Notes under the pieces: model-generated
What the model was told of the DNA's origin: nothing
The model's database searches: none
What the model saw: the letters and a program-made list of their open reading frames with translations, nothing else
Source: a virus
Virus record (IMG/VR): IMGVR_UViG_3300024239_000017
DNA length: 64,000 nucleotides
Direction: 5' to 3' (one strand)
Made by a program: the position numbers and the translations under genes
Shown here: piece by piece, positions 1 through 64,000 of the stretch
Numbering within the stretch: the first letter of the stretch is position 1
Layout of the letters: every line of letters starts with the position of its first letter

Positions 1-20
1 ATATTTTCTTTTCTATTTAT

Positions 21-54
21 TGCAAATATATAAATAATATTTGAAATATTAAAA
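21..54 (-). promoter_or_regulatory. Bacteroidota-type promoter for the next gene beyond the left edge
   Basis: Minus strand reads TATATTTGCA (21-30), matching the -7 element TAnnTTTG, just downstream of the 71..4063 stop; -33 element weak. Confidence 0.55.
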
Positions 55-70
55 TATATTAATTATTAAA

Positions 71-3000
71 TTAACATTTGACATCACTATCTTTCCAATA
101 GTCCAAACCTTCTGTATATATGGATTTATAAACTCCTAATGATTGCTCTTTTGTTATAAAAGGTACTGACGAAATATCTTTAAATAATTCAGACTCTATA
201 TAATCATTTTCTACTACATTTATATTTTCAATATTTTCTAAACTATATCTAATATCATTAGTATTTGCAGAATATGTTCCTATATTTTCTGTTGCTGATT
301 TTATTTGGTTGGGAGAGAAAACTGCATAAGTATTGTCTCCTGTATCTTCTATTAATTTAATTCCATCCTTATTATTATTTATTAAGGATTGAGTCATGTC
401 CCATTCACCTCCATCAAATAATTGCCACAACTCACTGTTTTTATCAATTCCAAACTCATATAAGAAACTTCCTTTTTCATCTTTAACTTTATAGTCTATA
501 TCTTCAGTAATTTTACTCCAATCTTCTAATTTTTTTATATTTAAAAATACTTCTTTTATATTTTTCTTTCCACCAAAGTTTTCAATCCTTACATTTGCAG
601 CATTTTCTGCATAATATTTATTTTCAGAAAAAAAATGTAATTTACTGTCTACATTATATGTAACTACACCTCCACGAATCCCTTGTTTATTAGTGAATTC
701 TGTAAATTCATTATTAGTTCCATGATAAACAACCAAAGGCTCACCGTTTTTATCTACAACTTTAGAAGCGTTTTTCGCATCGTTTTCCCAATCACCAAAC
801 CAATCTTTAAACCGTTTTGTTCTTACGTCTAGCCATTGTGCTTCGTTTAGATTAGTAGCTTTTCCATTTGGTGCTTTCATAAAAGTACCATTCGCTTGTG
901 CTTCTGCTTTTATAGCTTCCCTCTCTGATTGTATTTCTGCTAATACTTCTGGTTTTATATTACCGCTATAATCCAAATCATTATTATCAATTAAACTGAA
1001 CATTGTATTTCTATCTCTATCTCCTATAACTTTTTTAAAGGATTTAGATCTATTGTACACTTCCCTAAAGTCTTCATCTTCTAGATTATTCTTACCTCTA
1101 TATTCTGATAATAATCTTGTCCCAGCAAATGTGCCACCATCTAAATGAATAGGTTTTCCATTTTTAATTCCCCAATTGGCTTTTCTAGAAAAATCACCAA
1201 ATAACACCTCTCTATTAAGAATATAAAACATTCCGTATTTGTATAAGGTATCTATTAATTTTTGTGATTGACTATCAAAATCAATTTGAGAAAATTTTGA
1301 AAAATCTGCAAACATTTTTTCTGCCCTTTCTGTTCCTATTTGTTCTCCCTCTACATCATATGTTGGTACTAAATCCCTTGCCTTTATAGGAGGTACTTTT
1401 TCTATTATAACATAATTTAGACCTCTTTCGTATATATCAGGTAATAATTCTTCTTCTACTAAGTCATAGCTTCCCTCATAGATATTTTGCATTAGCCCTC
1501 TAGCTGTTTTTGCTATTTTTATTACCTTTGTATCGTCTAGCTCATAAACAATTCTATCAGAACCTGCGCTTATTCTTTTTAATTTGGGAATATCAAATCT
1601 TTCTCTAGCTGTAAGGTCTGTGTCGTAATCAAAACCTATTCTTCTTCCTACTCTTAGTAATGAGTCTAATTTTTCCTCATTGAACATTTCAGCATTCACA
1701 GCATATGCAAATTCTTTAACAGTCATGTTGGAAACATCTTCGGCAGTATAACCTGTTATACCTACCATATTTTTAAATGCGTTCCATATACTTTCCAACC
1801 ATTTTGCAATATCTGATTTTTTTTCTCTATTGATAATTTCTACACCATTGTTAGCTATTAACTCAGCCATTACTTCTTCCCAATAAGCATCGCTGTTTTC
1901 TTTAAGATCAGGATATAATTTATTAACTCTTTCAATATAATTCTTAACTTCTGATTTATTTTCTTTAAGTAATTTTATACCTGCTTCAAATAAATCTCTT
2001 CTGTTCTCTATTAACCATCCTATCATTGGATGTGAAAATTCGTGTATAGTAGTATTTAATACGTCATTAGATTCCTTATTAATAAATATCTGTCGTGTAT
2101 CTTTTCTATAAAATCCACCTACTACTGTAGCTAAACCATTGTCAATTAGTGATTTACTAAAACTTGTTACATTTTCTATAGTGACAGCACTATCGTCAAA
2201 AACTACATAATTAAATCCTCTTGCTGTATCAGAGGTAGCTCCACGAGAAATAGATTCTGCTGGATATTTTATACCGTCAATACCTGCTTCTAGTAAGAAT
2301 AGAGAGGCTGCTTTATCAGAGCCTAATTGTCTTGATAAGTTTTTATATAAAGCGGATCCTTCAATATTTTTAGTATTAATACCCTCAGATAACATCTTTA
2401 TTATAACGTCATTTTTAGAAATTGCCAAATCATTTATTTTTTTAAATACTTCTTCTGATACTGTATTATCCCATTCTATAAATGTATATTGTTCTGGTGA
2501 TTTACCTTTATGTACTGTTACGCTATAAAGGTGGGGTTTAATAACTGATTTTCTTAAAGCTTTTATCTCTTCGGCTATTCCTTCTAAATTTTTAATAGTA
2601 TTAAGCTTTTCTTCTTCTATTGCTTCATATATTTTAAAAAATAAGTCTTCTGAGGGTTCCTGTGAATATAACTCTAACATTTTATTATGATGATCTAAAT
2701 CGTTTATAGTTGTATATCCCTCTAATAGCATTCTAGAATCTTCCAAGTATCCTTCTAAAGTATAATACTCAAGTATTTCATACATACGTTCCTTAACATA
2801 AGAAGGTGTTACTTTAACTATAGACTTCTTTATTGAACTTATTTTCATATCTATATGACGTAATACCTCTGCCCTACTTTCACTGCTATATATACCATAT
2901 ATTCCGTTTGAGTTAAGTTTTGTAATTATCCTATTAGGTATATTTGGTTCCTTTTTTATAGTAGATAATTTATGAGCGTAATACTTTGCTATACGGTCTA

Positions 3001-4063
3001 TTTCAGTAAAGTATAATCCCCATCCGAAAGCTTGATTTCCCTCCCCTATTCCTATTTTTTCGGTAGAAAACCTATCAAATTTATGTGGAGACCCATGTTT
3101 TAAAACAAGCTCTCTCGCAATATTTTCAGAAATACCAAGTTGTTTTAATTTTTCAACTATCTCATCATTAGTCATTAAATATACGTCTGATGTAAGACCT
3201 TTATTACTTAGTACCTTTACTACATTATTTAATAATATAGTTTCATTATTTATATACTCTGGTGATTTAGCATTTAGTACTTGATTTTCGTCAAGTATTG
3301 CCCATGTTTTAAAATCTTTATAAGGAGCTCTATTTCCACCATAGAAACCGTCTATACCCTCTTCTATAGAACTATCTATTCTAGGTATTATTTTATTACT
3401 TACCTCTTCTACTTCTTCGTATTTTCTTATATTTAAAAATACTGGTTCAAGGAATGAATCTTTTGGTGCATATTTTTGCATAAAACTTTCAGAAGTATTG
3501 AAAGCATCTATTCCTGTAGAATATGTCAATGCAAGTTTTTTATCTTCTACAAATAAAGCAGTATTACTAAATCTATAATCCTGTGGTTTTTCACCGTCTT
3601 GTTTGAAACTATTATACTCATTACCATAAATTCTGTAACCTTGGAACTGTGCACCATTTATATTACTTGTTATAGTTGAAGAAACATGTCCTGACCATAC
3701 TATTTTAGGTTGACCATTTTCATCAACCACTTTTGAAGAATTTTCAGGATCATTTAACCAATCTCCGAAGAAGTTTCTAAATCTTTCAGAATAAACTTCG
3801 CTAACCAATTTGATTGCTTCTTCTTCAGAATATCCCATTTCTTTATATGTATTATAAAGAATACTTGGTTTTCCATTAGGAGCTAAATTTAATGGGTTGT
3901 TATTATTTAATTTTATTGCTTCTGATACATCTATACCTGATTGGTTTTCATCATTAATATCAAATTTAATATTATCTGTATTTGGTGTATATGAAAGGTT
4001 TACAACTTCTACTGAAGTTATATCTCCGTTATCGTTTCTATTTACAACACATTTTTTTGACAT
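71..4063 (-). CDS. Polyvalent virion cargo protein: three ART-PolyVal-like domains, HExxH metallopeptidase and protein-kinase-like domain
   Basis: APNGK..F..(F/W)FGDW..SKVVD.NG.P motif twice; HGSPHKFDRF..GEGNQAFGWGLYFT..GIDGIKY..NYVVFD; GFY..IFIN..TTIHEFSH; AGSDRIVY..VIKIAK..GDFSRKANWG..IHLDGG; lies in the cargo cluster. Confidence 0.75.
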   Translation of the reverse strand: MSKKCVVNRNDNGDITSVEVVNLSYTPNTDNIKFDINDENQSGIDVSEAIKLNNNNPLNLAPNGKPSILYNTYKEMGYSEEEAIKLVSEVYSERFRNFFGDWLNDPENSSKVVDENGQPKIVWSGHVSSTITSNINGAQFQGYRIYGNEYNSFKQDGEKPQDYRFSNTALFVEDKKLALTYSTGIDAFNTSESFMQKYAPKDSFLEPVFLNIRKYEEVEEVSNKIIPRIDSSIEEGIDGFYGGNRAPYKDFKTWAILDENQVLNAKSPEYINNETILLNNVVKVLSNKGLTSDVYLMTNDEIVEKLKQLGISENIARELVLKHGSPHKFDRFSTEKIGIGEGNQAFGWGLYFTEIDRIAKYYAHKLSTIKKEPNIPNRIITKLNSNGIYGIYSSESRAEVLRHIDMKISSIKKSIVKVTPSYVKERMYEILEYYTLEGYLEDSRMLLEGYTTINDLDHHNKMLELYSQEPSEDLFFKIYEAIEEEKLNTIKNLEGIAEEIKALRKSVIKPHLYSVTVHKGKSPEQYTFIEWDNTVSEEVFKKINDLAISKNDVIIKMLSEGINTKNIEGSALYKNLSRQLGSDKAASLFLLEAGIDGIKYPAESISRGATSDTARGFNYVVFDDSAVTIENVTSFSKSLIDNGLATVVGGFYRKDTRQIFINKESNDVLNTTIHEFSHPMIGWLIENRRDLFEAGIKLLKENKSEVKNYIERVNKLYPDLKENSDAYWEEVMAELIANNGVEIINREKKSDIAKWLESIWNAFKNMVGITGYTAEDVSNMTVKEFAYAVNAEMFNEEKLDSLLRVGRRIGFDYDTDLTARERFDIPKLKRISAGSDRIVYELDDTKVIKIAKTARGLMQNIYEGSYDLVEEELLPDIYERGLNYVIIEKVPPIKARDLVPTYDVEGEQIGTERAEKMFADFSKFSQIDFDSQSQKLIDTLYKYGMFYILNREVLFGDFSRKANWGIKNGKPIHLDGGTFAGTRLLSEYRGKNNLEDEDFREVYNRSKSFKKVIGDRDRNTMFSLIDNNDLDYSGNIKPEVLAEIQSEREAIKAEAQANGTFMKAPNGKATNLNEAQWLDVRTKRFKDWFGDWENDAKNASKVVDKNGEPLVVYHGTNNEFTEFTNKQGIRGGVVTYNVDSKLHFFSENKYYAENAANVRIENFGGKKNIKEVFLNIKKLEDWSKITEDIDYKVKDEKGSFLYEFGIDKNSELWQLFDGGEWDMTQSLINNNKDGIKLIEDTGDNTYAVFSPNQIKSATENIGTYSANTNDIRYSLENIENINVVENDYIESELFKDISSVPFITKEQSLGVYKSIYTEGLDYWKDSDVKC

Positions 4064-4065
4064 AA

Positions 4066-6093
4066 TTAACAGAATTTTATCTGGTTATCTTTTATTTCTC
4101 TTGTTTCTTTTACTTTAATTTTACCGCTACTATCAGCTACTACCTCTTCAAAAGTTGCAGGAGTATAGTCTGGTTTTTGTAGATTATAATTCATATATCT
4201 ATCACTAGTATCTACTTTTGCGTATGTATTAGTATCTACTTTTTCATATAAAGTATTATTAACTTTTATAAAATCGCTGATACTATTAGGTGCATATATT
4301 AAATTATTTTTTTTAACATATTTACCTTTAAAATTATCTAACTGATGTAAATTATTCGCAAAAAAATCTCTTTGATTTACATTGTCTATCTCGTTATCTT
4401 GATTACTGAAATATTCCAATGATTCGTTACCTGATAATTTTGAATACGTGACTAATGAATTAAACATATTCTCTGATAATAAATTTTTAATAAGTGAAAA
4501 AGAATATTCACCTATTATAGGTTTTGCTTCTATCCCTCTATTCGATATATAGAATAGTTCTGAAAGCTGTTTATTGTTAATAAGTTCTTTATTAAATTCT
4601 ATAATAAAATCATCTATATTTATTTCTTTAGATATGCCTACTTCTCTTGTTGATGGATTATCTTTTATACTAAGTAATATTTTGTAAGCTGTCAATTTTT
4701 TAATATTATTAACGTCTGATTCATCTCTCAAATAATCATTTGCTTTTGTAGAGACATATTTATCTAAATCTTCTATAAGTAGATCATTATTAATAGGTAT
4801 ATTTTTAACAGATAGAGTTCCTTTTGGAAGTAAAAAATCATTTTGTAATATTAAATCGTATAGTTCTTCTAAACTTTTAGTATTATCTATTCTTTGATAG
4901 ATATTATCATTTACTTTTATTACTGAACTTTCTTCAAATAATTTTTCCTCAGATCTGTTAGTTTCTATATTTATAAAATTACCCTCTCTATTAATTTTAT
5001 CTACTATTTTTATAACAGGTTTAGTTTCTTTATTAAAAAACAAATCGTAAGCATCTGAAAAATCTTTCAATGATTCTTTTAATGAATCATCATTAATTCT
5101 TTGTATATCTATTAAAACATTGTAATAGGAATCTAAAAAATCCATTATTTCATTATAAGACTTATTATAAAATATTTCGTCTATATTAGAAAGATCTATG
5201 CCTTTTTCAGCTGATTGCTTTTTAATATTATCTAAATATCTTTCAACTAATAATGTATCTGTTACAAAATATCCAGCTGGTAATTCTTTTATAAATTCTA
5301 TTTGATTTAATATACTATTATAATACTCTTTAACGTCTATAGTCTGCTCTAATCTAGTATATGTTGATTCTTTTTTCTCGACTATATCTCCTGAGTATTC
5401 ATCAGTTTCATAAGATGGTATAGATTGTTTATTTCTTAAATCTACTAATATTTTTTTTATTAATTCTGGATTATTTAATACCACCTCGTCTCCAATCTCG
5501 TTGGCTTTATTTAGGATTTCTTCTTTTGTTGTTAATCCTATATAATTATTGTATAAATTAGTTAGTATCATATCAGGATTTAATTTATCAAATAATCCCT
5601 TACCTAATACAACATCATATTTTACAGTATTGAAAGTTTCATCTGTGGTGTTTAATTTGTAATAAAGATTTTTTATTTTTGAAATATTTTCATAATTATC
5701 TAATTCAAGTATATCCATACCTGAAAACATTTCACTATTCTTTATTTTTTCTATATCTATGCCGAATATACCATCAACCGTAAATATATTTAAAAATTCA
5801 GTTTTAAAATCTTCTATATTTTTATCTGTTGTTGATAGATTTAGAATATCAATTCTATCCGAATTATTCAAATTGTTAGAATTGATTATATTATCGGCTT
5901 GATTAAAAGCTAGAATATTTTTAAGCGTTGGTTTAACATTTTGTGATTTAAATTCATCTAATAATGTTAACCCATATAAATCTAAAGCTTGTGCTGTATT
6001 ATAATTTGTATATACCAATAATTCCGTCATTAATTTCGGATATGTTTTAGCACTAGGTATATTATTCTTAAAAGTTATTTCGCATTGTGACAT
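4066..6093 (-). CDS. Putative virion cargo protein, 675 aa; start re-assigned to ATG at 6093 (MSQCEITF)
   Basis: The 37 codons upstream in the ORF track run through a promoter and terminator (6098-6173); ATG lies 4 nt after TACTTTTG. Confidence 0.7.
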   Translation of the reverse strand: MSQCEITFKNNIPSAKTYPKLMTELLVYTNYNTAQALDLYGLTLLDEFKSQNVKPTLKNILAFNQADNIINSNNLNNSDRIDILNLSTTDKNIEDFKTEFLNIFTVDGIFGIDIEKIKNSEMFSGMDILELDNYENISKIKNLYYKLNTTDETFNTVKYDVVLGKGLFDKLNPDMILTNLYNNYIGLTTKEEILNKANEIGDEVVLNNPELIKKILVDLRNKQSIPSYETDEYSGDIVEKKESTYTRLEQTIDVKEYYNSILNQIEFIKELPAGYFVTDTLLVERYLDNIKKQSAEKGIDLSNIDEIFYNKSYNEIMDFLDSYYNVLIDIQRINDDSLKESLKDFSDAYDLFFNKETKPVIKIVDKINREGNFINIETNRSEEKLFEESSVIKVNDNIYQRIDNTKSLEELYDLILQNDFLLPKGTLSVKNIPINNDLLIEDLDKYVSTKANDYLRDESDVNNIKKLTAYKILLSIKDNPSTREVGISKEINIDDFIIEFNKELINNKQLSELFYISNRGIEAKPIIGEYSFSLIKNLLSENMFNSLVTYSKLSGNESLEYFSNQDNEIDNVNQRDFFANNLHQLDNFKGKYVKKNNLIYAPNSISDFIKVNNTLYEKVDTNTYAKVDTSDRYMNYNLQKPDYTPATFEEVVADSSGKIKVKETREIKDNQIKFC

Positions 6094-6097
6094 ACTG

Positions 6098-6153
6098 CAA
6101 AAGTATAAAAAAAATTTAATATTACAAAAAGTATTAATATTTATATTAAAAAA
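6098..6153 (-). promoter_or_regulatory. Late-type promoter cassette, copy 1 (56 bp identical to 18740-18795)
   Basis: TTTG..TACTTTTG on the minus strand; exact direct repeat. Confidence 0.8.
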
Positions 6154-6173
6154 CCTCTCTATTAAAGAGAGGT
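6148..6173 (-). terminator. Intrinsic terminator after the 1953-aa gene
   Basis: acctctct/agagaggt stem followed by a U6 run on the minus strand. Confidence 0.8.
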
Positions 6174-6178
6174 CGTTT

Positions 6179-9100
6179 TTAACACATATTGTCTTCTGAT
6201 TCAAATATCCCCTTCATGTCTACAGTGCTTATACTTGATACTGCTTTTTCTGGAATATCTTTAGTTGCTTCGTTTATATTATCACCTAATTTGAATACTA
6301 ATTTATTACTCATAAAAGGATCTTCCATATTTATGTAAATAGTTCTATCTGATTTAAGTAATTCTTCTTCACTTGAAATGTCTATTGTATCATACACATT
6401 TGATAATGTATTTTTAATACTATTCAGATTATAATTTTCACTAGTTACTGCTGTAGATTCATTTAATAAACCATAAGTGTCTAATAAAGCGTTTAGTTTA
6501 AAGAATTTTGCTTCTTTACTTATAGAATCATTCACTATATTGTCTACGTCAGCATCTAAATCTACATTTTCAGGCTTAACATTTATAGGAAAAGCAATAT
6601 TATTATTACCGTATTTGAAAACTACAATAGGTGATTTTTTACCTGATTTAGTTAACGGTCTTATATATTGGTCATTATCTATTTTTATATCGCCTTTAAA
6701 AGTTTTAACTACCCCATCATTATCTACATATCCATAAGAAACCACTTTAGATTCGTCTATATTGTTTTCTATTGGTTTGGAATCTGATGTCAATTGTATT
6801 ATAGGTAAACCTAGGTAAGATTTATCTACTTTTATTGAATATGTTTTAGTAGGATTTTTAATCACTTTTTTTCTCAAAGCTTTTAATTCCGCCCATTGTT
6901 TAGAAGTAGTATTATCCGTTCCTTTAAGAATTTGCACTAACTTACCGTTATGTTTAACATATATTACACCTTTTGATTCATATTCTGTAGAAGATAATCC
7001 CTGGTTATAGTCGTTATTAGGATCAAATTCTAAAGTTACTTCATCGCCTGATTTTAAGCTATTTAAAGCTTCCTTATCAAACATTATCTGCGTTCCATCA
7101 GAAGTTACTGTAAACTCAGATTCTTTAGGGCTCAGTGTTCCGTCAGAGTTAGTAGAATATAATAAAACATAACTACTAGGTTGACCCGTTATAGCATATG
7201 CTTTAAGTCCAAGTAATGATAAAAAAGTATCTATATTACCCTCTATTGAGAAAGCTGTTTCATTTATATTTTTTACAAGATAATTATCTTCTGATAAATT
7301 TACTTTTATATTATTTTTACCTTCGTATATTTCTGATACATACTCTACATTTTCATCATTTATATCTATCTTCTCTAAAATATTTTTATTACCATTAGAA
7401 TCTATTTCATAAACCACTATTTCAGGAGTTAGACCATTTTGTAAAGCACTATTAAGTATTGAAGATAGTTTTATATGTGATAATTCATATCTATCTCTTC
7501 TTTTTTTAATATAAGCTCCGTCATAAACTAAACCTGTTTTTTCTGATCTATACCCTTCGTCCAGTTCTACATTTTCTACTTGATGTATCAAGCTATTTAA
7601 CTGCTGTTCAGAAGTTTCTATATCCTGTTGTTCAGAAGATTCTTTTATATTTTTAAGCTGATTATAAAGATTTATTACATCTAATAAACTTACACCTTCG
7701 ATAAATAAGTTATTTACTATATTAAAAGGAGATAGTTTTTCTCTTAATACTGCTAATCTTTTTTTATCAGTAGAATTTCTATTTTTCTTATTAGACAATT
7801 CTATTAATTCATCTATATCTTCTTGCTCTGGTTTACCTATATTTGCAAGTGTTTCTACATCAGTAAAATCACTCTCATATGAATTTTCTACTACCCATTT
7901 AAGTTGCTCATAAGGTGAAGAATTAGGATCGAATTCACTTACAGGATTTTTAATAGAAGCCAGTTCCATTTTTAATAAAGTAAGTTTCTTTGTAGCCGAA
8001 ACATTGTCGTCCACTAAACCAAGAAGTATATCATTAGATAATTGTTCAATTTCTTCTTCTATTCTTATTTTTTTAGCAATAGAATCTACTTCACCATTTA
8101 ATCTTGCTATCTCTTCTTCTAACCTTATTACTTCTTTTTGTACTAACTCTACTTTTTTATCCTCTAGTTCTGATAATTTGTTTTTCAAATCTGATTCTAG
8201 TATTCTATTTTGTCTGTCTATTTCAGAGATTCTAGAATTTCTATCCTCTGTTTTAGAGATAAGTTCTTCATAAAGTTTTTCAACTTCAAGAACTCTTTCT
8301 GCAAGTTCTCTGATTTCTCTATTTTTTTGTTCTGTGAATTCATTTTCTAATTTATTTAATAAATGATTATATACTATTGCATCTGCTGTACTACCTTTAA
8401 AAGAAATTATTCTTCCGTTTCTAGCTTGTAACTGTACAACATAGTTACCATTTTTATCTTTAAAAATACTATTATCTATGGTGCCATTTCTTAAAGTTAC
8501 TTTATATAATTTACCGTTTATATAAGCTTCATTTCCCTCAATAAGTATGTCATCTTCCTCTAGTTTTTTAAGGTCTTTGATGTTAGAAGTATCTACTTTT
8601 TCTAATGGAAGTGTTTCTTCTTGTATATCTACTATTTCATCTTCATTTACTATCTGAAGTATACCTTTATTTATTTCTAGATTACCTACTATTACATCCC
8701 CATTTGGTTTTATATATTCATACTGAGTATAATTACTTTCTTTAACGGTACTAATATTTTTTTCAATTGTTTGTTTAGGAACTAATTGATTTTCAATACT
8801 CTCTATTTTAGACTCTATTTCTTTTATTTGATTATTAAGGTCTTCAACTATAGGATCTAATTCATCTGTAGTAATTACTTCTTTTTCATTTAAATCGTCT
8901 ATTTGTTCTTGTATTGAAGCTATTTTCTCACTTAACTCTTCATTAAATTCTCCATTAAGTATATTTGATAATTGTACCTTATTATAATTTAATTGAACAG
9001 TTTTTAAATCTATTATTAATGTCTTATTTTCAGTATATGTTTTATCAAAATTATCAATTAATTTTTTATGATTTTCATAGTACTTTTGCTCTAATTCAGT

Positions 9101-12040
9101 TAGCTCGTTTTTACTATTTAATTTATCATATACATGTTTAATATCTGAAGCTGTTGGTTTATAGTCTTCTGACAATTTATCTTCTGTAATTACCTCTTTA
9201 GTTTCTTGTAAAGACTTATTTTTTATATACTCGCCCTCAACATATTTATTAAACAATTGTTTTAATGTATCTCTAGTTAAATCATTAATTGATTTATTTT
9301 TCTTGGCTCTTAATGAACCAAATAAACCATTATATGATTTTGGAGAAAATTCTTGATTAGTTATATTATTTATTAGATCAGAATATGATTTATAAGCGGT
9401 TGTAGCATTGTCATATTGATTAAATAATTTAGATAATAATATCTTATCATTTGGACTTAATTCTAATCCTTGTATAGCTTTATTTAAGTCGTTTACTTCA
9501 TTATCAAAATTATCTAAATCTATTCTACTAGCATAACCAGTCTTACCCATTTTTGAGTAGAAATTATCTAATATTGTTTTTTCTAACATAGATAATTTTT
9601 CTGATGCTTTAGATAACTCTTCCTGTGCTAATGCTATATCTCTATTAAGTTTAATTTTTTGTTCTGCTGATTCTGGAGAAACTTCTTTATTATTAAGTTT
9701 CACCATTTTATCTGTAAGTCTACTTATTTTACCCTTTGCTTCACTAACTATTTTGTTTAGATTGAAATAATTTTCTCTTTCTAAATTAGTCATATTTTTT
9801 AAAGCAGTTATAGCACCAAGTTTTTCAGAAATTTCTTTTCCTGCTAATGTCTGTGATAATTTATTTTGTATAGCATCAAATGTTTGTGATGCAAATCTTT
9901 CATTAAATTTAGACATTGCTGTTGAGAAAGCTAAAGCATTTGATAACATTTCTCCGTTTACTTGAACAGTTTTATCACCAACTTTAATATCTGATAAACC
10001 TGCTGTATTATTTCCAAAAATATATCTTCCAGCTTTTAAAGCATTACCATAATCATCTGATAATTCATTTATATACTGAATTTGTTCATTTTTGTAATCT
10101 TCCACTTCTGATAAATCAAGACCTGTATTATCTGCTATGACTTGTGGATCTATACCTTTTATGGTATCTACCATATTTTTTACAAATACCTCTTCTTTTC
10201 CTATACTATGATATGCGTCAAGCATTGACACCATTGTCTGAGCTTGTAAAGAAGCTTGAAGTAATTTATCCTCACTATTTTCCGCTTTACTTAATTTTTC
10301 ACTAAGTGCTTGAAATCTATTAGCGTGAGAAAATAATGCTGTAGTCCACTCATTAGTGTACTGGTTAGATGAAATTTCATTAAAGAACTTATCACCTTTA
10401 TTATAAACTTCCGCTATTTTTTCTTGCGTTTTATATTGTTTAGAAACAGTTTCATTACCTGTTACAGTTCCTACTCCGCCCATAAGTCCACCTATTAGTG
10501 CACCTATTATTACTTCCTCCCTACCTTCTTTTGTGCCAAACTGATCTTTCATGGCCTTACTAAAGGCATCTATGTAGTTTGATGTGACATTTGTATATTT
10601 TGGATCATAAGAACTGGCAACATAATTTTTATATGTATTACTGGCTACACCTTGCATTCCCTCTTCATATACACCCTCTACAAGACCGCCTTTTATAATA
10701 GGTGATGCATAAGCTAATGATTTTTGCAAAAGAGTTGGTTTTAGAGCTTTGTAAATTCCTTCGGAAGTTTTCTCTACACCCATTCCTAGTAATGCGCTAT
10801 TTAATATTTTACCGTTACTAGTTACAGCTTTTGATAATGGATTACTTAAATTTAAAAAATTACCCATCATCATTAAATTAGATGGCATTAATATTGCCAT
10901 ATTAGCAAAAAATACACCATTTGCAGAACTACTTAACTTATCAGAAAATTTGTTTATTTCTTCCTCTGTAGGAGTTGTACCTCTTTCTCTATGAAAATCC
11001 CAAAATTTCTGTTCTGCTTCTTTAGCATAATGTCTCGCTTCAAAACCAGCTTCGTATAAAGGTGATGTTAAAGCAAATCTTGTTTTTACTAACATGTCAC
11101 CCATTTTACCTTTGCTAGCTACTTTAGCTAAATCTTTAGAAGCTGTTTCTCCTAGATTTGACATTATACCTTTAAACCAATTAGCACCTTTACCTATATT
11201 GCTTTCTACTTTTGATGCTACAGTCATTTCAGGTGTAGTCATTAATCTAAGGGCTCTAGCTACTTTATTACCTTTGGATACTAATTCTCCTGTTTTCAAT
11301 GCAGATCTCGCTGCTGTAGAAGATAAACTTACACCACCTGTAAGTGTTGCTAGTATAGCTTCTGCGGCAAGTAATCTAGTAGTAAATTCTGCTCCGCCTA
11401 AAACTTTATCAAATGTTTGTAGATTAAGTCCTAAATTTTGTTCTCTTTCTACTTCATTATAATAATTTTTATAATCGAAATTTGTTTTTGTAGTTAAATC
11501 ATCTACCCATTTCATATAATCATTATCATATATGGCATCAAATCTACCTGATATTGCAGCCGCCCCTATTCCATAAACACTTCCAACTAAATCCAATGGT
11601 GCTTTTGCTGTATTGAAAAATAATCTTTTTACAGGATTCATAAATTTTTCAAAGTCAGTTTGCATTGCTGACAGTCTAGCATCATTATCTACACCATAAA
11701 CATATGATTTATATTTAGGTGTCCATTTAGCTGAATCTAATGCTGATTGTTCATGAGTATCCCTAATATCAATAGTTCTATCAATATCTATTTTATTTTT
11801 ATTTGGAAACGCACTCTCTACTATACTATCAGCGCTTTCACCCAGTTTATTAAAAGAGTCCATTCTTTGTAATGAATCAAACCTAACATTATTGGTGAAC
11901 GCCAATGTTGCTGGATCTGGTACAGCAGGTGCTGTTGGTAGATTATTAAGATCCATTCCGTCTACTTGTGTAGACGGTGGAACTATTGTATCAGTGAAAC
12001 TTGATGTATTTATTTGTGGTAAATAACTATTTGGATCCAT
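6179..12040 (-). CDS. Large internal virion/ejection protein, possible membrane-channel component
   Basis: 1953 aa; hydrophobic Gly/Ala segments (AEAILATLTGGVSL, IIGALIGGLMGGVG), long coiled coils; downstream of muzzle as in crAss-like phages. Confidence 0.65.
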   Translation of the reverse strand: MDPNSYLPQINTSSFTDTIVPPSTQVDGMDLNNLPTAPAVPDPATLAFTNNVRFDSLQRMDSFNKLGESADSIVESAFPNKNKIDIDRTIDIRDTHEQSALDSAKWTPKYKSYVYGVDNDARLSAMQTDFEKFMNPVKRLFFNTAKAPLDLVGSVYGIGAAAISGRFDAIYDNDYMKWVDDLTTKTNFDYKNYYNEVEREQNLGLNLQTFDKVLGGAEFTTRLLAAEAILATLTGGVSLSSTAARSALKTGELVSKGNKVARALRLMTTPEMTVASKVESNIGKGANWFKGIMSNLGETASKDLAKVASKGKMGDMLVKTRFALTSPLYEAGFEARHYAKEAEQKFWDFHRERGTTPTEEEINKFSDKLSSSANGVFFANMAILMPSNLMMMGNFLNLSNPLSKAVTSNGKILNSALLGMGVEKTSEGIYKALKPTLLQKSLAYASPIIKGGLVEGVYEEGMQGVASNTYKNYVASSYDPKYTNVTSNYIDAFSKAMKDQFGTKEGREEVIIGALIGGLMGGVGTVTGNETVSKQYKTQEKIAEVYNKGDKFFNEISSNQYTNEWTTALFSHANRFQALSEKLSKAENSEDKLLQASLQAQTMVSMLDAYHSIGKEEVFVKNMVDTIKGIDPQVIADNTGLDLSEVEDYKNEQIQYINELSDDYGNALKAGRYIFGNNTAGLSDIKVGDKTVQVNGEMLSNALAFSTAMSKFNERFASQTFDAIQNKLSQTLAGKEISEKLGAITALKNMTNLERENYFNLNKIVSEAKGKISRLTDKMVKLNNKEVSPESAEQKIKLNRDIALAQEELSKASEKLSMLEKTILDNFYSKMGKTGYASRIDLDNFDNEVNDLNKAIQGLELSPNDKILLSKLFNQYDNATTAYKSYSDLINNITNQEFSPKSYNGLFGSLRAKKNKSINDLTRDTLKQLFNKYVEGEYIKNKSLQETKEVITEDKLSEDYKPTASDIKHVYDKLNSKNELTELEQKYYENHKKLIDNFDKTYTENKTLIIDLKTVQLNYNKVQLSNILNGEFNEELSEKIASIQEQIDDLNEKEVITTDELDPIVEDLNNQIKEIESKIESIENQLVPKQTIEKNISTVKESNYTQYEYIKPNGDVIVGNLEINKGILQIVNEDEIVDIQEETLPLEKVDTSNIKDLKKLEEDDILIEGNEAYINGKLYKVTLRNGTIDNSIFKDKNGNYVVQLQARNGRIISFKGSTADAIVYNHLLNKLENEFTEQKNREIRELAERVLEVEKLYEELISKTEDRNSRISEIDRQNRILESDLKNKLSELEDKKVELVQKEVIRLEEEIARLNGEVDSIAKKIRIEEEIEQLSNDILLGLVDDNVSATKKLTLLKMELASIKNPVSEFDPNSSPYEQLKWVVENSYESDFTDVETLANIGKPEQEDIDELIELSNKKNRNSTDKKRLAVLREKLSPFNIVNNLFIEGVSLLDVINLYNQLKNIKESSEQQDIETSEQQLNSLIHQVENVELDEGYRSEKTGLVYDGAYIKKRRDRYELSHIKLSSILNSALQNGLTPEIVVYEIDSNGNKNILEKIDINDENVEYVSEIYEGKNNIKVNLSEDNYLVKNINETAFSIEGNIDTFLSLLGLKAYAITGQPSSYVLLYSTNSDGTLSPKESEFTVTSDGTQIMFDKEALNSLKSGDEVTLEFDPNNDYNQGLSSTEYESKGVIYVKHNGKLVQILKGTDNTTSKQWAELKALRKKVIKNPTKTYSIKVDKSYLGLPIIQLTSDSKPIENNIDESKVVSYGYVDNDGVVKTFKGDIKIDNDQYIRPLTKSGKKSPIVVFKYGNNNIAFPINVKPENVDLDADVDNIVNDSISKEAKFFKLNALLDTYGLLNESTAVTSENYNLNSIKNTLSNVYDTIDISSEEELLKSDRTIYINMEDPFMSNKLVFKLGDNINEATKDIPEKAVSSISTVDMKGIFESEDNMC

Positions 12041-14972
12041 TTATTACTGCTTTTATTCTTTGTTGTATTAAGTCTGTTGCTAATTTTTCTGATATTGCAT
12101 CTAGACTGTTTCTATTATATACCGCATCTTGTGGTTCAGACATATAAATCAATTGGTTATTTTGTCTAGCAACTATAGACCATTTATCGTTTATAGGTTC
12201 TGTACTTATATTAATAGGGGTACTTAATATATTCTTTATTTCTTCTGAGTATTTATTTATAATCTCCTCTCCATAAACAGCTTTGAAATTTTTGTAAATA
12301 TCTTCTTGTGTTACAGGAGGATTCTTATAAGCCTCGTATCTTTTTTGCTCTGGTAGATAATCTATGGTTTCCAAGAAAGATTCTTTGTTATCTACAATAT
12401 CTACTGTTTTATTATATTTTACTGCGTTTGGATTAGAAGCTGAGTATATAGATTTTTTATCTTCAAAACTAACGGAATTTATTACTTGTGGTGGTAAATC
12501 CTCTATTTTAATATTATCAAAAGTCTGTGTTTCATATTCATCACCGTCTTTTACTGATGCTATTATTTTAGCCATCCCTTTTTCCTTATCCACTACTATT
12601 TTAAGATTACTATCTTTTTCCAATTGAGTCCCTGTTGGAAGAGAAGCCATTATATCTGGCATCATTTTTTTAAACTTGTCATCTCCTAAATATATGTTTA
12701 GTGATTTAGGTGCGTTGTAGGAATAATCTGTCAGTTTATTTGAGTTATTTTTTACAGTATTTTTAACTCTTTCTTTAAATTGCGCAGTATTAAATCCGAT
12801 TTTATCAGTATCTATATCCCTACTGTCTAATGACTCTAAGTTTGTATTGGCATTTAACAAATCTCTATTACTTGTTTCTATTGTTGAACGAATCCCTCTT
12901 CTGTTAAAAGAACCATCTCTTATGTTTTTAAGATAATCATTGAAATCTTTTGCGTATGTAGAATTGGAATCTGAATTTAACATTTTTTCAAAAGTTTGAG
13001 CATAAGTTAAATACTTACTAATTTCTGTACCTACGTTTGTTGATAATAACTCTTGCGTAAATTTTTCCAATACTCCCTTGCTACTATAATTAGAAGTGTA
13101 AGTTAATTTATTTACAATATCTCTAGCTTTGTCTGAAGATATTTTATTTCCTTTTTCATCTTTAATGTTTTGGGCTTCTATTGATATTAATCTTTTTATT
13201 TGCATTTTTTCTGCGGCGGACATATCCTCATCCATTAATAGTGTATTATATACACCTATTACTTGAGCTGCTTTTGCAAAATTATCATTTCTATTATTTA
13301 ATACCGTTCCTTTTACAACATTTCCTTCTTTATCTATAGTATAACCATTATTAGCATATTCTAGTATTTTTTTAGTATCTTCTTTTGTTTTTGGAGATTT
13401 TATACCCTCTAAAAATTTCAAACTATTACTTCTTATATTACCCAACCCTTCATCTATTTTTCTAAGTGCCCCTACTGTTGATTTTGTATTATCAATAATT
13501 GCTTTACTTTCTTCTGATAAGTGATCATAAAGTACTCCCATTTTCCCTGGAGCGTTTACTAATCCCCATGCTAATGATTTTGGATCTTTTGCTTTTGCTT
13601 TTACTGATTCTAAAAGTTTTTCATTTTTAGGATCGTTAAGTATTTGCTCTATTTCAGATGTAACGGTAGTATTCATTAATTTAGAATTTTCTGTATTCTG
13701 TTTATCAGCTTTTACAAAACCGTCTTCTACTTCAGCATCCTCTGGGTTAAAAGGTTCATCTCTTGTTGGAATTTTATTTTGATTAAAAGGATTATTAGGA
13801 TTCTCAACAACTGTTCCATCAGGATTAAGATCAAACCCTATTTTATTATACTCTAATTTTAATTTCATGAATTCCTGTTCAGAATCCATATTCATTTTAT
13901 CACGGTCAAGTTGATTTTTTATATCATCTTGACTCATATTATAATTGAATTTTGCTATTTCAAAACCACTATTATCTACAAAAGAATCTACTAATCTATC
14001 ATAAGAAAGGAAACTGGTATTTTTTGCATAAAAATTATTAGTATAAAGTTTATTTATGATATTATCTCTGTTAAACGCTGTTTTTTTATCATCTAGTAAA
14101 TTAGATTTAAAACTATCTAACTTATCTATTTCTTGTTTTATTTGATTTTTAATAGTTGAATTTGTTGGTTTTGTTAATTGCAAATTTAACTCTGCCTTTC
14201 TATCCTCTATATAATTTATATTGGCGTCGATATTACTATCATAATCTGCTTTAAGTTCCTCGTCTTTTTTATCTCTATATGTGTACCACCCATCAATATA
14301 TAATTGATTTTTAAGTTCAGGTGTCATCATCATATCTATAAAATCCTTAGCAGTTTCCATAGATATTTTTTCCTTTTTACCTATTCTTGTAAACCAAGAA
14401 TTTCCTCCTATTTCATCATAATGATATTCTACACCAAAATCTTTAAGTATTTTAGAGTTTTCTAATATATGTTTCTGTACGTCTTTGTATGGTACATATG
14501 GTCTAGCATTATATTTATCTCCTGCTTCTTTAGAAGAAAGGTATCTATTTAAGTCTGCTGTAGCGAATTCTTGATTCTGTAGTGACCACATATCAGGCTT
14601 AGTTTTCTTAATATTTTCTATCTCCTCTATTTGTTTTCTATAAGCTTTTGTAGAAGCAACTGCATTTAATACCTTTTCATCTATAGCACTTGATATATAT
14701 GACTGAACTTCATTTGTTATATTCTTTTTAGACCAGTCTCTTGTGCCTGATTCATTTATATAACCTACTATACTTTTTAATCTTTCTCCAAGATATTCTT
14801 TATCCACATCTTTTAATAAATCTGTATTACTATATTGATTTATTAATTGCTGGGTTTGCATCGTATTTACATCATAGTTTTGTTGTAAATACGTTGCTGC
14901 TTTTCCCAATGTATTAGATATGTCTAGCTGTACTGGATCTCTATATGTATCTATTCTATATGCTGTAGCCAT
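12027..14972 (-). CDS. Internal virion cargo protein
   Basis: 981 aa, helical, no Cys; synteny with crAss-like cargo genes. Confidence 0.6.
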   Translation of the reverse strand: MATAYRIDTYRDPVQLDISNTLGKAATYLQQNYDVNTMQTQQLINQYSNTDLLKDVDKEYLGERLKSIVGYINESGTRDWSKKNITNEVQSYISSAIDEKVLNAVASTKAYRKQIEEIENIKKTKPDMWSLQNQEFATADLNRYLSSKEAGDKYNARPYVPYKDVQKHILENSKILKDFGVEYHYDEIGGNSWFTRIGKKEKISMETAKDFIDMMMTPELKNQLYIDGWYTYRDKKDEELKADYDSNIDANINYIEDRKAELNLQLTKPTNSTIKNQIKQEIDKLDSFKSNLLDDKKTAFNRDNIINKLYTNNFYAKNTSFLSYDRLVDSFVDNSGFEIAKFNYNMSQDDIKNQLDRDKMNMDSEQEFMKLKLEYNKIGFDLNPDGTVVENPNNPFNQNKIPTRDEPFNPEDAEVEDGFVKADKQNTENSKLMNTTVTSEIEQILNDPKNEKLLESVKAKAKDPKSLAWGLVNAPGKMGVLYDHLSEESKAIIDNTKSTVGALRKIDEGLGNIRSNSLKFLEGIKSPKTKEDTKKILEYANNGYTIDKEGNVVKGTVLNNRNDNFAKAAQVIGVYNTLLMDEDMSAAEKMQIKRLISIEAQNIKDEKGNKISSDKARDIVNKLTYTSNYSSKGVLEKFTQELLSTNVGTEISKYLTYAQTFEKMLNSDSNSTYAKDFNDYLKNIRDGSFNRRGIRSTIETSNRDLLNANTNLESLDSRDIDTDKIGFNTAQFKERVKNTVKNNSNKLTDYSYNAPKSLNIYLGDDKFKKMMPDIMASLPTGTQLEKDSNLKIVVDKEKGMAKIIASVKDGDEYETQTFDNIKIEDLPPQVINSVSFEDKKSIYSASNPNAVKYNKTVDIVDNKESFLETIDYLPEQKRYEAYKNPPVTQEDIYKNFKAVYGEEIINKYSEEIKNILSTPINISTEPINDKWSIVARQNNQLIYMSEPQDAVYNRNSLDAISEKLATDLIQQRIKAVINGSK

Positions 14973-17960
14973 CTATTTTAAATATTTCTTTATATTTTTA
15001 GAAAGTAGTAATCCACCTCTTTTTTTATTTTCTTTTTTATCATTTACTTTTTCAGCTTTTTCAACCTCCTTAGTATTAGGATTAATTCTATATAATTGAT
15101 CATTATAATAAAAAACATTTGGATCTCCTACTTGTGTTACTTGTCCAAGACTATTAATTTTATAATTAGGGTTTATAGCGTTGAAAGTATTAACTTGGTT
15201 TTGTAAATTCCAATTATTAACATTTTCAAGATTTTTCTTATCTATATAATTTCTCCAACTTGCTATGAAATTGTCTTGTGCATCTTGCGCAGACTTTTCA
15301 TATTCGTCCATTTTACCTGTATTATAAATATCTCTTTTATTTATTCTTTCCTCATTTATATTTTCAACATTCCTTCTATCTTGTGCATTAGCCATTGAAG
15401 TGCTATAATAAGCTTGATTTATAGCATCATTGGTTTGAGCTTGAAGATTAGCCATCGCAGCTCCTGCTGTATAAGGATTATTTTCCATTATCATAGAAGA
15501 AGCAGTATTATACTTTCTATTTAACTCTCTTATTGTTTCTTCTGGTGAAACATATATAGGAGTAGCCTCATAACTTCCGATTGTTCTAAGAGAAGGTTGA
15601 AGTAAATTAGGAGGTAAATTAGATTGATTTGGTACTAATAAAGGCATTGTGTTACCATTATTATCCTGTCTTACTGAAGGTGGTAATCCAACTTTAGACG
15701 TAGATGTATTGGTATTATTTGAAACAGCTTCTTTATCAGAAGAAACTTTATTAGTAATAGGATTAAAATATAGTCCTGTTTTATTACTTGAGTATATGGT
15801 TTTACCGTTTACGTCTTCTACTTTTTTATAATCTCCTTCTTTTATAAAATTATCAAGTTCTTGTTGATTATTAAAATTTACGTCTTGTACATCTGCGAAT
15901 CTATAAAACCATTTATTATCTACAAAGTTAGAATCTACATATTTTTTATAAGCCTCTTCATTAGTAGATCTCTTATCAGTTATTAGTTGTATAAGTTTTC
16001 CCATATTTTCTTTGGGAACCATACTCTGAGAACCTACCAATATCTTATTATCTTTTACCTTTACACCTAAAGCTTTAAGTTCTTCTTGATTAACTAAACC
16101 GTTATCCAAAGCTGTTTGTAATCCTTTTTGTGTTGGGGCGACATTTGAAGAGTAGTGTTTAGAAGTTTCTGGATATGTTTCTGTAAATTTTTTCTGTGCT
16201 AAACCAGCCAACTTATCTTGTCCTTCTTGTGTCGCTAACTCTTTGGAATCATACGTTATCCCTAATCTATCTAAAATAGTTTTAAGTCTTTCTCCTTGTT
16301 TTTTAATATCACCTTTTTCGTAAGTCGGATCCCAAGTATAACTATCTATTATTTTTTTGAAATCTCCTACTTTTAGACCTGCTTGTGCGTATTCAACTGT
16401 ACCCTCTTCTGTTCCCTCGTCATTAGACTTATCATCAACTTGTTGTGATCCTTGAGATTGTTGTAATTCTCCTACCATTTGTGATATGGCTTGTTCTAAT
16501 TGAGAATCATCTAATTGTTGTAACTGTTGTACTATTTCAGCTGGATTTTGTCCTGTTAACTGTGAATAAGCTATTATTATCTGCTCTAATTCATTTGAAG
16601 ATTCTTCTTGAGGAACCATCTGTTCATTATCAGAGGGTTGTGCTACTTCACCACCTTGTTGTTTTTTAAAGTTATATCCACCGTCTTCTTTACTTTCCTC
16701 TTGTCTATTATAAACATAGTTTGTAAATACTTCTAATTCACTCTCTAGTTCTTTTTTAGATACTTCAATTTCTTTAAGTTTATTAGTAAGTAATTCCATA
16801 TTAACACTTTTAGAACCTTCGAATTCAACGTCTTGTTGCTTATTTATTTTTTTATAAATATCTTCTTGTTGTTCTAAAATATCAGTTAATCCTATTTTTT
16901 TCTTATATTTATCTATTACTGTTGAAAATGTATTTGAATGTTTTGTATTTATATCAAATTCTTTTTTAAATTCTGTTGCTAACTTTGAACCTATTTTTAA
17001 ATAATCTGATATTACTTTTGTGCCGTCTGGTACATTCAACATTTCTCCACCTTGTGAGTGTTTATTCCCTAGAACTTCCATTGTAGAACCATCGGGTGTC
17101 TGTAAATATTCTCCTTTTTCAACTTCTACATTTGGATTAGGATGGTCTTCATTACCTTGAATGAAATTTCCTGTCATCATTTTCTCTACTTCACCACCTT
17201 TTTGCATATAAGATCTTCTAGCTTTATTTTGTGCATCAATGAGATCTTGTTCTTTTTCATTAGCGGCTTCTTGTAATATCTTATAAGCTCCTGCTCCTGA
17301 TAAAGCATTTCTTGCTCCTGAAAGTAATAATTTTCCTGAGGCTCCAACTACTCCTAAAGCATTTTTATCTTGTGCAAATGCACCTAATGCAGTAGCTGTA
17401 TTTTCCATATTCCAACCTCCGTAAGGATTTATAGGACTTGTAAACGCTCCGTTATTACTATTAACATTATTTTTCTGTACTTCCTCACCAGCTTTTCTTT
17501 GAACCTCGTTATAATCAACAGGTACATCTAAAGCTGTAGCCATCTTGTCTTTTTGTGACGCTTTATATTTCTCTGCTTCAGCTATATCTTCCATAGTAGG
17601 AGGTAATATAGTAGGTGCGCTCGTTAAATATGGAGACGGTGACTGGTTACCGTATACTGTGATTCCTTCTAAAGAATTATCTATAGGAGGTATTACCAAT
17701 GGGCTTTTGATTTTTCCCCAATCCGCTTGAGCATATGGAACTTCTAATACACCTTCTACATCATTTTCAAACTGTATGTCTGAATCTCCTGGTTTTGCAA
17801 TCTTTTTTCTGTTATATTGTGGTACTCCATTTACAATAGGAACAAGCGTCAAACTTTTACTAACACCTTCCATAGTAATTAAATTGCCTGGGATAATATT
17901 ATAACTCCTATTTGAGTGTGGAGAGTTATCTTTATAACCTGTTATTGATAGATTGTTCAT
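14973..17960 (-). CDS. Internal cargo protein (crAss cargo protein 1-like) with repeated QxGG motifs
   Basis: EVEKGEY..GNKHSQGGE domain; YMQKGG, KKQQGG, YAQAG, KKRGG; Q-rich segments. Confidence 0.65.
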   Translation of the reverse strand: MNNLSITGYKDNSPHSNRSYNIIPGNLITMEGVSKSLTLVPIVNGVPQYNRKKIAKPGDSDIQFENDVEGVLEVPYAQADWGKIKSPLVIPPIDNSLEGITVYGNQSPSPYLTSAPTILPPTMEDIAEAEKYKASQKDKMATALDVPVDYNEVQRKAGEEVQKNNVNSNNGAFTSPINPYGGWNMENTATALGAFAQDKNALGVVGASGKLLLSGARNALSGAGAYKILQEAANEKEQDLIDAQNKARRSYMQKGGEVEKMMTGNFIQGNEDHPNPNVEVEKGEYLQTPDGSTMEVLGNKHSQGGEMLNVPDGTKVISDYLKIGSKLATEFKKEFDINTKHSNTFSTVIDKYKKKIGLTDILEQQEDIYKKINKQQDVEFEGSKSVNMELLTNKLKEIEVSKKELESELEVFTNYVYNRQEESKEDGGYNFKKQQGGEVAQPSDNEQMVPQEESSNELEQIIIAYSQLTGQNPAEIVQQLQQLDDSQLEQAISQMVGELQQSQGSQQVDDKSNDEGTEEGTVEYAQAGLKVGDFKKIIDSYTWDPTYEKGDIKKQGERLKTILDRLGITYDSKELATQEGQDKLAGLAQKKFTETYPETSKHYSSNVAPTQKGLQTALDNGLVNQEELKALGVKVKDNKILVGSQSMVPKENMGKLIQLITDKRSTNEEAYKKYVDSNFVDNKWFYRFADVQDVNFNNQQELDNFIKEGDYKKVEDVNGKTIYSSNKTGLYFNPITNKVSSDKEAVSNNTNTSTSKVGLPPSVRQDNNGNTMPLLVPNQSNLPPNLLQPSLRTIGSYEATPIYVSPEETIRELNRKYNTASSMIMENNPYTAGAAMANLQAQTNDAINQAYYSTSMANAQDRRNVENINEERINKRDIYNTGKMDEYEKSAQDAQDNFIASWRNYIDKKNLENVNNWNLQNQVNTFNAINPNYKINSLGQVTQVGDPNVFYYNDQLYRINPNTKEVEKAEKVNDKKENKKRGGLLLSKNIKKYLK

Positions 17961-17964
17961 TTAC

Positions 17965-18735
17965 TTATATATTTAATTTTATATCGTTGCTTAATACTGA
18001 TTTTGATAATGGTACTGTAGATAAAACTTGTTGTTTTTCCAACTGTTTTTGTTTTAAAACTTCCTCTATATATTTATTTTCTTCTTCTACCATTTTTTTA
18101 TTCTGTTCTTGTACTTTCCTTTCTTCCTCTAATTTAGAATCTCTTATGTATTCTTGCTCTGTTTTATAAGTATTCATTACTGTATTTACAAAATCTGGAC
18201 TTTTTTGATATAATTCTTGTGTTTTACTATCCGTCCAATCTATTACACCGTTTTGCATACCTTTGATTATATCAGTGTATTCTTTTAAATAAGGATTTTC
18301 ATAATTATTGCCGTAATCATTAGATAATGAATTGTTATTTGTTATTCTATCTATATATTCTTTATTATATCTTCCCCAGTTAGATTTATCTGTTCCACCA
18401 TGGTATTCTCTTATTGCCGTATAATAATCTCCATTATTTCTATCTGCCGATTCTTTTAATAAATAGGCCGCCGCTAACGAAGCCTGATCTGGATTCCAAG
18501 CGTCTACACCATACTTTTTAAGTACATTATTTCTAGTTGAAGGAATAAACTGATATACCCCTTTTGCATTAGCACTTGACACCTGGTTTTCATTAGATCT
18601 TTCACCTAATAATCTTACAGACCTTAATATATGTAATGGCACTCCTGTTTTTTTAGAAGCTATTTCATCTGTTTTATCGTAAAAAGGGTCGGTGTATTTT
18701 CTACCACCTTTCTGTAAAAACTGTTTTAATCTCAT
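17965..18735 (-). CDS. Virion-associated lytic transglycosylase (SLT domain)
   Basis: GERS..VSSANAKGVYQFIPST..AAYLL..AIREYHGG SLT motifs. Confidence 0.85.
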   Translation of the reverse strand: MRLKQFLQKGGRKYTDPFYDKTDEIASKKTGVPLHILRSVRLLGERSNENQVSSANAKGVYQFIPSTRNNVLKKYGVDAWNPDQASLAAAYLLKESADRNNGDYYTAIREYHGGTDKSNWGRYNKEYIDRITNNNSLSNDYGNNYENPYLKEYTDIIKGMQNGVIDWTDSKTQELYQKSPDFVNTVMNTYKTEQEYIRDSKLEEERKVQEQNKKMVEEENKYIEEVLKQKQLEKQQVLSTVPLSKSVLSNDIKLNI

Positions 18736-18739
18736 AATA

Positions 18740-18795
18740 CAAAAGTATAAAAAAAATTTAATATTACAAAAAGTATTAATATTTATATTAAAAAA
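18740..18795 (-). promoter_or_regulatory. Late-type promoter cassette, copy 2
   Basis: Identical to 6098-6153; TACTTTTG 4 nt before the ATG. Confidence 0.8.
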
Positions 18796-18813
18796 TCCCC
18801 ATATAGGGGATTT
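18790..18813 (-). terminator. Intrinsic terminator after the muzzle gene
   Basis: aaatcccc/ggggattt stem with U run. Confidence 0.75.
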
Positions 18814-18817
18814 AATA

Positions 18818-21800
18818 TTAATATGACTCTTCGTTTGAAACCATCCATTTAAAATATGATTTAAATTGACTATGTTTATCCTGTGTTAATCTGGCTAAGA
18901 ACCAATCTCCTCTAAGTCTTTCTAGTACTTTTTTGGAAGTAAACGATATGGCTTCACTATTAAGTGTTTTATATATTTCATTATCGTCCCAATTCCATAA
19001 AGGAAGATGTGAGCTCTCTTTCTTAACTCTATTGTAGAAATAGTTAATATTTACCGTTTCGTCAAAATGAGTTACAGGTATACCTTGTTCTGTGCTAGAA
19101 ATACTTATAGGGTATTTTGATTTTTTAAAACTATCTTCGTATTCTAAATGCAATAATCCAGAGTTATTTGTTTGATTATAAACTGTCAGTTTATTAAACA
19201 ATTTTTTTCTCCATACCGCATAATCATAATCATTATAGTATCTTTTTGATATACCCCATACTTTCATGTCATTTAATACATTATTTGTATAAGTATTTTT
19301 TATAGGTATTTCAATAGTCCAAGGATATAATTTTCCATAAAATACTTGATAAGATTTATTAGTATTAATATGTGTCCATATTCCCTTTTCATTTTCATCG
19401 GCACTATAGTTTATACCTGTTTGGAAATAGTCATTGTATGCTACAGAATAATTTGGTTTAAAGTCATAATAACTTATCCAATTATTATATATAGGAGAAT
19501 ATGCAACAGTCCAAGATACATTTTTAAAGTAGTTTTTATCTGTTAATTCTATTTTATTAGAAACTTCATTATTTATATAATAAAACTCTCCGTTAGAATA
19601 AGATATTTTCCCTTTATGTTGAGGTAGTATTTTATAATCTAATTTTGTAATGAATACTCTTTTAAATTTAGAATCCCACCACATAAGAATACCAAGTCCT
19701 TTAAAATGATTATCTACATCTTCTTCCGTTAAATTATATATACCTTGTTTTAGTATTTTAAAAGGAAGATGTTTTTTAAACCATTTTCTCATTCCGCTTT
19801 CCCCACCTGATTTTTTGAAATCAGATATTATATTCAATCCTTTCGCATTTGACTCTAATTGGAATACTTTTCCTCTTTTAGCATCTGTCCAGAAATGACC
19901 AAATTCACATGATACCATGGATCTATGTTGCGATCCTGTTTCACCTAATTCTGTATAACTAAACTGCATAGGTCTTTGAGCAAATATTCCTCCTGTTCCA
20001 AGCTCTTCGTTATCCTGATTTATTCTTTCTCTCAATACATCAATAGCATTAAATACTGTCATATTATTGCTGAATCTTCCCATTACTTGAGTTGATTCTA
20101 TAGCGTCTAAAGATATTAATTTACCATATGAAAATGGAAATCTATATATATTGAAAGGTTTAAATATTAACCAAGGGTCTGATAAAGATACTTCTGAGTT
20201 ATCGGCTTCACTCCATGCTACACCATTTTCTGCTTCTGAAAGACAATCCCATTTTTTCTTATCATAATAAGAAGGTAATACTCTATAAGGCAACCCTGTT
20301 TGGTTTTTTGAAAATATATCATTGTAATAAAAGATATTATTATGTGCAATTGTTACATTTTCTTCTTGAACCCAATCTTCTACATTAATTCCTTTTGAAG
20401 CAAACTGTTCATGATATTCTTTACCAGAGTATCTATAATTTGTATTTATTTCTGATTCAACTAAGAAATATGGTATAGCATAAGCATATAAATAAAACTT
20501 AGAGGGTTCTCCTTCATAGAATTTTTTAGCACCTGTAGTACAATCCATACTATATTTAGAAGATAAATAAGGCATATCAGATGAACCTATTTCGTCATCT
20601 ACTGACTTATGATCAACATAAAATCTAGTATATCCTATATTAGAATTATTACTATATTTAAATGCGGTTCTATTTGCCAAGCCTACAGCGTTATTATCAA
20701 ATAAAGATACTTTATTCTTGAAGTCTACTCTTGATATAAAAATATCCCCTCCGAATATATTTTTTGATTCGTTATTAAATAATACATTGTGGTTTAAAGC
20801 AAGCCATTTTATTTCGTCTATTTTACCATATTGATCTGGTACATAGTTTTTAAGTGTAGCATATGGACTAGCTATTTTCTTAACCAAGTTTGTATCATTA
20901 CATCCATTCTGTGAAGATAAATATCTACTTGAGTTTCTAACTGATATATCAGTATTATCATAATTAAAATATTTCGAAGGGTAATTTATAGGAAAATCCT
21001 CTCCTGTAAATAAATATATACTTCCTTCTCTGTCTTTGTTGTTTAATACTGTTATAGTAGAATCATTATTATCTGTCTCAAATGTTACTTCTAAACCGTT
21101 ACTTAGATATTTTGAAGTTACCAACCCTCTTAACATATCCCCTTTATCTTTATTTGGAACAAAGTAGTTATACATTCCTTTAGAAGAAACGTACATTGAA
21201 GCAAAGTTATTAACAGATCCTCGTTGTTCAAATATTTCCAACCATTGTGCTTTAAGTTTAGGTAACTTATATGTAACTAGATTTATACCTTCTATACCTA
21301 AATATATGGCTGTTGCTATTGTTGAGGTTGCTGCACCTATAGGGTTTCCACCAGTATTGGCTATACCTACTGTAAACCAATAATTTTTAGAACTTTCTAC
21401 TGTTAATGTTGCAACATTTAATGCTGCTTCCATTAAGATTTCAGCCATAGCAAGTTTATCTGCTTTAGAATATGCTTTAGATCCTAATAACACCCATTCA
21501 GAATGGTTTTTTACTTTAGTAAAACTAGTTAAAGCTTTACCATACATATAACCGTCTATCTGAAGTTCACTAGGTGATTTGGGTCTATTATAATATACCT
21601 CTGGGGCTATTAAAGAAAATCTATCATTTTTAATAGAGCTATATGGGTGATTTAATAATACTTTTCTATCCTCATCTTCTGTTATAAATTGATTTTTACC
21701 TAGTGAATTATACGGGAAGTTTCTGAAAAATGTTCTTTCATTATTCTTACTATTCTTTTTATCCTCATACATATCGTTAAGGATTCCTTTCATTATAATA

Positions 21801-24800
21801 GATTTATCTACTGTTCTATCCCCTCTATATATTTCATATCCTATTATACTATCTCTTTGTTCTTTACTTATTAGATTTGATTTTACTGCCGAATCTAAAA
21901 ATACATTAATAGTTTTTTCATCTATTGTTATTCCTATTGGAAATATTTTACTATTTGAAAAGTCTATTAATGACTCTGAAGACATGAAAGGTATTATACT
22001 ATTATCGGGGAATTTGAAGTGTCTTATTGGTTTACATACTAAATTTGCTTTACTTCTACCGTCTTCATCTTTCCAAATAATATTCCCATCAACGCCTGCT
22101 CCTTCTACATAATAATCAGAAAATAAATTTAATATTTCATCATCTTCGTGTGATAAATCATTTATATTAAGTTTAAGAACAGAACTGTCATATAAATCAT
22201 TATTATCTGGATATGTTTCTGTTGATTCCCAATATGAAAACATACCATATTTATGAGGTACTACACCACAATTTTCATTAATAGGAGCATTAAACTTACA
22301 GAATGTCTCATAGGTACTAACCTTATTCATGTAAATTTTAGAAGCATTTACTATTGCTTTATAATATTCTACTCCTCTAATTTTTATATCAAAACAAGAA
22401 CTTGTTGTTGAAGGAACATATCCATTTATAGTATAGATACAAGGATCTCCTTCCGCATCTTTAAATGTTTTCGTTACATTTTCAAGATGTATTAATTTAG
22501 TATCAAGCGTTAAATACACCTTGCTTCTTCCTAAAACAGATTTTTCTAATAATAAAAATTTACCATCGGTACTATTATAAACTCCATGTGATAAAATATT
22601 CAATGTTCTACAATCATCATATATCACATATCTAACTTCGTTGTCACCAGAAGTTGCATCTTTTACCATACTAGCTTCTGTTTCTGGAGTTATCTCTACC
22701 AATAGTTTTTCATTATTATCGAAGTTTATTTCATACCACAATGCTGTTTTAGGTAATTTATTTTCAAATCCTGTGTAAGCAGGAGCTGTTACATTTGTAA
22801 GTAAATTATTCTTATCTATAACATAATCATCCTGTGTTCTATTAGGACTTTGTATGTAGTTATTTATATTTGTATATATATTACCACCTTGGTTATTACT
22901 ATTAAGTTTTAAAAGGTTTATTGTACCTGTAAAATCTAGTGCAAAAGCATTGGAATAAGTAGGTAATCCTAAAGCTGAAATACAGTCATTATTTTCATAA
23001 GTGTTTTGTCTATCTACGAAATGACTTATTTCAGTATTTTTAACATCTACAGGCTCATTAGTTTCATCTATAATTTCTATATCCGCATATAATTTTTGTG
23101 TTTTAGAATTTACATAGCACTTATTTTTAGTAGATGTATGTGAATATTTTTCATCTGTTGTTACTTCCCAAGGATATTTTTTTTCTATAAGGTCTGCTTG
23201 TTCGTTTATTACATCTCCTATATATAGTCTAGAAGATATTTTTACAGGTGTGGTACATGTTTCTACCCCACAATCTGAGTCACAGATTTCAAAAGGTATA
23301 GAATCTGTTACGTCACACTCTTCTAAAATATCATCTGTTAGAAGCTCTTTTAATTCTGGATAATAATAATCATCTCCAATTTCAGCATCTCTAATAGCGT
23401 CATAATGAGTCTCAACAAAATCACGTAATGAATAAAAATCTTCTTCTATTTTAATTTCTAATTGTAGATCTGTTACTGATTTTACATTTTCCTGTAAACA
23501 GTCTTCTTCTACCTTTCTTGTTATTACTTTATTATTATCATATATAATATCTGAATAACTGTTTCCTAATACTTTACCTGTATTATAAAATTGCCATTTA
23601 TGTATTCTATCTGTATTTGAACAAGTAGCAGAGTTTGTTAATAATGAATCTACATCTAAGTTATAACCATTATCATGTATAGATAGATCATCTAAGCTAC
23701 TTGGTCTTCCCACAAAAGGAAATAAAGACGTTTTGTAACCTGTATTAGATATAAATCTTATACCTAATGGATATACTTCGTCCCTCATGTAACCTTTATA
23801 ATTGGCTACATTTATGCCGTCTTTATATAAATCTTCCCCTGCTTCGACTGTTTGCCATTTTACAAAAGAACCAAGCATATTTACCATTGGTTGAAGATTC
23901 CATTCTTTTTCTACCTCGTAATCGTATCCAAATAATATACCATTAGAAGCTACCATTCCTCCAAAATTTTTATAAACAGGTTTTTCAGAAAATAATTTAT
24001 TTATACTTATTCTGTTTTTACCACTATTTGAGCTATATATTATATTTACGTCTGTAGTAGAGTGTACACCTTCTTCATACGCTGTAACATTATCGTTGGA
24101 TACTCTTTCTATGACAACTACTTTATAGAAATTAAATTTTCTATCTAGATTTTCTACTTTTACTTTTATAGAATAGTTTGTTGATTCATTGAAACTTTCC
24201 CCTGTAATTGAAAGATTATCAAAATCAAAGTTTGTTATTGGATTTGTCGCGGCAATATAAGAAGTTAATTCATTGCCTAGTTTATCACAATATGCTATAT
24301 AAAATTCATAGTTTCCTCTCTTCAAGCTTCCACCATAATTTACCATTGTTGGTTTTAAAACTGGTGTTATATATTTTGGAAACAATCTCATTTTATCGCA
24401 ATCTAGACAAGTTGGTATCATTTCATTTTCACCACATTGTGAATCTATTTCATAATGATAATAATCTAAATTGTCTAATATTATATATCTAGGTGGATTA
24501 TTTTTTGAAGCAAAAGTCATAGTGAATCCACATGCTTCTCTTTTTAATTCTATCGAATGTATTGGATAATTTGGATCAAAATTTAAACAGTTGTTACACT
24601 CGTCTGATATAATAGTTGTATAAGTACACGTTTCTATTATATTTTCTATGTTTTCTAACGGTTCAGATAATACTGTTTTTATATCACAATTGCATTCTGA
24701 TGTAGAATCTTCTAAATCAGGAGAATCACCATTTATTTCTATATAACCTATTTCAGAATTTCTTACTTTTATTACATTATTATTTTCATCTAATACTTCA

Positions 24801-25084
24801 TTACCATTTTCATCCAGTTTATTATGCTTATCTTTTTGTGTTAAAAAGAACCATACTTTATTGTTTAAAGAGTCATATTTATTACCTATTACTACATACC
24901 CTGGTTTAAATCTAGAACATAGATAATTAGAATGTTCATTAGTAAGTGCTATAGATTCATCATCTGTTTCTATATTACCATTTTGCATAAAAGTATAGGA
25001 CTTCTCATCTATAAGATGTGAGAAACCCTGTCTTTCCATTCCATTTATTCCAAATGATATTTGTATATTATCTTTTTTTGCCAT
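18818..25084 (-). CDS. Tail stabilization / muzzle protein
   Basis: 2088 aa, Cys-rich; GYMRDEVYPLGIRF, PIRHFKFPD, GGDIFISR, SWTVAYSP..WISYYDF motifs typical of crAss-like tail stabilization proteins. Confidence 0.8.
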   Translation of the reverse strand: MAKKDNIQISFGINGMERQGFSHLIDEKSYTFMQNGNIETDDESIALTNEHSNYLCSRFKPGYVVIGNKYDSLNNKVWFFLTQKDKHNKLDENGNEVLDENNNVIKVRNSEIGYIEINGDSPDLEDSTSECNCDIKTVLSEPLENIENIIETCTYTTIISDECNNCLNFDPNYPIHSIELKREACGFTMTFASKNNPPRYIILDNLDYYHYEIDSQCGENEMIPTCLDCDKMRLFPKYITPVLKPTMVNYGGSLKRGNYEFYIAYCDKLGNELTSYIAATNPITNFDFDNLSITGESFNESTNYSIKVKVENLDRKFNFYKVVVIERVSNDNVTAYEEGVHSTTDVNIIYSSNSGKNRISINKLFSEKPVYKNFGGMVASNGILFGYDYEVEKEWNLQPMVNMLGSFVKWQTVEAGEDLYKDGINVANYKGYMRDEVYPLGIRFISNTGYKTSLFPFVGRPSSLDDLSIHDNGYNLDVDSLLTNSATCSNTDRIHKWQFYNTGKVLGNSYSDIIYDNNKVITRKVEEDCLQENVKSVTDLQLEIKIEEDFYSLRDFVETHYDAIRDAEIGDDYYYPELKELLTDDILEECDVTDSIPFEICDSDCGVETCTTPVKISSRLYIGDVINEQADLIEKKYPWEVTTDEKYSHTSTKNKCYVNSKTQKLYADIEIIDETNEPVDVKNTEISHFVDRQNTYENNDCISALGLPTYSNAFALDFTGTINLLKLNSNNQGGNIYTNINNYIQSPNRTQDDYVIDKNNLLTNVTAPAYTGFENKLPKTALWYEINFDNNEKLLVEITPETEASMVKDATSGDNEVRYVIYDDCRTLNILSHGVYNSTDGKFLLLEKSVLGRSKVYLTLDTKLIHLENVTKTFKDAEGDPCIYTINGYVPSTTSSCFDIKIRGVEYYKAIVNASKIYMNKVSTYETFCKFNAPINENCGVVPHKYGMFSYWESTETYPDNNDLYDSSVLKLNINDLSHEDDEILNLFSDYYVEGAGVDGNIIWKDEDGRSKANLVCKPIRHFKFPDNSIIPFMSSESLIDFSNSKIFPIGITIDEKTINVFLDSAVKSNLISKEQRDSIIGYEIYRGDRTVDKSIIMKGILNDMYEDKKNSKNNERTFFRNFPYNSLGKNQFITEDEDRKVLLNHPYSSIKNDRFSLIAPEVYYNRPKSPSELQIDGYMYGKALTSFTKVKNHSEWVLLGSKAYSKADKLAMAEILMEAALNVATLTVESSKNYWFTVGIANTGGNPIGAATSTIATAIYLGIEGINLVTYKLPKLKAQWLEIFEQRGSVNNFASMYVSSKGMYNYFVPNKDKGDMLRGLVTSKYLSNGLEVTFETDNNDSTITVLNNKDREGSIYLFTGEDFPINYPSKYFNYDNTDISVRNSSRYLSSQNGCNDTNLVKKIASPYATLKNYVPDQYGKIDEIKWLALNHNVLFNNESKNIFGGDIFISRVDFKNKVSLFDNNAVGLANRTAFKYSNNSNIGYTRFYVDHKSVDDEIGSSDMPYLSSKYSMDCTTGAKKFYEGEPSKFYLYAYAIPYFLVESEINTNYRYSGKEYHEQFASKGINVEDWVQEENVTIAHNNIFYYNDIFSKNQTGLPYRVLPSYYDKKKWDCLSEAENGVAWSEADNSEVSLSDPWLIFKPFNIYRFPFSYGKLISLDAIESTQVMGRFSNNMTVFNAIDVLRERINQDNEELGTGGIFAQRPMQFSYTELGETGSQHRSMVSCEFGHFWTDAKRGKVFQLESNAKGLNIISDFKKSGGESGMRKWFKKHLPFKILKQGIYNLTEEDVDNHFKGLGILMWWDSKFKRVFITKLDYKILPQHKGKISYSNGEFYYINNEVSNKIELTDKNYFKNVSWTVAYSPIYNNWISYYDFKPNYSVAYNDYFQTGINYSADENEKGIWTHINTNKSYQVFYGKLYPWTIEIPIKNTYTNNVLNDMKVWGISKRYYNDYDYAVWRKKLFNKLTVYNQTNNSGLLHLEYEDSFKKSKYPISISSTEQGIPVTHFDETVNINYFYNRVKKESSHLPLWNWDDNEIYKTLNSEAISFTSKKVLERLRGDWFLARLTQDKHSQFKSYFKWMVSNEESY

Positions 25085-25085
25085 T

Positions 25086-25997
25086 TTATGTAACTATAAA
25101 TTCAATATTGTTTCTTCCACTATTGTTGTAAGAATAATTTCCAAAATTAAATACACTGAACTCTTTTTTAATTTTATTTCTATAAACATTTAAAGAATTC
25201 ATAACTTTTGACATTTTTATTTCACCTACTGTTTTTGTAAAGAATTGTCTTTCTTCTTCGGCATATAATGTATATAAAAATTGTTCGTTGGTAGTATTAT
25301 CACTATTATTTAATAAATCTTCTATTATTCTTTTTTTAACATATGCTTTGATATATTTCATTAGGTTTCCTTCTGCCGTATCTGGTATCATTATAAAACC
25401 ATCCTCGTCTTCTTCATAACCATTATATATCATAAATATATTACCTTCCTCAAAATTCGTATAAAGAGTTTTGTTATTTATACTTATTTCATAAGTTGAA
25501 TCATTCATTCTAAAATTTACACAATTTTTATCACATTGTGTTCTTTTTACATAAGGTGTTAATTTTAATTTTAAAGGTTGAAGATTATTGTAATAAAAAT
25601 TAGCTCTTTTACCATTATGTAAATAGGTTTTTTCAACTATACACGAATCTGTTTCTTGTACATCACAAGGATCGCAAGAATTCCATTCTTGTTTTTTCAA
25701 TTCCCTTACTTTATAAAAATAAAAATCTTGCTCAATATCTTCGGTAGTATCATCAACTGTATATACATGTGGTTCACATTTTATAGCATAATAAATACTT
25801 TTAAAACCATCTGGTAATTTAGCTTTATTATTTTTAACACGTAATACACTTTCTATTTTGATTGTAGGTAATATATTTAAAGCATTTAATGCTTGTATAG
25901 TCCAATCATATACATCCATATCATCTATTAGATTTGCTGAATCATATTGTCTGAAGGATCTTTTTATCTCTGCTAAAAAATTACTGAATTTTGTCAT
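25086..25997 (-). CDS. Tail tubular / ring protein
   Basis: Synteny just upstream of muzzle; LYTNFEEG..Y..DEDGFIMIPD motif. Confidence 0.7.
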   Translation of the reverse strand: MTKFSNFLAEIKRSFRQYDSANLIDDMDVYDWTIQALNALNILPTIKIESVLRVKNNKAKLPDGFKSIYYAIKCEPHVYTVDDTTEDIEQDFYFYKVRELKKQEWNSCDPCDVQETDSCIVEKTYLHNGKRANFYYNNLQPLKLKLTPYVKRTQCDKNCVNFRMNDSTYEISINNKTLYTNFEEGNIFMIYNGYEEDEDGFIMIPDTAEGNLMKYIKAYVKKRIIEDLLNNSDNTTNEQFLYTLYAEEERQFFTKTVGEIKMSKVMNSLNVYRNKIKKEFSVFNFGNYSYNNSGRNNIEFIVT

Positions 25998-26484
25998 TTT
26001 TTACATTATTGTTTTTATCTGTTATAGCTTTATTAGAAGCACCTAAATATATATAGTCTGCTTTACTGACACCGTTCATTAAATTTAAATACCTGTATCC
26101 GTTCTTTATATTATTATCAATTCCTTCCATAATCTTTGTACTAAATTTAAAGTCCATAGACCAGTATTTAAATATGCTATTTTCTGTTGGTATAAATGTA
26201 GGCATGTATCTTTTCAAATGTTTTCCTCTTAATGTAGTTCTAAATGTAAAAGGGTGTCGGTATACAAAAAAATAACCTATTCTATTTATTAATACCCCAG
26301 ACCTACTTTTTATAATATTGTCCCCTACTTTTTTTAAAAACAATCTTATTATCCTATCATTATCATAATGATGAAGTCTATTTTTAGTATTATCTTTTGT
26401 GCGTTTTCTGTAGTAATTTCTAAAATCTTTATCTAGAACCTTTAAGGTTGATGGTGTCAAACAATTTACCGTACTTTGTCTCAT
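25981..26484 (-). CDS. IHF/HU-like DNA-binding protein
   Basis: Basic; IIRLFLKKVGDNII..GVLINRIGYFFV; lies between ring genes as in crAss-like phages. Confidence 0.55.
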   Translation of the reverse strand: MRQSTVNCLTPSTLKVLDKDFRNYYRKRTKDNTKNRLHHYDNDRIIRLFLKKVGDNIIKSRSGVLINRIGYFFVYRHPFTFRTTLRGKHLKRYMPTFIPTENSIFKYWSMDFKFSTKIMEGIDNNIKNGYRYLNLMNGVSKADYIYLGASNKAITDKNNNVKNDKIQ

Positions 26485-27176
26485 TAATTAGGGTTTGGAT
26501 TTTTTTCGTTAGAATTTCCAGAAGGAAGTTCATCTTTTGGTATTTGCATTCTCAATGATATTTCTTTTATAGCTTCCTGTATTACAGCCTCTCCTATTTT
26601 ATTAGGTAGATTAAATTCAGCATCATAATAATTATTACAATTATCACATTCTTCGCAATATCCCATATTTATTATACTTTCGTCTAGTGTGTATAATAAA
26701 ACATTTATTCTTTTCACTGTGCTATCAGGGATTATAATTCTATTGTCTGGATAAATAATTGCATATTTACCTTTGAATTTTTCAAAATTACTTCTGTTTT
26801 TAATATTCATAAACTCTAATGGAGATATTAATTGGTATTTTTTACTGTTTGTAATATTAGTTACCATTAATATTGAAGATCCATATCTAGACCATATTAA
26901 CTCTGGTAATTTAACTTTAGTAACCATTACAGTTCCACAGTCTTCTAATTCTACTAATCCACACATATATGTGTCCATCTCCTTCATTTCTACGCAGTTT
27001 ACCCATGAGAATATATTCATTTCTCTAAAAAGAGATTTATCATTAAATTTTTGGGAAACTAGAAACTCTGCTTTAGATTTCAATACAGCCAATACATATC
27101 TTTTAGGGATATACATGTCTTTATTAATAGCATTTAGTGTGTTTTGTACTCTACTTATTACTTCGTTGTAAGTCAT
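26484..27176 (-). CDS. Tail ring protein
   Basis: Synteny; Cys motifs and EFNLP near the C-terminus. Confidence 0.6.
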   Translation of the reverse strand: MTYNEVISRVQNTLNAINKDMYIPKRYVLAVLKSKAEFLVSQKFNDKSLFREMNIFSWVNCVEMKEMDTYMCGLVELEDCGTVMVTKVKLPELIWSRYGSSILMVTNITNSKKYQLISPLEFMNIKNRSNFEKFKGKYAIIYPDNRIIIPDSTVKRINVLLYTLDESIINMGYCEECDNCNNYYDAEFNLPNKIGEAVIQEAIKEISLRMQIPKDELPSGNSNEKNPNPN

Positions 27177-27194
27177 TTTAATATAAATTATATT

Positions 27195-27227
27195 ACAAAA
27201 TTATTAAAAAATTTTTAAATAACCAAA
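27195..27227 (-). promoter_or_regulatory. Promoter for the ring/muzzle operon
   Basis: TTTG-N20-TAATTTTG on the minus strand. Confidence 0.65.
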
Positions 27228-27245
27228 TTGGTTGATTTACAAATT

Positions 27246-27273
27246 AAAAAAGGCTGGATAAAATACCCAGCCT
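27246..27273 (-). terminator. Terminator after endolysin
   Basis: aggctgg/ccagcct stem plus U run. Confidence 0.8.
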
Positions 27274-27300
27274 AGAAAAGAAAACAAAGAAAACAAAGAA

Positions 27301-27846
27301 TTAGTATTTAAAATCATATATTGATTTACTTCTATTAAACCATCCTTTTAAAAACTTCTTCAATGTAGTTTTTGACTCTGACAGTCTATTATAAAAAGAT
27401 TCTCTCTTTGATTTTAAACATTCCTCTTTAATATTTTTCATTTTAGATAATGTGACCATTCCAATTACACCATCATCTTTTACTCCAGCACATTGCTGCA
27501 TTATTTTTATAGCTCTTGAAGTTCCCATATTATAAGCCATATCAAAATAATATAACTTTGTTTCATATGGCATTGCGTCTGCTCTGATAGCAAGGTAGAA
27601 TTTAACGAAAGCTATATAACTAGCTTCTTCTCTTGTTGTATCTTTAAAATCATCAAAGTTTTTAAATAATGACTTCCAATAGTTAAATGCTATACCCCAA
27701 ACAGTCCATCCTCCGCTGTCTCCTGCAACATTGTGAAGTTTTCCCCCACCTTCCCATTGCATTACTATAGGAAATATTTTATCTCTGAACAATGCAAATT
27801 CTTCAGGATATTTCACTGCTATATTTTTATAAAATTCTAAGTTCAT
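27301..27846 (-). CDS. Endolysin, glycoside hydrolase family 108
   Basis: WEGG..DSGGWTVWGI, FDMAYNMG, DGVIG..TL, FLKGWFNR. Confidence 0.9.
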   Translation of the reverse strand: MNLEFYKNIAVKYPEEFALFRDKIFPIVMQWEGGGKLHNVAGDSGGWTVWGIAFNYWKSLFKNFDDFKDTTREEASYIAFVKFYLAIRADAMPYETKLYYFDMAYNMGTSRAIKIMQQCAGVKDDGVIGMVTLSKMKNIKEECLKSKRESFYNRLSESKTTLKKFLKGWFNRSKSIYDFKY

Positions 27847-27847
27847 T

Positions 27848-28147
27848 TTATTTTTTATTAAAGTTATTTAATATTTTAGATATACTTCTCCTAGTTCTTA
27901 TTATCATGTTAAATGTAAATCCAAATAAAAAATTTGTAGTTATCCATTGAACTTGTTTTACACTACTAGGTCTTTCTTTCAGAAAAACAAACTCGAATAT
28001 AGAATATATAATTACAAATGATGTAAATAACATTCCTAGAAATTCTGGTCTAGATATACTATTTCTATATCTTATCAGACAGTATATAGTATACATCCAG
28101 TAAAAAGTTATAAAAAAGTCAGATAAAATATAGATTAAGTTTTCCAT
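27848..28147 (-). CDS. Three-TM membrane protein, holin candidate
   Basis: Three hydrophobic segments, basic C-terminus, adjacent to endolysin. Confidence 0.55.
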   Translation of the reverse strand: MENLIYILSDFFITFYWMYTIYCLIRYRNSISRPEFLGMLFTSFVIIYSIFEFVFLKERPSSVKQVQWITTNFLFGFTFNMIIRTRRSISKILNNFNKK

Positions 28148-28148
28148 T

Positions 28149-28553
28149 TTATTTCTTAAGTTCGTTTGTTAAATATCTCATTTGAACTTCGTAGTCTTTT
28201 ATTTTAAGCTCGTAGTTTTTTATTTTTCTATCCTGTTCTTCTACTCTTTTTTTAAGAGATTTTATAACTTCGTTATCCTTTTCAGTTTGTTTCTCCAAAG
28301 CTTCTATTTTTTCAAGTAGTCTTCCTCTTTCTTCGATGGCGATCCTCTCTCTTGCCTCCATCTCTTTTATTTTAGTTGTAAAATTATTATATTGTTTATC
28401 TATATCATCGGTCATCTTATTGTAGACATCTTGTATTTTTGAAAGAATATCTGCTCTATCCCTTTTTCTTGTTGATACCCATGTTATTATTATACCTAAA
28501 AAAGTGGCAATAGTCTTCCAATTTTCAAAAATAAAATTAATTACTTTGTCCAT
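28149..28553 (-). CDS. N-terminal TM plus coiled-coil protein (holin/spanin-like)
   Basis: WKTIATFLGIIITWV then a long heptad coiled coil. Confidence 0.5.
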   Translation of the reverse strand: MDKVINFIFENWKTIATFLGIIITWVSTRKRDRADILSKIQDVYNKMTDDIDKQYNNFTTKIKEMEARERIAIEERGRLLEKIEALEKQTEKDNEVIKSLKKRVEEQDRKIKNYELKIKDYEVQMRYLTNELKK

Positions 28554-28740
28554 TTTTATTATTTATATTGGCAAAATCAGTAGACATTCTACCTAATATT
28601 GCTATTGTTACTGGTATAACCCACTCATATGGTTCTACTCCTGGTTTGAAATACATTTGAAAACTTGTCAAACCTGCTATCAAATACCCTATCAATGAGG
28701 ATATTGGATATTTTCCTAAAAATATATTTTTAAATTTCAT
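28537..28740 (-). CDS. Small two-TM holin-like protein
   Basis: 67 aa, two hydrophobic helices. Confidence 0.5.
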   Translation of the reverse strand: MKFKNIFLGKYPISSLIGYLIAGLTSFQMYFKPGVEPYEWVIPVTIAILGRMSTDFANINNKNGQSN

Positions 28741-28767
28741 AATTTTTAATTATTTTAAATAAATAAT

Positions 28768-30123
28768 TTACACTATTCCTAAAATTGATTTAATGGTAGA
28801 AAGTTCTGCTGGTGAAGCACTATTTAACATTGTAATTAACATCTGTGCATTTACATTTATTGTTACTGCTTCTCCTGTTATTGAATCTAAAGTTACAAGT
28901 TCGTCTGTAGCACTTGGAGTCATTTTAATAGATAATTGTGTATCTATAATTTCTCCTAAATTTATTTCATTTAAAACGTCTTGTTTTGTTCCTGCTACGT
29001 TGTCTACATATTGTCTTTGTGCATATATTAATTTATCTTCAGGTAGTGTGTCTGAATAATCATATCTGCCTCTTAATCCAATTGATTTTTGTTCTCCATT
29101 CCCATCACCTCTATCATGAATAGTATAAATATCTACATAAGCAAAAGTTAAGCCGCTTACATTATCATAAAAATAAGAAGGACGTATTATAGATTGGATT
29201 AAATTACAATTAGTTTTTGATTGGTCGGCATTTATATATGTAATTTGAAGGTCATCTTCTCCACCGCTAAATGTTGAATATATAATATCTTCTCTGTTAT
29301 AACCTGTGTATGCGCCAACATCGGTAATTAATGCGCCAGTTATAGGATTTCCTTCTTCTGTTCCTGTTAATGGAATAAAATCATTTTTACTATAATCTGC
29401 CAACAATTGACTATTTTCAAGTACATAATTTGCCAACCCAAAATCAGATACAGGACAACTTATTAATTTATAAAATATTCCATCTTTAAAATATAATTCG
29501 AATGAATTATTCAAATAAGTCTCACAATCAGGAATTTGATTTAGAAAATAATTAATATCTTCAATTATAGGAATAGATAATTCTGTAAAAGTTGATGGAA
29601 ATTCTGCAGCAGGTATATTCGTAGGACAATCTATAATTAAATATGAAGAATAACCTCTTTTTATTAAATCTTGTGATGGTTTCAATAGAACATTATCACC
29701 TATCCCTATATTAATATCTGGTGCCACCCAATATCTATATTCATTTACATTATATTCACTAAAAGTTGCTTCTATATATGGAGGCACTTCATATTCTTCC
29801 CATGAATTAAAATTTTTATTTTCATTTATAAGACTTTTATATATACCTGATACATATGTTAAGTTTTTTTCATAATCATCGCTATTATAATAAAATAAAT
29901 CTTCTTCATTATATACATTATCTGGATTATAATCAGGTATTGTTGTATTAGAATTTCCCTCTGTTGAATCTCCCAATGACCATTTTTTAGTAACAGGATC
30001 TACAAATATTATTTTACTATAGTTTTCATTATAATCACTATATTTCGCATTAGTGTTGTCTATATTAAGTTTTCTACAAAGTAACATTTGTAGTTCTCTC
30101 AACATTCTTTTAATCTCGTTCAT
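28768..30123 (-). CDS. Putative tail fibre/spike protein
   Basis: Mosaic, acidic; DFIPLTGT..PITG and YAQRQYVD fibre-like motifs. Confidence 0.45.
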   Translation of the reverse strand: MNEIKRMLRELQMLLCRKLNIDNTNAKYSDYNENYSKIIFVDPVTKKWSLGDSTEGNSNTTIPDYNPDNVYNEEDLFYYNSDDYEKNLTYVSGIYKSLINENKNFNSWEEYEVPPYIEATFSEYNVNEYRYWVAPDINIGIGDNVLLKPSQDLIKRGYSSYLIIDCPTNIPAAEFPSTFTELSIPIIEDINYFLNQIPDCETYLNNSFELYFKDGIFYKLISCPVSDFGLANYVLENSQLLADYSKNDFIPLTGTEEGNPITGALITDVGAYTGYNREDIIYSTFSGGEDDLQITYINADQSKTNCNLIQSIIRPSYFYDNVSGLTFAYVDIYTIHDRGDGNGEQKSIGLRGRYDYSDTLPEDKLIYAQRQYVDNVAGTKQDVLNEINLGEIIDTQLSIKMTPSATDELVTLDSITGEAVTINVNAQMLITMLNSASPAELSTIKSILGIV

Positions 30124-30140
30124 ATTATTTTATTATTAAA

Positions 30141-30395
30141 TTATTCTGTAATACATTCTATAGGATTCATTCCTGTATGACTTACAATAGAGGAAGCTAT
30201 AATTTGAATTACACCATCGTCTATACAATAACCACCTTCTGTATATTCTACACCATACTCATCTATATAAGTAACACTACCACATACTCCAGGACAATTA
30301 TGTGTTGAATCTTCACAATCCCAATGTGCTTGAAAACAATATGTTTGAGTTGGTAAAGTAGGTTTAACTGCGTTATTTATTGTTAATATTGACAT
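30141..30395 (-). CDS. Small Cys-rich protein (MSILTI family)
   Basis: 84 aa, 6 Cys; N-terminus shared with the neighbouring gene. Confidence 0.6.
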   Translation of the reverse strand: MSILTINNAVKPTLPTQTYCFQAHWDCEDSTHNCPGVCGSVTYIDEYGVEYTEGGYCIDDGVIQIIASSIVSHTGMNPIECITE

Positions 30396-30398
30396 ATA

Positions 30399-30821
30399 TT
30401 ATAAACTATTAATATTTATTAAAATTGTTTTTAGTAATACTGGATTACCGTTATTATCATTCTGATCTATAGCGTCTCTATAAATATTCATATTATATGA
30501 AACGTCTACTGCGTTATTACCAGCGTCTGTAGTATCCTTTTCGGTTTTTAAAGTAAGCGTATCATTACTATTAAAAGAATATGTTGTATTATTAACATTT
30601 TCGTATTGCTCGCCATTTTTTGATAACCGTAAATCTAAACCATTTACGCTTACAAGATCAAAAGTTAAGAACATATCACCATTGTAATTAATATAATCAT
30701 TTATGGGTAATGTTGTTTCAAGACTGCATGTTTCCACCTCTCCGTTTCCAATACACATCATAGAATAGTTTAATATACTTGGTGCCTCTTTTTCTGCATT
30801 AGTTATTGTTAATATTGACAT
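30399..30821 (-). CDS. Beta-rich putative structural protein (MSILTI family)
   Basis: N-terminus MSILTITNA shared with 30141..30395. Confidence 0.55.
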   Translation of the reverse strand: MSILTITNAEKEAPSILNYSMMCIGNGEVETCSLETTLPINDYINYNGDMFLTFDLVSVNGLDLRLSKNGEQYENVNNTTYSFNSNDTLTLKTEKDTTDAGNNAVDVSYNMNIYRDAIDQNDNNGNPVLLKTILININSL

Positions 30822-30837
30822 TATTAAATATTTTTAA

Positions 30838-30861
30838 AGCAGGTGATATTTCACACCTGCT
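30838..30861 (-). terminator. Hairpin, weak terminator or stabiliser
   Basis: agcaggtg/cacctgct 8-bp stem. Confidence 0.55.
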
Positions 30862-30868
30862 ATTATTT

Positions 30869-32434
30869 TTATGAACTCCAAACACCGTTAGCTTTTACAT
30901 TATACTGTACTTGATAACTATACAGCGCATCTTGATCTGGTGCTTTATAATATAAAACAAAAGTTATAGGTAGTTCTGTTCCAGATACGTAGTTATTAGT
31001 ATAACCAGAATCTGTATATAATCTACTAGTATCTCCTATAAATCTAACATTCGTTATTGGATCTCCATCTGGGTCAGAATATATAAGATCTAAACTAGAT
31101 AATGTTTTATTTTCTCTATTTGCAAGAGGTAAATTTACATCCTGTGTTATAGGTTCTGAATCAGGTACTGTTACATTTAAAGTATAAGTTGCTGTTGTAC
31201 CATTAACATTTATAGTATACACTAATGTTAATAAAGACCCTCTATAAGATCCGTTGTAATAAACAGGGACGTCTACCGTTGTATTTCCTGGTATTGTTGT
31301 AGTATTAACTGATGCTACAAAATTACTTCCGCTTGAAGTTTCAGTAAATATATTCTGAGCATTTAATACAAAATCAGTATTACAATTATTTACAATTTTT
31401 ATTACTTTAGAAGTTTGTCCTGTGTAATTATAGTCTTTTATAATTGTATCGGTATAATTTATCCCGCTTCCTAATGCTATACAATCTATATACGTATCAT
31501 CTTTCTGTGCAACATTAAATACTATATATCTAGCTATAGTTTCCTCATTATTATCATTTATTATTGAGAAAGATACTTGTTGAGTATATGAGCTATCTAT
31601 ATTATTACCTGTAAATGTTATCAATGAAATATCTGTAACAGGTATCAACATTTCCGTAGAAATAGGAGAACCATTGTAACTTATTCCTGTATAATCTCCT
31701 CCTTTTATTTTAATGTTTGTAGGAAGATGTCCTAAACCATCTGAATATACGTCAGTAAAATTACTTTGTATTAAATTAAGTGAAGATCTATTATTTACAT
31801 TATAATACACATTTGAAGAAAGTATTGGTGTATGAGTATCATCACAATTACAATCTATAGTACATGTTTGTATTATATTACATACGTCTATTTTACTAGA
31901 AGTCATTAAATTAGTAATATAGTCTGCAAAAAAGTCTTGAAATTCTAATGTTGAAAACATTGTTTTTATATACTGCTCAAAAAATACTTTCCATATATTA
32001 GTATTAAAAATATCTTTATTATAGTTTACAAAAAAATCCTTAAATGTTTGATTTTCAAATAATATAATTATATTATCCAATAACCATTCTGTATCAACGC
32101 TAAATTCTATATAATCGCCTTTATTTTCTATTACTATTCCCTCTATACCTGATAATGTTTTGAATTCATGTATGAAAGAGGTTGATAGGCTTTTATATAC
32201 ACCTATTTTATTCCCTATATTTGCTATATGAGTTTCTGGTACTTCCAGGTTTTCTAAAACATTTTTTATATAATCGTTTATGATTTTTAATATTGAATTA
32301 CCATTAGCTCCAGAGTTTATATTTAATGGATCTAATTTATCACCAGTGTAATAAACACATTCTAGGTCTACCTGATTTTCGCAACCAACTATCACAGGTT
32401 TATTACATCCACAATATTTATCTAATTCATCCAT
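30869..32434 (-). CDS. Structural fibre protein with Ig/cadherin-like domains
   Basis: N-terminal CVYYTG motif; two related domains (NRSSLNL..YSDGLG, NRENKTL..YSDPDGDP). Confidence 0.55.
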   Translation of the reverse strand: MDELDKYCGCNKPVIVGCENQVDLECVYYTGDKLDPLNINSGANGNSILKIINDYIKNVLENLEVPETHIANIGNKIGVYKSLSTSFIHEFKTLSGIEGIVIENKGDYIEFSVDTEWLLDNIIILFENQTFKDFFVNYNKDIFNTNIWKVFFEQYIKTMFSTLEFQDFFADYITNLMTSSKIDVCNIIQTCTIDCNCDDTHTPILSSNVYYNVNNRSSLNLIQSNFTDVYSDGLGHLPTNIKIKGGDYTGISYNGSPISTEMLIPVTDISLITFTGNNIDSSYTQQVSFSIINDNNEETIARYIVFNVAQKDDTYIDCIALGSGINYTDTIIKDYNYTGQTSKVIKIVNNCNTDFVLNAQNIFTETSSGSNFVASVNTTTIPGNTTVDVPVYYNGSYRGSLLTLVYTINVNGTTATYTLNVTVPDSEPITQDVNLPLANRENKTLSSLDLIYSDPDGDPITNVRFIGDTSRLYTDSGYTNNYVSGTELPITFVLYYKAPDQDALYSYQVQYNVKANGVWSS

Positions 32435-32444
32435 TTTAGTTATA

Positions 32445-32687
32445 TTAATTATTATTTATAATTTCTTTTAAAGAAAGTATCTCGTTTTCTAATGCACTTA
32501 TTTTATTATCCATCTGTGCAATTTTATTATTTAACTTTGTTAAAAGTAAATTAAGATTTTCTCCCTCTAGATTACCTATTTTATTATATATATCGTCTAC
32601 TATTATACATGTCGAATAATAATAAGCGTCGCATTTCATTTCACTATTGTCTACTGTAGGGATATTTATTTGTGTACATTTATCCAT
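32445..32687 (-). CDS. Small Cys-motif coiled-coil structural protein
   Basis: STCIIV motif plus coiled coil. Confidence 0.5.
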   Translation of the reverse strand: MDKCTQINIPTVDNSEMKCDAYYYSTCIIVDDIYNKIGNLEGENLNLLLTKLNNKIAQMDNKISALENEILSLKEIINNN

Positions 32688-32691
32688 ATTC

Positions 32692-33114
32692 CTATGTGTT
32701 TATTTTTAATTTATCTATTTCGTCTATTAAAGTTTGGAAAAAAGTCTTTAAATTAGCAATGTCATTACCGCAAGGATCTGTAAGACTTTTAAAATCCAAG
32801 TTCATTTCTTGAAAAACATTTACAGATAGTTTATCTTTAATGTCGCATATCTCAGATTCAAACGCATATAATACCTCTTTTGTTTTTAATTTAGGAGACT
32901 GTTGCTGGTATTCTATACAATCATTACCAAGTTCAGATAAATCTAAAGAATCAAGTATTTCTTCCTGATTTCTATATAATTCTTCTGTTGTTTCTTCTAT
33001 TGAGACACAATCTGGATCTAGTTCTGAGTATGAGGGTAAATATCCGATATATTTTGTACAAATTGCAGATACAATAGTACCTGCGCATCTATTCTTTTTA
33101 TTATTACAACACAT
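32692..33114 (-). CDS. Cys-rich structural protein
   Basis: AICTKYIG motif related to CVYYTG. Confidence 0.5.
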   Translation of the reverse strand: MCCNNKKNRCAGTIVSAICTKYIGYLPSYSELDPDCVSIEETTEELYRNQEEILDSLDLSELGNDCIEYQQQSPKLKTKEVLYAFESEICDIKDKLSVNVFQEMNLDFKSLTDPCGNDIANLKTFFQTLIDEIDKLKINT

Positions 33115-33337
33115 TTGTTAAAATTTTGTTTATTATTAATAATATTTTGTCTTTGTCTGTGCTTCTACATAAAATATTATCTAATTCTATAAGGAGTCTT
33201 ATATTATCATAGTCTACACATTTATTTATATCATAGTCTACTATATTGTTGAATATAATTCCTTCTTTTATTAAAAAATCATCTAGTTTATTTTTTGTAA
33301 TAGACACATTATACTCTACTATACTTTGTGCGGACAT
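33104..33337 (-). CDS. Hypothetical structural protein
   Basis: Overlapping-ORF packing in the structural operon. Confidence 0.5.
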   Translation of the reverse strand: MSAQSIVEYNVSITKNKLDDFLIKEGIIFNNIVDYDINKCVDYDNIRLLIELDNILCRSTDKDKILLIINKILTNVL

Positions 33338-33864
33338 CTCTTACAATTTTTACTTTTATCTATAAAATCTATTATATTATTCACTATTTTATTTGCGTCT
33401 GATATAAACCCTTTTCTTATAAAAGCATCTGCTACACTTATTAAATCTCTATACCTAAGTATTTTCTGTGTTAAAATTATATCAGCATCACAATCACTTT
33501 TTATATCGTAATTGTTTATTAATAGTTCGTCTAATTTACTTTGAATTGTTGTTGTTTTAAGATAGAATCTTTTTTTATTGAATCTATCTGGCGATCCTTT
33601 TATAGTTATTTCATATATACCATCAGGTAAGTCATAATACTCTTCTCCACAAGTACCACAATTGAGTTTTAAATTATGTGAATTAAGTATGTTAACACTG
33701 TTTTTTTTATAATTTAATACAACAGGATTTTTCATTCCTGGGGTAATAATTTCTATTATAGATGGTTTATTAGAAATATGTTCCCATACTGAAGTATCTA
33801 AGATGATAATTTTTTTTGGGTCATTAGAATCATATACTTGGAAGTCAAGATCTATATTTCTCAT
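33319..33864 (-). CDS. Putative tail hub-like structural protein
   Basis: DLPDGIYEITI motif, terminal CxxC; synteny. Confidence 0.5.
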   Translation of the reverse strand: MRNIDLDFQVYDSNDPKKIIILDTSVWEHISNKPSIIEIITPGMKNPVVLNYKKNSVNILNSHNLKLNCGTCGEEYYDLPDGIYEITIKGSPDRFNKKRFYLKTTTIQSKLDELLINNYDIKSDCDADIILTQKILRYRDLISVADAFIRKGFISDANKIVNNIIDFIDKSKNCKRCPHKV

Positions 33865-33868
33865 TTTA

Positions 33869-33900
33869 CAAATTTATTAATAATATTTCATTTACACAAA
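33869..33900 (-). promoter_or_regulatory. Promoter with ATG 4 nt downstream
   Basis: TTTG-N20-TAAATTTG-TAAA-ATG. Confidence 0.7.
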
Positions 33901-33916
33901 TGTATTGATTTTGATA

Positions 33917-34519
33917 TTAAAACTCAAAAATCTTATAAGATACCCCTATACCAACGTATACAGGTACTCTTTGAACATTAATATTTTTTTTATCTATATT
34001 TATCTGACCACCAGTACCTAATTGTAATGATAGTGATAATTTTTTACTTCTAGATTTATTTAATTCTTTTATTAATTTAATCTCCTCTGTTTTATTTTTA
34101 ATTATATTATCCTTATAAACTATAATACTATCTTTACTTATTATAACTTTATTTAAGTTATTTTCTATCGTGTCTTTAGTATTCAATGCTTTTTCTAATA
34201 GTGATATTTTATTATTATAACTACTGTATACTGTATCACAATCTTTATTATCTACTATAGGTATTTTATAATCTTTTGCCTTTTTTCTAAGCAAATTTTC
34301 TTCTTTCTTTAAAGGAATATTTTTACTATTTATATTTTTTATGACGTCATATAAGCTATCTATTTTAGCATAAGCTTTTTTGTCTTTAGAATGAATAATT
34401 TTTATCTTTCCCATTATTTCTTTATCTTCCTGAGTTTTTTTACCTACAGAATTTCCAATGTAAAAAGAGATAATTATTGTTACTATTAATATTCCTAATA
34501 TATATAAGTACTTTTTCAT
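33917..34519 (-). CDS. Membrane-anchored coiled-coil protein with C-terminal beta-signal (spanin-like); start re-assigned to 34519
   Basis: MKKYLYILGILIVTIIISFYIG TM, coiled coil, ends YVGIGVSYKIFEF; the upstream codons overlap a terminator. Confidence 0.55.
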   Translation of the reverse strand: MKKYLYILGILIVTIIISFYIGNSVGKKTQEDKEIMGKIKIIHSKDKKAYAKIDSLYDVIKNINSKNIPLKKEENLLRKKAKDYKIPIVDNKDCDTVYSSYNNKISLLEKALNTKDTIENNLNKVIISKDSIIVYKDNIIKNKTEEIKLIKELNKSRSKKLSLSLQLGTGGQINIDKKNINVQRVPVYVGIGVSYKIFEF

Positions 34520-34523
34520 AATT

Positions 34524-34556
34524 AAAAAAGGCGGTAGGAAATCCACCTACCGCCTT
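34524..34556 (-). terminator. Strong terminator after the head operon
   Basis: aaggcggtagg/cctaccgcctt 11-bp stem plus U run. Confidence 0.85.
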
Positions 34557-34571
34557 GTATTTATAAAGTTA

Positions 34572-36518
34572 TTATTTTACTTCAAAATCAATTCCAGCAG
34601 AACCTGCTAGTTTTTGGAATAATTGCTCCATATTATCTGTTCTACCGTAAGGTACTAAAACGTGATAAGTTATGTAAGAATATTCTTTACTATTTATTCC
34701 TGCTTTATTGTCCTTCTCAATTGTAAAGAAAATATCAGAGTACTGTTGTAGACCGTTAAGTCTTGACTTAGAACCTGTTAAATCTCTTTCAACATAAGAT
34801 CTGTATGGTTTTTCATCTAAGAAGTAGAATCTTCCTTTTTGTTCCCATTCTCTTAAGTTTCCACCTAAGTTATCTAAATCTTGTGCTCTTTCTAATTGAA
34901 GAACTCTCCATGTTCCTTTAGGAACTATAGCATTCATTGAATAATCAATTGGATAACCTCCTGATAATGAAATGATTCTAGTAGAAGTCATTACAAATGG
35001 CAGTTCATCTAAAGTATACTCACTTGGATTTAATACAATAGGTTTAGCTTTAATTTCAAAACCACATTTTGTACCTGTTGAAGCTACTTCTGTTGTGTAA
35101 GGATACCAATAATCATTCATTCCGAATCTTACAGGTGCTTCTGAACTAAATACTTGTTGTACAATAGCTTGGTTACATCCTTCACTATAACTGAAATCAG
35201 TAGTAACTGTTGTTTCAAATACTGATACACAATTTTGGTTAAGAACTTGTGTGATTGTTAAATCAGGATAAGCTTCTTGAATGTCAGCCAATCTAGTTCC
35301 GTTACAATCGTCCGCTACCATAATTCTATACTTAGCTGTAGAAGCTGTAAATGTACCACACTCAACCCACGCATGTGTAACAGGCGCCGCTGTACTTTGA
35401 CAGAAAGCTTCTTTTTCACCTAAGAATTTTACAAGTGCAGTAGGATTTGCAGTTTTGAAAGCTGTAATCTCTGCTGAAGTTAATTCTGATGTGAAAGATA
35501 CTAAATAGTGTCCTACTCCAAAATCACTTCCTGTTTTAACTGCTTCTATAACATTTAAAGATAATCCTTCTACTGTAGTAGATAAATCAACTCCTTCGTC
35601 AGATAAAGCAACTCCGTATACAAAAGCAGTCTCAACTAGCTCTGTATTTGCAGGACATTCCTCGCAACCAACTAATACGCTACCTATTGTTTGAGAATAA
35701 GGTGCTGGATTATAAGCAGCAGGAACAGTCATAACAAACTTATCTGTAAAAGTATCTCTTTTAATATCTACTCCTGGATATTGAGCAGAAACCATTGATA
35801 ATTCATGTTCTCCACCGAATCCGCAATATTCTAAACACATTTGCTTATATGCAACAGGAGTTGCGTTAGCTGTAGGTGTATCGAAAATAGGATAAATATC
35901 AAAGAACTGTGATAATTTTTGACCTCCTGGTAAGTCATAATCGTTCAATCTTTTTACCATAGAAAGTGTGTGCTCTCTACAATCTACTGGGTCACAAGGA
36001 GATCCTAGTGAATCGCAAATTGTTTCCAATTCATCGTTGGGAACATTTATAAGTGTTCTAACTGTATAAGTGTCAGTGTTATTGAAGAAAGTTGCAGCAA
36101 TACCTCCGATTGTCATTTGGAATTCTAATGTCTGCCCTTTATGAAACTTAAATGAAGTACTATCTTCTACTCCATCCCAACCTACTCTCCAGTAGTCTAC
36201 TTTTTGCTCTTTTTGTTTAGGGTGAGCTATACCTACTTTTTTTACGTTCTTTAAGGAGAAATCTAATGTTCTAGCATTCTTATCAGATCCCATTCTACCT
36301 GTATCTTTCTTTGTACCGAACATTACAGATAAAAGCTCGTCTTTAGAAATATCACTAAAAGTAGATAATGCTTTTAAACCATTTTTCTTAACTTTTAGTT
36401 TATCTTTTGAAAAGATACCTAAAGTATCTAGAGGTAAATCTAATGAATACCCTGATGTCATTACTGCTCCTGAAGGAGAAACGCCTAAATGACGTACGTC
36501 ACTACCGTGTAAACTCAT
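34572..36518 (-). CDS. Major structural protein, probably auxiliary capsid protein; Cys-rich
   Basis: 648 aa, third gene after MCP as in the crAss-like capsid module. Confidence 0.55.
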   Translation of the reverse strand: MSLHGSDVRHLGVSPSGAVMTSGYSLDLPLDTLGIFSKDKLKVKKNGLKALSTFSDISKDELLSVMFGTKKDTGRMGSDKNARTLDFSLKNVKKVGIAHPKQKEQKVDYWRVGWDGVEDSTSFKFHKGQTLEFQMTIGGIAATFFNNTDTYTVRTLINVPNDELETICDSLGSPCDPVDCREHTLSMVKRLNDYDLPGGQKLSQFFDIYPIFDTPTANATPVAYKQMCLEYCGFGGEHELSMVSAQYPGVDIKRDTFTDKFVMTVPAAYNPAPYSQTIGSVLVGCEECPANTELVETAFVYGVALSDEGVDLSTTVEGLSLNVIEAVKTGSDFGVGHYLVSFTSELTSAEITAFKTANPTALVKFLGEKEAFCQSTAAPVTHAWVECGTFTASTAKYRIMVADDCNGTRLADIQEAYPDLTITQVLNQNCVSVFETTVTTDFSYSEGCNQAIVQQVFSSEAPVRFGMNDYWYPYTTEVASTGTKCGFEIKAKPIVLNPSEYTLDELPFVMTSTRIISLSGGYPIDYSMNAIVPKGTWRVLQLERAQDLDNLGGNLREWEQKGRFYFLDEKPYRSYVERDLTGSKSRLNGLQQYSDIFFTIEKDNKAGINSKEYSYITYHVLVPYGRTDNMEQLFQKLAGSAGIDFEVK

Positions 36519-36538
36519 TTTATTAAATTATTTTATTG

Positions 36539-37207
36539 TTATAAACTTTTTTTGGCAAAAATATTATGAATTTGCCATCTTTCTGAATTATTGTTAATAT
36601 CAAAACCACTTGCTGTGGCAGATAATATTCTATTTATTGCTTTTTCGTCGAAATCAACTTCTTGATTATCATCAAAATCTGATTCTGGATTGTTAGGATC
36701 TATTAAACTGTGTTTTGTTGGGTATCTATAGTAAGATAATATTAAAGAATTCACTGTGAAATCAGTATAAAATACATTTACTGAATTAGATCCTATAGTA
36801 ATAAAAGATTCCCTATATTCAAAACTAGGTGAAGTATTAGAATCGTTGTAATATAAATCTTTTTCGATGTCTAGGACTTCTAAAGGAAGATCTATTTTTC
36901 TGTTTAAACATTCCCCTTTACTACCCAGTGCAAATGCACTGGAGTATAAAAGGTAATCTTTAGGTAATTTAAAAGAAAAATGATCCATTTCTTTTTTACC
37001 TTTATTTATATTTAATTCTTTTACTAATAAATTTTGTATATATCTCATAGATTCTTCATTCTTCAACCCATATATATATTCAGTAAAAGATATTGAATAC
37101 ATATTGAATAGCTCTAAGAATCTCTGTTTGTCAGTACTTATATTATCATTAGTAGAGTTTTTTTCTACCTTCAATAAGTATCTATCATATACCTCAGATA
37201 TTTTCAT
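36539..37207 (-). CDS. Conserved crAss-like capsid-module protein (ring/neck)
   Basis: FKLPKDYL, LSYYRYP motifs; synteny. Confidence 0.55.
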   Translation of the reverse strand: MKISEVYDRYLLKVEKNSTNDNISTDKQRFLELFNMYSISFTEYIYGLKNEESMRYIQNLLVKELNINKGKKEMDHFSFKLPKDYLLYSSAFALGSKGECLNRKIDLPLEVLDIEKDLYYNDSNTSPSFEYRESFITIGSNSVNVFYTDFTVNSLILSYYRYPTKHSLIDPNNPESDFDDNQEVDFDEKAINRILSATASGFDINNNSERWQIHNIFAKKSL

Positions 37208-37210
37208 TAA

Positions 37211-38227
37211 TTAAAAATTTTCTAGAAAATCATTAAGTAAATGCTTATTTTCAGGTTTCATAAATGTTGACGCAATAGATTTAACATTTGAACCTAATAC
37301 TGTGTCATTATAATAATATGAAGAACCTTGTTTAATTACTAATTCTTTTCCTTTTTTAGACTTAAGTTTATCTATAATATCAAATTCCATTTTTAATTCA
37401 GTAGGATTTGTATTATACTTTTCTACCATTTCTATAAACTCTTTTAATTTTAGTTTAAAAGGTTCTATCTTGGTTTTAAAGAAAGTGTTTAACTCAGATT
37501 TAGGTGTGTCCTTTTTAACAGGGATATTTATATAAGAAAGCATGTTAAGAAGTGTTTCTTTATCTTTTCTTAATAAATCACCAAACTGATAAGATGCTTC
37601 CATCTCTATTTCACTTTGCTTTTCTTGTTTAGATTTTCTTTCAGTAATAGAAATATAGGCGTATTGAGCGTCTTGATGGAACATATCTAACTCATCTTTA
37701 AGTCCGATTTCTTTCTCATCTTCACTTCTTTTTCCTTTCATACATAGTTCCCCCTCGGCTATTGCTATATATAGTTTAAATCTTTCTATTGGGTTTGCTG
37801 TATTGAATTGGATACTTTCACCTATGTTAACTGAAAATTGTCCGTTTTTATAGTTTTTATCGAAAAATTCGTCATCTGTTGGAATTTGTATTCTCTCTAT
37901 TTCAGATATATACATTCTAAGAGGTTCTGCAAAAATCTCATAGTATCTTTTTGCCATTTGCTCTCTTTTAACCCAATCAGATTTAAAATCTGTTTTATTG
38001 AAAATTGTACTATTTGAGAAAAATCCTGAGTCTGATTGTGTTAAACTAACTGAGTTACTAACTCCAGGCATTCTTTCTTTTGTTGAACCAAGCTCCTGAT
38101 AAATAGGTGGAGCGTTTAGATTAGGTTCTTTAGCAACCACTTCGTATACTGTATTAGGTTCTATTAAACAACCATTTACTACGATTGGTTCAAATTCGTT
38201 AGGATCTTTTACTAATTTTTTTGCCAT
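37211..38227 (-). CDS. Conserved crAss-like protein following MCP
   Basis: Synteny; C-terminal YYYNDTVLG..F..PEN. Confidence 0.55.
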   Translation of the reverse strand: MAKKLVKDPNEFEPIVVNGCLIEPNTVYEVVAKEPNLNAPPIYQELGSTKERMPGVSNSVSLTQSDSGFFSNSTIFNKTDFKSDWVKREQMAKRYYEIFAEPLRMYISEIERIQIPTDDEFFDKNYKNGQFSVNIGESIQFNTANPIERFKLYIAIAEGELCMKGKRSEDEKEIGLKDELDMFHQDAQYAYISITERKSKQEKQSEIEMEASYQFGDLLRKDKETLLNMLSYINIPVKKDTPKSELNTFFKTKIEPFKLKLKEFIEMVEKYNTNPTELKMEFDIIDKLKSKKGKELVIKQGSSYYYNDTVLGSNVKSIASTFMKPENKHLLNDFLENF

Positions 38228-38263
38228 TGTTCTCTTTTTCTTTTTCTTTTTTTTCTTCTTTTA

Positions 38264-38298
38264 AATATTCCCCCCTCTATTTAAAGAGGGAGGATATT
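38264..38298 (-). terminator. Hairpin downstream of MCP
   Basis: aatattcccccctct/agagggaggatatt imperfect stem. Confidence 0.6.
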
Positions 38299-38305
38299 TT
38301 ATATA

Positions 38306-40096
38306 TTATTGAAAGTATCTGTTTAAGAAACCTGCTCTTCTAGCTCCTTTAGATAATTCTATCATTACAACGTTTTCTGGATAAGGCAACCATACTGCTG
38401 AACTGTTATAAGCCCAATATGATTGTCCTAATACTTTACTTGAAGAAATAATATTAGAAGTTTTTCCTTTATCCCATCTACCGTTTTCATAACCTTTGAA
38501 TGTCATACCTGCGCTAGGTCTAACTAAATATAAGTTATCTTTTACTCTACTAGAACCGTCTAACATTGATGCTCCGTCAATACCTTTGTTATTGTTAGAG
38601 TATTCTTGACTCTTAACATCCCAAATGATTAGTGAATGAGAAGTCCAATCTCTACCGTGAGGTAATTGACCTTTGTATTCTAATGGATTACCAGATAAAT
38701 AGTCTAATGCTGGATTATGTTTGATTGAAACTTTTCCTGCTATACCAATTAAAGGAACTGCTACAAATCTAAGTAAAGATTTAATTTCAAGTTCGTTTAA
38801 GCTCTTTCCTCCTACTAAAGAAGTTCTAAGATTTTCAGGTAGTAATCCTTTATCAGAACCAAATATAGTTGCAAATAAACCTGCTTGAGTTAAAACATTG
38901 AATTGTTGTTGAATTTCGTCTTGGAATAGTAACAATACATTTTTCTCTGCATCTGTACCACCTTCAAATACGATTTCTCTTTCTTCCCAAGGTAATGTAG
39001 GATTATTTCTATAAGTATATTCTACTGCTTCAGCAATGTGTGCTTTGGTAATACCCATGAACTTAGGAATAGTAATAATTTTACCTCTTCTAAGTTGATG
39101 CCATAGACCTTCATTTAAATAGCTGATTGCTCCGTTTGTAGATCTAATTTGCCCTTGTCTTTGCCACATGTGTGAAGTAGCTGTTCTCTTCATTAGGGTT
39201 CTTTCTACTAAGAATTCCATTAATGAAGTAGCTCTTAAGTTAGGTAATTCGTCATCTTTTCTACCAAAAATTACTGTATTAGCAGAATTATCACCGTTAG
39301 CATATTTATCTCTATATGCCGCCATAGCTTTTTCTGTTTCATTATCTTTACCATTAACAGCATTTAATCCTGCATTAATAGCATCAGCATAAGCAGTAAC
39401 GAAACCTTCAATACCTCTTATCCCTCCTAATTTAAATCTTGCTCTAAGTACACCTGTTGGTTGTCCTGTTGGCATATCTACACCTGGGAATTGAGTACCA
39501 TATTCTACGTTAGCGTTGTTAATTTTGAAATAGCTAATACCAGCTTCTAGTAACGCTGGATTATAGTATTTACCTGCTCCTGTAGCGGTAAGAGTAACTG
39601 TTGTTCTCCATCCTTCACCATTAAGTTCTGAAGCTTCTGAACTGATTACATACAATTGATCTTCGTCTCCATAAGGGTCTGTACCAATTATTTCAGTTGG
39701 ATAACATTTTTCAGAAAGAATAATGTCAAATGTAGATTCATCAATACCAGGGTAATCTCCTGCTTCATTTACAGTAGAAGCAATAGTTCTCATACCTTGT
39801 TTTGGATCATAGAAAGGTTTATCATATGTAAACTCACCATTGAATCCTTCTACAAGCAATTCAGAACCTTTTTCTAACAACTTAGTGATCATAGGATAAG
39901 ATTCTTTACCCTGCATTCCCCAAGAAGATAGTAGACCTAAGTGGTATCTGTTTTCCTCTTCGTTATATAAATACTCATTTCTATCAAGCATTCCTTGGAA
40001 TGCAGCAGATCTAGTACCGTATTTTTTACCTTGTACTATTTTAATAATTTCCTCACCATTGATATGAGTGGGAAAGTTCTGTCTTTGTACGCTCAT
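38306..40096 (-). CDS. Major capsid protein
   Basis: 596 aa; order terminase-portal-x-scaffold-MCP; NEGLWHQL, HNPALD and VWLPYPE..IEL motifs. Confidence 0.8.
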   Translation of the reverse strand: MSVQRQNFPTHINGEEIIKIVQGKKYGTRSAAFQGMLDRNEYLYNEEENRYHLGLLSSWGMQGKESYPMITKLLEKGSELLVEGFNGEFTYDKPFYDPKQGMRTIASTVNEAGDYPGIDESTFDIILSEKCYPTEIIGTDPYGDEDQLYVISSEASELNGEGWRTTVTLTATGAGKYYNPALLEAGISYFKINNANVEYGTQFPGVDMPTGQPTGVLRARFKLGGIRGIEGFVTAYADAINAGLNAVNGKDNETEKAMAAYRDKYANGDNSANTVIFGRKDDELPNLRATSLMEFLVERTLMKRTATSHMWQRQGQIRSTNGAISYLNEGLWHQLRRGKIITIPKFMGITKAHIAEAVEYTYRNNPTLPWEEREIVFEGGTDAEKNVLLLFQDEIQQQFNVLTQAGLFATIFGSDKGLLPENLRTSLVGGKSLNELEIKSLLRFVAVPLIGIAGKVSIKHNPALDYLSGNPLEYKGQLPHGRDWTSHSLIIWDVKSQEYSNNNKGIDGASMLDGSSRVKDNLYLVRPSAGMTFKGYENGRWDKGKTSNIISSSKVLGQSYWAYNSSAVWLPYPENVVMIELSKGARRAGFLNRYFQ

Positions 40097-40128
40097 TATT
40101 TTATATCGTTTTTAAAAATTTTTATTGG

Positions 40129-40157
40129 AAAAATCCCACAAAATTTTTAAGTGGGAT
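40129..40157 (-). terminator. Terminator-like hairpin just upstream of MCP
   Basis: atcccac/gtgggat stem with short U run. Confidence 0.5.
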
Positions 40158-40163
40158 ATTATA

Positions 40164-41330
40164 TTATAATCCTAGTTCTTTAAGGAACTCTTCATCTACA
40201 TCTGAAGTTTTACCAGAATTACTACTCTGTTTAGAACCATTTTCTTTTGGTTTAACATTAACTAATTCTAAGAAATTTCTAGAAGTCTCTACTTTAACTT
40301 TAGACGTTGCTGTTTTGATAAAATCTTCTTCATCTAATAAAAAGTGTAATAATTTTGCTTCAAAAGCTTTATCACTCATTTTATCTTTTATAAGTCTTTC
40401 GTAATGAAACTTTCCTTTTTCATCTTTCGAGAATCTAAGTTTAAGCATTTCTTTAGAAAACTTATCATTAAAGTTTTTATCTTTAAGAACTTGTTTTAAT
40501 GACTTAATATCTTCTTCTAACTGTTTTCTTTCTTCTATAATAGAGTTTTGTTTTTCAAGCTTTCTTCTTTCAATTTCTCTATTAAAATTATCAACTGTTA
40601 TTTTTTGATATTCTTCTGCCTTATCAATAAGTCTATATTCTTTTTTAAGTTTATCTACTACAGCATCTATAGAATCTGGGTGATAATTGTCTATTTCAAC
40701 CAAGCATTGTTTTACAAATGCCTCAGCAACCCTATCACCATCTTTAATACTTGTAAAATCTATTTTTTGTAAAGGTTCTATTATGTCTTTATTATATTCA
40801 AGTAGATCTGTATAGTCTATATCATGTAAAATAGCATTTACTAGTTTTACTTTTGTACTTTCTTTATCACCTACTTTAATATACTCTGATTTAAGAACTT
40901 CTTCTTTATAATTTTTTTGTGCTAGTGCTAATAAATCAAAAAGTTCTTTAGATGGTTTTTCTTTACTAATTAAATCAGTGATATTTTCGTACTCTTTATC
41001 ATTGTATTTAATAGGCATATCTACCCATATATCATTCTCTATAAGAGAATTGATAGTGTCTTTTACACCAAATCTTTTAGATGTTTTTTCTAGCTCTTCT
41101 TCCGATAGATCTGTTTTTTCTATCTCTTGTGTACCTTCTTCGTCTCCTTCTTCATTATCTTCAGATTTTTTTTCAGGATCTTTCTTGTCGGTATCTTTTT
41201 CTGTAATATCTCCGAATAATTCTTTTTCTAAATCATCCTGTACAATATTACTTTCTTTATTTTCACTTACTTCTGTGAAAATTTCTTTTAAAAAATCTTC
41301 ATCTGAGATTATATTGGTTTCTTTATCCAT
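40164..41330 (-). CDS. Acidic scaffolding-like protein
   Basis: E/D-rich N-terminus, coiled coil, immediately upstream of MCP. Confidence 0.6.
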   Translation of the reverse strand: MDKETNIISDEDFLKEIFTEVSENKESNIVQDDLEKELFGDITEKDTDKKDPEKKSEDNEEGDEEGTQEIEKTDLSEEELEKTSKRFGVKDTINSLIENDIWVDMPIKYNDKEYENITDLISKEKPSKELFDLLALAQKNYKEEVLKSEYIKVGDKESTKVKLVNAILHDIDYTDLLEYNKDIIEPLQKIDFTSIKDGDRVAEAFVKQCLVEIDNYHPDSIDAVVDKLKKEYRLIDKAEEYQKITVDNFNREIERRKLEKQNSIIEERKQLEEDIKSLKQVLKDKNFNDKFSKEMLKLRFSKDEKGKFHYERLIKDKMSDKAFEAKLLHFLLDEEDFIKTATSKVKVETSRNFLELVNVKPKENGSKQSSNSGKTSDVDEEFLKELGL

Positions 41331-41364
41331 TGCAAATATATGTATATTTTATTAATTAAGCAAA
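41331..41364 (-). promoter_or_regulatory. Promoter for scaffold/MCP
   Basis: TTTG-N20-TATATTTG-CA-ATG. Confidence 0.7.
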
Positions 41365-41418
41365 TATGTTATTTTTTAAATTAAGGTTAAAAAATTTTTA
41401 ATATTATAAAAACACGGA

Positions 41419-41835
41419 TTACTCTTTAGAATCCGTGTTTTTAGACACTTCTGAGAAGTGAATTGCTGTATTATTTTGAATGTTTTTAAAATGAATTCCT
41501 TCTAAAAAATTTTTTAATTCTGCATAAGCAACACCCTTTTCAGATATACTATATTCAAAACTAGGATTCAATACTGTTCTATCAAAATCAAGTATTTTTC
41601 TTACTTTACCTTCTTCAATATCCTTTTGTTTAGGATTTTTTACAATATTACCACTTTCGTTAATAAAACTGTATTTAAATTTTGAATCTGTTTTTATTTC
41701 CTCTCTAGTTAATCTATCGAATACATTAATTAAATCTAATAAAAACAATCCGTCAATTTCTACTTTTTTACCTCCTTCGTAGGTAAATTCTCTAGGGTTA
41801 AAGTTTTCTGTGTTTTTCTGTTCTTTGTTTTCCAT
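41419..41835 (-). CDS. Conserved hypothetical protein between portal and scaffold
   Basis: 138-aa ORF; synteny. Confidence 0.6.
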   Translation of the reverse strand: MENKEQKNTENFNPREFTYEGGKKVEIDGLFLLDLINVFDRLTREEIKTDSKFKYSFINESGNIVKNPKQKDIEEGKVRKILDFDRTVLNPSFEYSISEKGVAYAELKNFLEGIHFKNIQNNTAIHFSEVSKNTDSKE

Positions 41836-41846
41836 ATTTTAAAATT

Positions 41847-44663
41847 TTAATTTTTATTTATCAATGAGTCTCTATTTTTAGAATCAGCTACATACTTCAT
41901 AGTAGCCAATTTTTCTCTTTCTAAATCAAGCTTATCTTTTTCTAATAATATATTATCAGCTTTTATTTTGAAATTATTATAAGTTTCATTCAATTTATTC
42001 TTAAGTTCACTTAATTTAGCATTATTTCTATTTTCTACATCTTGTTGTTTTAAAGAAATTTCAGCCGCTTTTTGTATTACGTCAAAAGATGTTGTATCTG
42101 CTTTTTTATCTGCGGCTCTACCTAATGCTGTTAGTTTTGATTCCTCTATTCCAGCATCTATTTTTCTATTCTCAAGTTCTAATTCTTCTTTTCTAATTAA
42201 ATTTTCATTCTTTATTCTCATAGCCTCCATTTTCTCGTCATGTTGCATTTTTTCTCTCTGCATTTTTTCCATATAAGATCTTGCATTTTTTGCAGCATTT
42301 CTAAGTTCCATGAAATCATCTGACATAAATAATTCTATCGTAGCTAACGCATCATTACCCATAGTATTATTATTTATTAGAGTCTGTCTTAATTGTTGGA
42401 ATAACATATTCTTACTAGGATTATATGTAGCTCTTACATCAATTTGTCTTAGGTCGAAATACTCGTCTTTAATAGAATGTAAAAACTCAAGCTCATTGTT
42501 AGAAGCCATATATAAATAATTAGCATCTTTATTGTTTATCTGACAATATTGCGCTACAGTTATATGTACTTCTGTGTTAGATCTTTTATTCTCCATTAGA
42601 ACCTGATCTATATTATATGTTTGAGCAAAGTAAGCCTTTTGTCCTACTTGTATACCTTCCGTTGTTGCATATTGACTAGGTGAACCCATAGATGTAGGGG
42701 TGAGACCTAAAGTTTCATATGCCATCCATTTGTATTTTTCGGCTAGTAATATATTTCTATTTATAGGTTCATTAAAATTAGCACTTTGATAACTCATAGG
42801 ATTAAAACTAAGACCACCGTTTTGGTTTAAAGTATTTCTACTATAGTCTGTTGGGAATAATCCAAGTGTTTGTGCAACATTTCTAACCTTAAGAAGGGCG
42901 TCATCTCCGTCTTCCATTCCAAAATATTCAGAAGGAATAGAGTTAACATCCATTACTAAGAATGCTCCTATTTCTTTTTCTAAATAATTTTGTGTTTGAT
43001 TCATAAAAAAGTTAAAAGCTATTTGATAAGGTCTTATTATTTTACAATAACTATTCCCTATATAACCTGTTACAGGAAGTTTTACATCAAATATATTTCC
43101 TTTCTCACCTTTTATTTGGAATCCTAATTCTTCTACTTTATATATGTCGTCCTCTAATCCTATCCCAGATACTTTTATTTTTATTCCTTTATATACTATC
43201 GGGGTATCTATCCATATTATTGTATTCTCTTTTTCTTCTTCAGGTAATTTGTCATAATCCTTTAAAGATATTTTTTTAAGATTTTTTATATCATATTCGT
43301 TTAGAACGTCTCTTAAAATATCTTCGTCTACTTCTACAACATTTAAAGCACCTGATTGTGTTCTGTATGTAAGAATTCCTATTTTTTTACTTCCTTTCCA
43401 ATATACTTCTGTAGTTTGTATAGTATCTGTTCTTATCTGAATATCATTTCTCAATTTTTGAGATAACTTCGCTCCATATCCTATTGCCCTATCATAAATT
43501 GGTACAGAATAAGAAGGTCTAGTTTCACCTGTTTCTAAATCTGTGCTTTCAGATAAAGGTATTCCTGTAGCTTCTTCAAATTCTAATGCCAATAAATGAT
43601 CTGAGTATCCTTTAAAAGGAACCTGCATTCTTTCAAACATATTATCACCTAGAACTGGTACTGATTTTTCATGGTTTGTAATATTTGTACTTTCAGTGTA
43701 ATCTACGCCAAAATATGATTTATATATAGCTATTCTTTCACTTTCAGATAATATATCACCATAAGTATTTATCAAATCTGTTACAGTATACCACTTAACT
43801 CTTCCTACGAATTCTGCGTCTTCCATTCTTTTTATAGAATCCTCTTTAGAGTGAAATACTTCTAAAGGATGCCAATATTCAGGATAATAGTAGTCATGAC
43901 CTATTCTATAGTGTCTGGCTGATTTACCTACAAGTAATATATCTCTTGCTTCCATTGACTCTAAAATATTCATTCTGAATCTTTCATAGTCTCTATTCCA
44001 AGTTTTTTCCGCCCATTGGGCAGCCTCAGTTTTAAAATTTTTCTTTAAATCGCTATCAACTTTTTCTGGAAAATTTTCATTTATAACAGCATCTATCTGT
44101 TGTTGATATTGATTATATTCCTCCTCTGAAGCAAAATCCTCTTTTATATCTATTCCATTTAAAAGAAGTAATTTATTTAATTGTTTTTGAAATAACGCTT
44201 CAGAATATTTTGAAAGCCTATTAGTTCTTTCTTGTAAATATTCGTTTGTTGATATTGGGTCTGTAGTATCAAATCTAAGTTTATCATACTGCATAGACCA
44301 TTCGCCAACAATTTTAGAAACAACAGGATACATTAGATCCCAATGTTTTAAATATGATGGTAAATTTAATTCTTCTTTTTTAAAATCTTTTATATAACTA
44401 TATAAAATATCAGTATCCTCGTCAACAAGGTCTATATATGCCATGTCACCAGAGATCATTTTATAATAGTCTGTCATTGGTAAATTTTCTATAAATTGTT
44501 TTATACCCTCTCTTTCAAGTGAATCTAAACAATTTTTTTCCCAATCTTTATTTTTTTTATTTTTAGGTATAGCTTGTGGAGGTAATACAGCACCTTTTAT
44601 AGATGAACCTGCCATTCCTCTGTAATAACCATACTCCTGTCCAAAAACAGTTGAACTACTCAT
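41847..44663 (-). CDS. Portal protein; start re-assigned to 44663 (MSSSTV)
   Basis: LPPQAIP..KNKDWEK, HWDLMYPVVSKIVGE, IRPYQIAFN, C-terminal coiled barrel; follows TerL. Confidence 0.85.
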   Translation of the reverse strand: MSSSTVFGQEYGYYRGMAGSSIKGAVLPPQAIPKNKKNKDWEKNCLDSLEREGIKQFIENLPMTDYYKMISGDMAYIDLVDEDTDILYSYIKDFKKEELNLPSYLKHWDLMYPVVSKIVGEWSMQYDKLRFDTTDPISTNEYLQERTNRLSKYSEALFQKQLNKLLLLNGIDIKEDFASEEEYNQYQQQIDAVINENFPEKVDSDLKKNFKTEAAQWAEKTWNRDYERFRMNILESMEARDILLVGKSARHYRIGHDYYYPEYWHPLEVFHSKEDSIKRMEDAEFVGRVKWYTVTDLINTYGDILSESERIAIYKSYFGVDYTESTNITNHEKSVPVLGDNMFERMQVPFKGYSDHLLALEFEEATGIPLSESTDLETGETRPSYSVPIYDRAIGYGAKLSQKLRNDIQIRTDTIQTTEVYWKGSKKIGILTYRTQSGALNVVEVDEDILRDVLNEYDIKNLKKISLKDYDKLPEEEKENTIIWIDTPIVYKGIKIKVSGIGLEDDIYKVEELGFQIKGEKGNIFDVKLPVTGYIGNSYCKIIRPYQIAFNFFMNQTQNYLEKEIGAFLVMDVNSIPSEYFGMEDGDDALLKVRNVAQTLGLFPTDYSRNTLNQNGGLSFNPMSYQSANFNEPINRNILLAEKYKWMAYETLGLTPTSMGSPSQYATTEGIQVGQKAYFAQTYNIDQVLMENKRSNTEVHITVAQYCQINNKDANYLYMASNNELEFLHSIKDEYFDLRQIDVRATYNPSKNMLFQQLRQTLINNNTMGNDALATIELFMSDDFMELRNAAKNARSYMEKMQREKMQHDEKMEAMRIKNENLIRKEELELENRKIDAGIEESKLTALGRAADKKADTTSFDVIQKAAEISLKQQDVENRNNAKLSELKNKLNETYNNFKIKADNILLEKDKLDLEREKLATMKYVADSKNRDSLINKN

Positions 44664-44680
44664 TATTAATAATTTTATTT

Positions 44681-44728
44681 TGTAAAAGTACAAAAAAGTT
44701 TTTAAATATCAAAAAGTATTAATAATTT
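44681..44728 (-). promoter_or_regulatory. Diverged copy of the late-type promoter cassette
   Basis: Shares aaaagta..caaaaagtattaata with 6098 and 18740. Confidence 0.55.
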
Positions 44729-44738
44729 AGTTAATATT

Positions 44739-47378
44739 TTAATATTTAGAGAACCCTTTTGTATTTGTTAAACCTCTAGTTACTTTATATTTATTATCTT
44801 TTTTTGTTTCTTTGTTAGGATCTCTAGGCTTTTTTCTATTTTTTATATACTGGTATGTTCTATCATAATATGTTGCTAATGTTAATGCTAGTCCAAAACT
44901 TCTAATTCTATCCGCGTTTTTACCTTTTTTGTATCTGTATAACTCTTCCAGTAACATTTCGGCATTAATTCTATCTACGCCAGATAAATCTTGAATATCT
45001 CCTATAACTATATTTTCTTCTTTAGTATATCTAACTATCTTTTGGTTAAGATGGTATATATTATGATCTGTTGGGTGCCATCCCCATTTTCTATTTAAAT
45101 TCCTATGCAAGTTATCTTCTGATGCGAGCCCTATGCCTGTAGAAACATGTATATGAAGATCTTCTGGATGATTATCCTCTAAATATTCTATAAATCCATT
45201 ATCTGCGTTTTCATGTAAAAATCTAGCATTATATATTTTCATAAGCATATATAATACTTTATAATAGTCTTTTTTTCTCTCTGGTCTAGAATCATATGTT
45301 GCAACTATTCTATTTGCCCATTCCCCACCTTCATAACCTCTTTTAAAAACTGTTGCTGACATAACAGAGTCTCCGTCTGTTTTATCATGCTTAACGTCGT
45401 CAAATCCTATTACATATAAACCTAATGGTGGTTTTGAATCACTTAATAAAGGATTCTCCATCATCACAACAGGAGCATCTATACTGGCTCCTTTATAAGG
45501 ATAATCGGTTATAATCTTTTCATTAGGAACCATATCTGCATATATTTCTCCATTTAATGAATGTAATCTATATTTCTGACCATTAAGACCGTTTTCCTTT
45601 ATTATTTCTTTTCTTTTTTTACATTCTTGACCTGGGAATATATTTATTTCAGCAGTTGTGTAACAATCCTCTGGATCTAATGGGAACGAGTTTACTTCAC
45701 CAGCTAATAACGTTATGTCCTTTGATACTTTCTCTCTTTTTTCATTGAAAAAGTTCATTCCTTTTTCCCAATCTGTTACTTTAATATCTATATCATTCAG
45801 TTTTGTAAAAGTAGAATCATCTATTTTTATATTACCACTTCTAAGGAATTCACCAAAAGGCTTAGATATTTTATCTGGTGCTTCTAAAGACATTTGAGCA
45901 GGTACAAAAAAACCAAAATCATTTCTTTTCCATGTTATGAAATCTGGATCTACAAATTCTTCTAAGAAATCCCAATCCATAGTTAATATAGAATACATTT
46001 CAGGATTTTTTAACATTAATTCCGCATCAACAGATAATTCCCCTTCACCTGCTGTACCAGATATTAATGGAACAAGTCTCCATTTTCCATTTTCACCACC
46101 TGCAAATGATGGCATCGCTGCTTTCCAAATAGGTATACATTTACCTTTACCTGCTTCATCTAATAAAAATATATCTGGTGTAAATGCCGCTGCTTTTTGA
46201 GAACCTCTTTTTGTTGTTCCTCCCTCTAAATTCACAACAGTCAATTCTCCAAATTTATAAATATCTTGCGCTCTTTTCCCTTTTATACCAAGTGATATAC
46301 CTTGATCTATATCTATGGAATTTGCGTTTACTTTTAAAGCTGGAAACATATTTAAAATAGCATCGTTTGAATAATTAATCAATGCTAATAAATCAGGTAC
46401 TTTTGAAAATCCTTGTATAGTCCCTTGTGCGTTATTTATAGTCCATAAACCATGTAATAGTTTTGATGTCATACCAACACTCTTGGCAAATCTTCTAGAA
46501 CCATATGAAAATACAGCATGTCTTCCATATTCATCAGAGGCTGCTTTTTGATTCATATAATCAAAAAAGAATTCATTGTCCCTAAACTGTGCTACTTTTA
46601 TTGATTTATCGCTACCTTTACCATAAGCTAATTTGAAAATATTTATATGCCAATATAACCAATTTGACAAATGATAACCTCCTATATTTACACCATTTTT
46701 TATCTTGTTAAACTCTTCTTCCCAAAATTGTATTGTTGATTTTTCCTGATCAAAAAAATGTTTTTTAGGGTTATAAGTAGGAATATCCTTTTCTTTCATG
46801 TTTATGAGAAGTTCATTGGATGTGGCGGGATTTATACTTGGAGCTCTAAAATCTATCTCTAATAAATCTGTCTTATCTTTTATTATAGGTATTTCGTTAC
46901 AAAGTTGCTCCCTCATTACAAGAGGGGCTTTAGCATTACCAAAAAATATATCTAATTCTTTTTTATCATTTTCACTAAGATTTAATTTTGATAAACTTAC
47001 TTTTGTCTTAGTTATTAACGCAAATAAGTCCGAATGAAATTCAACATCGGACTCAGATGAGTTGATATGTATAGGAAATAATTTCTTATACTCAACTATT
47101 GTATTTATATGTCTTTCTATTATATCAGAAGTAAATTTTAAAAAATCTATTACTTTTTTATTATTAATATCGTCTTTAATATCTTCTTTAAATTTCTCAA
47201 TTCCTTTTGTTATTGTTGATATTATAGATACTTCTGTTTGTAGTTTTGATGATTCTAATTTATTTTTAGTTTTATTATATTTTACGTCATCAAACCAATA
47301 ATTTAAATCTAAAAAGTTTTTATAATTTTCAAACTCTTCTTTATACATAGAAAGAATTATTTTTCCTTCTTCTGTCAT
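44739..47378 (-). CDS. terL: Terminase large subunit
   Basis: GSRRFAKS Walker A, FLLDEAGK Walker B, GTAG motif III, YVIGFDD and NADRI nuclease motifs. Confidence 0.9.
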   Translation of the reverse strand: MTEEGKIILSMYKEEFENYKNFLDLNYWFDDVKYNKTKNKLESSKLQTEVSIISTITKGIEKFKEDIKDDINNKKVIDFLKFTSDIIERHINTIVEYKKLFPIHINSSESDVEFHSDLFALITKTKVSLSKLNLSENDKKELDIFFGNAKAPLVMREQLCNEIPIIKDKTDLLEIDFRAPSINPATSNELLINMKEKDIPTYNPKKHFFDQEKSTIQFWEEEFNKIKNGVNIGGYHLSNWLYWHINIFKLAYGKGSDKSIKVAQFRDNEFFFDYMNQKAASDEYGRHAVFSYGSRRFAKSVGMTSKLLHGLWTINNAQGTIQGFSKVPDLLALINYSNDAILNMFPALKVNANSIDIDQGISLGIKGKRAQDIYKFGELTVVNLEGGTTKRGSQKAAAFTPDIFLLDEAGKGKCIPIWKAAMPSFAGGENGKWRLVPLISGTAGEGELSVDAELMLKNPEMYSILTMDWDFLEEFVDPDFITWKRNDFGFFVPAQMSLEAPDKISKPFGEFLRSGNIKIDDSTFTKLNDIDIKVTDWEKGMNFFNEKREKVSKDITLLAGEVNSFPLDPEDCYTTAEINIFPGQECKKRKEIIKENGLNGQKYRLHSLNGEIYADMVPNEKIITDYPYKGASIDAPVVMMENPLLSDSKPPLGLYVIGFDDVKHDKTDGDSVMSATVFKRGYEGGEWANRIVATYDSRPERKKDYYKVLYMLMKIYNARFLHENADNGFIEYLEDNHPEDLHIHVSTGIGLASEDNLHRNLNRKWGWHPTDHNIYHLNQKIVRYTKEENIVIGDIQDLSGVDRINAEMLLEELYRYKKGKNADRIRSFGLALTLATYYDRTYQYIKNRKKPRDPNKETKKDNKYKVTRGLTNTKGFSKY

Positions 47379-47815
47379 TATAGTATATTAATAGCGCTAG
47401 AAATTGATTTTTTAAATACTTTGAATTTTTTATCTAATTCTTTCTTGTTTTTTTCTACTAAAATATTATCTTCATTTGGAACAAATTCCAAATTAAAAGG
47501 TTTAAAATTAGAAATAAAACTTAATAATTTATCAGATTTGTTTAATGTAGATAAGTCTAGTTCAATATTATTTTTTTTACAAAAATGTATAAAATAAGCT
47601 ATTTCAGTAAAAATATTCTGTAAATCTAATGATATTTGAGAAATTTTAAAGTATAAATAAAGCTGTTCTTCATTAAGACTTGTTATAAATTCATTAATAT
47701 CATTATTTTCATTACCAGAAAACATTTCTGAAAAAACTTGTTTATTTTTATCTGTCTCCTGTATATAAATAATAGACTTTTCTATAAGGGATTCTAATTG
47801 TTTTTGTGGATCCAT
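47378..47815 (-). CDS. Hypothetical protein upstream of terL
   Basis: Coupled 145-aa ORF. Confidence 0.55.
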   Translation of the reverse strand: MDPQKQLESLIEKSIIYIQETDKNKQVFSEMFSGNENNDINEFITSLNEEQLYLYFKISQISLDLQNIFTEIAYFIHFCKKNNIELDLSTLNKSDKLLSFISNFKPFNLEFVPNEDNILVEKNKKELDKKFKVFKKSISSAINIL

Positions 47816-47817
47816 AA

Positions 47818-48027
47818 TTAACTTTCTATTAATTGTGTTCTTTGTATGTGTTTTAATAGTTCTTCGTCAGTCATGTCAAACAGATCACTATTTTTTATAT
47901 TTCTTGTTACAGCATAAAGCACCTTACTAAAAGGTAATTCTTCATTACCTAATATGCCTTCTACTTCACTATTAGCTTCGTTCATTTTATTATATAGAAG
48001 CTGTAATTCCATTATGATTTCAGTCAT
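47818..48027 (-). CDS. Small hypothetical protein
   Basis: Coupled ORF; LFDMTDEELL motif. Confidence 0.55.
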   Translation of the reverse strand: MTEIIMELQLLYNKMNEANSEVEGILGNEELPFSKVLYAVTRNIKNSDLFDMTDEELLKHIQRTQLIES

Positions 48028-48389
48028 TATTTATTAATTATTAAATTAAATTTTATTGTTTTTCCATTATCTAATTGTAACGAGAAATATTTACTAACAT
48101 CTTTTTTAACTTCTTTATTGTTAAAATAAACATGTACTATATAATAATCGTCTACTTTTTTAAAAGTTGGTCGTGTACATCCACATGATGCTCCAGCTTT
48201 TATAATATTTACATTATCTTTAAAAGATAATTGTAGATTACATTCTGTAATATCATCTTTGGTTTTTTCACCAAAATCTAATATTATATATCCTTTTACT
48301 TCATCAAAACCCTCTTCTTTATAAGTTACTGCTATTTGAGGATTCAAACTTTTTAATTCATAATAAGAAGTTACTACTAAATTTTCCAT
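48027..48389 (-). CDS. DUF1573-like Ig-fold protein (SCGCT)
   Basis: LDFGE..ASCGCT.P signature. Confidence 0.65.
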   Translation of the reverse strand: MENLVVTSYYELKSLNPQIAVTYKEEGFDEVKGYIILDFGEKTKDDITECNLQLSFKDNVNIIKAGASCGCTRPTFKKVDDYYIVHVYFNNKEVKKDVSKYFSLQLDNGKTIKFNLIINK

Positions 48390-48390
48390 A

Positions 48391-48657
48391 TTAAATATTT
48401 TCCCATTTATTTATTACACATTTCTCTCTAATTTCTGATGCTTTAGCTTTTATTTCACAGCCACATAAAGTGCAGAATGGATTGAAAAAATTTAAAAAAT
48501 ATAATATTTTTTCTTTGAAAGTTTTATCTTTTTTATTTTTTGAGTTAAAAACACATCCTTCACATGTTTTCAATCTTTTTACATACCATTCTTCATTTTT
48601 CATCGCATATTTTCCATATACTTTTGAAACTATTATTGTTTTAATTTTGTTAATCAT
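48391..48657 (-). CDS. Small Cys-rich Zn-finger-like protein
   Basis: RLKTCEGC..CTLCGCEIKAK..CVINKW. Confidence 0.65.
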   Translation of the reverse strand: MINKIKTIIVSKVYGKYAMKNEEWYVKRLKTCEGCVFNSKNKKDKTFKEKILYFLNFFNPFCTLCGCEIKAKASEIREKCVINKWENI

Positions 48658-49141
48658 CTTGTATAAAAAATTCTTTTAATTTTTTGTTTTCTGAAAATTC
48701 TCTATCTTCTTCGAAAAAAGCATTGTTTTGTATATCTGCTAATTCCCTTGCTGTATAAAAAGGAGGTTTTTCTTTTAATATTTCTTTTGAATACTTTCTT
48801 TTTGATACACCATACTTCAGTATTATAGGTACTGATTTTTCATGAACGATATATTTACAAACGTCTTTTATATTTGAAATTTCTTTAAGTTTAATTTCTT
48901 TATATTTTTTTAGTCTTTTTGTTCTCATATTCCTTTTCATTTTTGGAACACTTATGTACATTTCACCTAATTTTGGAAATGAAACAGTACATTGAGATGT
49001 TTCATTTGAAATATGATTTAAAAAATCTAACCATATTTTATATGTATTTTTTACATCTTTTATATCAATATTTAACTCTTTAGATACTTCTAATAGTATG
49101 TCTGAGTCTAGTACTACTTTAAGTTTTTTTGGAAACAGCAT
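48650..49141 (-). CDS. HU/IHF-like DNA-binding protein
   Basis: ILLEVSKELNIDIKDVK..VSFPKLGEMYI. Confidence 0.6.
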   Translation of the reverse strand: MLFPKKLKVVLDSDILLEVSKELNIDIKDVKNTYKIWLDFLNHISNETSQCTVSFPKLGEMYISVPKMKRNMRTKRLKKYKEIKLKEISNIKDVCKYIVHEKSVPIILKYGVSKRKYSKEILKEKPPFYTARELADIQNNAFFEEDREFSENKKLKEFFIQDD

Positions 49142-49553
49142 GTCTCATAGTTTTACCTATTTTATCTAAAAATTTATTCTCACCAAAATCTATTATGAAA
49201 GATTTTACACCATCTTTTGACTCTATAAGTGTTTTAATATCGTTAAGTTCTGTACTTAATAACGTTATATTCATATTATTTGATGAAGTTTTTAAAAGTT
49301 TCTTTATTTTTCTCTTTCCAATTTTACCCTGTCGCAAATATGATAAATTTGTAGTTAATGATTTTTCAGATATTTTTAAATTCTTACATATTATTTCTTT
49401 TGTTTTTTTACTATAATCATGTCTGATTAAATATATTAATATCTTTATTTGGGTTTGTGTAAGACCCCACTGCTCTACAGTATTATATAAAGATATTAAA
49501 GAGTAATATAAATCAAATTCAGTATCGTATTTTTTACTTATAGGTATAATCAT
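49119..49553 (-). CDS. Winged-HTH putative transcription regulator
   Basis: LTQTQIKILIYL..KEIICKNLKISEKSLTTNLSYLRQ. Confidence 0.6.
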   Translation of the reverse strand: MIIPISKKYDTEFDLYYSLISLYNTVEQWGLTQTQIKILIYLIRHDYSKKTKEIICKNLKISEKSLTTNLSYLRQGKIGKRKIKKLLKTSSNNMNITLLSTELNDIKTLIESKDGVKSFIIDFGENKFLDKIGKTMRHAVSKKT

Positions 49554-49566
49554 CTATTTATTTTTA

Positions 49567-49600
49567 TGCAAATATAAAAAAATTTTTTGACATATGCAAA
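49567..49600 (-). promoter_or_regulatory. Conserved-spacer promoter (GCATATGTC class), leftward
   Basis: Minus strand TTTGCATATGTCAAAAAATTTTTTTATATTTGCA. Confidence 0.85.
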
Positions 49601-49642
49601 TATATTAAAAAAATTTTAATATTAATTTTTAAATTAACATTT

Positions 49643-49675
49643 TTTGATATTATAAAATATTTATATATATTTGCA
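49643..49675 (+). promoter_or_regulatory. Rightward promoter
   Basis: TTTG-N19-TATATTTGCA. Confidence 0.7.
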
Positions 49676-49677
49676 AA

Positions 49678-49765
49678 ATGTAAATGAGAAGACAATTAAA
49701 ATATACATATAATAGCAACTTGAACTACTCTCTCATTTATTTATTTGTTCTTGTTGCTATTTTTA
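49678..49765 (+). ncRNA. Candidate ~88-nt small RNA or attenuator
   Basis: Lies between a promoter and a terminator (aatagcaac/gttgctatt plus U run); taaatgaga pairs with tctcattta in the loop. Confidence 0.45.
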
Positions 49766-49799
49766 TTTGCATATGTCAAAAATTTTTTGTATGTTTGCA
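49766..49799 (+). promoter_or_regulatory. Conserved-spacer promoter (GCATATGTC class)
   Basis: TTTGCATATGTCAAAAATTTTTTGTATGTTTGCA. Confidence 0.85.
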
Positions 49800-49801
49800 A
49801 A

Positions 49802-50350
49802 AATTTTATAGCAAATCATAAAATTATATAAAGTACTAACCGTTACTATTTATGATATTGACGGCAACGAATACAACATCGTGTAAAAGTGTTCCCGACC
49901 ATTAGGGATTTGACTAATTGTAGCAACGTAATGGTATTTTTTTTAAATTAGATATTTAGCAGTAACGGCATGGAAACGTAAACAAAGGCACGACTTATAT
50001 ATCTAATGAGTATATGGAGGGGGAAAAATTAACCACAGCGAATATACTCTTATCCGAAAGCTGGGGAAAGGTCGGCAGGTAGTTCTTAATTCATTATACC
50101 TGAGTATCTAGAATAATACTAAAAAAGATGAATAGCATACAGATTGTCTAGAATCTATAGGTGCACCAAAATAGTTGGTTAGAACATTCCTAAATTACGC
50201 GTGTACAATGTTACACTGCTGGAAAATCAATAGGTTTTCCTTTAGGGAGTTCTATACCCGTAACGTTTATAAATACCTATTAATTTAGATGTTTATATAC
50301 TTAATATTTATTAAATAGTAAGTGTTTATAAATAGGTAATTTATTTAAAC
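49802..50350 (+). ncRNA. Candidate large structured non-coding RNA (~550 nt) or structured groEL leader
   Basis: No long ORF, richer in G/C than flanks, at least 12 complementary stems with G-U pairs favouring the + strand, loop-loop pairing. Confidence 0.6.
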
Positions 50351-50382
50351 TATACATCGCGCGAGAGAGAAAATAAATAGAT

Positions 50383-51891
50383 ATGATAGTAAAAGGAAAA
50401 GAAGCACAAGAAAAGTTATTAGAAGGTATTAATGAAACAGTTGATGTTGTAAAGACAACATTGGGAAGTAAAGGTAAAACTGTACTAATCCAGGATAAAT
50501 ACGGATTAGGTTTTAATGTTACAAAAGACGGAGTTACAGTTGCGGAAGCAACAACTTTTGAAGATGATTATTTGAATATTGGATCTGAATTTGTGAAACA
50601 TGCTGCTAAAAAAACAGTAGACGAGGCTGGAGATGGTACGACTACAACATCAATACTTACACAATCAATGTGTAATAACATTTTTAAAGAGATAGAATTA
50701 GGTAAAAATCAAAATGATTTAATTAAAGATTTAAAATACGATTTAAACACAGTAATTGATTATATAAAAAATAATTCTAAGAAAATAGAAAGTACAGACG
50801 ATATTAAAAATATCGCTATAATATCATCTAATAACGACACAGAAATATCAAGTATAATAAAAGATATTTATGATAAAACAAATTTTGACGTAGTTATAGA
50901 TGTTGTTGAAACAGATGATACAGTCACTAGTTATGAAATAGTAAAAGGATTTACTATACATGATACAGGTTATTCATCAAGACAATTTATAAATAATTTT
51001 GATAAAGGTAGGGTAGAATATTCTAATCCAAGAGTATATATTAACAACGGTAAGATAAAAAGCATTACACCAGAGTTATTTGAGTTACTTGGAATGCAAC
51101 AAGATAAGAACAGTGAAAATTTCAGACCATTAGTGTTGATTGTGGAAGATATTGAAGAAATGGCTTTAAGGGAAATAGTATCGGCTTATGGAGCTGGAGC
51201 TTTATCAGATCTGGTTGTTGTTCAAAGTAATCTAATTTTTAATGATAGAAAGAATTCATTTTTAGACGCTTCTATATTTTTAGGAAATGATTATTCTGAA
51301 AACAAGTTTTCTAATGAAGGTGAATGTGAAAAAATAGTTATTGAAAAAGATAGAGTAACATTTATAAACGGTAAAGGTTCTAATATTGAAAAACATATTG
51401 AAAAATTAAAAGAAGAATATAAAGAAAATAATAAAGTATCTTTAAAAAATAGAATATTTGCTTTAGAATCAAACGCTGCTATTATTAAAGTTGGTGGAAA
51501 ATTAATTACAGAAATATCAGAAAAAAAAGATAGAGTTGACGATGCTGTATCTGCTGTTAAATCAGCTATAGAAGAAGGTTATTTACCAGGTGGGTCAAGC
51601 ACACTGCTTTTCGCTAAAAAAGACCTATCTCTTAAGACTGATATAATGTCTGAATCATTACTTTCGTGCTATAAACAATTAATGATTAATGCAGGTTTGG
51701 AACCTTTCTTTTATTTAAAAGACATATACAACGAAGGATTTGGATTTGGGTTTAATCTTAATAATGAATTAGTTTCAAACATGTATGAAGATGGTATATA
51801 TGATTCTACTAAAGTATTAAGAGTATCATTGGAAAATGCTGTACACACAGCTTGTACATTTGCTTTAATAAATTCACTTATAATAAAATAA
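50383..51891 (+). CDS. groEL: Phage chaperonin GroEL
   Basis: TTLGSKG, TKDGVTVA, AGDGTTT, KKDRVDDA, EEGYLPGG; lacks the GGM tail. Confidence 0.95.
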   Translation: MIVKGKEAQEKLLEGINETVDVVKTTLGSKGKTVLIQDKYGLGFNVTKDGVTVAEATTFEDDYLNIGSEFVKHAAKKTVDEAGDGTTTTSILTQSMCNNIFKEIELGKNQNDLIKDLKYDLNTVIDYIKNNSKKIESTDDIKNIAIISSNNDTEISSIIKDIYDKTNFDVVIDVVETDDTVTSYEIVKGFTIHDTGYSSRQFINNFDKGRVEYSNPRVYINNGKIKSITPELFELLGMQQDKNSENFRPLVLIVEDIEEMALREIVSAYGAGALSDLVVVQSNLIFNDRKNSFLDASIFLGNDYSENKFSNEGECEKIVIEKDRVTFINGKGSNIEKHIEKLKEEYKENNKVSLKNRIFALESNAAIIKVGGKLITEISEKKDRVDDAVSAVKSAIEEGYLPGGSSTLLFAKKDLSLKTDIMSESLLSCYKQLMINAGLEPFFYLKDIYNEGFGFGFNLNNELVSNMYEDGIYDSTKVLRVSLENAVHTACTFALINSLIIK

Positions 51892-51894
51892 AAA

Positions 51895-52332
51895 ATGATA
51901 GTATTAAATAACAAAGTATTATTAGAAGTATTAGATGATGAATTTCAACCTAAGAAAACTTTTTTAAATACAACTGCTGATTTACTTAAATATTGTAAAG
52001 TTTTAGATGTAGGTAAAAAAGTAGAAGATATTAAGAAAGATGATATAGTAAAATTGTATGTAATAAATATAAATTTTTTAGATAAAAAAACAGGTTTCTG
52101 TAATGAAAAAGATATTATATTTATAAACGATTATCCTAGAGAAAATAAAGTACATATTAAAAATCAAACAAAAGAAAACTTAGGTTTTTTACATAAAGCT
52201 GAAGTTATTAAATCCAGTTCTGATGACATAGATGATAATGACGAAATTTATTACAAACACGGTCAATCACATATACTTCCTGACAACACTGAAATAATAT
52301 CTGAAACACAAATATATTATAAAAAGGGTTAA
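51895..52332 (+). CDS. groES: Co-chaperonin GroES-like protein, apparently two tandem domains
   Basis: VLNNKVLLE..KVLDVG..IKKDDIV..EKDII, then PRENKVHIK..KAEVI..IDDNDEIYY..SETQI; follows groEL. Confidence 0.6.
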   Translation: MIVLNNKVLLEVLDDEFQPKKTFLNTTADLLKYCKVLDVGKKVEDIKKDDIVKLYVININFLDKKTGFCNEKDIIFINDYPRENKVHIKNQTKENLGFLHKAEVIKSSSDDIDDNDEIYYKHGQSHILPDNTEIISETQIYYKKG

Positions 52333-52354
52333 CTTAATTGTTAATCCTTTTTTT
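52321..52354 (+). terminator. Terminator after groES
   Basis: aaaaagggttaac/gttaatccttttt stem plus U run. Confidence 0.8.
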
Positions 52355-52403
52355 ATTTTCAATAATATTTATTATATTTGCATAAATAAAAAAAAACAAA
52401 GAA

Positions 52404-52658
52404 ATGGCAAATAAAGAAAAATTAATGGATTACCAAGAGTTCTATGATGAACTTATTGAAAAAGAATATCTTCCTTTAAAAGTTGATTACAATTGGACAG
52501 ATAAAAATGAGGATTTTATGAGAGAAGTATTATTTTTATTCTATACTACTTACATAAAAACAAAAGATTTAGGATTAGTTAATCCTTTATTAAGATTATA
52601 TTCTGATGTTATACTGGCCGCATATACACATTATCCTGAAGAAGAAGGATATTTGTAG
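52404..52658 (+). CDS. Hypothetical protein
   Basis: 84-aa ORF preceded by TATATTTG (52373-52380). Confidence 0.6.
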   Translation: MANKEKLMDYQEFYDELIEKEYLPLKVDYNWTDKNEDFMREVLFLFYTTYIKTKDLGLVNPLLRLYSDVILAAYTHYPEEEGYL

Positions 52659-52667
52659 TTAAAAAAC

Positions 52668-52700
52668 TTGTATATGTCAAAAATTTTTCGTATGTTTGCA
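52668..52700 (+). promoter_or_regulatory. Conserved-spacer promoter
   Basis: TTGTATATGTCAAAAATTTTTCGTATGTTTGCA. Confidence 0.85.
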
Positions 52701-52701
52701 T

Positions 52702-54141
52702 ATGTTTAAGTTAAGAGAATATCAAGAAAAAGGAAAGAAGGATATAGAGGATTTTATATTTAATTCAAGCCATAAAAAAGGTATAGTAGTAAAACCTGTT
52801 GGTTCTGGTAAAGCCTTGGATACAGCTATTATAGCAGAGATGGTAAATGAGGATATATTGGTATTACAACCCAATATAGAATTATTAGAACAAAATATAG
52901 AAAAAGCTAGAGCATTTGGTTTAGATCCTAGTATTTATTCTGCATCTGCAAATAAAAAACAAGTTTCAAATATAACCTATGCAACACCATTATCTGTAAT
53001 ATCTGAACCAGACTTATTCAAAAATAAGAAAATAGTAGTAGTAGATGAATGTCATCTTAATATGAGCAATACTATGCGTGGTGGTAAGATAAATAAGAGT
53101 GGTAAATTAAATGATTTTTTAAAATATATAAATCCAAAAAAAGTAATAGGTCTTACAGCGTCACCAATACAATTAGTAACAACAGGAATAGGATCAGAGT
53201 TAAAAATGATTAATAGATCCATGAGGTCATTTTGGTATAAAAGTGATATATTTCATGTTACTCAAATAAACGAGATACAAGAAAAATATTGGGCGGATAT
53301 ATCAACGGATATTATAGAAAACAATGTAAACTTTTTGGAAAAAGCTAGGGAAAATAGTCCAGAGTTTACAGATGAAAGTATTATAACTCAATATGAAGAA
53401 TCTAATTTTAAAAATAAAATTATAGAAAACTATAATGATTTATTATATGAGGGAAAAAAGAGTATACTTACATTTGTACCATCTGTTAAACAAGCAATAG
53501 AATTATCAAAAGAAAGTAAAGATTTTGCTGTAGTATATGATAAGACTCCTAAAAAAGAAAGAAAGGCAATAGTTGACGCATTTAAAAGAGGTGATATACC
53601 AATGCTTATAAACTGTATGGTATTTACAGCAGGTTTTGATCATCAAGAATTAGACGGTCTTATAATGGCTAGAGATACAATGAGTTATCAATTATATTAT
53701 CAAATATATGGTAGAATAGTTAGACCTATATATAACAACGGAGATATAATAAAAAAGAAAGCAAAGATAGTAGACCTAACTGGTAATACACTTAGATTTG
53801 GAGATCCTAGAAATATGACCATAGAAAAAAATGATTATACTAATGGTTGGGCTATGTGGAACGGTGATAATTTAATATCAGGTTATCCATTTGGTGATTG
53901 GGAAATGCCACATAGATCTTCATTTATAGGTAAAAATGTTATAAGTACAAATGAACAAATAGAAGATATAACTCTTTCTTTTGGTAAATATAAAGGAAAA
54001 AGTTTAATAGAATCATTTAATTCTAACCCAAATTATTTTGTATGGGTAAGGCAAAAATTTGATTTTTCAAAATCATATAATCAAAAATTGAAAATAGTAT
54101 TAGATAAATTAATAGATAAACATATAGCTCACGGAAAATAA
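52702..54141 (+). CDS. SF2 DExH helicase (YejH/RadD-like) with C-terminal FGKYKG domain; start ATG 52702
   Basis: LREYQ, PVGSGKA, DECH, GLTASP, FTAGFD, QIYGRIVR. Confidence 0.9.
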   Translation: MFKLREYQEKGKKDIEDFIFNSSHKKGIVVKPVGSGKALDTAIIAEMVNEDILVLQPNIELLEQNIEKARAFGLDPSIYSASANKKQVSNITYATPLSVISEPDLFKNKKIVVVDECHLNMSNTMRGGKINKSGKLNDFLKYINPKKVIGLTASPIQLVTTGIGSELKMINRSMRSFWYKSDIFHVTQINEIQEKYWADISTDIIENNVNFLEKARENSPEFTDESIITQYEESNFKNKIIENYNDLLYEGKKSILTFVPSVKQAIELSKESKDFAVVYDKTPKKERKAIVDAFKRGDIPMLINCMVFTAGFDHQELDGLIMARDTMSYQLYYQIYGRIVRPIYNNGDIIKKKAKIVDLTGNTLRFGDPRNMTIEKNDYTNGWAMWNGDNLISGYPFGDWEMPHRSSFIGKNVISTNEQIEDITLSFGKYKGKSLIESFNSNPNYFVWVRQKFDFSKSYNQKLKIVLDKLIDKHIAHGK

Positions 54142-55103
54142 TGGAAAACAACGTAAAAGAATTCAAAGAATTAGTAAGAAAAACATTTGGTAAAAACTCT
54201 GGAATATTAATAGAAGATCCAGAAAACATTTCAATAGAAAAATTTCCAACAGGATCTCTTCTGTTAGATAATGACTTAAAAGGTGGATGGGCTAAAGGTA
54301 CTCTAATAGAAATTTTTGGAGATACACAGAGTGGAAAAACCACAACGACTATACATGCTGTAGCTGAACATCAAAAAAAATATCCAGATGAACCTATTTT
54401 ATGGGTAGATTTAGAAAAAGTATATGACCCAACTTATTTTAAAGAAATAGGTATAGATATTTCTGAAGATAAATTTATATTATTAAGACCTGCATCAGGT
54501 GAGGATGCTTGGGAATCTATAATAATGTTTGTTAAAAATTTTGAAGGTGGTGTAGTAGTATTAGACTCAGTAGCATTATTACTACCTAAGAAAGAAGACG
54601 AAGGTTCTGTTGGTGATGCACAAATGGCTCTAGCCGCTAGAATGAATTCACAGGGTCTTAGGAAATTATTTCCTTATATGAAACCAGGTGGTACCACTGT
54701 ATTTGCAATAAATCAAATGAGGAAAAATATCGGTGGATATGGAGATCCAAATGTAACAACAGGTGGTGAGGCTTGGGCTTTTTATGCAAGAACAAGAATT
54801 AGAACATCTGTAAGTAAAGGTGAAGCTGGAGAATATTCTATACACAAATTTAAACAGATTAAGTCAAATTATGGTAATAGAGATTTTGTAACAGAAACAT
54901 CTATAGAATATGGTAAAGGTTTCGATGTAAATAAAGAAATATTAATAGCCGCTGTAGACAGAGGTATAATAAATAGAAGTGGTTCTTGGTTCTCTTATGG
55001 AGACGTTAAATTAGGACAAGGTGCTGATAACGTATCTTCATTATTAAGTGATAACCCTGAATTATATAACGAAATAGTAGAAAAGTTAAAAAAGTATGAC
55101 TAA
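54141..55103 (+). CDS. recA: RecA recombinase
   Basis: PTGSLLLD..GGWAKG, GDTQSGKTT, VLDSVA, ARMNSQGLRK, INQMR, TTGG, GSWFSY. Confidence 0.95.
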   Translation: MENNVKEFKELVRKTFGKNSGILIEDPENISIEKFPTGSLLLDNDLKGGWAKGTLIEIFGDTQSGKTTTTIHAVAEHQKKYPDEPILWVDLEKVYDPTYFKEIGIDISEDKFILLRPASGEDAWESIIMFVKNFEGGVVVLDSVALLLPKKEDEGSVGDAQMALAARMNSQGLRKLFPYMKPGGTTVFAINQMRKNIGGYGDPNVTTGGEAWAFYARTRIRTSVSKGEAGEYSIHKFKQIKSNYGNRDFVTETSIEYGKGFDVNKEILIAAVDRGIINRSGSWFSYGDVKLGQGADNVSSLLSDNPELYNEIVEKLKKYD

Positions 55104-55563
55104 TAATTATTCAAATTGGACTTTTAAAGGAAAAAACGTAAAAAATATTGAAGATATGCAAATACACGAACCTAAAGTTTGGGGATTCGTATATTTGATG
55201 TCATTGTATGATATTAAAACAGGAGAATTAAAGTACCAATATATAGGTAAAAAGAATATTTATAGTAAACGCAAAAGATCTTTCGGTAAAAAAGAAGTAG
55301 CTTCAATGAAAGACAAACGTGGTAAAAAATATGAATATGTTATAAAAGAATCCGATTGGAAAACATACCTATCTTCAAATAGTTTTATAAAAGATAATGC
55401 TAATAAATATAAAATAAAAAGAGAGATATTAATGTTCAGTACAAATGATATGGATCTTAAATATAAAGAAGCAAAAGAAATTATATGTAGAGGATGTTTG
55501 GAAGATGACTTTTTCTTAAACGATGGTGCGTCTTTACGAGTTTTCGGTAAAAAAGTAATGTAA
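55096..55563 (+). CDS. GIY-YIG (Seg-like) endonuclease
   Basis: GFVYLM..YIGKK..ESDWKTYLSS..REIL. Confidence 0.75.
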   Translation: MTNNYSNWTFKGKNVKNIEDMQIHEPKVWGFVYLMSLYDIKTGELKYQYIGKKNIYSKRKRSFGKKEVASMKDKRGKKYEYVIKESDWKTYLSSNSFIKDNANKYKIKREILMFSTNDMDLKYKEAKEIICRGCLEDDFFLNDGASLRVFGKKVM

Positions 55564-55572
55564 TAATAATTT

Positions 55573-56241
55573 ATGGCAAAACAATTTAAAACAGATATTA
55601 AGTATTCTATAACATTAGATGATGAACAGAAAAATGTTAAAAAGAGTATATTTGAAAATCAAATAGTTATAGTAACAGGTAGAGCTGGTAGTGGTAAGAG
55701 TTTAGTATGTGCACAAACAGCACTAGATTTATTCTTTAAAAAAGAAGTAGAGAAAATATTAGTTACTAGAGCAAATGTAGAAACAGGTAGAAGTCTTGGG
55801 TTCCTACCAGGTACATTAGACGAAAAATTTAATCCTTATTTAGAAGCTTTTAAAGAAAATCTAATGACTTCTTATTCTGATACAAAAGAAAAGAAAGAGA
55901 AACTAGAACAGCATATTAAAAATAAAGACATAGACGCCTTACCAATAGCATTTATAAGAGGAAAAACAATAAATGATATATTAATAGTAGAAGAAAGTCA
56001 AAATCTTTTAGTATCAGAGGTATCTTCTATTGTAAGTAGATTAGGAAAAAATGGTAGGATAGTTTTCAACGGTGATTTTGATCAAGTAGATACAAAGGAA
56101 TCTTATACTGGATTACATTATTTAATGGACATGGCAAATGCTTTAGAGGATATAAAAGTACATAAGTTAAAACACAACCACAGGTCTGATTTAGTAGGTA
56201 AAATACTTGATTGGGAATACAGTAGAAATAAAAAAGTATAA
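55573..56241 (+). CDS. phoH: PhoH-family ATPase
   Basis: GRAGSGKS, LGFLPG, AFIRGKT, EESQN, SRLG..GDFDQVD, HRSDLV. Confidence 0.92.
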   Translation: MAKQFKTDIKYSITLDDEQKNVKKSIFENQIVIVTGRAGSGKSLVCAQTALDLFFKKEVEKILVTRANVETGRSLGFLPGTLDEKFNPYLEAFKENLMTSYSDTKEKKEKLEQHIKNKDIDALPIAFIRGKTINDILIVEESQNLLVSEVSSIVSRLGKNGRIVFNGDFDQVDTKESYTGLHYLMDMANALEDIKVHKLKHNHRSDLVGKILDWEYSRNKKV

Positions 56242-56245
56242 AATA

Positions 56246-56279
56246 TTTGCATATGTCAAAAAATTTTCGTATGTTTGCA
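56246..56279 (+). promoter_or_regulatory. Conserved-spacer promoter
   Basis: TTTGCATATGTCAAAAAATTTTCGTATGTTTGCA. Confidence 0.85.
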
Positions 56280-56297
56280 AAGTCAAAATAATAAAAT

Positions 56298-57275
56298 ATG
56301 TTAAATAAAGAAGAAAGTAAAGAAGAGATATTAGAGTTATATAAAATATTTAAAAGTTCTGATATACTCGCGGAGAAGCTTCAAGAAAAATATGGATTGT
56401 ATGATACTTCAATATCATCATTATCTAGAAAAATAAGAAAATGGTTAGAGTACTATAGAAAAGAAGACAATATAATATTGGCAAAGAAAAATAAATCTCC
56501 TGCTAAAATACTTATTTTTGATATAGAAACTAGTCCAATAATAGGATATTTATGGTCTAAATGGCAGAACGGTATTAATGATGACGATATTATTCAAGAT
56601 TGGTCTATACTATGTTTTTCGGCAAAATGGTTATTTGAAGATGAGATTATATCACATAAATTAACCAAAAAAGAATTGAAAAAACTGGATGATTCTAGAA
56701 TAGTAAAAGAACTTTGGAAATTACTAGATGAAAGTGATATAGTAATAGGTCATAATGGAAAAAGATTTGATATTAAAAAAGCAAATGCAAAATTTATTAA
56801 ATATAGACTAAATTTACCGTCATCATATACAGTAATAGATACTTTATTACACGCAAGAAATAAATTTGCAATAACTTCTAATAAACTAGATTATTTAGGT
56901 GAATATCTAGGTGTTGGTAGAAAAATAGAAACACCTAAAGGAATGTGGAAGAAAGTAATGCAAGGAGATTATAATATGCTAGAAAAAATGGCAGAATATT
57001 GTGATGGAGATGTAAAATTACTTGAAGATGTATATTTAGAAATGAGACCTTATATACAACCGCATCCAAATATAGGTTTATATATAGAAGAGGATGTACA
57101 AGCATGTACGTGCTGTGGTTCAACAAATCTAAAAGATACAAATAAATCATATGTCACAACAGTAAACTCATATCAACTATTAAGATGCGGAGACTGTGGA
57201 AGTTTAATGAGAAGTAGAGTAAGTGATATACCTATAGACAGAAGAAAAAAAATATTAAGCTCTGTTCCACAATAG
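56298..57275 (+). CDS. RNase H-like (DEDD, YprB/RNase_H_2) exonuclease with C-terminal Zn ribbon
   Basis: FDIET, GHNGKRFD, IDTL, SNKLDYL, YCDGDV, CTCCGS..CGDCG. Confidence 0.85.
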   Translation: MLNKEESKEEILELYKIFKSSDILAEKLQEKYGLYDTSISSLSRKIRKWLEYYRKEDNIILAKKNKSPAKILIFDIETSPIIGYLWSKWQNGINDDDIIQDWSILCFSAKWLFEDEIISHKLTKKELKKLDDSRIVKELWKLLDESDIVIGHNGKRFDIKKANAKFIKYRLNLPSSYTVIDTLLHARNKFAITSNKLDYLGEYLGVGRKIETPKGMWKKVMQGDYNMLEKMAEYCDGDVKLLEDVYLEMRPYIQPHPNIGLYIEEDVQACTCCGSTNLKDTNKSYVTTVNSYQLLRCGDCGSLMRSRVSDIPIDRRKKILSSVPQ

Positions 57276-57286
57276 AATAATTTAAA

Positions 57287-57736
57287 ATGGAAAGTAGAAG
57301 TCCTACATATAATAGTTGGCAAGCAATGAAGAAGAGATGTCTTAATAAAAAACACAAAGGTTATAAAGACTATGGAGAAAAAGGAATAACAATATGTGAT
57401 GAATGGATAGATTCTTACCAAAATTTTAAAAGAGACATGGGAGAAAAACCAGAAAATCATTCATTAGATAGAATAGATAATTCCATAGGTTATTCTAAAG
57501 AAAATTGCAAATGGTCTACAATTACAGAACAGAATAGAAATCGTTCGTATAATAAAATTGTAGAATATAATGGAAATAGAAAAATTTTAATAGAGTTTTG
57601 TGAAGAACTTAATTTAGAATATAAGACTATATGTTTGAGAATAAACACTTATAAATGGGATATTGTTAGAGCTTTAAGTACTCCAACAAATAAACCATTT
57701 AATAAAAACGTTAACAAACAAGAATATAGAAAATAA
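57287..57736 (+). CDS. HNH homing endonuclease
   Basis: SWQAMKKRC..YGEKGITIC..HSLDRIDN..GYSKENCKW..QNRN. Confidence 0.85.
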   Translation: MESRSPTYNSWQAMKKRCLNKKHKGYKDYGEKGITICDEWIDSYQNFKRDMGEKPENHSLDRIDNSIGYSKENCKWSTITEQNRNRSYNKIVEYNGNRKILIEFCEELNLEYKTICLRINTYKWDIVRALSTPTNKPFNKNVNKQEYRK

Positions 57737-57812
57737 AAAGCCTATCTTCTCTGTAGAAGATTTAAAAACGAGACGGTGATGGCTTCCGTAAAAAGTAACA
57801 AAATCGGAAAAT

Positions 57813-58157
57813 ATGTTAAAGAAAATTTTAACAGTACTAACGATGATGTTATTCTCCTTAAGTTTTAGCCAACAATCAGGTAAAGCAAGTTATTACCATG
57901 ATAAATATGAAGGCAAAAAAACAAAAAATGGTAGCATTTTTAGACAAAATGCACTAACATGTGCATCTAATATGTACAAATTAAACTCTAAATTAAGAGT
58001 TACAAATATGGAGAATGGTAAAAGTGTAATTGTTACGGTTACTGATACAGGTATGTTTAAAATGCCTAAAATAGTAGACCTTAGTAAAAAAGCTTTTACA
58101 GAAATAGCTTCTTTGAATAAAGGAATCGTTAGTGTCTTAGTAGAAGAAGTTGATTAA
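57813..58157 (+). CDS. rlpA: RlpA-like double-psi beta-barrel lytic transglycosylase with signal peptide
   Basis: GKASYY..GKKTKNG..LTCAS..RVTN..NGKSVIVTVTDTG..IVDLSKKAF. Confidence 0.88.
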   Translation: MLKKILTVLTMMLFSLSFSQQSGKASYYHDKYEGKKTKNGSIFRQNALTCASNMYKLNSKLRVTNMENGKSVIVTVTDTGMFKMPKIVDLSKKAFTEIASLNKGIVSVLVEEVD

Positions 58158-58161
58158 AATC

Positions 58162-58193
58162 AAAATTTCCCGAAAAAATTCGGGAAATTTTTT
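58162..58193 (+). terminator. Terminator
   Basis: aaaatttcccgaa/ttcgggaaatttt stem plus U run. Confidence 0.85.
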
Positions 58194-58204
58194 GTATAAA
58201 AAAC

Positions 58205-58237
58205 TTGCATATGTCAAAAATTTTTCGTATGTTTGCA
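58205..58237 (+). promoter_or_regulatory. Conserved-spacer promoter
   Basis: TTGCATATGTCAAAAATTTTTCGTATGTTTGCA. Confidence 0.85.
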
Positions 58238-58254
58238 CTATAAAAATAGAATAA

Positions 58255-58785
58255 ATGAATTATAAAGAATTTCAAGAAAAATCAATTAGAACATTAGCAA
58301 GATTAGATTCTAATAAAAGTGATTTAGCACATATGGTGCTAGGAATATGCACTGAAATAAGTGAGTTAGAAGAAGCAGTACACAAAGGTGATATTGTAGG
58401 AATAGGTGAAGAATTAGCAGATATGCAGTGGTATATTAGTAATTACAACAACTTATTAAATAGAGAATATGTACAAAACGATAGTTTAAATACTGATGAT
58501 ATTAGTACATTAATTAATTTATTATATTCACAATGTTCTCTTTTACAAGACCTTGTAAAAAAATACTTAGCTTATAATAAACCTATTAACAGTATTACAG
58601 AAACTTCTTTATTGGACAATATTGATAGTACTATATTATCTATTTATAATAAATATGGTATATCTGTTTCTGAGTGTATGGAAAAAAATATTAACAAATT
58701 AAAAGAAAGATACCCTGAAAAATTTGATGAAGATTGTGCTATAAACAGAAATATTATCGAAGAAAGAAGGATTCTAGAGTCTTAA
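58255..58785 (+). CDS. mazG: MazG-like nucleotide pyrophosphohydrolase
   Basis: LGICTEISEL..EELADMQWY..NINKLKERYP. Confidence 0.85.
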   Translation: MNYKEFQEKSIRTLARLDSNKSDLAHMVLGICTEISELEEAVHKGDIVGIGEELADMQWYISNYNNLLNREYVQNDSLNTDDISTLINLLYSQCSLLQDLVKKYLAYNKPINSITETSLLDNIDSTILSIYNKYGISVSECMEKNINKLKERYPEKFDEDCAINRNIIEERRILES

Positions 58786-58786
58786 A

Positions 58787-59035
58787 ATGGATTTAAACGA
58801 AATATTAAATAGAAAATCTCCATCGGTATATTCTGTAGAAGAGATGCAATTCGTAGTAGAAAAATATATAAAATTTGTTAAAAATGTAGAAGTAAATATT
58901 AATATTTATAAAGGAATTGATATTAATAATTTAAATCAAATAGATGTAATTAGACTCCACAACGAACATAACAGATTGTTTAACGCTTTTAACATAGCAC
59001 ATAAAGAAATATTAAAAAATGATTATAAAGACTAA
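58787..59035 (+). CDS. Hypothetical protein
   Basis: Coupled ORF. Confidence 0.55.
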   Translation: MDLNEILNRKSPSVYSVEEMQFVVEKYIKFVKNVEVNINIYKGIDINNLNQIDVIRLHNEHNRLFNAFNIAHKEILKNDYKD

Positions 59036-59336
59036 AATAGAGTGGTTAAAAGAAATAGAATTAACCGAGGAAGAAAAAACAATTATTGAAGCTAAAAGAG
59101 CTGTATTAGGTGGTGAATACATACCTGAAGATATAAAATATGACGCGGTAACAAAAGACGCTATAATTGACGTTAAAAACAAGTTATTATTTGTTCAAGT
59201 AGAACAAGATGAAATATGTGTAACAAAACTACTTGAATCAACATACGTATCAATAGAAGGCGGTGTACAAAAACTAACAGATAGACAATACTTTAAAGGT
59301 GATTTAGAAGAATTATATAATATATTAAAAGATTAA
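59019..59336 (+). CDS. Hypothetical protein
   Basis: Coupled ORF. Confidence 0.55.
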   Translation: MIIKTKIEWLKEIELTEEEKTIIEAKRAVLGGEYIPEDIKYDAVTKDAIIDVKNKLLFVQVEQDEICVTKLLESTYVSIEGGVQKLTDRQYFKGDLEELYNILKD

Positions 59337-59339
59337 AAT

Positions 59340-59996
59340 ATGGGATTAGAAACAAGAACAACAGGTAATACTACTTACCTACAATTAGATTACGGTAAAA
59401 AAACAATGTACATTTACAGTAAAGAAGAAAAAGAAGGTTATGAGAAACATGTTACTTCTACAGGAACAGTTTCTTATAGAAAATATGTAAATGCTGTAAG
59501 TGGTAAAATCACTGGGGCATATTTTAGAGATTCAAAATTTGGTGGAAAAGAGTTTGTACTTATTTTTACTGATAATGACGGTAAATATTCATTCTCTATT
59601 GGAACAGAAGACTCTGTTTTCCAAAATATCGCAAGAAGCATTGATAATTTAGATATTAATAATGTTGTTAGACTTTCAATTTATGAAAGTAAAAGTAAAA
59701 CAAGTGATAAAACTTACTTCGGAACATCTTTATCCTATCCAGATTTATTAGATGATGAAGGAAAAGCTACTTTAGTTGCTTGGGGTGAAGCACTCCCAGA
59801 GGGTAAAAAATTGAGAAGTGGTAAATGGGATTTTACAGCAACAAACGATGAAGCATATGCTAGAGTAGAAGATTTTATAAATAGAAATTCTAGTGTTTTC
59901 AATAATTACTCTAACCAAAATACTAATAGTGATTCGACGCCAGAGGTAGTAAATGAAAAAGAAGCTGATGACGACGATGACGATATGCCTTTCTAA
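59340..59996 (+). CDS. Putative single-stranded DNA-binding protein
   Basis: Beta-rich core and acidic tail ending DDDDDMPF. Confidence 0.65.
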   Translation: MGLETRTTGNTTYLQLDYGKKTMYIYSKEEKEGYEKHVTSTGTVSYRKYVNAVSGKITGAYFRDSKFGGKEFVLIFTDNDGKYSFSIGTEDSVFQNIARSIDNLDINNVVRLSIYESKSKTSDKTYFGTSLSYPDLLDDEGKATLVAWGEALPEGKKLRSGKWDFTATNDEAYARVEDFINRNSSVFNNYSNQNTNSDSTPEVVNEKEADDDDDDMPF

Positions 59997-59998
59997 AT

Positions 59999-60262
59999 AT
60001 GAGTTGGACAAAGTTAGAAGAAGAAACAGCTAAAAAAGAGTATCTACTTATGATAGATACTCTTTATAAAAATGAGGAGTTCAAACATGAATGGACAGGT
60101 AGTTGGGATGATTTCAAAAAAGAAACATTTGGTAAGAAGCCTCAAAAAATAAAAGGTGATAAAAACAAATATATGAAATATTGGTTGGAAAACCAAAAAA
60201 TTATAAATGATTTAAATTGGGATAAAATAGAAGAAGACGAAGATATATGGGAGAATTATTAA
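59999..60262 (+). CDS. Hypothetical protein
   Basis: Coupled ORF. Confidence 0.55.
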   Translation: MSWTKLEEETAKKEYLLMIDTLYKNEEFKHEWTGSWDDFKKETFGKKPQKIKGDKNKYMKYWLENQKIINDLNWDKIEEDEDIWENY

Positions 60263-62892
60263 AATATTTTAACAATGATGGATTGGCATCAGAAGTATGG
60301 TCTAATAAATATAGACATGAGGGAGAGGTAACACCTGATGATATGCACAAAAGAATGGCAAAAGAGTTTGCTAGAATTGATGTAAATTATCAACTAACAG
60401 AACCTTTAAAAGAATCATCATTAAAGTCACACATTGATAGATTAAAAGAATTATCTGAATATGGTCAAAAAAGAAATAATTTAACTTATGAAAGTATTTA
60501 CAATCTTTTCAAAGATTTCAAATATATTGTTCCACAAGGTTCTATTATGTCTCAGTTAGGGGCAAAATCAATAGGTTCATTATCAAATTGTTTTGTTATA
60601 GGTCAACCTGAAGATTCCTATGGTGGAATCTTTAAAAAAGACGAAGAAATGGCACAATTAATGAAAAGAAGAGGTGGTGTTGGACTAGATATTTCAACAC
60701 TTAGACCAGAAGGTACCGCTATTAGTAATGCCGCAAAAACAACAACAGGTGCAATTTCATTTATGCACAGATTCTCAAATACTACAAGAGAAGTAGCACA
60801 AAAAGGTAGAAGAGGTGCTTTAATGTTAAGTATTGATATTAATCACCCTGATGTAATGAATTTCATTAAAATCAAAAGAGATGGGACTTCTGTAACAGGA
60901 GCTAATATTTCAATTAAGATTAATAATGAGTTCATGAAAGCTGTAGAGAATGATGAAGATTATATTTTAAGATTTCCTTGTAATTGGAATGTTAATGATG
61001 AAACATCAGGTTTAGAATATAATGAATTATCAACTTACTATGATTTTGATGGAACTATAAAATATAGAAAAAAAATCAAAGCAAAAGAGTATTGGAATGA
61101 AATAATTAAATCAGCTCATGGTTATGCTGAACCAGGGATTATATTCATAGATAATCATCATGATTATTCTCCAGACGGAGCTTATCCTCAATTTAAAGGT
61201 GTTACTACAAATCCATGTGGTGAAATTTTCATGCAACCTTACGATGCGTGTAGATTAATAGCTTTAAATTTATATAACTTCGTAGATAAACCGTTTATCA
61301 AAGATGCTGAATTTAAAGTAAAAGAATTTTATGAAATAGCCTATGAGGCTATGAGATTATCAGATAATCTTATTGACTTAGAACTAGAACATATTGATAG
61401 AATTTTAAATAAATTATCTAAAGATCCAGAAACTTCTGACGTAAAAGAAAGAGAAATTAAACTTTGGAACAATATCAGAAATACTGCCAAAGCTTCTAGA
61501 AGAACAGGGTTAGGATTTACAGCATTAGGTGACACAATTGCTGCGTTAGGATATAAATATGATTCAGAAGAAGCTTTATTATTTATTGAACAAATGATGC
61601 ACATTAAAATGGAAGCCGAGTTAGATTGTACTATTGACATGGCGGTTACTAGAGGTGCGTTTGAAGGTTGGAATTTAGAAAATGAATATTATACTTCAGT
61701 TAGACCATTTATAGGTAAAAATGATTTTTATGAAGTCTTAAGACAAGAATACCCAGATCAAGTTCTTAGAATGATTAAGTACGGTAGAAGAAATGTATCA
61801 TGGAATACAGTAGCCCCAACAGGAACTGTAAGTTTGTTAACACAAACAACTTCTGGGATAGAACCTATTTTTTCACAATATCCTTATATTAGAAGAAAAA
61901 AAATAAATCCTAATGAAAAAGGAGTAAGAGTAGACTTTGTTGACGAAATTGGTGATTCATGGCAAGAATTTGTTGTTATTCATCCTAAGTTGCTAACTTA
62001 CTTAAAAACAACAGGATTAGATTTTAATTTTGAACCTAAAAATAAAGAGGAGCAAGATATATTAGTACAGAATATAACAGAATTTTTAGATAAATACGAA
62101 TCTCCTTGGACTAATTCAACGGCTAACGACATTGATTGGATCAAAAGAGTTGAAATCCAAGGTATAATTCAAAAATATACTACACATAGTATATCTAGTA
62201 CCATTAATTTACCTTCAACTGTATCAGAAGATGAAGTATCAGAAATCTATTTACAGTCTTGGAAAAAAGGATTAAAAGGAATTACTGTTTATAGAGATGG
62301 TTCTAGAAGTGGTGTACTTATTGAAGCTAGTAAGGAAGAAGATAAAAAACTTGTTACATTTAATGAGAACCACGCTCCAAAAAGACCTAAATCTTTACCG
62401 TGTAAAGTAGTAAGGTTTAATAATAACAAAGAAAAGTGGATTGCTTTTGTAGGATTAATGGATAATAAACCTTATGAAATCTTCACAGGTAAAGCTGAAA
62501 ATGTTGATTTACCTATTTCTGTCGAAATAGGGGAAATCAAAAAAATATCTGATAGCGAAGGTATTAAAAGATATGATTTTATATACGAAGACGGTGTAAT
62601 AGAAGGTATATCTAAAGTATCTTCAACAGATTATTGGAACTACGGTAAACTTATATCAAGTATGTTGAGACATGGAATGCCTCTACCGTTTGTAGTTGAC
62701 ACTATTCAAAGTCTTACATGGGATAACGACAATATTAATACATGGAAAGCAGGTATGGCTAGAGCTCTTAAAAAATTCATTAAAGACGGTAAGGCGCAAG
62801 GATTTACATGTATGGATTGTGGTAGTGAAAACGTTGTTTTTCAAGAAGGATGTTTGACATGTAAAAATTGTGGATCATCAAAATGTGGATAA
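60247..62892 (+). CDS. nrdJ: Class II (B12-dependent) ribonucleotide reductase
   Basis: SLSNCFV, RRGALM, TNPCGE, ACRL, RRTGLG, VAPTGT, GLKGITVYRDGSR; C-terminal CxxC..CxxCGxSKC. Confidence 0.92.
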   Translation: MGELLKYFNNDGLASEVWSNKYRHEGEVTPDDMHKRMAKEFARIDVNYQLTEPLKESSLKSHIDRLKELSEYGQKRNNLTYESIYNLFKDFKYIVPQGSIMSQLGAKSIGSLSNCFVIGQPEDSYGGIFKKDEEMAQLMKRRGGVGLDISTLRPEGTAISNAAKTTTGAISFMHRFSNTTREVAQKGRRGALMLSIDINHPDVMNFIKIKRDGTSVTGANISIKINNEFMKAVENDEDYILRFPCNWNVNDETSGLEYNELSTYYDFDGTIKYRKKIKAKEYWNEIIKSAHGYAEPGIIFIDNHHDYSPDGAYPQFKGVTTNPCGEIFMQPYDACRLIALNLYNFVDKPFIKDAEFKVKEFYEIAYEAMRLSDNLIDLELEHIDRILNKLSKDPETSDVKEREIKLWNNIRNTAKASRRTGLGFTALGDTIAALGYKYDSEEALLFIEQMMHIKMEAELDCTIDMAVTRGAFEGWNLENEYYTSVRPFIGKNDFYEVLRQEYPDQVLRMIKYGRRNVSWNTVAPTGTVSLLTQTTSGIEPIFSQYPYIRRKKINPNEKGVRVDFVDEIGDSWQEFVVIHPKLLTYLKTTGLDFNFEPKNKEEQDILVQNITEFLDKYESPWTNSTANDIDWIKRVEIQGIIQKYTTHSISSTINLPSTVSEDEVSEIYLQSWKKGLKGITVYRDGSRSGVLIEASKEEDKKLVTFNENHAPKRPKSLPCKVVRFNNNKEKWIAFVGLMDNKPYEIFTGKAENVDLPISVEIGEIKKISDSEGIKRYDFIYEDGVIEGISKVSSTDYWNYGKLISSMLRHGMPLPFVVDTIQSLTWDNDNINTWKAGMARALKKFIKDGKAQGFTCMDCGSENVVFQEGCLTCKNCGSSKCG

Positions 62893-62910
62893 AATTAATA
62901 ATTTAATTAA

Positions 62911-62946
62911 TACATTTGTAGGATATTTTTAAATGTCCTACATTTG
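62911..62946 (+). terminator. Terminator hairpin overlapping a promoter
   Basis: tgtaggatattt/aaatgtcctaca stem; also TTTG-N20-TACATTTG. Confidence 0.6.
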
Positions 62947-62964
62947 TGTTTAAAATAATAAGAA

Positions 62965-63252
62965 ATGCCAGCAAAATCAAAAGGAAAAAGTAGTATGGAT
63001 TACTATAAACAGAATCCAGATAGCTATAAAAAGAAATTAGCCGCTCAAAAAGAGATAAATAAAAGACCAGAAGAAAGAAAAAGAAGGTCAGAGTTAGTAC
63101 AGGAAAGAAGAGATAGAGGTATCTATGGTAAAGGTGGTAAAGATGTAGCACATACTAAAAATGGTACTAGATTAAAAGACCCATCAACTAATAGAGGATC
63201 TAAAACTGATATGCCTGGTGATAGAAGAGCTAGAGGGGGAAAGAAGAAATAA
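62965..63252 (+). CDS. Small basic HNH-like protein
   Basis: GKDVAH..NRG motif; K/R-rich. Confidence 0.6.
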   Translation: MPAKSKGKSSMDYYKQNPDSYKKKLAAQKEINKRPEERKRRSELVQERRDRGIYGKGGKDVAHTKNGTRLKDPSTNRGSKTDMPGDRRARGGKKK

Positions 63253-63273
63253 GTTAATTTAAAAATTAACATA

Positions 63274-63391
63274 TTTGCATATTTAAAATATTATTTATAT
63301 ATTTGCAGAAGTTTAATAAAAGAATTAAAAAATTTAACAAAAATTTAACATTTAAAATTTGCATATGTCGAAAATATTTCGTATATTTGCA
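63274..63391 (+). promoter_or_regulatory. Two tandem promoters upstream of the tRNA leader
   Basis: 63274-63307 TTTGCATATTT..TATATTTGCA and 63358-63391 TTTGCATATGTCGAAAATATTTCGTATATTTGCA. Confidence 0.8.
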
Positions 63392-63410
63392 CTATTAAAA
63401 TTACAGAGTT

Positions 63411-63536
63411 ATGAAAAATTTGAACAATACATATTCGTCTCTATATAATCCGAGTTTACTTGGAGCGGATAAGGTATGGGATAATTTTAAACCGACTAAG
63501 TGTAGTGGAATTAATAGACTTTTAATGTTAACATGA
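63411..63536 (+). CDS. Putative leader peptide, 41 aa (MKNLNNTYSSLYNPSLLGADKVWDNFKPTKCSGINRLLMLT)
   Basis: Directly after the promoter and before a terminator; TCG, CCG x2, GCG codons, TGA stop; contains the antiterminator sequence. Confidence 0.65.
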   Translation: MKNLNNTYSSLYNPSLLGADKVWDNFKPTKCSGINRLLMLT

Positions 63537-63575
63537 GATTAATAATCTAGCATAATATAATTTTTAAAGTTAATT

Positions 63576-63616
63576 AAATCCCTACCTAAGAAATTAAGTA
63601 GGGATTTTTTTATTTT
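63576..63616 (+). terminator. Attenuator terminator in front of the tRNA array
   Basis: aaatccctac/gtagggattt stem, GAAA loop, U-rich tail. Confidence 0.85.
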
Positions 63617-63626
63617 ATAACAAAAG

Positions 63627-63701
63627 GGTCTATTGGTGTAATGGTAGCAGTCTCATCCTGTCACGGTGAGGGAGAGGTTTCGAATACCTCATAGACCGCC
63701 A
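63627..63701 (+). tRNA. tRNA-Asp(GTC)
   Basis: Acceptor ggtctat/atagacc, anticodon loop CTGTCAC, T-loop TTCGAAT, G73, encoded CCA. Confidence 0.92.
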
Positions 63702-63725
63702 AGTTGGAGAACTTTAAACTTAAAT

Positions 63726-63807
63726 GCGTGTCTAGCATAATGGTAATGCAGCGGTCTCCAAAACCGTGATTAGCTAATCAATGGGGGTTCGAATCCCTCG
63801 GCACGCG
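63726..63807 (+). tRNA. tRNA-Trp(CCA) with long variable arm
   Basis: Acceptor gcgtgtc/ggcacgc, loop CTCCAAA, 15-nt variable region, T-loop TTCGAAT. Confidence 0.88.
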
Positions 63808-63823
63808 CAAAATATATTTATAT

Positions 63824-63888
63824 TTATAGTTGAAGCAGTGATGCAGTATTAACTAATAGCTTAGAAGCTATACCTGATAAGACTATAA
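63824..63888 (+). ncRNA. Hammerhead-like three-way junction with non-canonical core
   Basis: ttatagtt-GAA-gca(GTGA)tgc-A-gta..tac-CTGATAA-gactataa. Confidence 0.35.
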
Positions 63889-63891
63889 TTC

Positions 63892-63965
63892 ATCCACATA
63901 GCTCAATTGAATAGAGCGATTGGTTACGACCCAATAGGTTTCAGGTTTGAGTCCTGATGTGGATA
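63892..63965 (+). tRNA. tRNA-Arg(ACG)
   Basis: Acceptor atccaca/tgtggat, anticodon stem attgg/ccaat with loop TTACGAC, T-arm tcagg/cctga. Confidence 0.88.
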
Positions 63966-63972
63966 CAATAAT

Positions 63973-64000
63973 GTTCAGGTAGCAAAGCGGTTAATGCAGT
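63973..64000 (+). tRNA. 5' part of a further tRNA, truncated by the window
   Basis: gttcagg-TA-gca-aagcggttaa-tgc D-arm pattern; anticodon not in window. Confidence 0.6.

Follow-up and report, generated by a model that had tools for sequence, protein, structure and literature searches.

How are large phage cargo proteins that are encoded by separate genes kept in order as they are packed and ejected? For crAss-like phages, the ordering and ejection of megadaltons of cargo has been stated as an open question (PMC10172136). The question is raised by a 64,000-nucleotide stretch of viral DNA (IMG/VR record IMGVR_UViG_3300024239_000017; here called the window) that encodes three consecutive long proteins whose only cysteines lie at or near their ends. 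A sequence-only reading had proposed that each C-terminal cysteine bonds to the N-terminal cysteine of the next gene product, giving a head-to-tail ejection chain. The features of the locus, in window coordinates, are as follows.

18818-25997, minus strand: crAss-type muzzle and ring-1 genes (PF25731, PF24228).
12027-18735, minus strand: upstream Cys-free virion/cargo genes encoding proteins of 981 aa and 995 aa and a 256-aa SLT protein.
6179-12040, minus strand: member 1 (the head), 1953 aa; homologue of phi4:1 gp038, crAss001 gp47 and phi14:2 gp67.
6182-6184, minus strand: Cys1953, the sole cysteine of member 1 and putative donor of junction 1|2; invariant in the homologue alignment.
6152-6174, minus strand: intrinsic terminator-like hairpin between members 1 and 2.
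6098-6105, minus strand: TAnnTTTG promoter element right before the ATG of member 2.
4066-6093, minus strand: member 2, 675 aa, in the place held by the virion RNA polymerase in Crassvirales.
6082-6084, minus strand: Cys4 of member 2, putative acceptor of junction 1|2; an invariant column in 84 homologues.
4069-4071, minus strand: Cys675 of member 2, putative donor of junction 2|3; an invariant column in 84 homologues.
71-4063, minus strand: member 3, a 1330-aa polyvalent effector with two ART-PolyVal modules, a HExxH zincin motif and a kinase-like stretch.
4001-4063, minus strand: N-terminal beta-hairpin half of the member 3 acceptor domain, with Cys5 (4049-4051).
110-223, minus strand: helical half of the member 3 acceptor domain, aa ~1281-1318 (acceptor profile, E 1.6e-9).
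74-76, minus strand: Cys1330 of member 3, putative donor of junction 3|4; close relatives are continuous and Cys-free here.
23-30, minus strand: TAnnTTTG promoter-like element before member 4.
1-2, minus strand: first two bases of the member 4 start codon; the remainder of the gene is in contig L005 (6126-11579).

Since muzzle and ring-1 genes lie upstream, the chain block sits in a crAss-like tail and cargo module, after the muzzle and two cargo genes. Member 1 has a Gly-rich hydrophobic N-terminal region, whose strongest segment (aa 510-528) is the one that is clearly hydrophobic. This protein had been read as the membrane channel, an assignment that is doubtful: Bayfield et al. expect the channel to be formed by crAss001 gp45 and gp46, which correspond in position to the 995- and 981-aa proteins. 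Close pairs of internal cysteines occur in crAss001 gp45 (residues 390/398; L008:16988-19516) and phi14:2 gp69 (369/378; L009:28984-30246); the equivalents in the window phage are Cys-free. In member 3, PF18760 matched two ART-PolyVal stretches (E 9e-26), the HExxH zincin motif lies at aa 674 and the kinase-like stretch was judged by eye only. Elsewhere in the window, a phage-encoded GroEL gene and its neighbor (50383-52332) follow an ORF-free stretch of ~830 nt (49554-50382).

We take TAnnTTTG to be the consensus of the Bacteroidetes-type -7 promoter element. Since terminator-like and promoter-like elements lie between the chain genes, the link between their products need not rest on one transcript. 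Because homologues begin there, and because the terminator and promoter element lie just before it, we place the start of member 2 at ATG 6093. TTG 6204 was considered as a start and rejected, as full-length homologues begin with M-x(1-2)-C at ATG 6093. A block of ~45 nt ending in TAnnTTTG recurs as a near-exact repeat at window positions 18790-18736 and 6140-6094 (minus strand), just ahead of the SLT gene and of member 2; in both cases no more than 4-5 nt separate it from the ATG. Transcripts from this block are possibly leaderless.

Recounting confirmed that the 1953-aa protein (6179-12040, minus strand) contains one cysteine, residue 1953, that the 675-aa protein (from ATG 6093) contains two, C4 and C675, and that the 1330-aa protein contains two, C5 and C1330. 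The 981-, 995- and 256-aa proteins upstream have zero cysteines, also as first read, and are outside the cysteine chain. The 1953-aa protein lacks an N-terminal cysteine, which fits a place at the head of a chain. For the other end, a chain had been expected to continue into a gene beyond the left edge with an N-terminal cysteine and to finish in a cargo gene without a C-terminal one. Contig L005 (Logan), which has 0 mismatches to the part of window positions 1-6200 that it overlaps, bears out both: the next gene encodes the last member (1817 aa), with Cys4 as its sole cysteine and none at its C end. This protein, member 4, is a homologue of phi4:1 gp035, crAss001 gp49 and phi14:2 gp65 and has a degenerate zincin motif.

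The chain has four members, totaling 5775 aa (~661 kDa): a head with a C-terminal cysteine, two middles with cysteines at both ends and a last member with an N-terminal cysteine only. Because the outer ends on both sides are Cys-free, the chain is closed, as a linear head-to-tail link predicts. Since cysteine makes up 1.1% of the window's other long ORFs, ~44 cysteines would be expected in the 3958 residues of the first three members. The probability that five randomly placed cysteines would all fall within five residues of an end is ~2e-11, although this was calculated post hoc. The terminal-cysteine pattern is genuine and far beyond chance.

The terminal cysteines are conserved in orthologues, both in 150 member-2 homologues and in ~190 related loci. 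The member-2 homologues came from 1.8 billion representatives searched with an HMM; scanning viral contigs with a single sequence gave no matches. Cysteines were present at both ends in 128 of the 150 homologues, with the rest mostly fragments, late start calls or fusions, and internal cysteines numbered 18 in 155,001 residues. In 84 aligned homologues, C4 and C675 were the only invariant columns, in an alignment with a mean column identity of 15%.

The ~190 loci were dereplicated at 60% identity for end counts. Heads carried a C-terminal cysteine in 35/35 cases and an N-terminal cysteine in 1/43, a split piece. For middles, the N-terminal cysteine was present in 34/35 and the C-terminal cysteine in 37/38, while last members had an N-terminal cysteine in 43/45 and a C-terminal cysteine in 0/37. 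Chain proteins contained 20 internal cysteines in ~240,000 residues. The genes directly upstream of heads contained 3 cysteines in 30,087 aa, with a C-terminal cysteine in 1/39. Across ~130 clusters, cysteines were kept at inner ends and missing at outer ends. Cys-poor ejected proteins might by chance tolerate a few cysteines at floppy ends, and cysteine suppression is known in ejection proteins, with cysteine loss described in N4-like phages (PMC11445570). However, inner-end invariance together with outer-end absence in ~130 clusters, at 15% mean column identity, leaves this explanation a negligible likelihood.

Apparent exceptions were traced to TTG or GTG starts (L127, L162, L184, L189), to frameshifts or a lone stop (L147, L166, L090) and to contig edges (L136, L194, L196, L158). 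After these artefacts were removed, L016 and IAS virus remain as exceptions. L016 (10001-17434) is the one clear exception among middles: member 2 is fused to polyvalent domains and has an N-terminal but no C-terminal cysteine, with no adjoining last member. In IAS virus, a break lies beside ambiguous bases and the downstream piece lacks an N-terminal cysteine.

The loci also differ in other respects. In a large, near-identical clade (L060-L132), kilobases of other genes lie between member 2 and the last member. Internal cysteines number 2-3 in this clade and up to 9 in IAS virus; their purging may be less strict in phages of anaerobes. At L188:425-15904, the gene order is member 2, head, last, and the cysteine pattern is still that of head, 2, last. 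More distant phages (L187, L190-L193, L197, L199, L200, L203) keep the terminal-cysteine rule; their acceptor ends are unlike the hairpin domain, and several have a polymerase motif. At two unrelated loci, a small gene that appears ferritin-like by eye lies between chain genes (L026:12583-13086; L199:8802-9296).

The cysteines vary in position, from 3 to 9 residues from the N end and from 0 to 7 from the C end. This variation bears on the possibility that an enzyme or self-reaction ligates the ends via the terminal cysteines, through a peptide, thioester or isopeptide bond, to yield a true polyprotein. Such a reaction would suit the zincin motifs of the block and the cysteine pairs that, as described below, are in register with the peptide bond they replace. 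Ligation chemistry normally requires a fixed terminal residue, whereas here the cysteine position floats and the flanks have no common motif, making ligation very improbable. Binding of a shared metal ion (Zn or Fe) by facing cysteines, possibly from two junctions and without a disulfide, is also improbable. Although metal binding would work in a reducing cytoplasm with no need for oxidation, and the particle contains each cargo protein in several copies (PMC10172136), there is one cysteine per end with no conserved His, Asp or Cys co-ligand column, a single cysteine per side suffices at new breaks and the sole solved case was modeled as a disulfide.

The cysteines come and go with the gene boundaries. 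Fusions of members 1 and 2, 2 and 3, and 3 and 4 all occur in relatives, none with a cysteine at the seam, and a cysteine pair is present at three different breaks where relatives run on without cysteine. The region of the break between members 3 and 4 of the window phage is continuous in L003, L058, L059 and phi4:1, and the two cysteines at this break are in register with the relatives' linker. A quick tree, built from the last 700 aa of 29 chosen rows and rooted at the midpoint, requires at least two changes in the state of junction 3|4; it gives no direction of change. In phi4:1 and L139, junction 1|2 lies ~165 residues further along, within member 2; the former seam has become continuous, and the new cysteine pair lies in a loop that is unbroken in the window phage. 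In L026, the head is split in two, with an extra cysteine pair at the cut. The pattern is also kept where the genes are reordered (L188) or inverted (crAss001) and where kilobases of other genes have been inserted. The earlier idea that towing would follow gene order strictly had to be revised, since in L188 and in the inverted block of crAss001 the termini set the order instead. Tails of heads were separable from tails of middles, with 47/54 classed correctly, which fits junction-specific recognition.

Pairs that are gained at breaks and lost on fusion are expected if chain continuity is selected. They are harder to reconcile with the view that real disulfides are static staples, which lock the packed cargo core (for its stoichiometry, and for stability once outside the cell) and which either break or have no role during an ejection that is ordered by packing alone. 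The sequences do not discriminate between towing and stapling, the bond of cyanophage A4 is described as stabilizing a pre-ejectosome contact (PMC12002296) and oxidation after lysis fits a role in particle stability. However, staples would not have to be confined to facing termini in a strictly linear sequence, the pairs arise exactly at lost peptide bonds and vanish on fusion, and the equivalent three parts in N4-like phages are a single Cys-free polypeptide (PMC11445570, PMC13434306). We consider stapling rather unlikely.

To see how the ends could meet, we examined structural models. In the model of member 2 (pLDDT 90.8), the N-terminal hairpin and helices are folded and residues 661-675 form an unstructured tail, which is free and does not dock on the N-terminus of the same protein. 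Among 48,161 solved chains, the best match to the acceptor domain was the N-terminus of the phi14:2 polymerase (6vr4_B residues 2-93), a modest match (Z 4.5, rmsd 3.3, 74 aligned); the next match had Z 2.7. A complex prediction for the phi4:1 middle tail with the N-terminal domain of the last member, run without controls, scored 0.02 and weighs neither for nor against docking. When a read-through junction (L150, stops as Gly) was modeled in AlphaFold as a tethered chain, with no control, the acceptor domain had pLDDT 87-94, the tail helix 74 and the cysteine stretch 55.

In member 3 the acceptor domain is bipartite, with the hairpin at the start, the helices at the end and the effector modules between. 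Member 3 homologues range from 438 to 1391 aa in all, and the insert differs among relatives. At L006:11396-12712, member 3 is only 438 aa and its insert, which has no ART modules, is TnsA-type endonuclease-like by eye. As this insert is unlike the ART modules, the acceptor-domain slot swaps cargo. Segments of the form APNG...FGDW that precede each ART-PolyVal module resemble the helical half of the acceptor domain; they lie at window positions 883-721 and 3883-3750 and, in member 3 residues, at ~61-105 and ~1064-1100.

Because the ends of member 3 form one domain, C5 and C1330 may be close, as in a reading in which the N and C ends of each protein bond to one another; alternatively, each cysteine could attach to some other shared molecule, for instance the portal or a host factor. 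We give this pair of readings very little credence. The head and last members own a single cysteine, always on the inner end. Unsplit member 3 relatives keep C5 only, leaving the member 2 tail as its sole candidate partner. Moreover, the pairs come and go together, and the member 2 model lacks self-docking.

Taken together with the A4 analogy, the sequences make it likely that head-to-tail disulfides link the chain members. As first proposed, this interpretation has held up well: its sequence predictions were all borne out, the cysteine pairs track gene splits and fusions, and a disulfide in A4 provides a precedent. We also lean toward the view, with less assurance, that the disulfide chain serves chain-wise loading and ejection; towing is less certain than the bond. 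For the window phage, bond pairing, oxidation timing, towing and release are what we infer, and virion location and disulfide chemistry are taken by analogy from relatives. The four gene products are probably packed in the head and injected.

A model that accommodates these data is that three intermolecular disulfides (C1953-C4, C675-C5 and C1330-C4) would join the members into one thread, each cysteine pair substituting for a peptide bond. Where the junction is old, a flexible tail would dock on the small hairpin-and-helix acceptor domain at the N-terminus of the next protein; where the break is new, the halves of the cut domain would keep the cysteines together. The bond would form in the assembled particle, most simply via oxidation at or after lysis. 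In this way, proteins expressed separately could be packed, and could pass the narrow tail, as a single chain running N to C, with the hydrophobic head first, then the effectors and the zincin-like member last. Purging of internal cysteines would prevent wrong bonds, and once on the cytoplasmic side the links would be cleaved by thiol reductants of the host. Assembly in a reducing cytoplasm counts against a disulfide chain, as does the life of gut relatives without oxygen. Searches of the window for a gene encoding a thiol oxidase or thioredoxin-like protein were negative, as was a CxxC scan of phi4:1.

Member 2 occupies the polymerase place, and we looked for traces of a polymerase. The DFDxD motif was absent from the 118 and the 150 member-2 homologues, and a polymerase profile had no match in the window, in L005 or in 141 of the 146 kb of phi4:1. 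Profile-profile comparison of member 2 with polymerases gave no match, nor did a Foldseek search of member 2 against the PDB. Comparison with both ends of 6vr4_B gave a weak match (Z 6.5, rmsd 7.1, 310 aligned), and member 2 also had weak matches to polymerase N halves in BFVD. The top VIA rows for member 2 were set aside as generic helical bundles. Since the structural match to 6VR4 is weak and there is no profile match, it is only a possibility that member 2 is a gutted polymerase.

We tentatively suggest that crAss-like and Lightbulbvirus-like phages may share a general, re-evolvable rule of exchanging a peptide bond for a disulfide. The product would be a polyprotein of 0.5-0.7 MDa that passes the tail in fixed order and is cut by reductants, with cassettes riding along. 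If this is true, any cassette flanked by a terminal cysteine pair could join the chain, and a lineage could carry anti-host effectors where others carry RNA polymerase. How the three polymerase-associated proteins of crAss-like phages relate to the one polypeptide of N4 is, according to a 2026 paper, unresolved (PMC13434306). A terminal-disulfide chain, for which the residue pairs can be named in three cultured phages, would settle this point as well as the cargo-order question. It would also turn the lone A4 bond into a general principle, explain the free splitting and fusing of chain genes and let chain members and their order be read from sequence.

The closest cultured relatives of the window phage are the syntenic Cellulophaga phages phi4:1 and phi17:2 (Lightbulbvirus). 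Their gp038-gp037-gp035 follow the same cysteine rule and, as in the window phage, no RNA polymerase was found; unlike the window phage, they have three members and no polyvalent insert. In phi4:1, gp038 has C1957 only, gp037 has C4 and C516 and gp035 has C3 only, and all three are annotated as virion proteins by MS/MS.

The rule extends to the Crassvirales, where members 1 and 4 have remote homologues. Member 1 matched gp47 and gp67 by blastp (E 6e-11 and 3e-5; profile E 7e-21), and member 4 matched gp49 and gp65 by profile (E 4e-38 and 2e-10). The crAss001 chain is gp47 (C2339), gp50 (C5, C2404 and one internal) and gp49 (C5), that of phi14:2 is gp67 (C1797), gp66 (C3 and C2179) and gp65 (C3), and cr112_1 follows the same terminal-cysteine rule. 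In Suoliviridae, where the first two genes are fused, the fused protein has no N-terminal cysteine and there is one junction. The Crassvirales block has a polymerase, while the window phage has the 675-aa protein and the polyvalent effector in that place. The crAss001 tail contains disulfides, its cargo is mostly unresolved in the map and its ejection order is ascribed to packing and mutual interactions (PMC10172136). A preprint on gp66 reports fusion of the three proteins in certain phages (bioRxiv 10.1101/2020.03.07.982082; PDB 6VR4). These two papers on the block (PMC10172136; bioRxiv 10.1101/2020.03.07.982082) do not mention the terminal cysteines.

The virion RNA polymerase of N4 and DEV (Schitoviridae) is likewise ejected and Cys-free, and the order of its parts as described matches the chain: a hydrophobic N-terminal part, a payload and a C-terminal part with a zinc-binding/zincin motif (PMC11445570, PMC13434306). 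It differs in being one ~3500-aa polypeptide with zero cysteines and a T7-like polymerase. Along their bodies, the chain proteins are nearly Cys-free, as in N4/DEV-type ejection proteins. Like the polyvalent proteins described by Iyer et al. (2017), member 3 joins ART-PolyVal, zincin and kinase-like modules among virion genes; that description includes no cysteine or disulfide tethering as a delivery route (PMC5512222).

The nearest precedent for the bond itself is cyanophage A4 (A-4L, a cyanopodophage), where a cryo-EM map shows a disulfide between gp27 Cys1715 and gp26 Cys5 (PMC12002296). In the pre-ejectosome, the C-terminal helix of gp27 inserts into a cleft of gp26, and the bond is described as stabilizing this contact; the study also suggests that a chain reaction takes place when the proteins are ejected (PMC12002296). 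Our sequence check found that these are the only cysteines of the consecutive genes gp27 and gp26. There is thus one virion in which this sequence signature has proved to be a disulfide between two proteins. As in the window block, the genes are consecutive ejection genes with lone cysteines at facing ends; in A4 these lie two residues from the C end of gp27 and at residue 5 of gp26. A4 gp27 and gp26 had no match better than E 0.015 to three chain profiles, and A4 serves as a precedent by analogy. A4 has one link between two proteins and belongs to another phage family, with a host of another phylum; the window block would have three links, with variable chain length and movable junctions among its relatives.

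The claim of novelty therefore stands in part. A single terminal link was already known from A4, while we found no description of a three-link chain in crAss-like phages in the literature searched, which included few subscription papers. What is new is the proposed three-link, movable, modular chain; the window contributes a form with four members and no detected polymerase, together with an effector cassette and a split of recent origin.

Follow-up and report, generated by a model that had tools for sequence, protein, structure and literature searches.

The window (the whole 64,000-nt stretch of phage DNA analysed here) is A+T-rich and densely coding, with genes that are intact in code 11. 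Its leftward structural block, with the large terminase at 44739-47378, ends at 49553, and the rightward block begins with a GroEL-like gene at 50383, leaving a gap of 829 nt (49554-50382) between the two divergent blocks. The terminases closest to that of the window are those of the Cellulophaga phages phi17:2 and phi4:1 (32% identity), the former of which was placed among the Epsilon crAss-like phages by Yutin et al. (PMC7886860). This group has neither a DNA polymerase nor a phage RNA-polymerase block, and its replication machinery is minimal (PMC7886860). The features of the junction are collected in Table 1.

Table 1. Features at the junction of the divergent gene blocks, in window coordinates (slashes separate the two strands of a helix).
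Feature	Position	Strand	Basis or remark
Promoter of the RNA	49767..49798	+	Bacteroidota type: TTTG at -33, TAnnTTTG at -7
Structured RNA core, ~460 nt, type A architecture	49805..50265	+	Comparative alignments, ORF-free, raised G+C
5' hairpin, window-specific: 49816-23/49849-56 around 49833-36/49844-47	49816..49856	+	Dispensable
Hairpin Pb, 49867-70/49879-82, loop ending CAAC	49867..49882	+	Cross-type model: 97% paired, 2 pairs compensatory
H-type pseudoknot PK1	49893..49935	+	Stem 1 = 49893-96/49905-08; loop 49898-49904 pairs with 49929-49935
Small hairpin 49914-16/49921-23 inside PK1	49893..49935	+	
Central helix Pc, 49947-55/49999-50007	49947..50007	+	Type A: 18 pairs, 5 compensatory, 96% paired
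Hairpin Pd, 50008-15/50042-49	50008..50120 region	+	Type A alignment
Hairpin Pe, 50054-57/50072-75, conserved G-rich loop	50008..50120 region	+	Type A alignment
Hairpin Pf, 50076-81/50097-102	50008..50120 region	+	Counterpart in type B/C
Hairpin Pg, 50103-07/50116-20	50008..50120 region	+	Counterpart in type B/C
A-rich conserved joiner with AGAUGAAU, before Ph	50121..50179 region	+	Type A alignment
Hairpin Ph, 50135-38/50161-64 and 50141-45/50152-56	50121..50179 region	+	Type A alignment
Hairpin Pi, 50165-69/50175-79	50121..50179 region	+	Type A alignment
3' domain, outer helix 50180-94/50241-54	50180..50265	+	Type A alignment; type-B model top match, E = 0.13
AT-rich imperfect hairpin region, then U-rich sequence	50265..50350	+	Imperfect inverted repeats
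CGCG-plus-purine-tract element, conserved	50356..50372	+	Just before first ORF, in relatives too
GroEL-like phage chaperonin	50383..51891	+	PF00118, E = 7.6e-41; first ORF of transcription unit, outside RNA

A 32-nt promoter occurs in seven near-identical copies in the window, where none is expected by chance. One copy in the gap faces left (49568-49599) and another faces right (49767-49798), the latter providing the promoter of its own that an earlier note on this DNA had ascribed to the element; to judge from the promoter sequence, transcription would start near 49805. Behind the other rightward copies the start codon follows after 4-20 nt, whereas groEL lies 585 nt behind the copy at 49767-49798, so that ~580 nt, including a structured core of ~460 nt, have been inserted between a standard promoter and the first gene. 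Moreover, a motif search revealed no promoter between the element and groEL, either in the window or in most relatives, in line with the earlier claim that groEL has no separate promoter, so that the chaperonin operon physically has the RNA as its 5' leader. Between the RNA and groEL there is no canonical G+C-rich terminator.

Two further observations concern transcription at and beyond this junction. The promoter copies at 52668-52702, 56247-56298 and 58205-58255 stand only 4-20 nt from start codons, so that the mRNAs behind them would start with a minimal leader or without one. Immediately before the RNA's promoter comes another promoter-like site (49643-49673), with a hairpin (49711-19/49753-61) and a T-run behind it; by eye, a promoter-like sequence with a hairpin and T-run recurs at this place in the relatives L003, L009, L149 and L150, with differing sequences. 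The unit at 49643-49765 may be a short transcript, or a terminator that shields the RNA's promoter.

The element had been described as free of ORFs, and neither code 11 nor code 4 opens a frame longer than 45 aa anywhere in the gap 49554-50382, the part 49822-50382 included. Two short ORFs, the longest that touch the element (49805-50265), lie at 49684-49821 (45 aa, over the promoter) and at 50175-50288 (37 aa). A recoded ORF was rejected, the candidate 103-aa frame being opened only by reading through five TAG codons in a window whose genes are intact in code 11. The G+C content is 0.29-0.39 across 49800-50260 against 0.09-0.23 in the flanks, and the sequence folds modestly better than its dinucleotide shuffles (z = -2.74 on the + strand, -2.10 on the - strand). 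With single-sequence folding this modest, the real support for a predicted structured RNA is the comparative data.

Public assemblies hold ~70 phage GroEL clusters with 47-98% identity to that of the window, and the contigs of thirteen of these clusters were fetched for comparison. Homologous ORF-free elements, from 420 to ~780 nt long, occupy the same position in at least eleven lineages; they are flanked by the same two divergent blocks of genes in L001-L009, L011, L147-L150 and L153, where GroEL is 57-98% identical, no gene is called inside the element and the motif of the RNA's promoter is kept. Type A members are L001, which is near-identical to the window, L002 and L003 (copies L004 and L005), and type B members are L006 (copy L007), L008, L011, L147, L148 and L153. 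Other forms are found in L009, in L149, where the 5' domain is missing, and in L150, where the element reaches ~780 nt. The operon is present without the element in L010 and L012 (GroEL 54 and 46% identical, respectively). In L010 the corresponding place (2116-2500) is taken by an unlike intergenic region of 385 nt with G-runs and hairpins, which may be another small structured element, unrelated to the RNA. The crAss-like phages rank among the most abundant known phage groups, and the samples that carry the relatives are wastewater, freshwater and subsurface metagenomes; the RNA family belongs to the environmental (wastewater, freshwater) branch of the Epsilon crAss-like phages of Bacteroidota.

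In MAFFT alignments of these elements, conserved blocks are separated by insertions and deletions of whole hairpins, a pattern characteristic of a structured RNA rather than a protein or a DNA site. The build is modular, with a 5' domain containing PK1, 0-3 hairpin modules, a central domain and a 3' domain. The module of ~32 nt, present in 0-3 tandem copies in relatives and missing from the window, has covarying stems and a conserved 6-7-nt loop. Modules with a GAAUACG-type loop were seen in one to three copies at L147 1590-1682, L148 2105-2168 and L153 2060-2125; as tandem RNA units with a variable copy number, they may be comparable to type III antitoxin repeats or to other decoys. In type B/C a second pseudoknot, PK2, pairs the Pd loop with the strand after Pf in three distinct complementary versions, while type A has hairpin Pe at this position, PK2 being kept in the commoner sub-type. 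For the 3' domain, type B has an extended hairpin, and both the window and L009 have a three-way junction; a 27-nt degenerate motif drawn from the 3' strand of the domain matches both types; this 3' strand, together with its tail, is the most conserved motif of the family. In type B, the 3' tail of the RNA is complementary to the CGCG-purine element.

Additional genes or insertions were observed around groEL in several relatives. An ORF with a T5orf172/MUG113 domain lies between the RNA and groEL in L147 (2019-2504), and L150 has at the same place (1977-2504) a separate promoter copy and, behind it, an ORF for a 175-aa protein that belongs to no known family. The GroEL proteins of L001 (3001-5499), L002 (522-3017) and L003 (5286-7503) have 831-832 aa against 502 aa in the window, and this extra length, together with LAGLIDADG matches, points to an intein-like insertion that the window's GroEL lacks. 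The helicase of L003 also has Hint and LAGLIDADG matches, mobile elements being frequent in the clade.

The RNA is assigned to the + strand on account of G-U pairs in several helices and the direction of the promoter, as had been proposed from the G-U pairs. The stems listed in the earlier note did not all prove equally durable when compared with the relatives. The stem 49816/49849 is present in the window and is not conserved: the 5' hairpin is missing from a variant contig of one RNA-sequencing run, in which 49803 is joined directly to 49866, and the L002 contig starts near there. The stem 49898/49929 is kept with compensatory changes; it is actually the second stem of PK1, with 49893-96/49905-08 as the other, and is preceded by a conserved single strand (49883-49891) directly after Pb. 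Compensatory changes in type A also sustain the stems 49947/49999 (Pc, which encloses a highly conserved interior at 49961-49996), 50054/50072, 50103/50116 and 50141/50152. The stem 50008/50042 holds in the window and in L002 and is rearranged in L003, whereas 50076/50097 is invariant in type A except for one wobble, its counterpart in type B/C being the one that covaries.

Within the 3' domain, the outer helix encloses the hairpin 50202-06/50212-16 and a conserved hairpin at 50221-28/50233-40; the latter, noted before as part of a multibranch domain, is kept with compensatory changes in relatives. The long hairpin proposed at 50265-50350 exists as imperfect inverted repeats, and an AT-rich inverted-repeat spacer stands at this position in four of the five relatives scanned, but its sequence is not conserved; this stretch may serve either as a weak terminator or as a spacer for processing. 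The CGCG-purine element that follows has no counterpart in the short leaders that come after the other promoter copies. As for the 8-bp loop-loop match between 49840-47 and 49961-68, it is real in the window, but by eye the relatives offer only shifted complements of 4-5 bp, and as a conserved contact it is unproven.

Covariation across homologous intergenic regions, the check that the earlier note had named, was strong in each of three independent alignments. The first covered the domain Pd-Ph of type B/C in seven sequences, with a hand-written structure that includes PK2: 91.6% of cells were paired against 75.2 +/- 1.9 in shuffles and 35-49% in slid controls, and 18 of the 26 pairs showed double changes against 8.2 +/- 1.9 in shuffles (0/500) and 2-6 in slid controls. 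In the slid control the partners are shifted by 1-3 columns, which keeps the phylogeny, whereas the shuffle control ignores it. The second alignment comprised the three distinct sequences of type A (window, L002 and L003) and an RNAalifold structure of 89 pairs, which, being derived from the same alignment, favours the structure; 93.5% of cells were paired (shuffles 85.1, slid 36-42%), and double changes occurred in 24 of the 89 pairs (shuffles 10.3 +/- 2.4, slid 2-7).

The third alignment relied on a covariance model of the 5' domain built from type B/C only, without the pseudoknot, and run unfiltered over 92 kb. Its best two matches were in the type A loci, L003 (32.7 bits, E = 9e-6) and the window at 49842-49940 (19.0 bits, E = 0.016, a rough value), both at the expected place and strand. 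With these included, nine sequences had 94.4% of cells paired and double changes in 19 of 24 pairs, against 6.0 +/- 1.7 in shuffles and 2-7 in slid controls. Across the types, six of the seven PK1 pairs show compensatory changes, with 96% paired, though PK1 stood outside the model that made the alignment; furthermore, RNAalifold found the PK1 helix de novo. The covariation of PK1 is the strongest single result of this analysis.

The models of the other domains reached less far across the types. The central-domain model R1, built from type B/C, misses type A, with 10.6 bits (E = 5.9) at the right place in L003 and no match in the window; homology of the central domain across sub-types thus rests on synteny and the MAFFT blocks. 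The type-B model of the 3' domain, R3, ranked window 50214-50247 first in 93 kb with a non-significant E = 0.13, and its scores at other expected sites were likewise non-significant (L149, E = 0.2; L003 and L002, E = 1.7). The models are specific: among 94 other GroEL-bearing phage and bacterial loci (0.5 Mb), the only match was a second copy of a known member.

Expression of the RNA is only hinted at. Pieces of 49866-50366 occur at 99-100% identity in contigs of four metatranscriptome runs from two studies; such RNA-library contigs are proof neither of transcription nor of its strand or ends, and contigs running across promoter copies occur in these libraries as well. There is no shared end point between the two studies. 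The contigs hardly cover groEL and the genes upstream, a gap that carries no weight as to relative abundance. An independent RNA gene calls for a promoter of its own, a defined 3' end and a discrete transcript; of these, the element has the promoter motif, while its 3' end is not marked by a canonical terminator.

Searches for known RNA families gave a consistently negative picture. Rfam 15, whose models include GOLLD, ROOL, OLE, HEARO, raiA, 6S, phi29 pRNA and riboswitches, returned for the whole window at the gathering threshold only three tRNAs far from the element, for 49400-50500 at E <= 10 two chance matches far below threshold, and for seven homologous loci at E <= 1 nothing, which answers the earlier call for an Rfam check of novelty with no family match in the window or in seven relatives. 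ARAGORN likewise found three tRNAs distant from the element and no tmRNA in the window. The previous remark that hallmarks of tmRNA, RNase P and group I introns are lacking agrees with these results. A tmRNA combines a tRNA-like acceptor and T-arm domain with a tag reading frame; the element gives no RF00023 match and has neither a tRNA-like end nor a tag frame. In RNase P RNA, CR-I to CR-V form the long-range P4 helix; here no RNase P model matches, and the words GGGGAAAG and AGAUGAAU, which lie in a local hairpin loop and a joiner, have by eye no complementary P4 partner. Group I introns carry a P3-P7 core with a G-binding site and are flanked by exons; the element gives no RF00028 match, with a promoter rather than an exon upstream and an intact groEL start downstream.

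Further copies were scarce in the databases. No match to the intergenic region was obtained by blastn among 50,697 phage records, motif scans of 185,579 GTDB species genomes did not find the element, and motif scans of IMG/VR found it in only one contig. A GroEL alignment scan of IMG/VR recovered only L011 and L012 from the clade, a single-protein scan none, and IMG/VR scans with the type-A core motif and the 3' motif no new members; among the matches listed in a metagenome scan with the GroEL alignment there were only distant GroELs (<=49% identity). A full-text search of the literature, including the Epsilon crAss-like genome papers, yielded no description of the RNA. The family of large pseudoknotted RNAs is genuine and, within the reach of these tools, new. 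With more than 400 nt, several covarying helices, pseudoknots and conserved loops in a non-coding sequence, the element is a large ornate RNA. What is novel is the RNA family, since a loose category of large phage-borne RNAs without assigned function already exists.

The earlier proposal, a new large structured RNA that has a promoter of its own and is transcribed together with groEL, therefore stands, on the strength of a conserved, covarying, pseudoknotted fold without an Rfam match. As to its role, we consider it somewhat probable that the element gives rise to a stable, trans-acting RNA released from the operon transcript, the representative of a previously undescribed large RNA family. 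The host RNA polymerase would transcribe it as the first part of an early-arm unit that continues into groEL, and termination or processing in the AT-rich spacer would then release it. The released RNA would accumulate as a stable species and act in trans during infection as a compact tertiary fold, serving as a protein- or RNA-binding scaffold, a decoy or a self-assembling particle and not as a groEL switch. The RNA and groEL are separable in the relatives: a second promoter copy follows the RNA in L150, the T5orf172 ORF intervenes in L147, and groEL occurs without the RNA in L010 and L012. A bolder reading, which appears quite possible and which we stop short of calling probable, holds the element to be the first large ornate RNA class of Crassvirales, a stable and compact early RNA acting alone or as an RNP. 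Examples could be a ROOL/GOLLD-like self-assembling particle, a ribozyme, or a decoy against a host factor or defence, and the 0-3 variable hairpin modules would then serve as added sites for binding or as decoys. For type A, the comparison comprises no more than three distinct sequences.

The same transcriptional layout would also suit the main rival, a cis-acting leader, that is, a 5' UTR of the chaperonin operon that steers read-through at the AT-rich hairpin, processing or translation of the first ORF; in one variant it would sense, for example, temperature, a metabolite or a protein, and any stable fragment would be a by-product. We regard this as unlikely, yet as deserving serious attention, for neither a promoter nor a canonical terminator separates the RNA from groEL in the window, the element in every case comes before the arm's first ORF, the conserved CGCG-purine element stands just before that ORF, and the complementarity of the type B 3' tail to it is what a cis-regulator predicts. 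Against this, the complement is absent in type A, L150 has a separate promoter copy behind the RNA, L010 and L012 share the operon layout without the element, and a length of 420-780 nt with two pseudoknots and optional modules goes far beyond known leaders. A role in replication, either as a pre-primer of the ColE1 RNA II type or as an origin mark where the gene arms diverge, seems improbable to us. The element does sit at the strand switch, at the minimum of the local cumulative GC-skew profile (48500-51500), a purine tract follows it, and the Epsilon crAss-like phages have no DNA polymerase and minimal replication machinery (PMC7886860); gene orientation, however, confounds the skew switch, the window showed no DnaA-box-like or iteron repeats, and the element is missing from L010, L012 and csAssE-Sib (a junction of only 54 nt). 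Conserved pseudoknots and loops also point to a folded RNA, not to a hybrid-forming primer. The earlier alternative of a DNA origin or packaging site is unlikely to account for the conserved part, since conservation there concerns strand-specific base pairing, with G-U pairs included, rather than sequence.

Two remaining explanations deny the family either its novelty or its function. A very divergent form of a known large RNA (a group I-like ribozyme, RNase P RNA, tmRNA or GOLLD/ROOL), missed through A+T-rich composition, would fit the pseudoknotted multi-domain build, the short look-alike words AGAUGAAU and the GGGGAAAG loop, and a clade in which mobile elements (inteins, the T5orf172 ORF) are common. 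It is nevertheless very unlikely, given eight sequences without an Rfam match at permissive thresholds, the lack of a tRNA-like end, tag frame or flanking exons, and look-alike words that belong to locally covarying hairpins and not to a P4-type long-range helix. That the element is a fast-evolving spacer without function, its structure a product of A+T-rich palindromes and sequence relatedness, is hardly credible. Such a spacer would agree with a single-sequence folding z of only -2.7 and with a shuffle control that ignores phylogeny, but the slid controls, which keep phylogeny, yield 2-7 double-change pairs against the 18-24 observed, a pseudoknot outside the model covaries, and the element is more conserved than the neighbouring proteins, GroEL being only ~60% identical.

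Known systems resemble the element in part. The comparison with ROOL, GOLLD and OLE drawn in the earlier note is apt for size class and phage setting and does not extend to homology, there being no Rfam match. Like the element, GOLLD (RF01998) and ROOL (RF03087) measure 400-800 nt, are multi-domain and pseudoknotted, are often encoded by phages or prophages, have no assigned function and, as a further stated likeness, occur near stable-RNA genes. Unlike them, the element belongs to Crassvirales of Bacteroidota, sits between a promoter and a chaperonin operon and matches neither in sequence or structure, so that the likeness is one of category, not of homology. Assembly of GOLLD and ROOL into RNA-only cages has recently been shown (PMC12286853).

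The cis-acting phage leaders HK022 put and lambda nut, and large bacterial leaders such as the T-box, likewise stand directly behind an early promoter and ahead of the first genes, with which they are co-transcribed, but they measure 70-300 nt and are always attached to the unit they regulate, while the element has 420-780 nt, optional modules and, in L150, a separate promoter behind it. A riboswitch or leader is characterised by its constant place in the 5' UTR of the regulated gene and by an expression platform (a terminator or start-site sequestration) coupled to a sensor; the element is a 5' UTR in most members, with a promoter copy behind it in L150 and another ORF before groEL in L147. 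ColE1 RNA II shares with the element a structured build, a length of ~550 nt, its own promoter, a place near the presumed replication region and a replicon that depends on the host polymerase; in contrast to ColE1, no origin, RNase H site or counterpart of the antisense RNA I has been identified here, and relatives without the element exist.

In the cultured relative phi17:2, an array of 22 tRNAs occupies the same junction behind the same promoter motif, as the first units opposite the terminase block, although the element itself is not a tRNA. A comparable stable-RNA cluster at the start of the early region is the T4 tRNA cluster, which carries the stable RNAs C and D. An ORF-poor stretch of ~690 nt in phi17:2, with one hairpin bearing a similar loop, was considered as an analogue, and this was not established, neither model matching it. 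In the same phage (L151, 9640-11006), copies of the promoter motif were observed at ~9641 and ~10287, T-arm-like segments with weak tmRNA and tRNA-like scores at 9799-9815 and 9855-9935, and a 120-nt unit ending in a strong terminator (~10390-10437), followed by ~570 nt of ORF-poor, G+C-richer sequence before the helicase; these units may represent stable RNAs that the annotation of this cultured phage lacks. In csAssE-Sib, a gut Epsilon phage, the junction measures just 54 nt and lacks the RNA.

To our knowledge, bacterial and phage RNAs of more than 400 nt with a conserved tertiary structure are few, namely rRNA, RNase P, tmRNA, group I and II introns, OLE, GOLLD, ROOL, HEARO and raiA. Each of these large RNAs has proved to be a ribozyme, the core of an RNP or, unexpectedly, an assembly made of RNA only. 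This short list would be extended by a new class that combines two covarying pseudoknots and a modular build with a clear promoter, and the element is a concrete object for cryo-EM. It could also help to probe how phages without polymerases of their own take over their Bacteroidota hosts; if it is a stable early RNA, it could be a key host-takeover factor in phages that depend wholly on host polymerases.

Follow-up and report, generated by a model that had tools for sequence, protein, structure and literature searches.

A candidate leader-peptide attenuator preceding a tRNA array in a phage of Flavobacteria-like hosts

The reasons for which phages carry tRNA arrays, and the way in which such arrays are controlled, are open questions. 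The second of these is raised by a locus near the end of a 64,000-nucleotide stretch of viral DNA (IMG/VR virus record IMGVR_UViG_3300024239_000017; hereafter the window), which represents an AT-rich phage genome with Bacteroidota-type promoters and Flavobacteria-like hosts. Within an element of ~230 nt, a promoter is followed by an open reading frame (ORF) of 41 codons (63411-63536), a hairpin with a T tract (63576-63616) and, 10 nt further on, by the first gene of a tRNA array, all on the plus strand and all at the coordinates given in the original prediction. That prediction, made from the window alone, held that translation of the ORF controls termination at the hairpin and thereby transcription of the tRNA genes. 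The question is whether this is the case, or whether the tRNA genes are transcribed irrespective of translation.

Relatives of the element were sought by exact look-ups and word searches with the leader peptide, by one metagenome scan with the leader core and by look-ups of a neighbouring 95-aa protein, and the contigs of family members retrieved in a profile search were added. The sequences obtained were assigned to types A (the window, L040, L045, L052, L054 and others), B (L046), C (L044), D (L043, the contig of which is cut), E (L049 and L051), F (L058), G (L061), H (L064), I (L065), J (L067) and K (L068). The ten diverged metagenomic lineages that were readable through share one order, in which a Bacteroidota promoter precedes an ORF of 36-50 codons and this in turn a hairpin with a T tract, after which comes a tRNA array headed by tRNA-Asp. 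Besides the ORF-plus-terminator arrangement, the relatives revealed a covarying antiterminator, at a position within the ORF designated site 2 below and not at the position originally proposed (63472-63482). In isolated phages the element was absent: at the DNA level the sole match was a promoter-like one, in Chryseobacterium phage MA9V-1, and at the protein level family member P0009 had no match. Searches of IMG/VR revealed no copy of the terminator or the leader core, and RNR relatives in that database had no tRNAs nearby. The upstream 95-aa gene is widespread and unlinked to tRNAs.

Promoters were identified with a pattern consisting of suitably spaced -33 TTTG and -7 TAnnTTTG elements, following the Bacteroidota sigma-A consensus from a Flavobacterium transcriptome study (PMC9723704). 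A scan of the window for TTTG, 17-23 nt and TAnnTTTG yielded 18 matches, relative to 5.2 expected. Upstream of the leader ORF, the pattern matched at P1 (63274-63305; TTTG ... TATATTTG), which is kept in relatives, and at P2 (63358-63389), comprising TTTG at 63358-63361, a spacer of 20 nt and TATATTTG at 63382-63389. P2 is a member of a promoter family with a conserved spacer that is repeated in this phage, and its sister copies precede ordinary genes, for instance at 56246, ahead of a gene at 56298. As the -7 box occupies positions -12 to -5 (PMC9723704), transcription from P2 would start at ~63394. The leader ATG is located ~17 nt past this putative start and 21 nt past the -7 box, the same spacing as that of real genes behind the sister promoters. 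Promoters equivalent to P2 precede the leader in all other lineages.

The hairpin downstream of the ORF has a left arm at 63576-63590 and a right arm at 63595-63607; behind this stem-loop (63576-63607; -14 kcal/mol) comes a tract of seven Ts, an A and four further Ts, and the structure classifies as an intrinsic (Rho-independent) terminator. Terminator hairpins of -9 to -15 kcal/mol with T tracts were present in all types. Their conservation was judged from single folds; paired deletions shift the arms out of register when four terminators are aligned and folded with MAFFT and RNAalifold. The stem has been maintained through a variety of changes, including replacement of C-G by U-A after the central UA (H and I), of A-U by G-C (I) and of UAA:UUA by UGA:UCA (E), shortening of CCC:GGG to CC:GG (E, H, I and J), conversion of a C/A mismatch to U-G (J), and wobble-compatible transitions together with a paired deletion (C). 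In Escherichia coli, a terminating ribosome suppresses a terminator that lies within ~30 bp (PMC4824070). The distance from the leader stop codon to the terminator stem is 39 nt, which exceeds this range, hence a direct block of the terminator by a ribosome at the stop codon is unlikely.

The array commences with tRNA-Asp (GTC; 63627-63701), followed by tRNA-Trp (CCA; 63726-63808; 83 nt) and tRNA-Arg (ACG; 63892-63966), and runs on past the window; the first two genes thus specify Asp and Trp, as predicted, in that order. L041, the nearest relative for which a long contig is available, encodes 14 tRNAs (Asp, Trp, Arg, Asn, Phe, Tyr, Pro, Lys, Val, Leu, Leu, Ser, Met and Thr). Rfam searches returned the tRNAs and sub-threshold noise over the terminator only, with no match to a T-box covariance model at E <= 1 within 62800-64000. 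At terminators elsewhere in this phage, a new promoter precedes the next gene, whereas none was found before tRNA-Asp. No TAnnTTTG box occurs between the leader ORF and tRNA-Asp (63537-63626) in the pattern scan, and the gap between the terminator hairpin and tRNA-Asp, which ranges from 6 to ~23 nt across types, is too short for a promoter, so that the tRNA genes would be reachable by read-through only. The lack of a promoter between the terminator and the first tRNA, noted originally, was therefore borne out, and with it the architecture as described, which departs from the usual layout of the phage in having no fresh promoter after the leader terminator. In L041 a promoter is located 12 nt ahead of tRNA-Met; no promoter is so placed ahead of tRNA-Asp. 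A TATA(A/C) motif is present 2-6 nt upstream of tRNA-Asp in several types.

The leader ORF encodes a member of a small-protein family, the peptides of which share M-K-N...Y-S...N-P-S-x-L-G-A-D-[KR]-[LV]-W, with NPSxLGAD[KR][LV]W as the core motif and, in six types, a C-terminal D-Y-D-G-[IV]. The reading frame is open in 10 of 10 types and the indels between types are multiples of three, whilst a random sequence of the same composition stays open over that length in only ~1-3% of cases. Some of the differences between types are synonymous or conservative. In the variable parts, the window and L046 leaders differ by 11 non-synonymous changes and one synonymous change; this lack of a synonymous bias indicates that the constraint on the leader is partly to keep it translated and partly something else. 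Together, the sequence comparisons support translation of the leader ORF. They also suggest that the peptide itself may be functional, since both the core motif and the DYDGI tail display synonymous variation, a degree of conservation beyond the need of a codon sampler. A profile search of 1.84 billion proteins retrieved eight family members, and the family is represented in neither Pfam nor PHROGs. No longer homologue was found, and there is thus no sign that the peptide is the remnant of a gene.

Constraint of another kind was evident within the ORF, where codons 6-22 form a conserved 5′ hairpin (63427-63477) with an outer stem (63427-63430 with 63474-63477), a middle stem (63432-63437 with 63466-63471) and an inner stem (63449-63454 with 63459-63464). 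In the ten-sequence alignment, 91.7% of cells at these positions were paired, as opposed to at most 48% with slid partners. Lineage G carries four substitutions here, all synonymous, which compensate one another in two pairs (U-A to C-G; G-U to U-A). The most conserved amino acids of the leader coincide with the stems of this hairpin. The original prediction pointed to small hairpins that overlap seemingly rare TCG, CCG and GCG codons just upstream of its antiterminator. The hairpins exist, and one of them (TCCGAG/CTTGGA; 63449-63454/63459-63464) is conserved. The codons are indeed rare: the leader has four NCG codons in 41, compared with 7.7 per 1000 in phage genes, at least four being found in only 0.24% of 41-codon gene windows (p ~0.002), and its CAI is 0.52 relative to 0.715 +/- 0.028 for phage genes. 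A stalling role did not find support, since the TCG, CCG and GCG codons mostly sit within the conserved 5′ hairpin stems, and RNA structure accounts for their presence no less well than programmed stalling would.

To model the RNA as it would emerge from the polymerase, nascent transcripts were folded with their ends set before the right arm of the terminator is made. The left arm found its best or near-best partner 76-100 nt past the ATG in every type. In the window this partner, site 2, occupies 63495-63510 (core GTAG-T-GGA, 63502-63509), and the minimum-energy fold of the nascent transcript contains a long antiterminator hairpin (63499-63590) in which the 5′ strand is formed by the end of the ORF, the apex is near the stop codon and the pairing of site 2 with the left arm forms the base; this long hairpin is imperfect. 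The predicted pairing probability of site 2 with the left arm was 0.93 in type A, 0.99 in B, 0.95 in C, 0.97 in F, 0.69 in G, 1.00 in H, 0.97 in I and 0.90 in J, with 0.08 in E. Site 2 was thus the predicted nascent-RNA partner in eight of ten lineages, the exceptions being E and K, the latter of which has lost site 2 to an insertion of ~190 nt whilst retaining the terminator and the array. The position of site 2 relative to the reading frame is also regular. Across types, 7-20 nt (mostly 13-16 nt) separate it from an invariant Trp codon upstream, which in the window is followed by an Asp codon (63477-63482, ending 16 nt upstream of site 2), and the leader stop codon lies 18-34 nt downstream (24 nt in the window). 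A ribosome that has reached the stop codon would leave site 2 uncovered. No upstream segment was found to sequester site 2, which is excluded from the 5′ hairpin (63427-63477), and an untranslated RNA would consequently be expected to read through.

Comparisons among lineages lend weight to the site 2 pairing. Most types have CCTAC/GTAGG/GTAGG in the left arm, right arm and site 2, with C and G departing at one arm position each, whilst H and I have CCTAT/ATAGG/ATAGG, a three-way covariation that at site 2 entails a radical amino acid change (Cys/Ser to Asp) and that probably represents one evolutionary event. Pairs of site 2 and the arm from the same lineage averaged -10.2 kcal/mol, in comparison to -8.3 +/- 0.7 kcal/mol when permuted among lineages, the observed average being reached by 0.3% of permutations, and the free-energy gain from sequestration of the left arm was above the shuffle mean in nine of nine types (p < 0.05 in five), although these combined statistics are inflated by the shared ancestry of the types. 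Taken singly, the site 2 duplexes are modest (-8.7 to -13.1 kcal/mol; p 0.007-0.30). Where an Arg codon falls within site 2 it is the rare AGG in seven of seven types, AGG accounting for 7.5% of phage Arg codons, and in type G the site 2 motif occurs in another codon phase. The equilibrium balance lies 3.5-10.6 kcal/mol on the side of the terminator (p ~1 for the window terminator), hence any switch would have to be kinetic, as it is in the attenuators already described.

These elements can be assembled into a mechanism in which a ribosome-dependent transcription attenuator heads the phage tRNA operon, a proposal that we consider to have about an even chance of being correct. Host RNA polymerase would start at P2 (~63394) and transcribe the 41-codon leader ORF. 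Site 2, in the last third of the ORF, would then pair with the left arm (63576-63590), forming the base of the long hairpin and excluding the terminator. A leading ribosome that moves smoothly would unwind site 2, upon which the freed left arm would form the terminator and transcription would stop 10 nt before tRNA-Asp. If ribosomes were late, scarce or stalled at any point up to approximately codon 25, site 2 would remain free, the antiterminator would form and the polymerase would read through into the tRNA genes. The range of effective stalls would include the Asp-Lys/Arg-Val/Leu-Trp-Asp codons, ending 16 nt before site 2. Footprinting has established that a ribosome protects ~12-15 nt past the A-site codon, so that one held at or before Asp-x-x-Trp-Asp would leave site 2 free; the Asp and Trp codons just upstream of site 2 would therefore be suitably placed for a regulatory role. 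We infer from this geometry the direction of the switch, the position of the ribosome as the deciding factor and tRNA supply as the signal. In outline the original interpretation is retained, in that there is a leader ORF, a terminator, a competing pairing within the ORF and a set of tRNA genes accessible by read-through only, whilst the specific pairing, the part assigned to the rare codons and the location of the Trp and Asp codons inside the antiterminator have had to be given up.

If tRNA supply is the signal, the leader might be expected to sample the array that it precedes. Amino acids with a tRNA in the L041 array account for 36 of the 41 leader residues (88%), relative to a baseline of 69.6% in phage proteins (p 0.006), and 22 of the first 27 leader codons are read by tRNAs of that array, compared with 54%. 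All ten types were above the residue baseline, though the lineages are related and most of the arrays only partly visible. Exactly the three types with Arg(TCT) as their second tRNA have Arg (AGA) at position 21, six others having Lys; judging from the sequence that these three types share at this spot, the Lys21 to Arg match probably arose in a single event. A run of a single regulatory codon, in the style of the trp and his leaders, is absent from the leader. The matching of leader residues to the array is suggestive, not decisive. On this basis we put forward, tentatively and with rather more doubt than confidence, that the leader would serve as a decoding test for many tRNAs at once, beginning with the Asp and Trp tRNAs of the array, in which slow decoding, whether due to poor host supply or to anticodon nucleases, opens the terminator and provides tRNAs on demand.

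Other readings of the locus need to be weighed against the ribosome-dependent attenuator. The pairing originally proposed, between 63472-63482 and 63578-63587 of the left arm, is a 10-bp duplex of -14.2 kcal/mol interrupted by one bulge and is stronger than chance in the window, this energy being reached in 0.5-1.1% of dinucleotide shuffles of the leader (p ~0.01). According to the corresponding model, the small hairpins at the rare codons compete with this arm, and the Trp and Asp codons within it sense the first two tRNAs. With a ribosome placed at the CCG codon at 63450 the pairing probability was 0.61, but in free nascent RNA it was 0.06-0.07, as opposed to 0.93 for site 2. The pairing is moreover confined to the lineage of the window: in L046 (lineage B) GGGAT has become GGTAT opposite an identical terminator, reducing the duplex from -14.2 to -8.1 kcal/mol without compensation, and in lineages C, E and G there is no pairing at the equivalent position, which rules out 63472-63482 as a conserved antiterminator. 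The model also yields the opposite of the desired outcome, as the arm would be masked, and termination thereby favoured, by any ribosome held up on the Trp or Asp codon. Whilst 63472-63482 could serve as an extra antiterminator in lineage A, we regard it as very improbable that it constitutes the switch itself.

More serious is the possibility that expression is constitutive, with P2 driving a gene for a small protein and a leaky terminator allowing a fixed fraction of transcripts into the tRNA genes, translation not being sensed at all; the leakiness might stem in part from the upstream complementary segment, and the hairpin might protect the 3′ end of the mRNA following cleavage by RNase P. 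Several of the observations above accord with this, including the protein-level conservation with synonymous changes in NPSxLGAD[KR][LV]W and the DYDGI tail, the arrangement of gene, terminator and promoter that is usual in this phage, the hairpin abutting the tRNA 5′ end in all types, the preference for the terminator at equilibrium, and types E and K, which lack a good antiterminator. However, constitutive expression leaves unexplained why the segment that pairs with the arm keeps a constant place in the ORF at a fixed distance past the Trp codon, and why site 2 and the arm covary. It also has to contend with the L041 promoter ahead of tRNA-Met, which demonstrates that the phage can put promoters directly before tRNAs, though it never does so before tRNA-Asp. 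We judge this reading somewhat unlikely.

It could alternatively be envisaged that the ORF and terminator are a closed unit, and that the array has an unrecognised promoter of its own overlapping the terminator, such as a middle or late promoter specific to the phage. The pattern scans used would not detect promoters of a modified polymerase, and the TATA(A/C) motif close to tRNA-Asp would be in keeping with one. The region is partly covered by contigs from four metatranscriptome runs, and two RNA-library contigs, both from a single study, begin at 63586/63587, although starts, ends and levels are not readable from such contigs, and the parts that they leave uncovered carry no meaning. Against a separate promoter stand the lack of a TAnnTTTG box in 63537-63626 and the covariation of site 2, which it leaves unexplained, and transcripts begun upstream of the hairpin would run into the terminator all the same. 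Furthermore, one RNA-library contig (X17; 202 nt) spans 63459-63660 without a difference, bridging the ORF and the terminator into tRNA-Asp; this is compatible with read-through past the terminator, albeit as weak evidence, given possible DNA carry-over in the library. A promoter private to the array therefore appears improbable to us, and the ribosome-dependent attenuator is retained as the reading to be compared with known systems.

The closest parallels are the trpL, hisL, leuL, thrL and ilv leaders, which are leader-peptide transcription attenuators of amino-acid operons. The phage element resembles these in having a short leader ORF after a promoter, an intrinsic terminator before the genes that would be regulated, an antiterminator strand within the ORF that competes for the left arm, and candidate regulatory codons just upstream of that strand. 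It differs from them in that tRNAs rather than enzymes would be regulated, and in that the leader samples many amino acids in place of a run of one codon. The 1:2 pairing that sequesters the antiterminator in trp has no counterpart in the phage leader, the stop codon of which lies 18-34 nt past the antiterminator strand, and the peptide itself is conserved. The host clade of the phage, in addition, does not use Shine-Dalgarno-led initiation. Leader-peptide attenuation and partial termination have been reported in Flavobacterium (PMC9723704).

In other respects the element is reminiscent of the leaders of mef/mel (PMC4335068), vmlR (PMC9226507) and erm, as a slowed leader ribosome would refold the RNA and turn on the downstream genes. 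The signal in those systems is general translation stress and not the shortage of one amino acid, which would likewise apply here; they respond, however, to drug-bound ribosomes and yield resistance proteins, whereas tRNAs would be the output here, and the phage leader has no known drug or arrest motif. T-box leaders also combine a terminator/antiterminator switch with a logic of tRNA supply, but they bind uncharged tRNA directly and do so without an ORF, whilst the phage leader has an ORF and no Rfam T-box match. In phages T4 and T5 the tRNA genes form clusters interspersed with homing endonuclease genes and small ORFs, and early or middle promoters upstream drive their transcription. The present array is similar in its clustering and in its probable transcription from upstream promoters; we know of no switch between terminator and antiterminator with a leader ORF in the T4 or T5 clusters, and a literature search found no description of leader-peptide attenuation controlling tRNA genes, those clusters included. 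Phage tRNAs have been tied to escape from host defences that cleave tRNAs, such as PARIS (PMC11464382). Should the proposed attenuator prove correct, tRNA genes would be placed under the control of translation itself, a logic familiar from amino-acid and resistance genes. Should the leader, in addition, sample the tRNAs of its own array, this would amount to feedback control through leader-peptide attenuation, which may be widespread in phage arrays.

The peptide encoded by the 41-codon leader ORF (63411-63536, + strand) belongs to a small-protein family (family members P0003, P0005, P0007, P0009 and P0010) in which the motif D-Y-D-G-[IV] directly precedes the stop codon in six of the leader sequence types, with the codons for these residues varying synonymously. 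This pattern points to a role for the peptide C-terminus, one that a ribosome-dependent attenuator would not explain. In the leader of type K, represented by the related metagenomic phage contig L068 (L068:310-500; low contig coverage), a GC-rich insertion of approximately 190 nt that folds strongly takes the place of the conserved antiterminator 5' strand (site 2; 63495-63510 in the window) and extends the leader ORF to 50 codons. This insertion may be a small mobile element.

Several differences among the window and the related contigs were located in the tRNA array itself. The tRNA-Trp of the window (63726-63808) is 83 nt in length, and its counterparts at the same position in L040 and L052 are 72 nt. 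In the closest relatives (L040:6310-7190 and L045:2355-2444), the window-type tRNA-Trp is truncated within the anticodon loop and is followed by an inserted cassette, which has a promoter of its own and two ORFs (143 and 107 aa); a different tRNA-Trp lies beyond the cassette, an arrangement that constitutes mosaic replacement within the array. The arrays of L061 and L062 are identical apart from a single anticodon base in the first tRNA, GTC (Asp) in L061:1703-1779 versus GTG (His) in L062:672-748, a difference that may have arisen by a switch of anticodon or through misassembly.

A promoter inside the array of another relative, L041 (L041:9553-9669), stops 12 nt short of tRNA-Met, hence the phage is able to equip a tRNA with a promoter of its own; other array-internal promoters serve homing-endonuclease ORFs. 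Such ORFs also interrupt the ribonucleotide reductase gene in relatives (L040 and L048-L057), unless it instead carries a LAGLIDADG intein; the window gene (60247-62892) is intact and encodes 881 aa.

Promoters of the type found upstream of the leader ORF (P2; 63358-63389) drive a different, longer ORF in place of the leader in some relatives (L056:1788-2053 and L057). The window P2 region (63339-63391) also shares 85% identity with an intergenic stretch upstream of a CDS in Chryseobacterium phage MA9V-1 (L047:2501-2553), a sequence likeness that hints at a host within the Weeksellaceae or Flavobacteriales.
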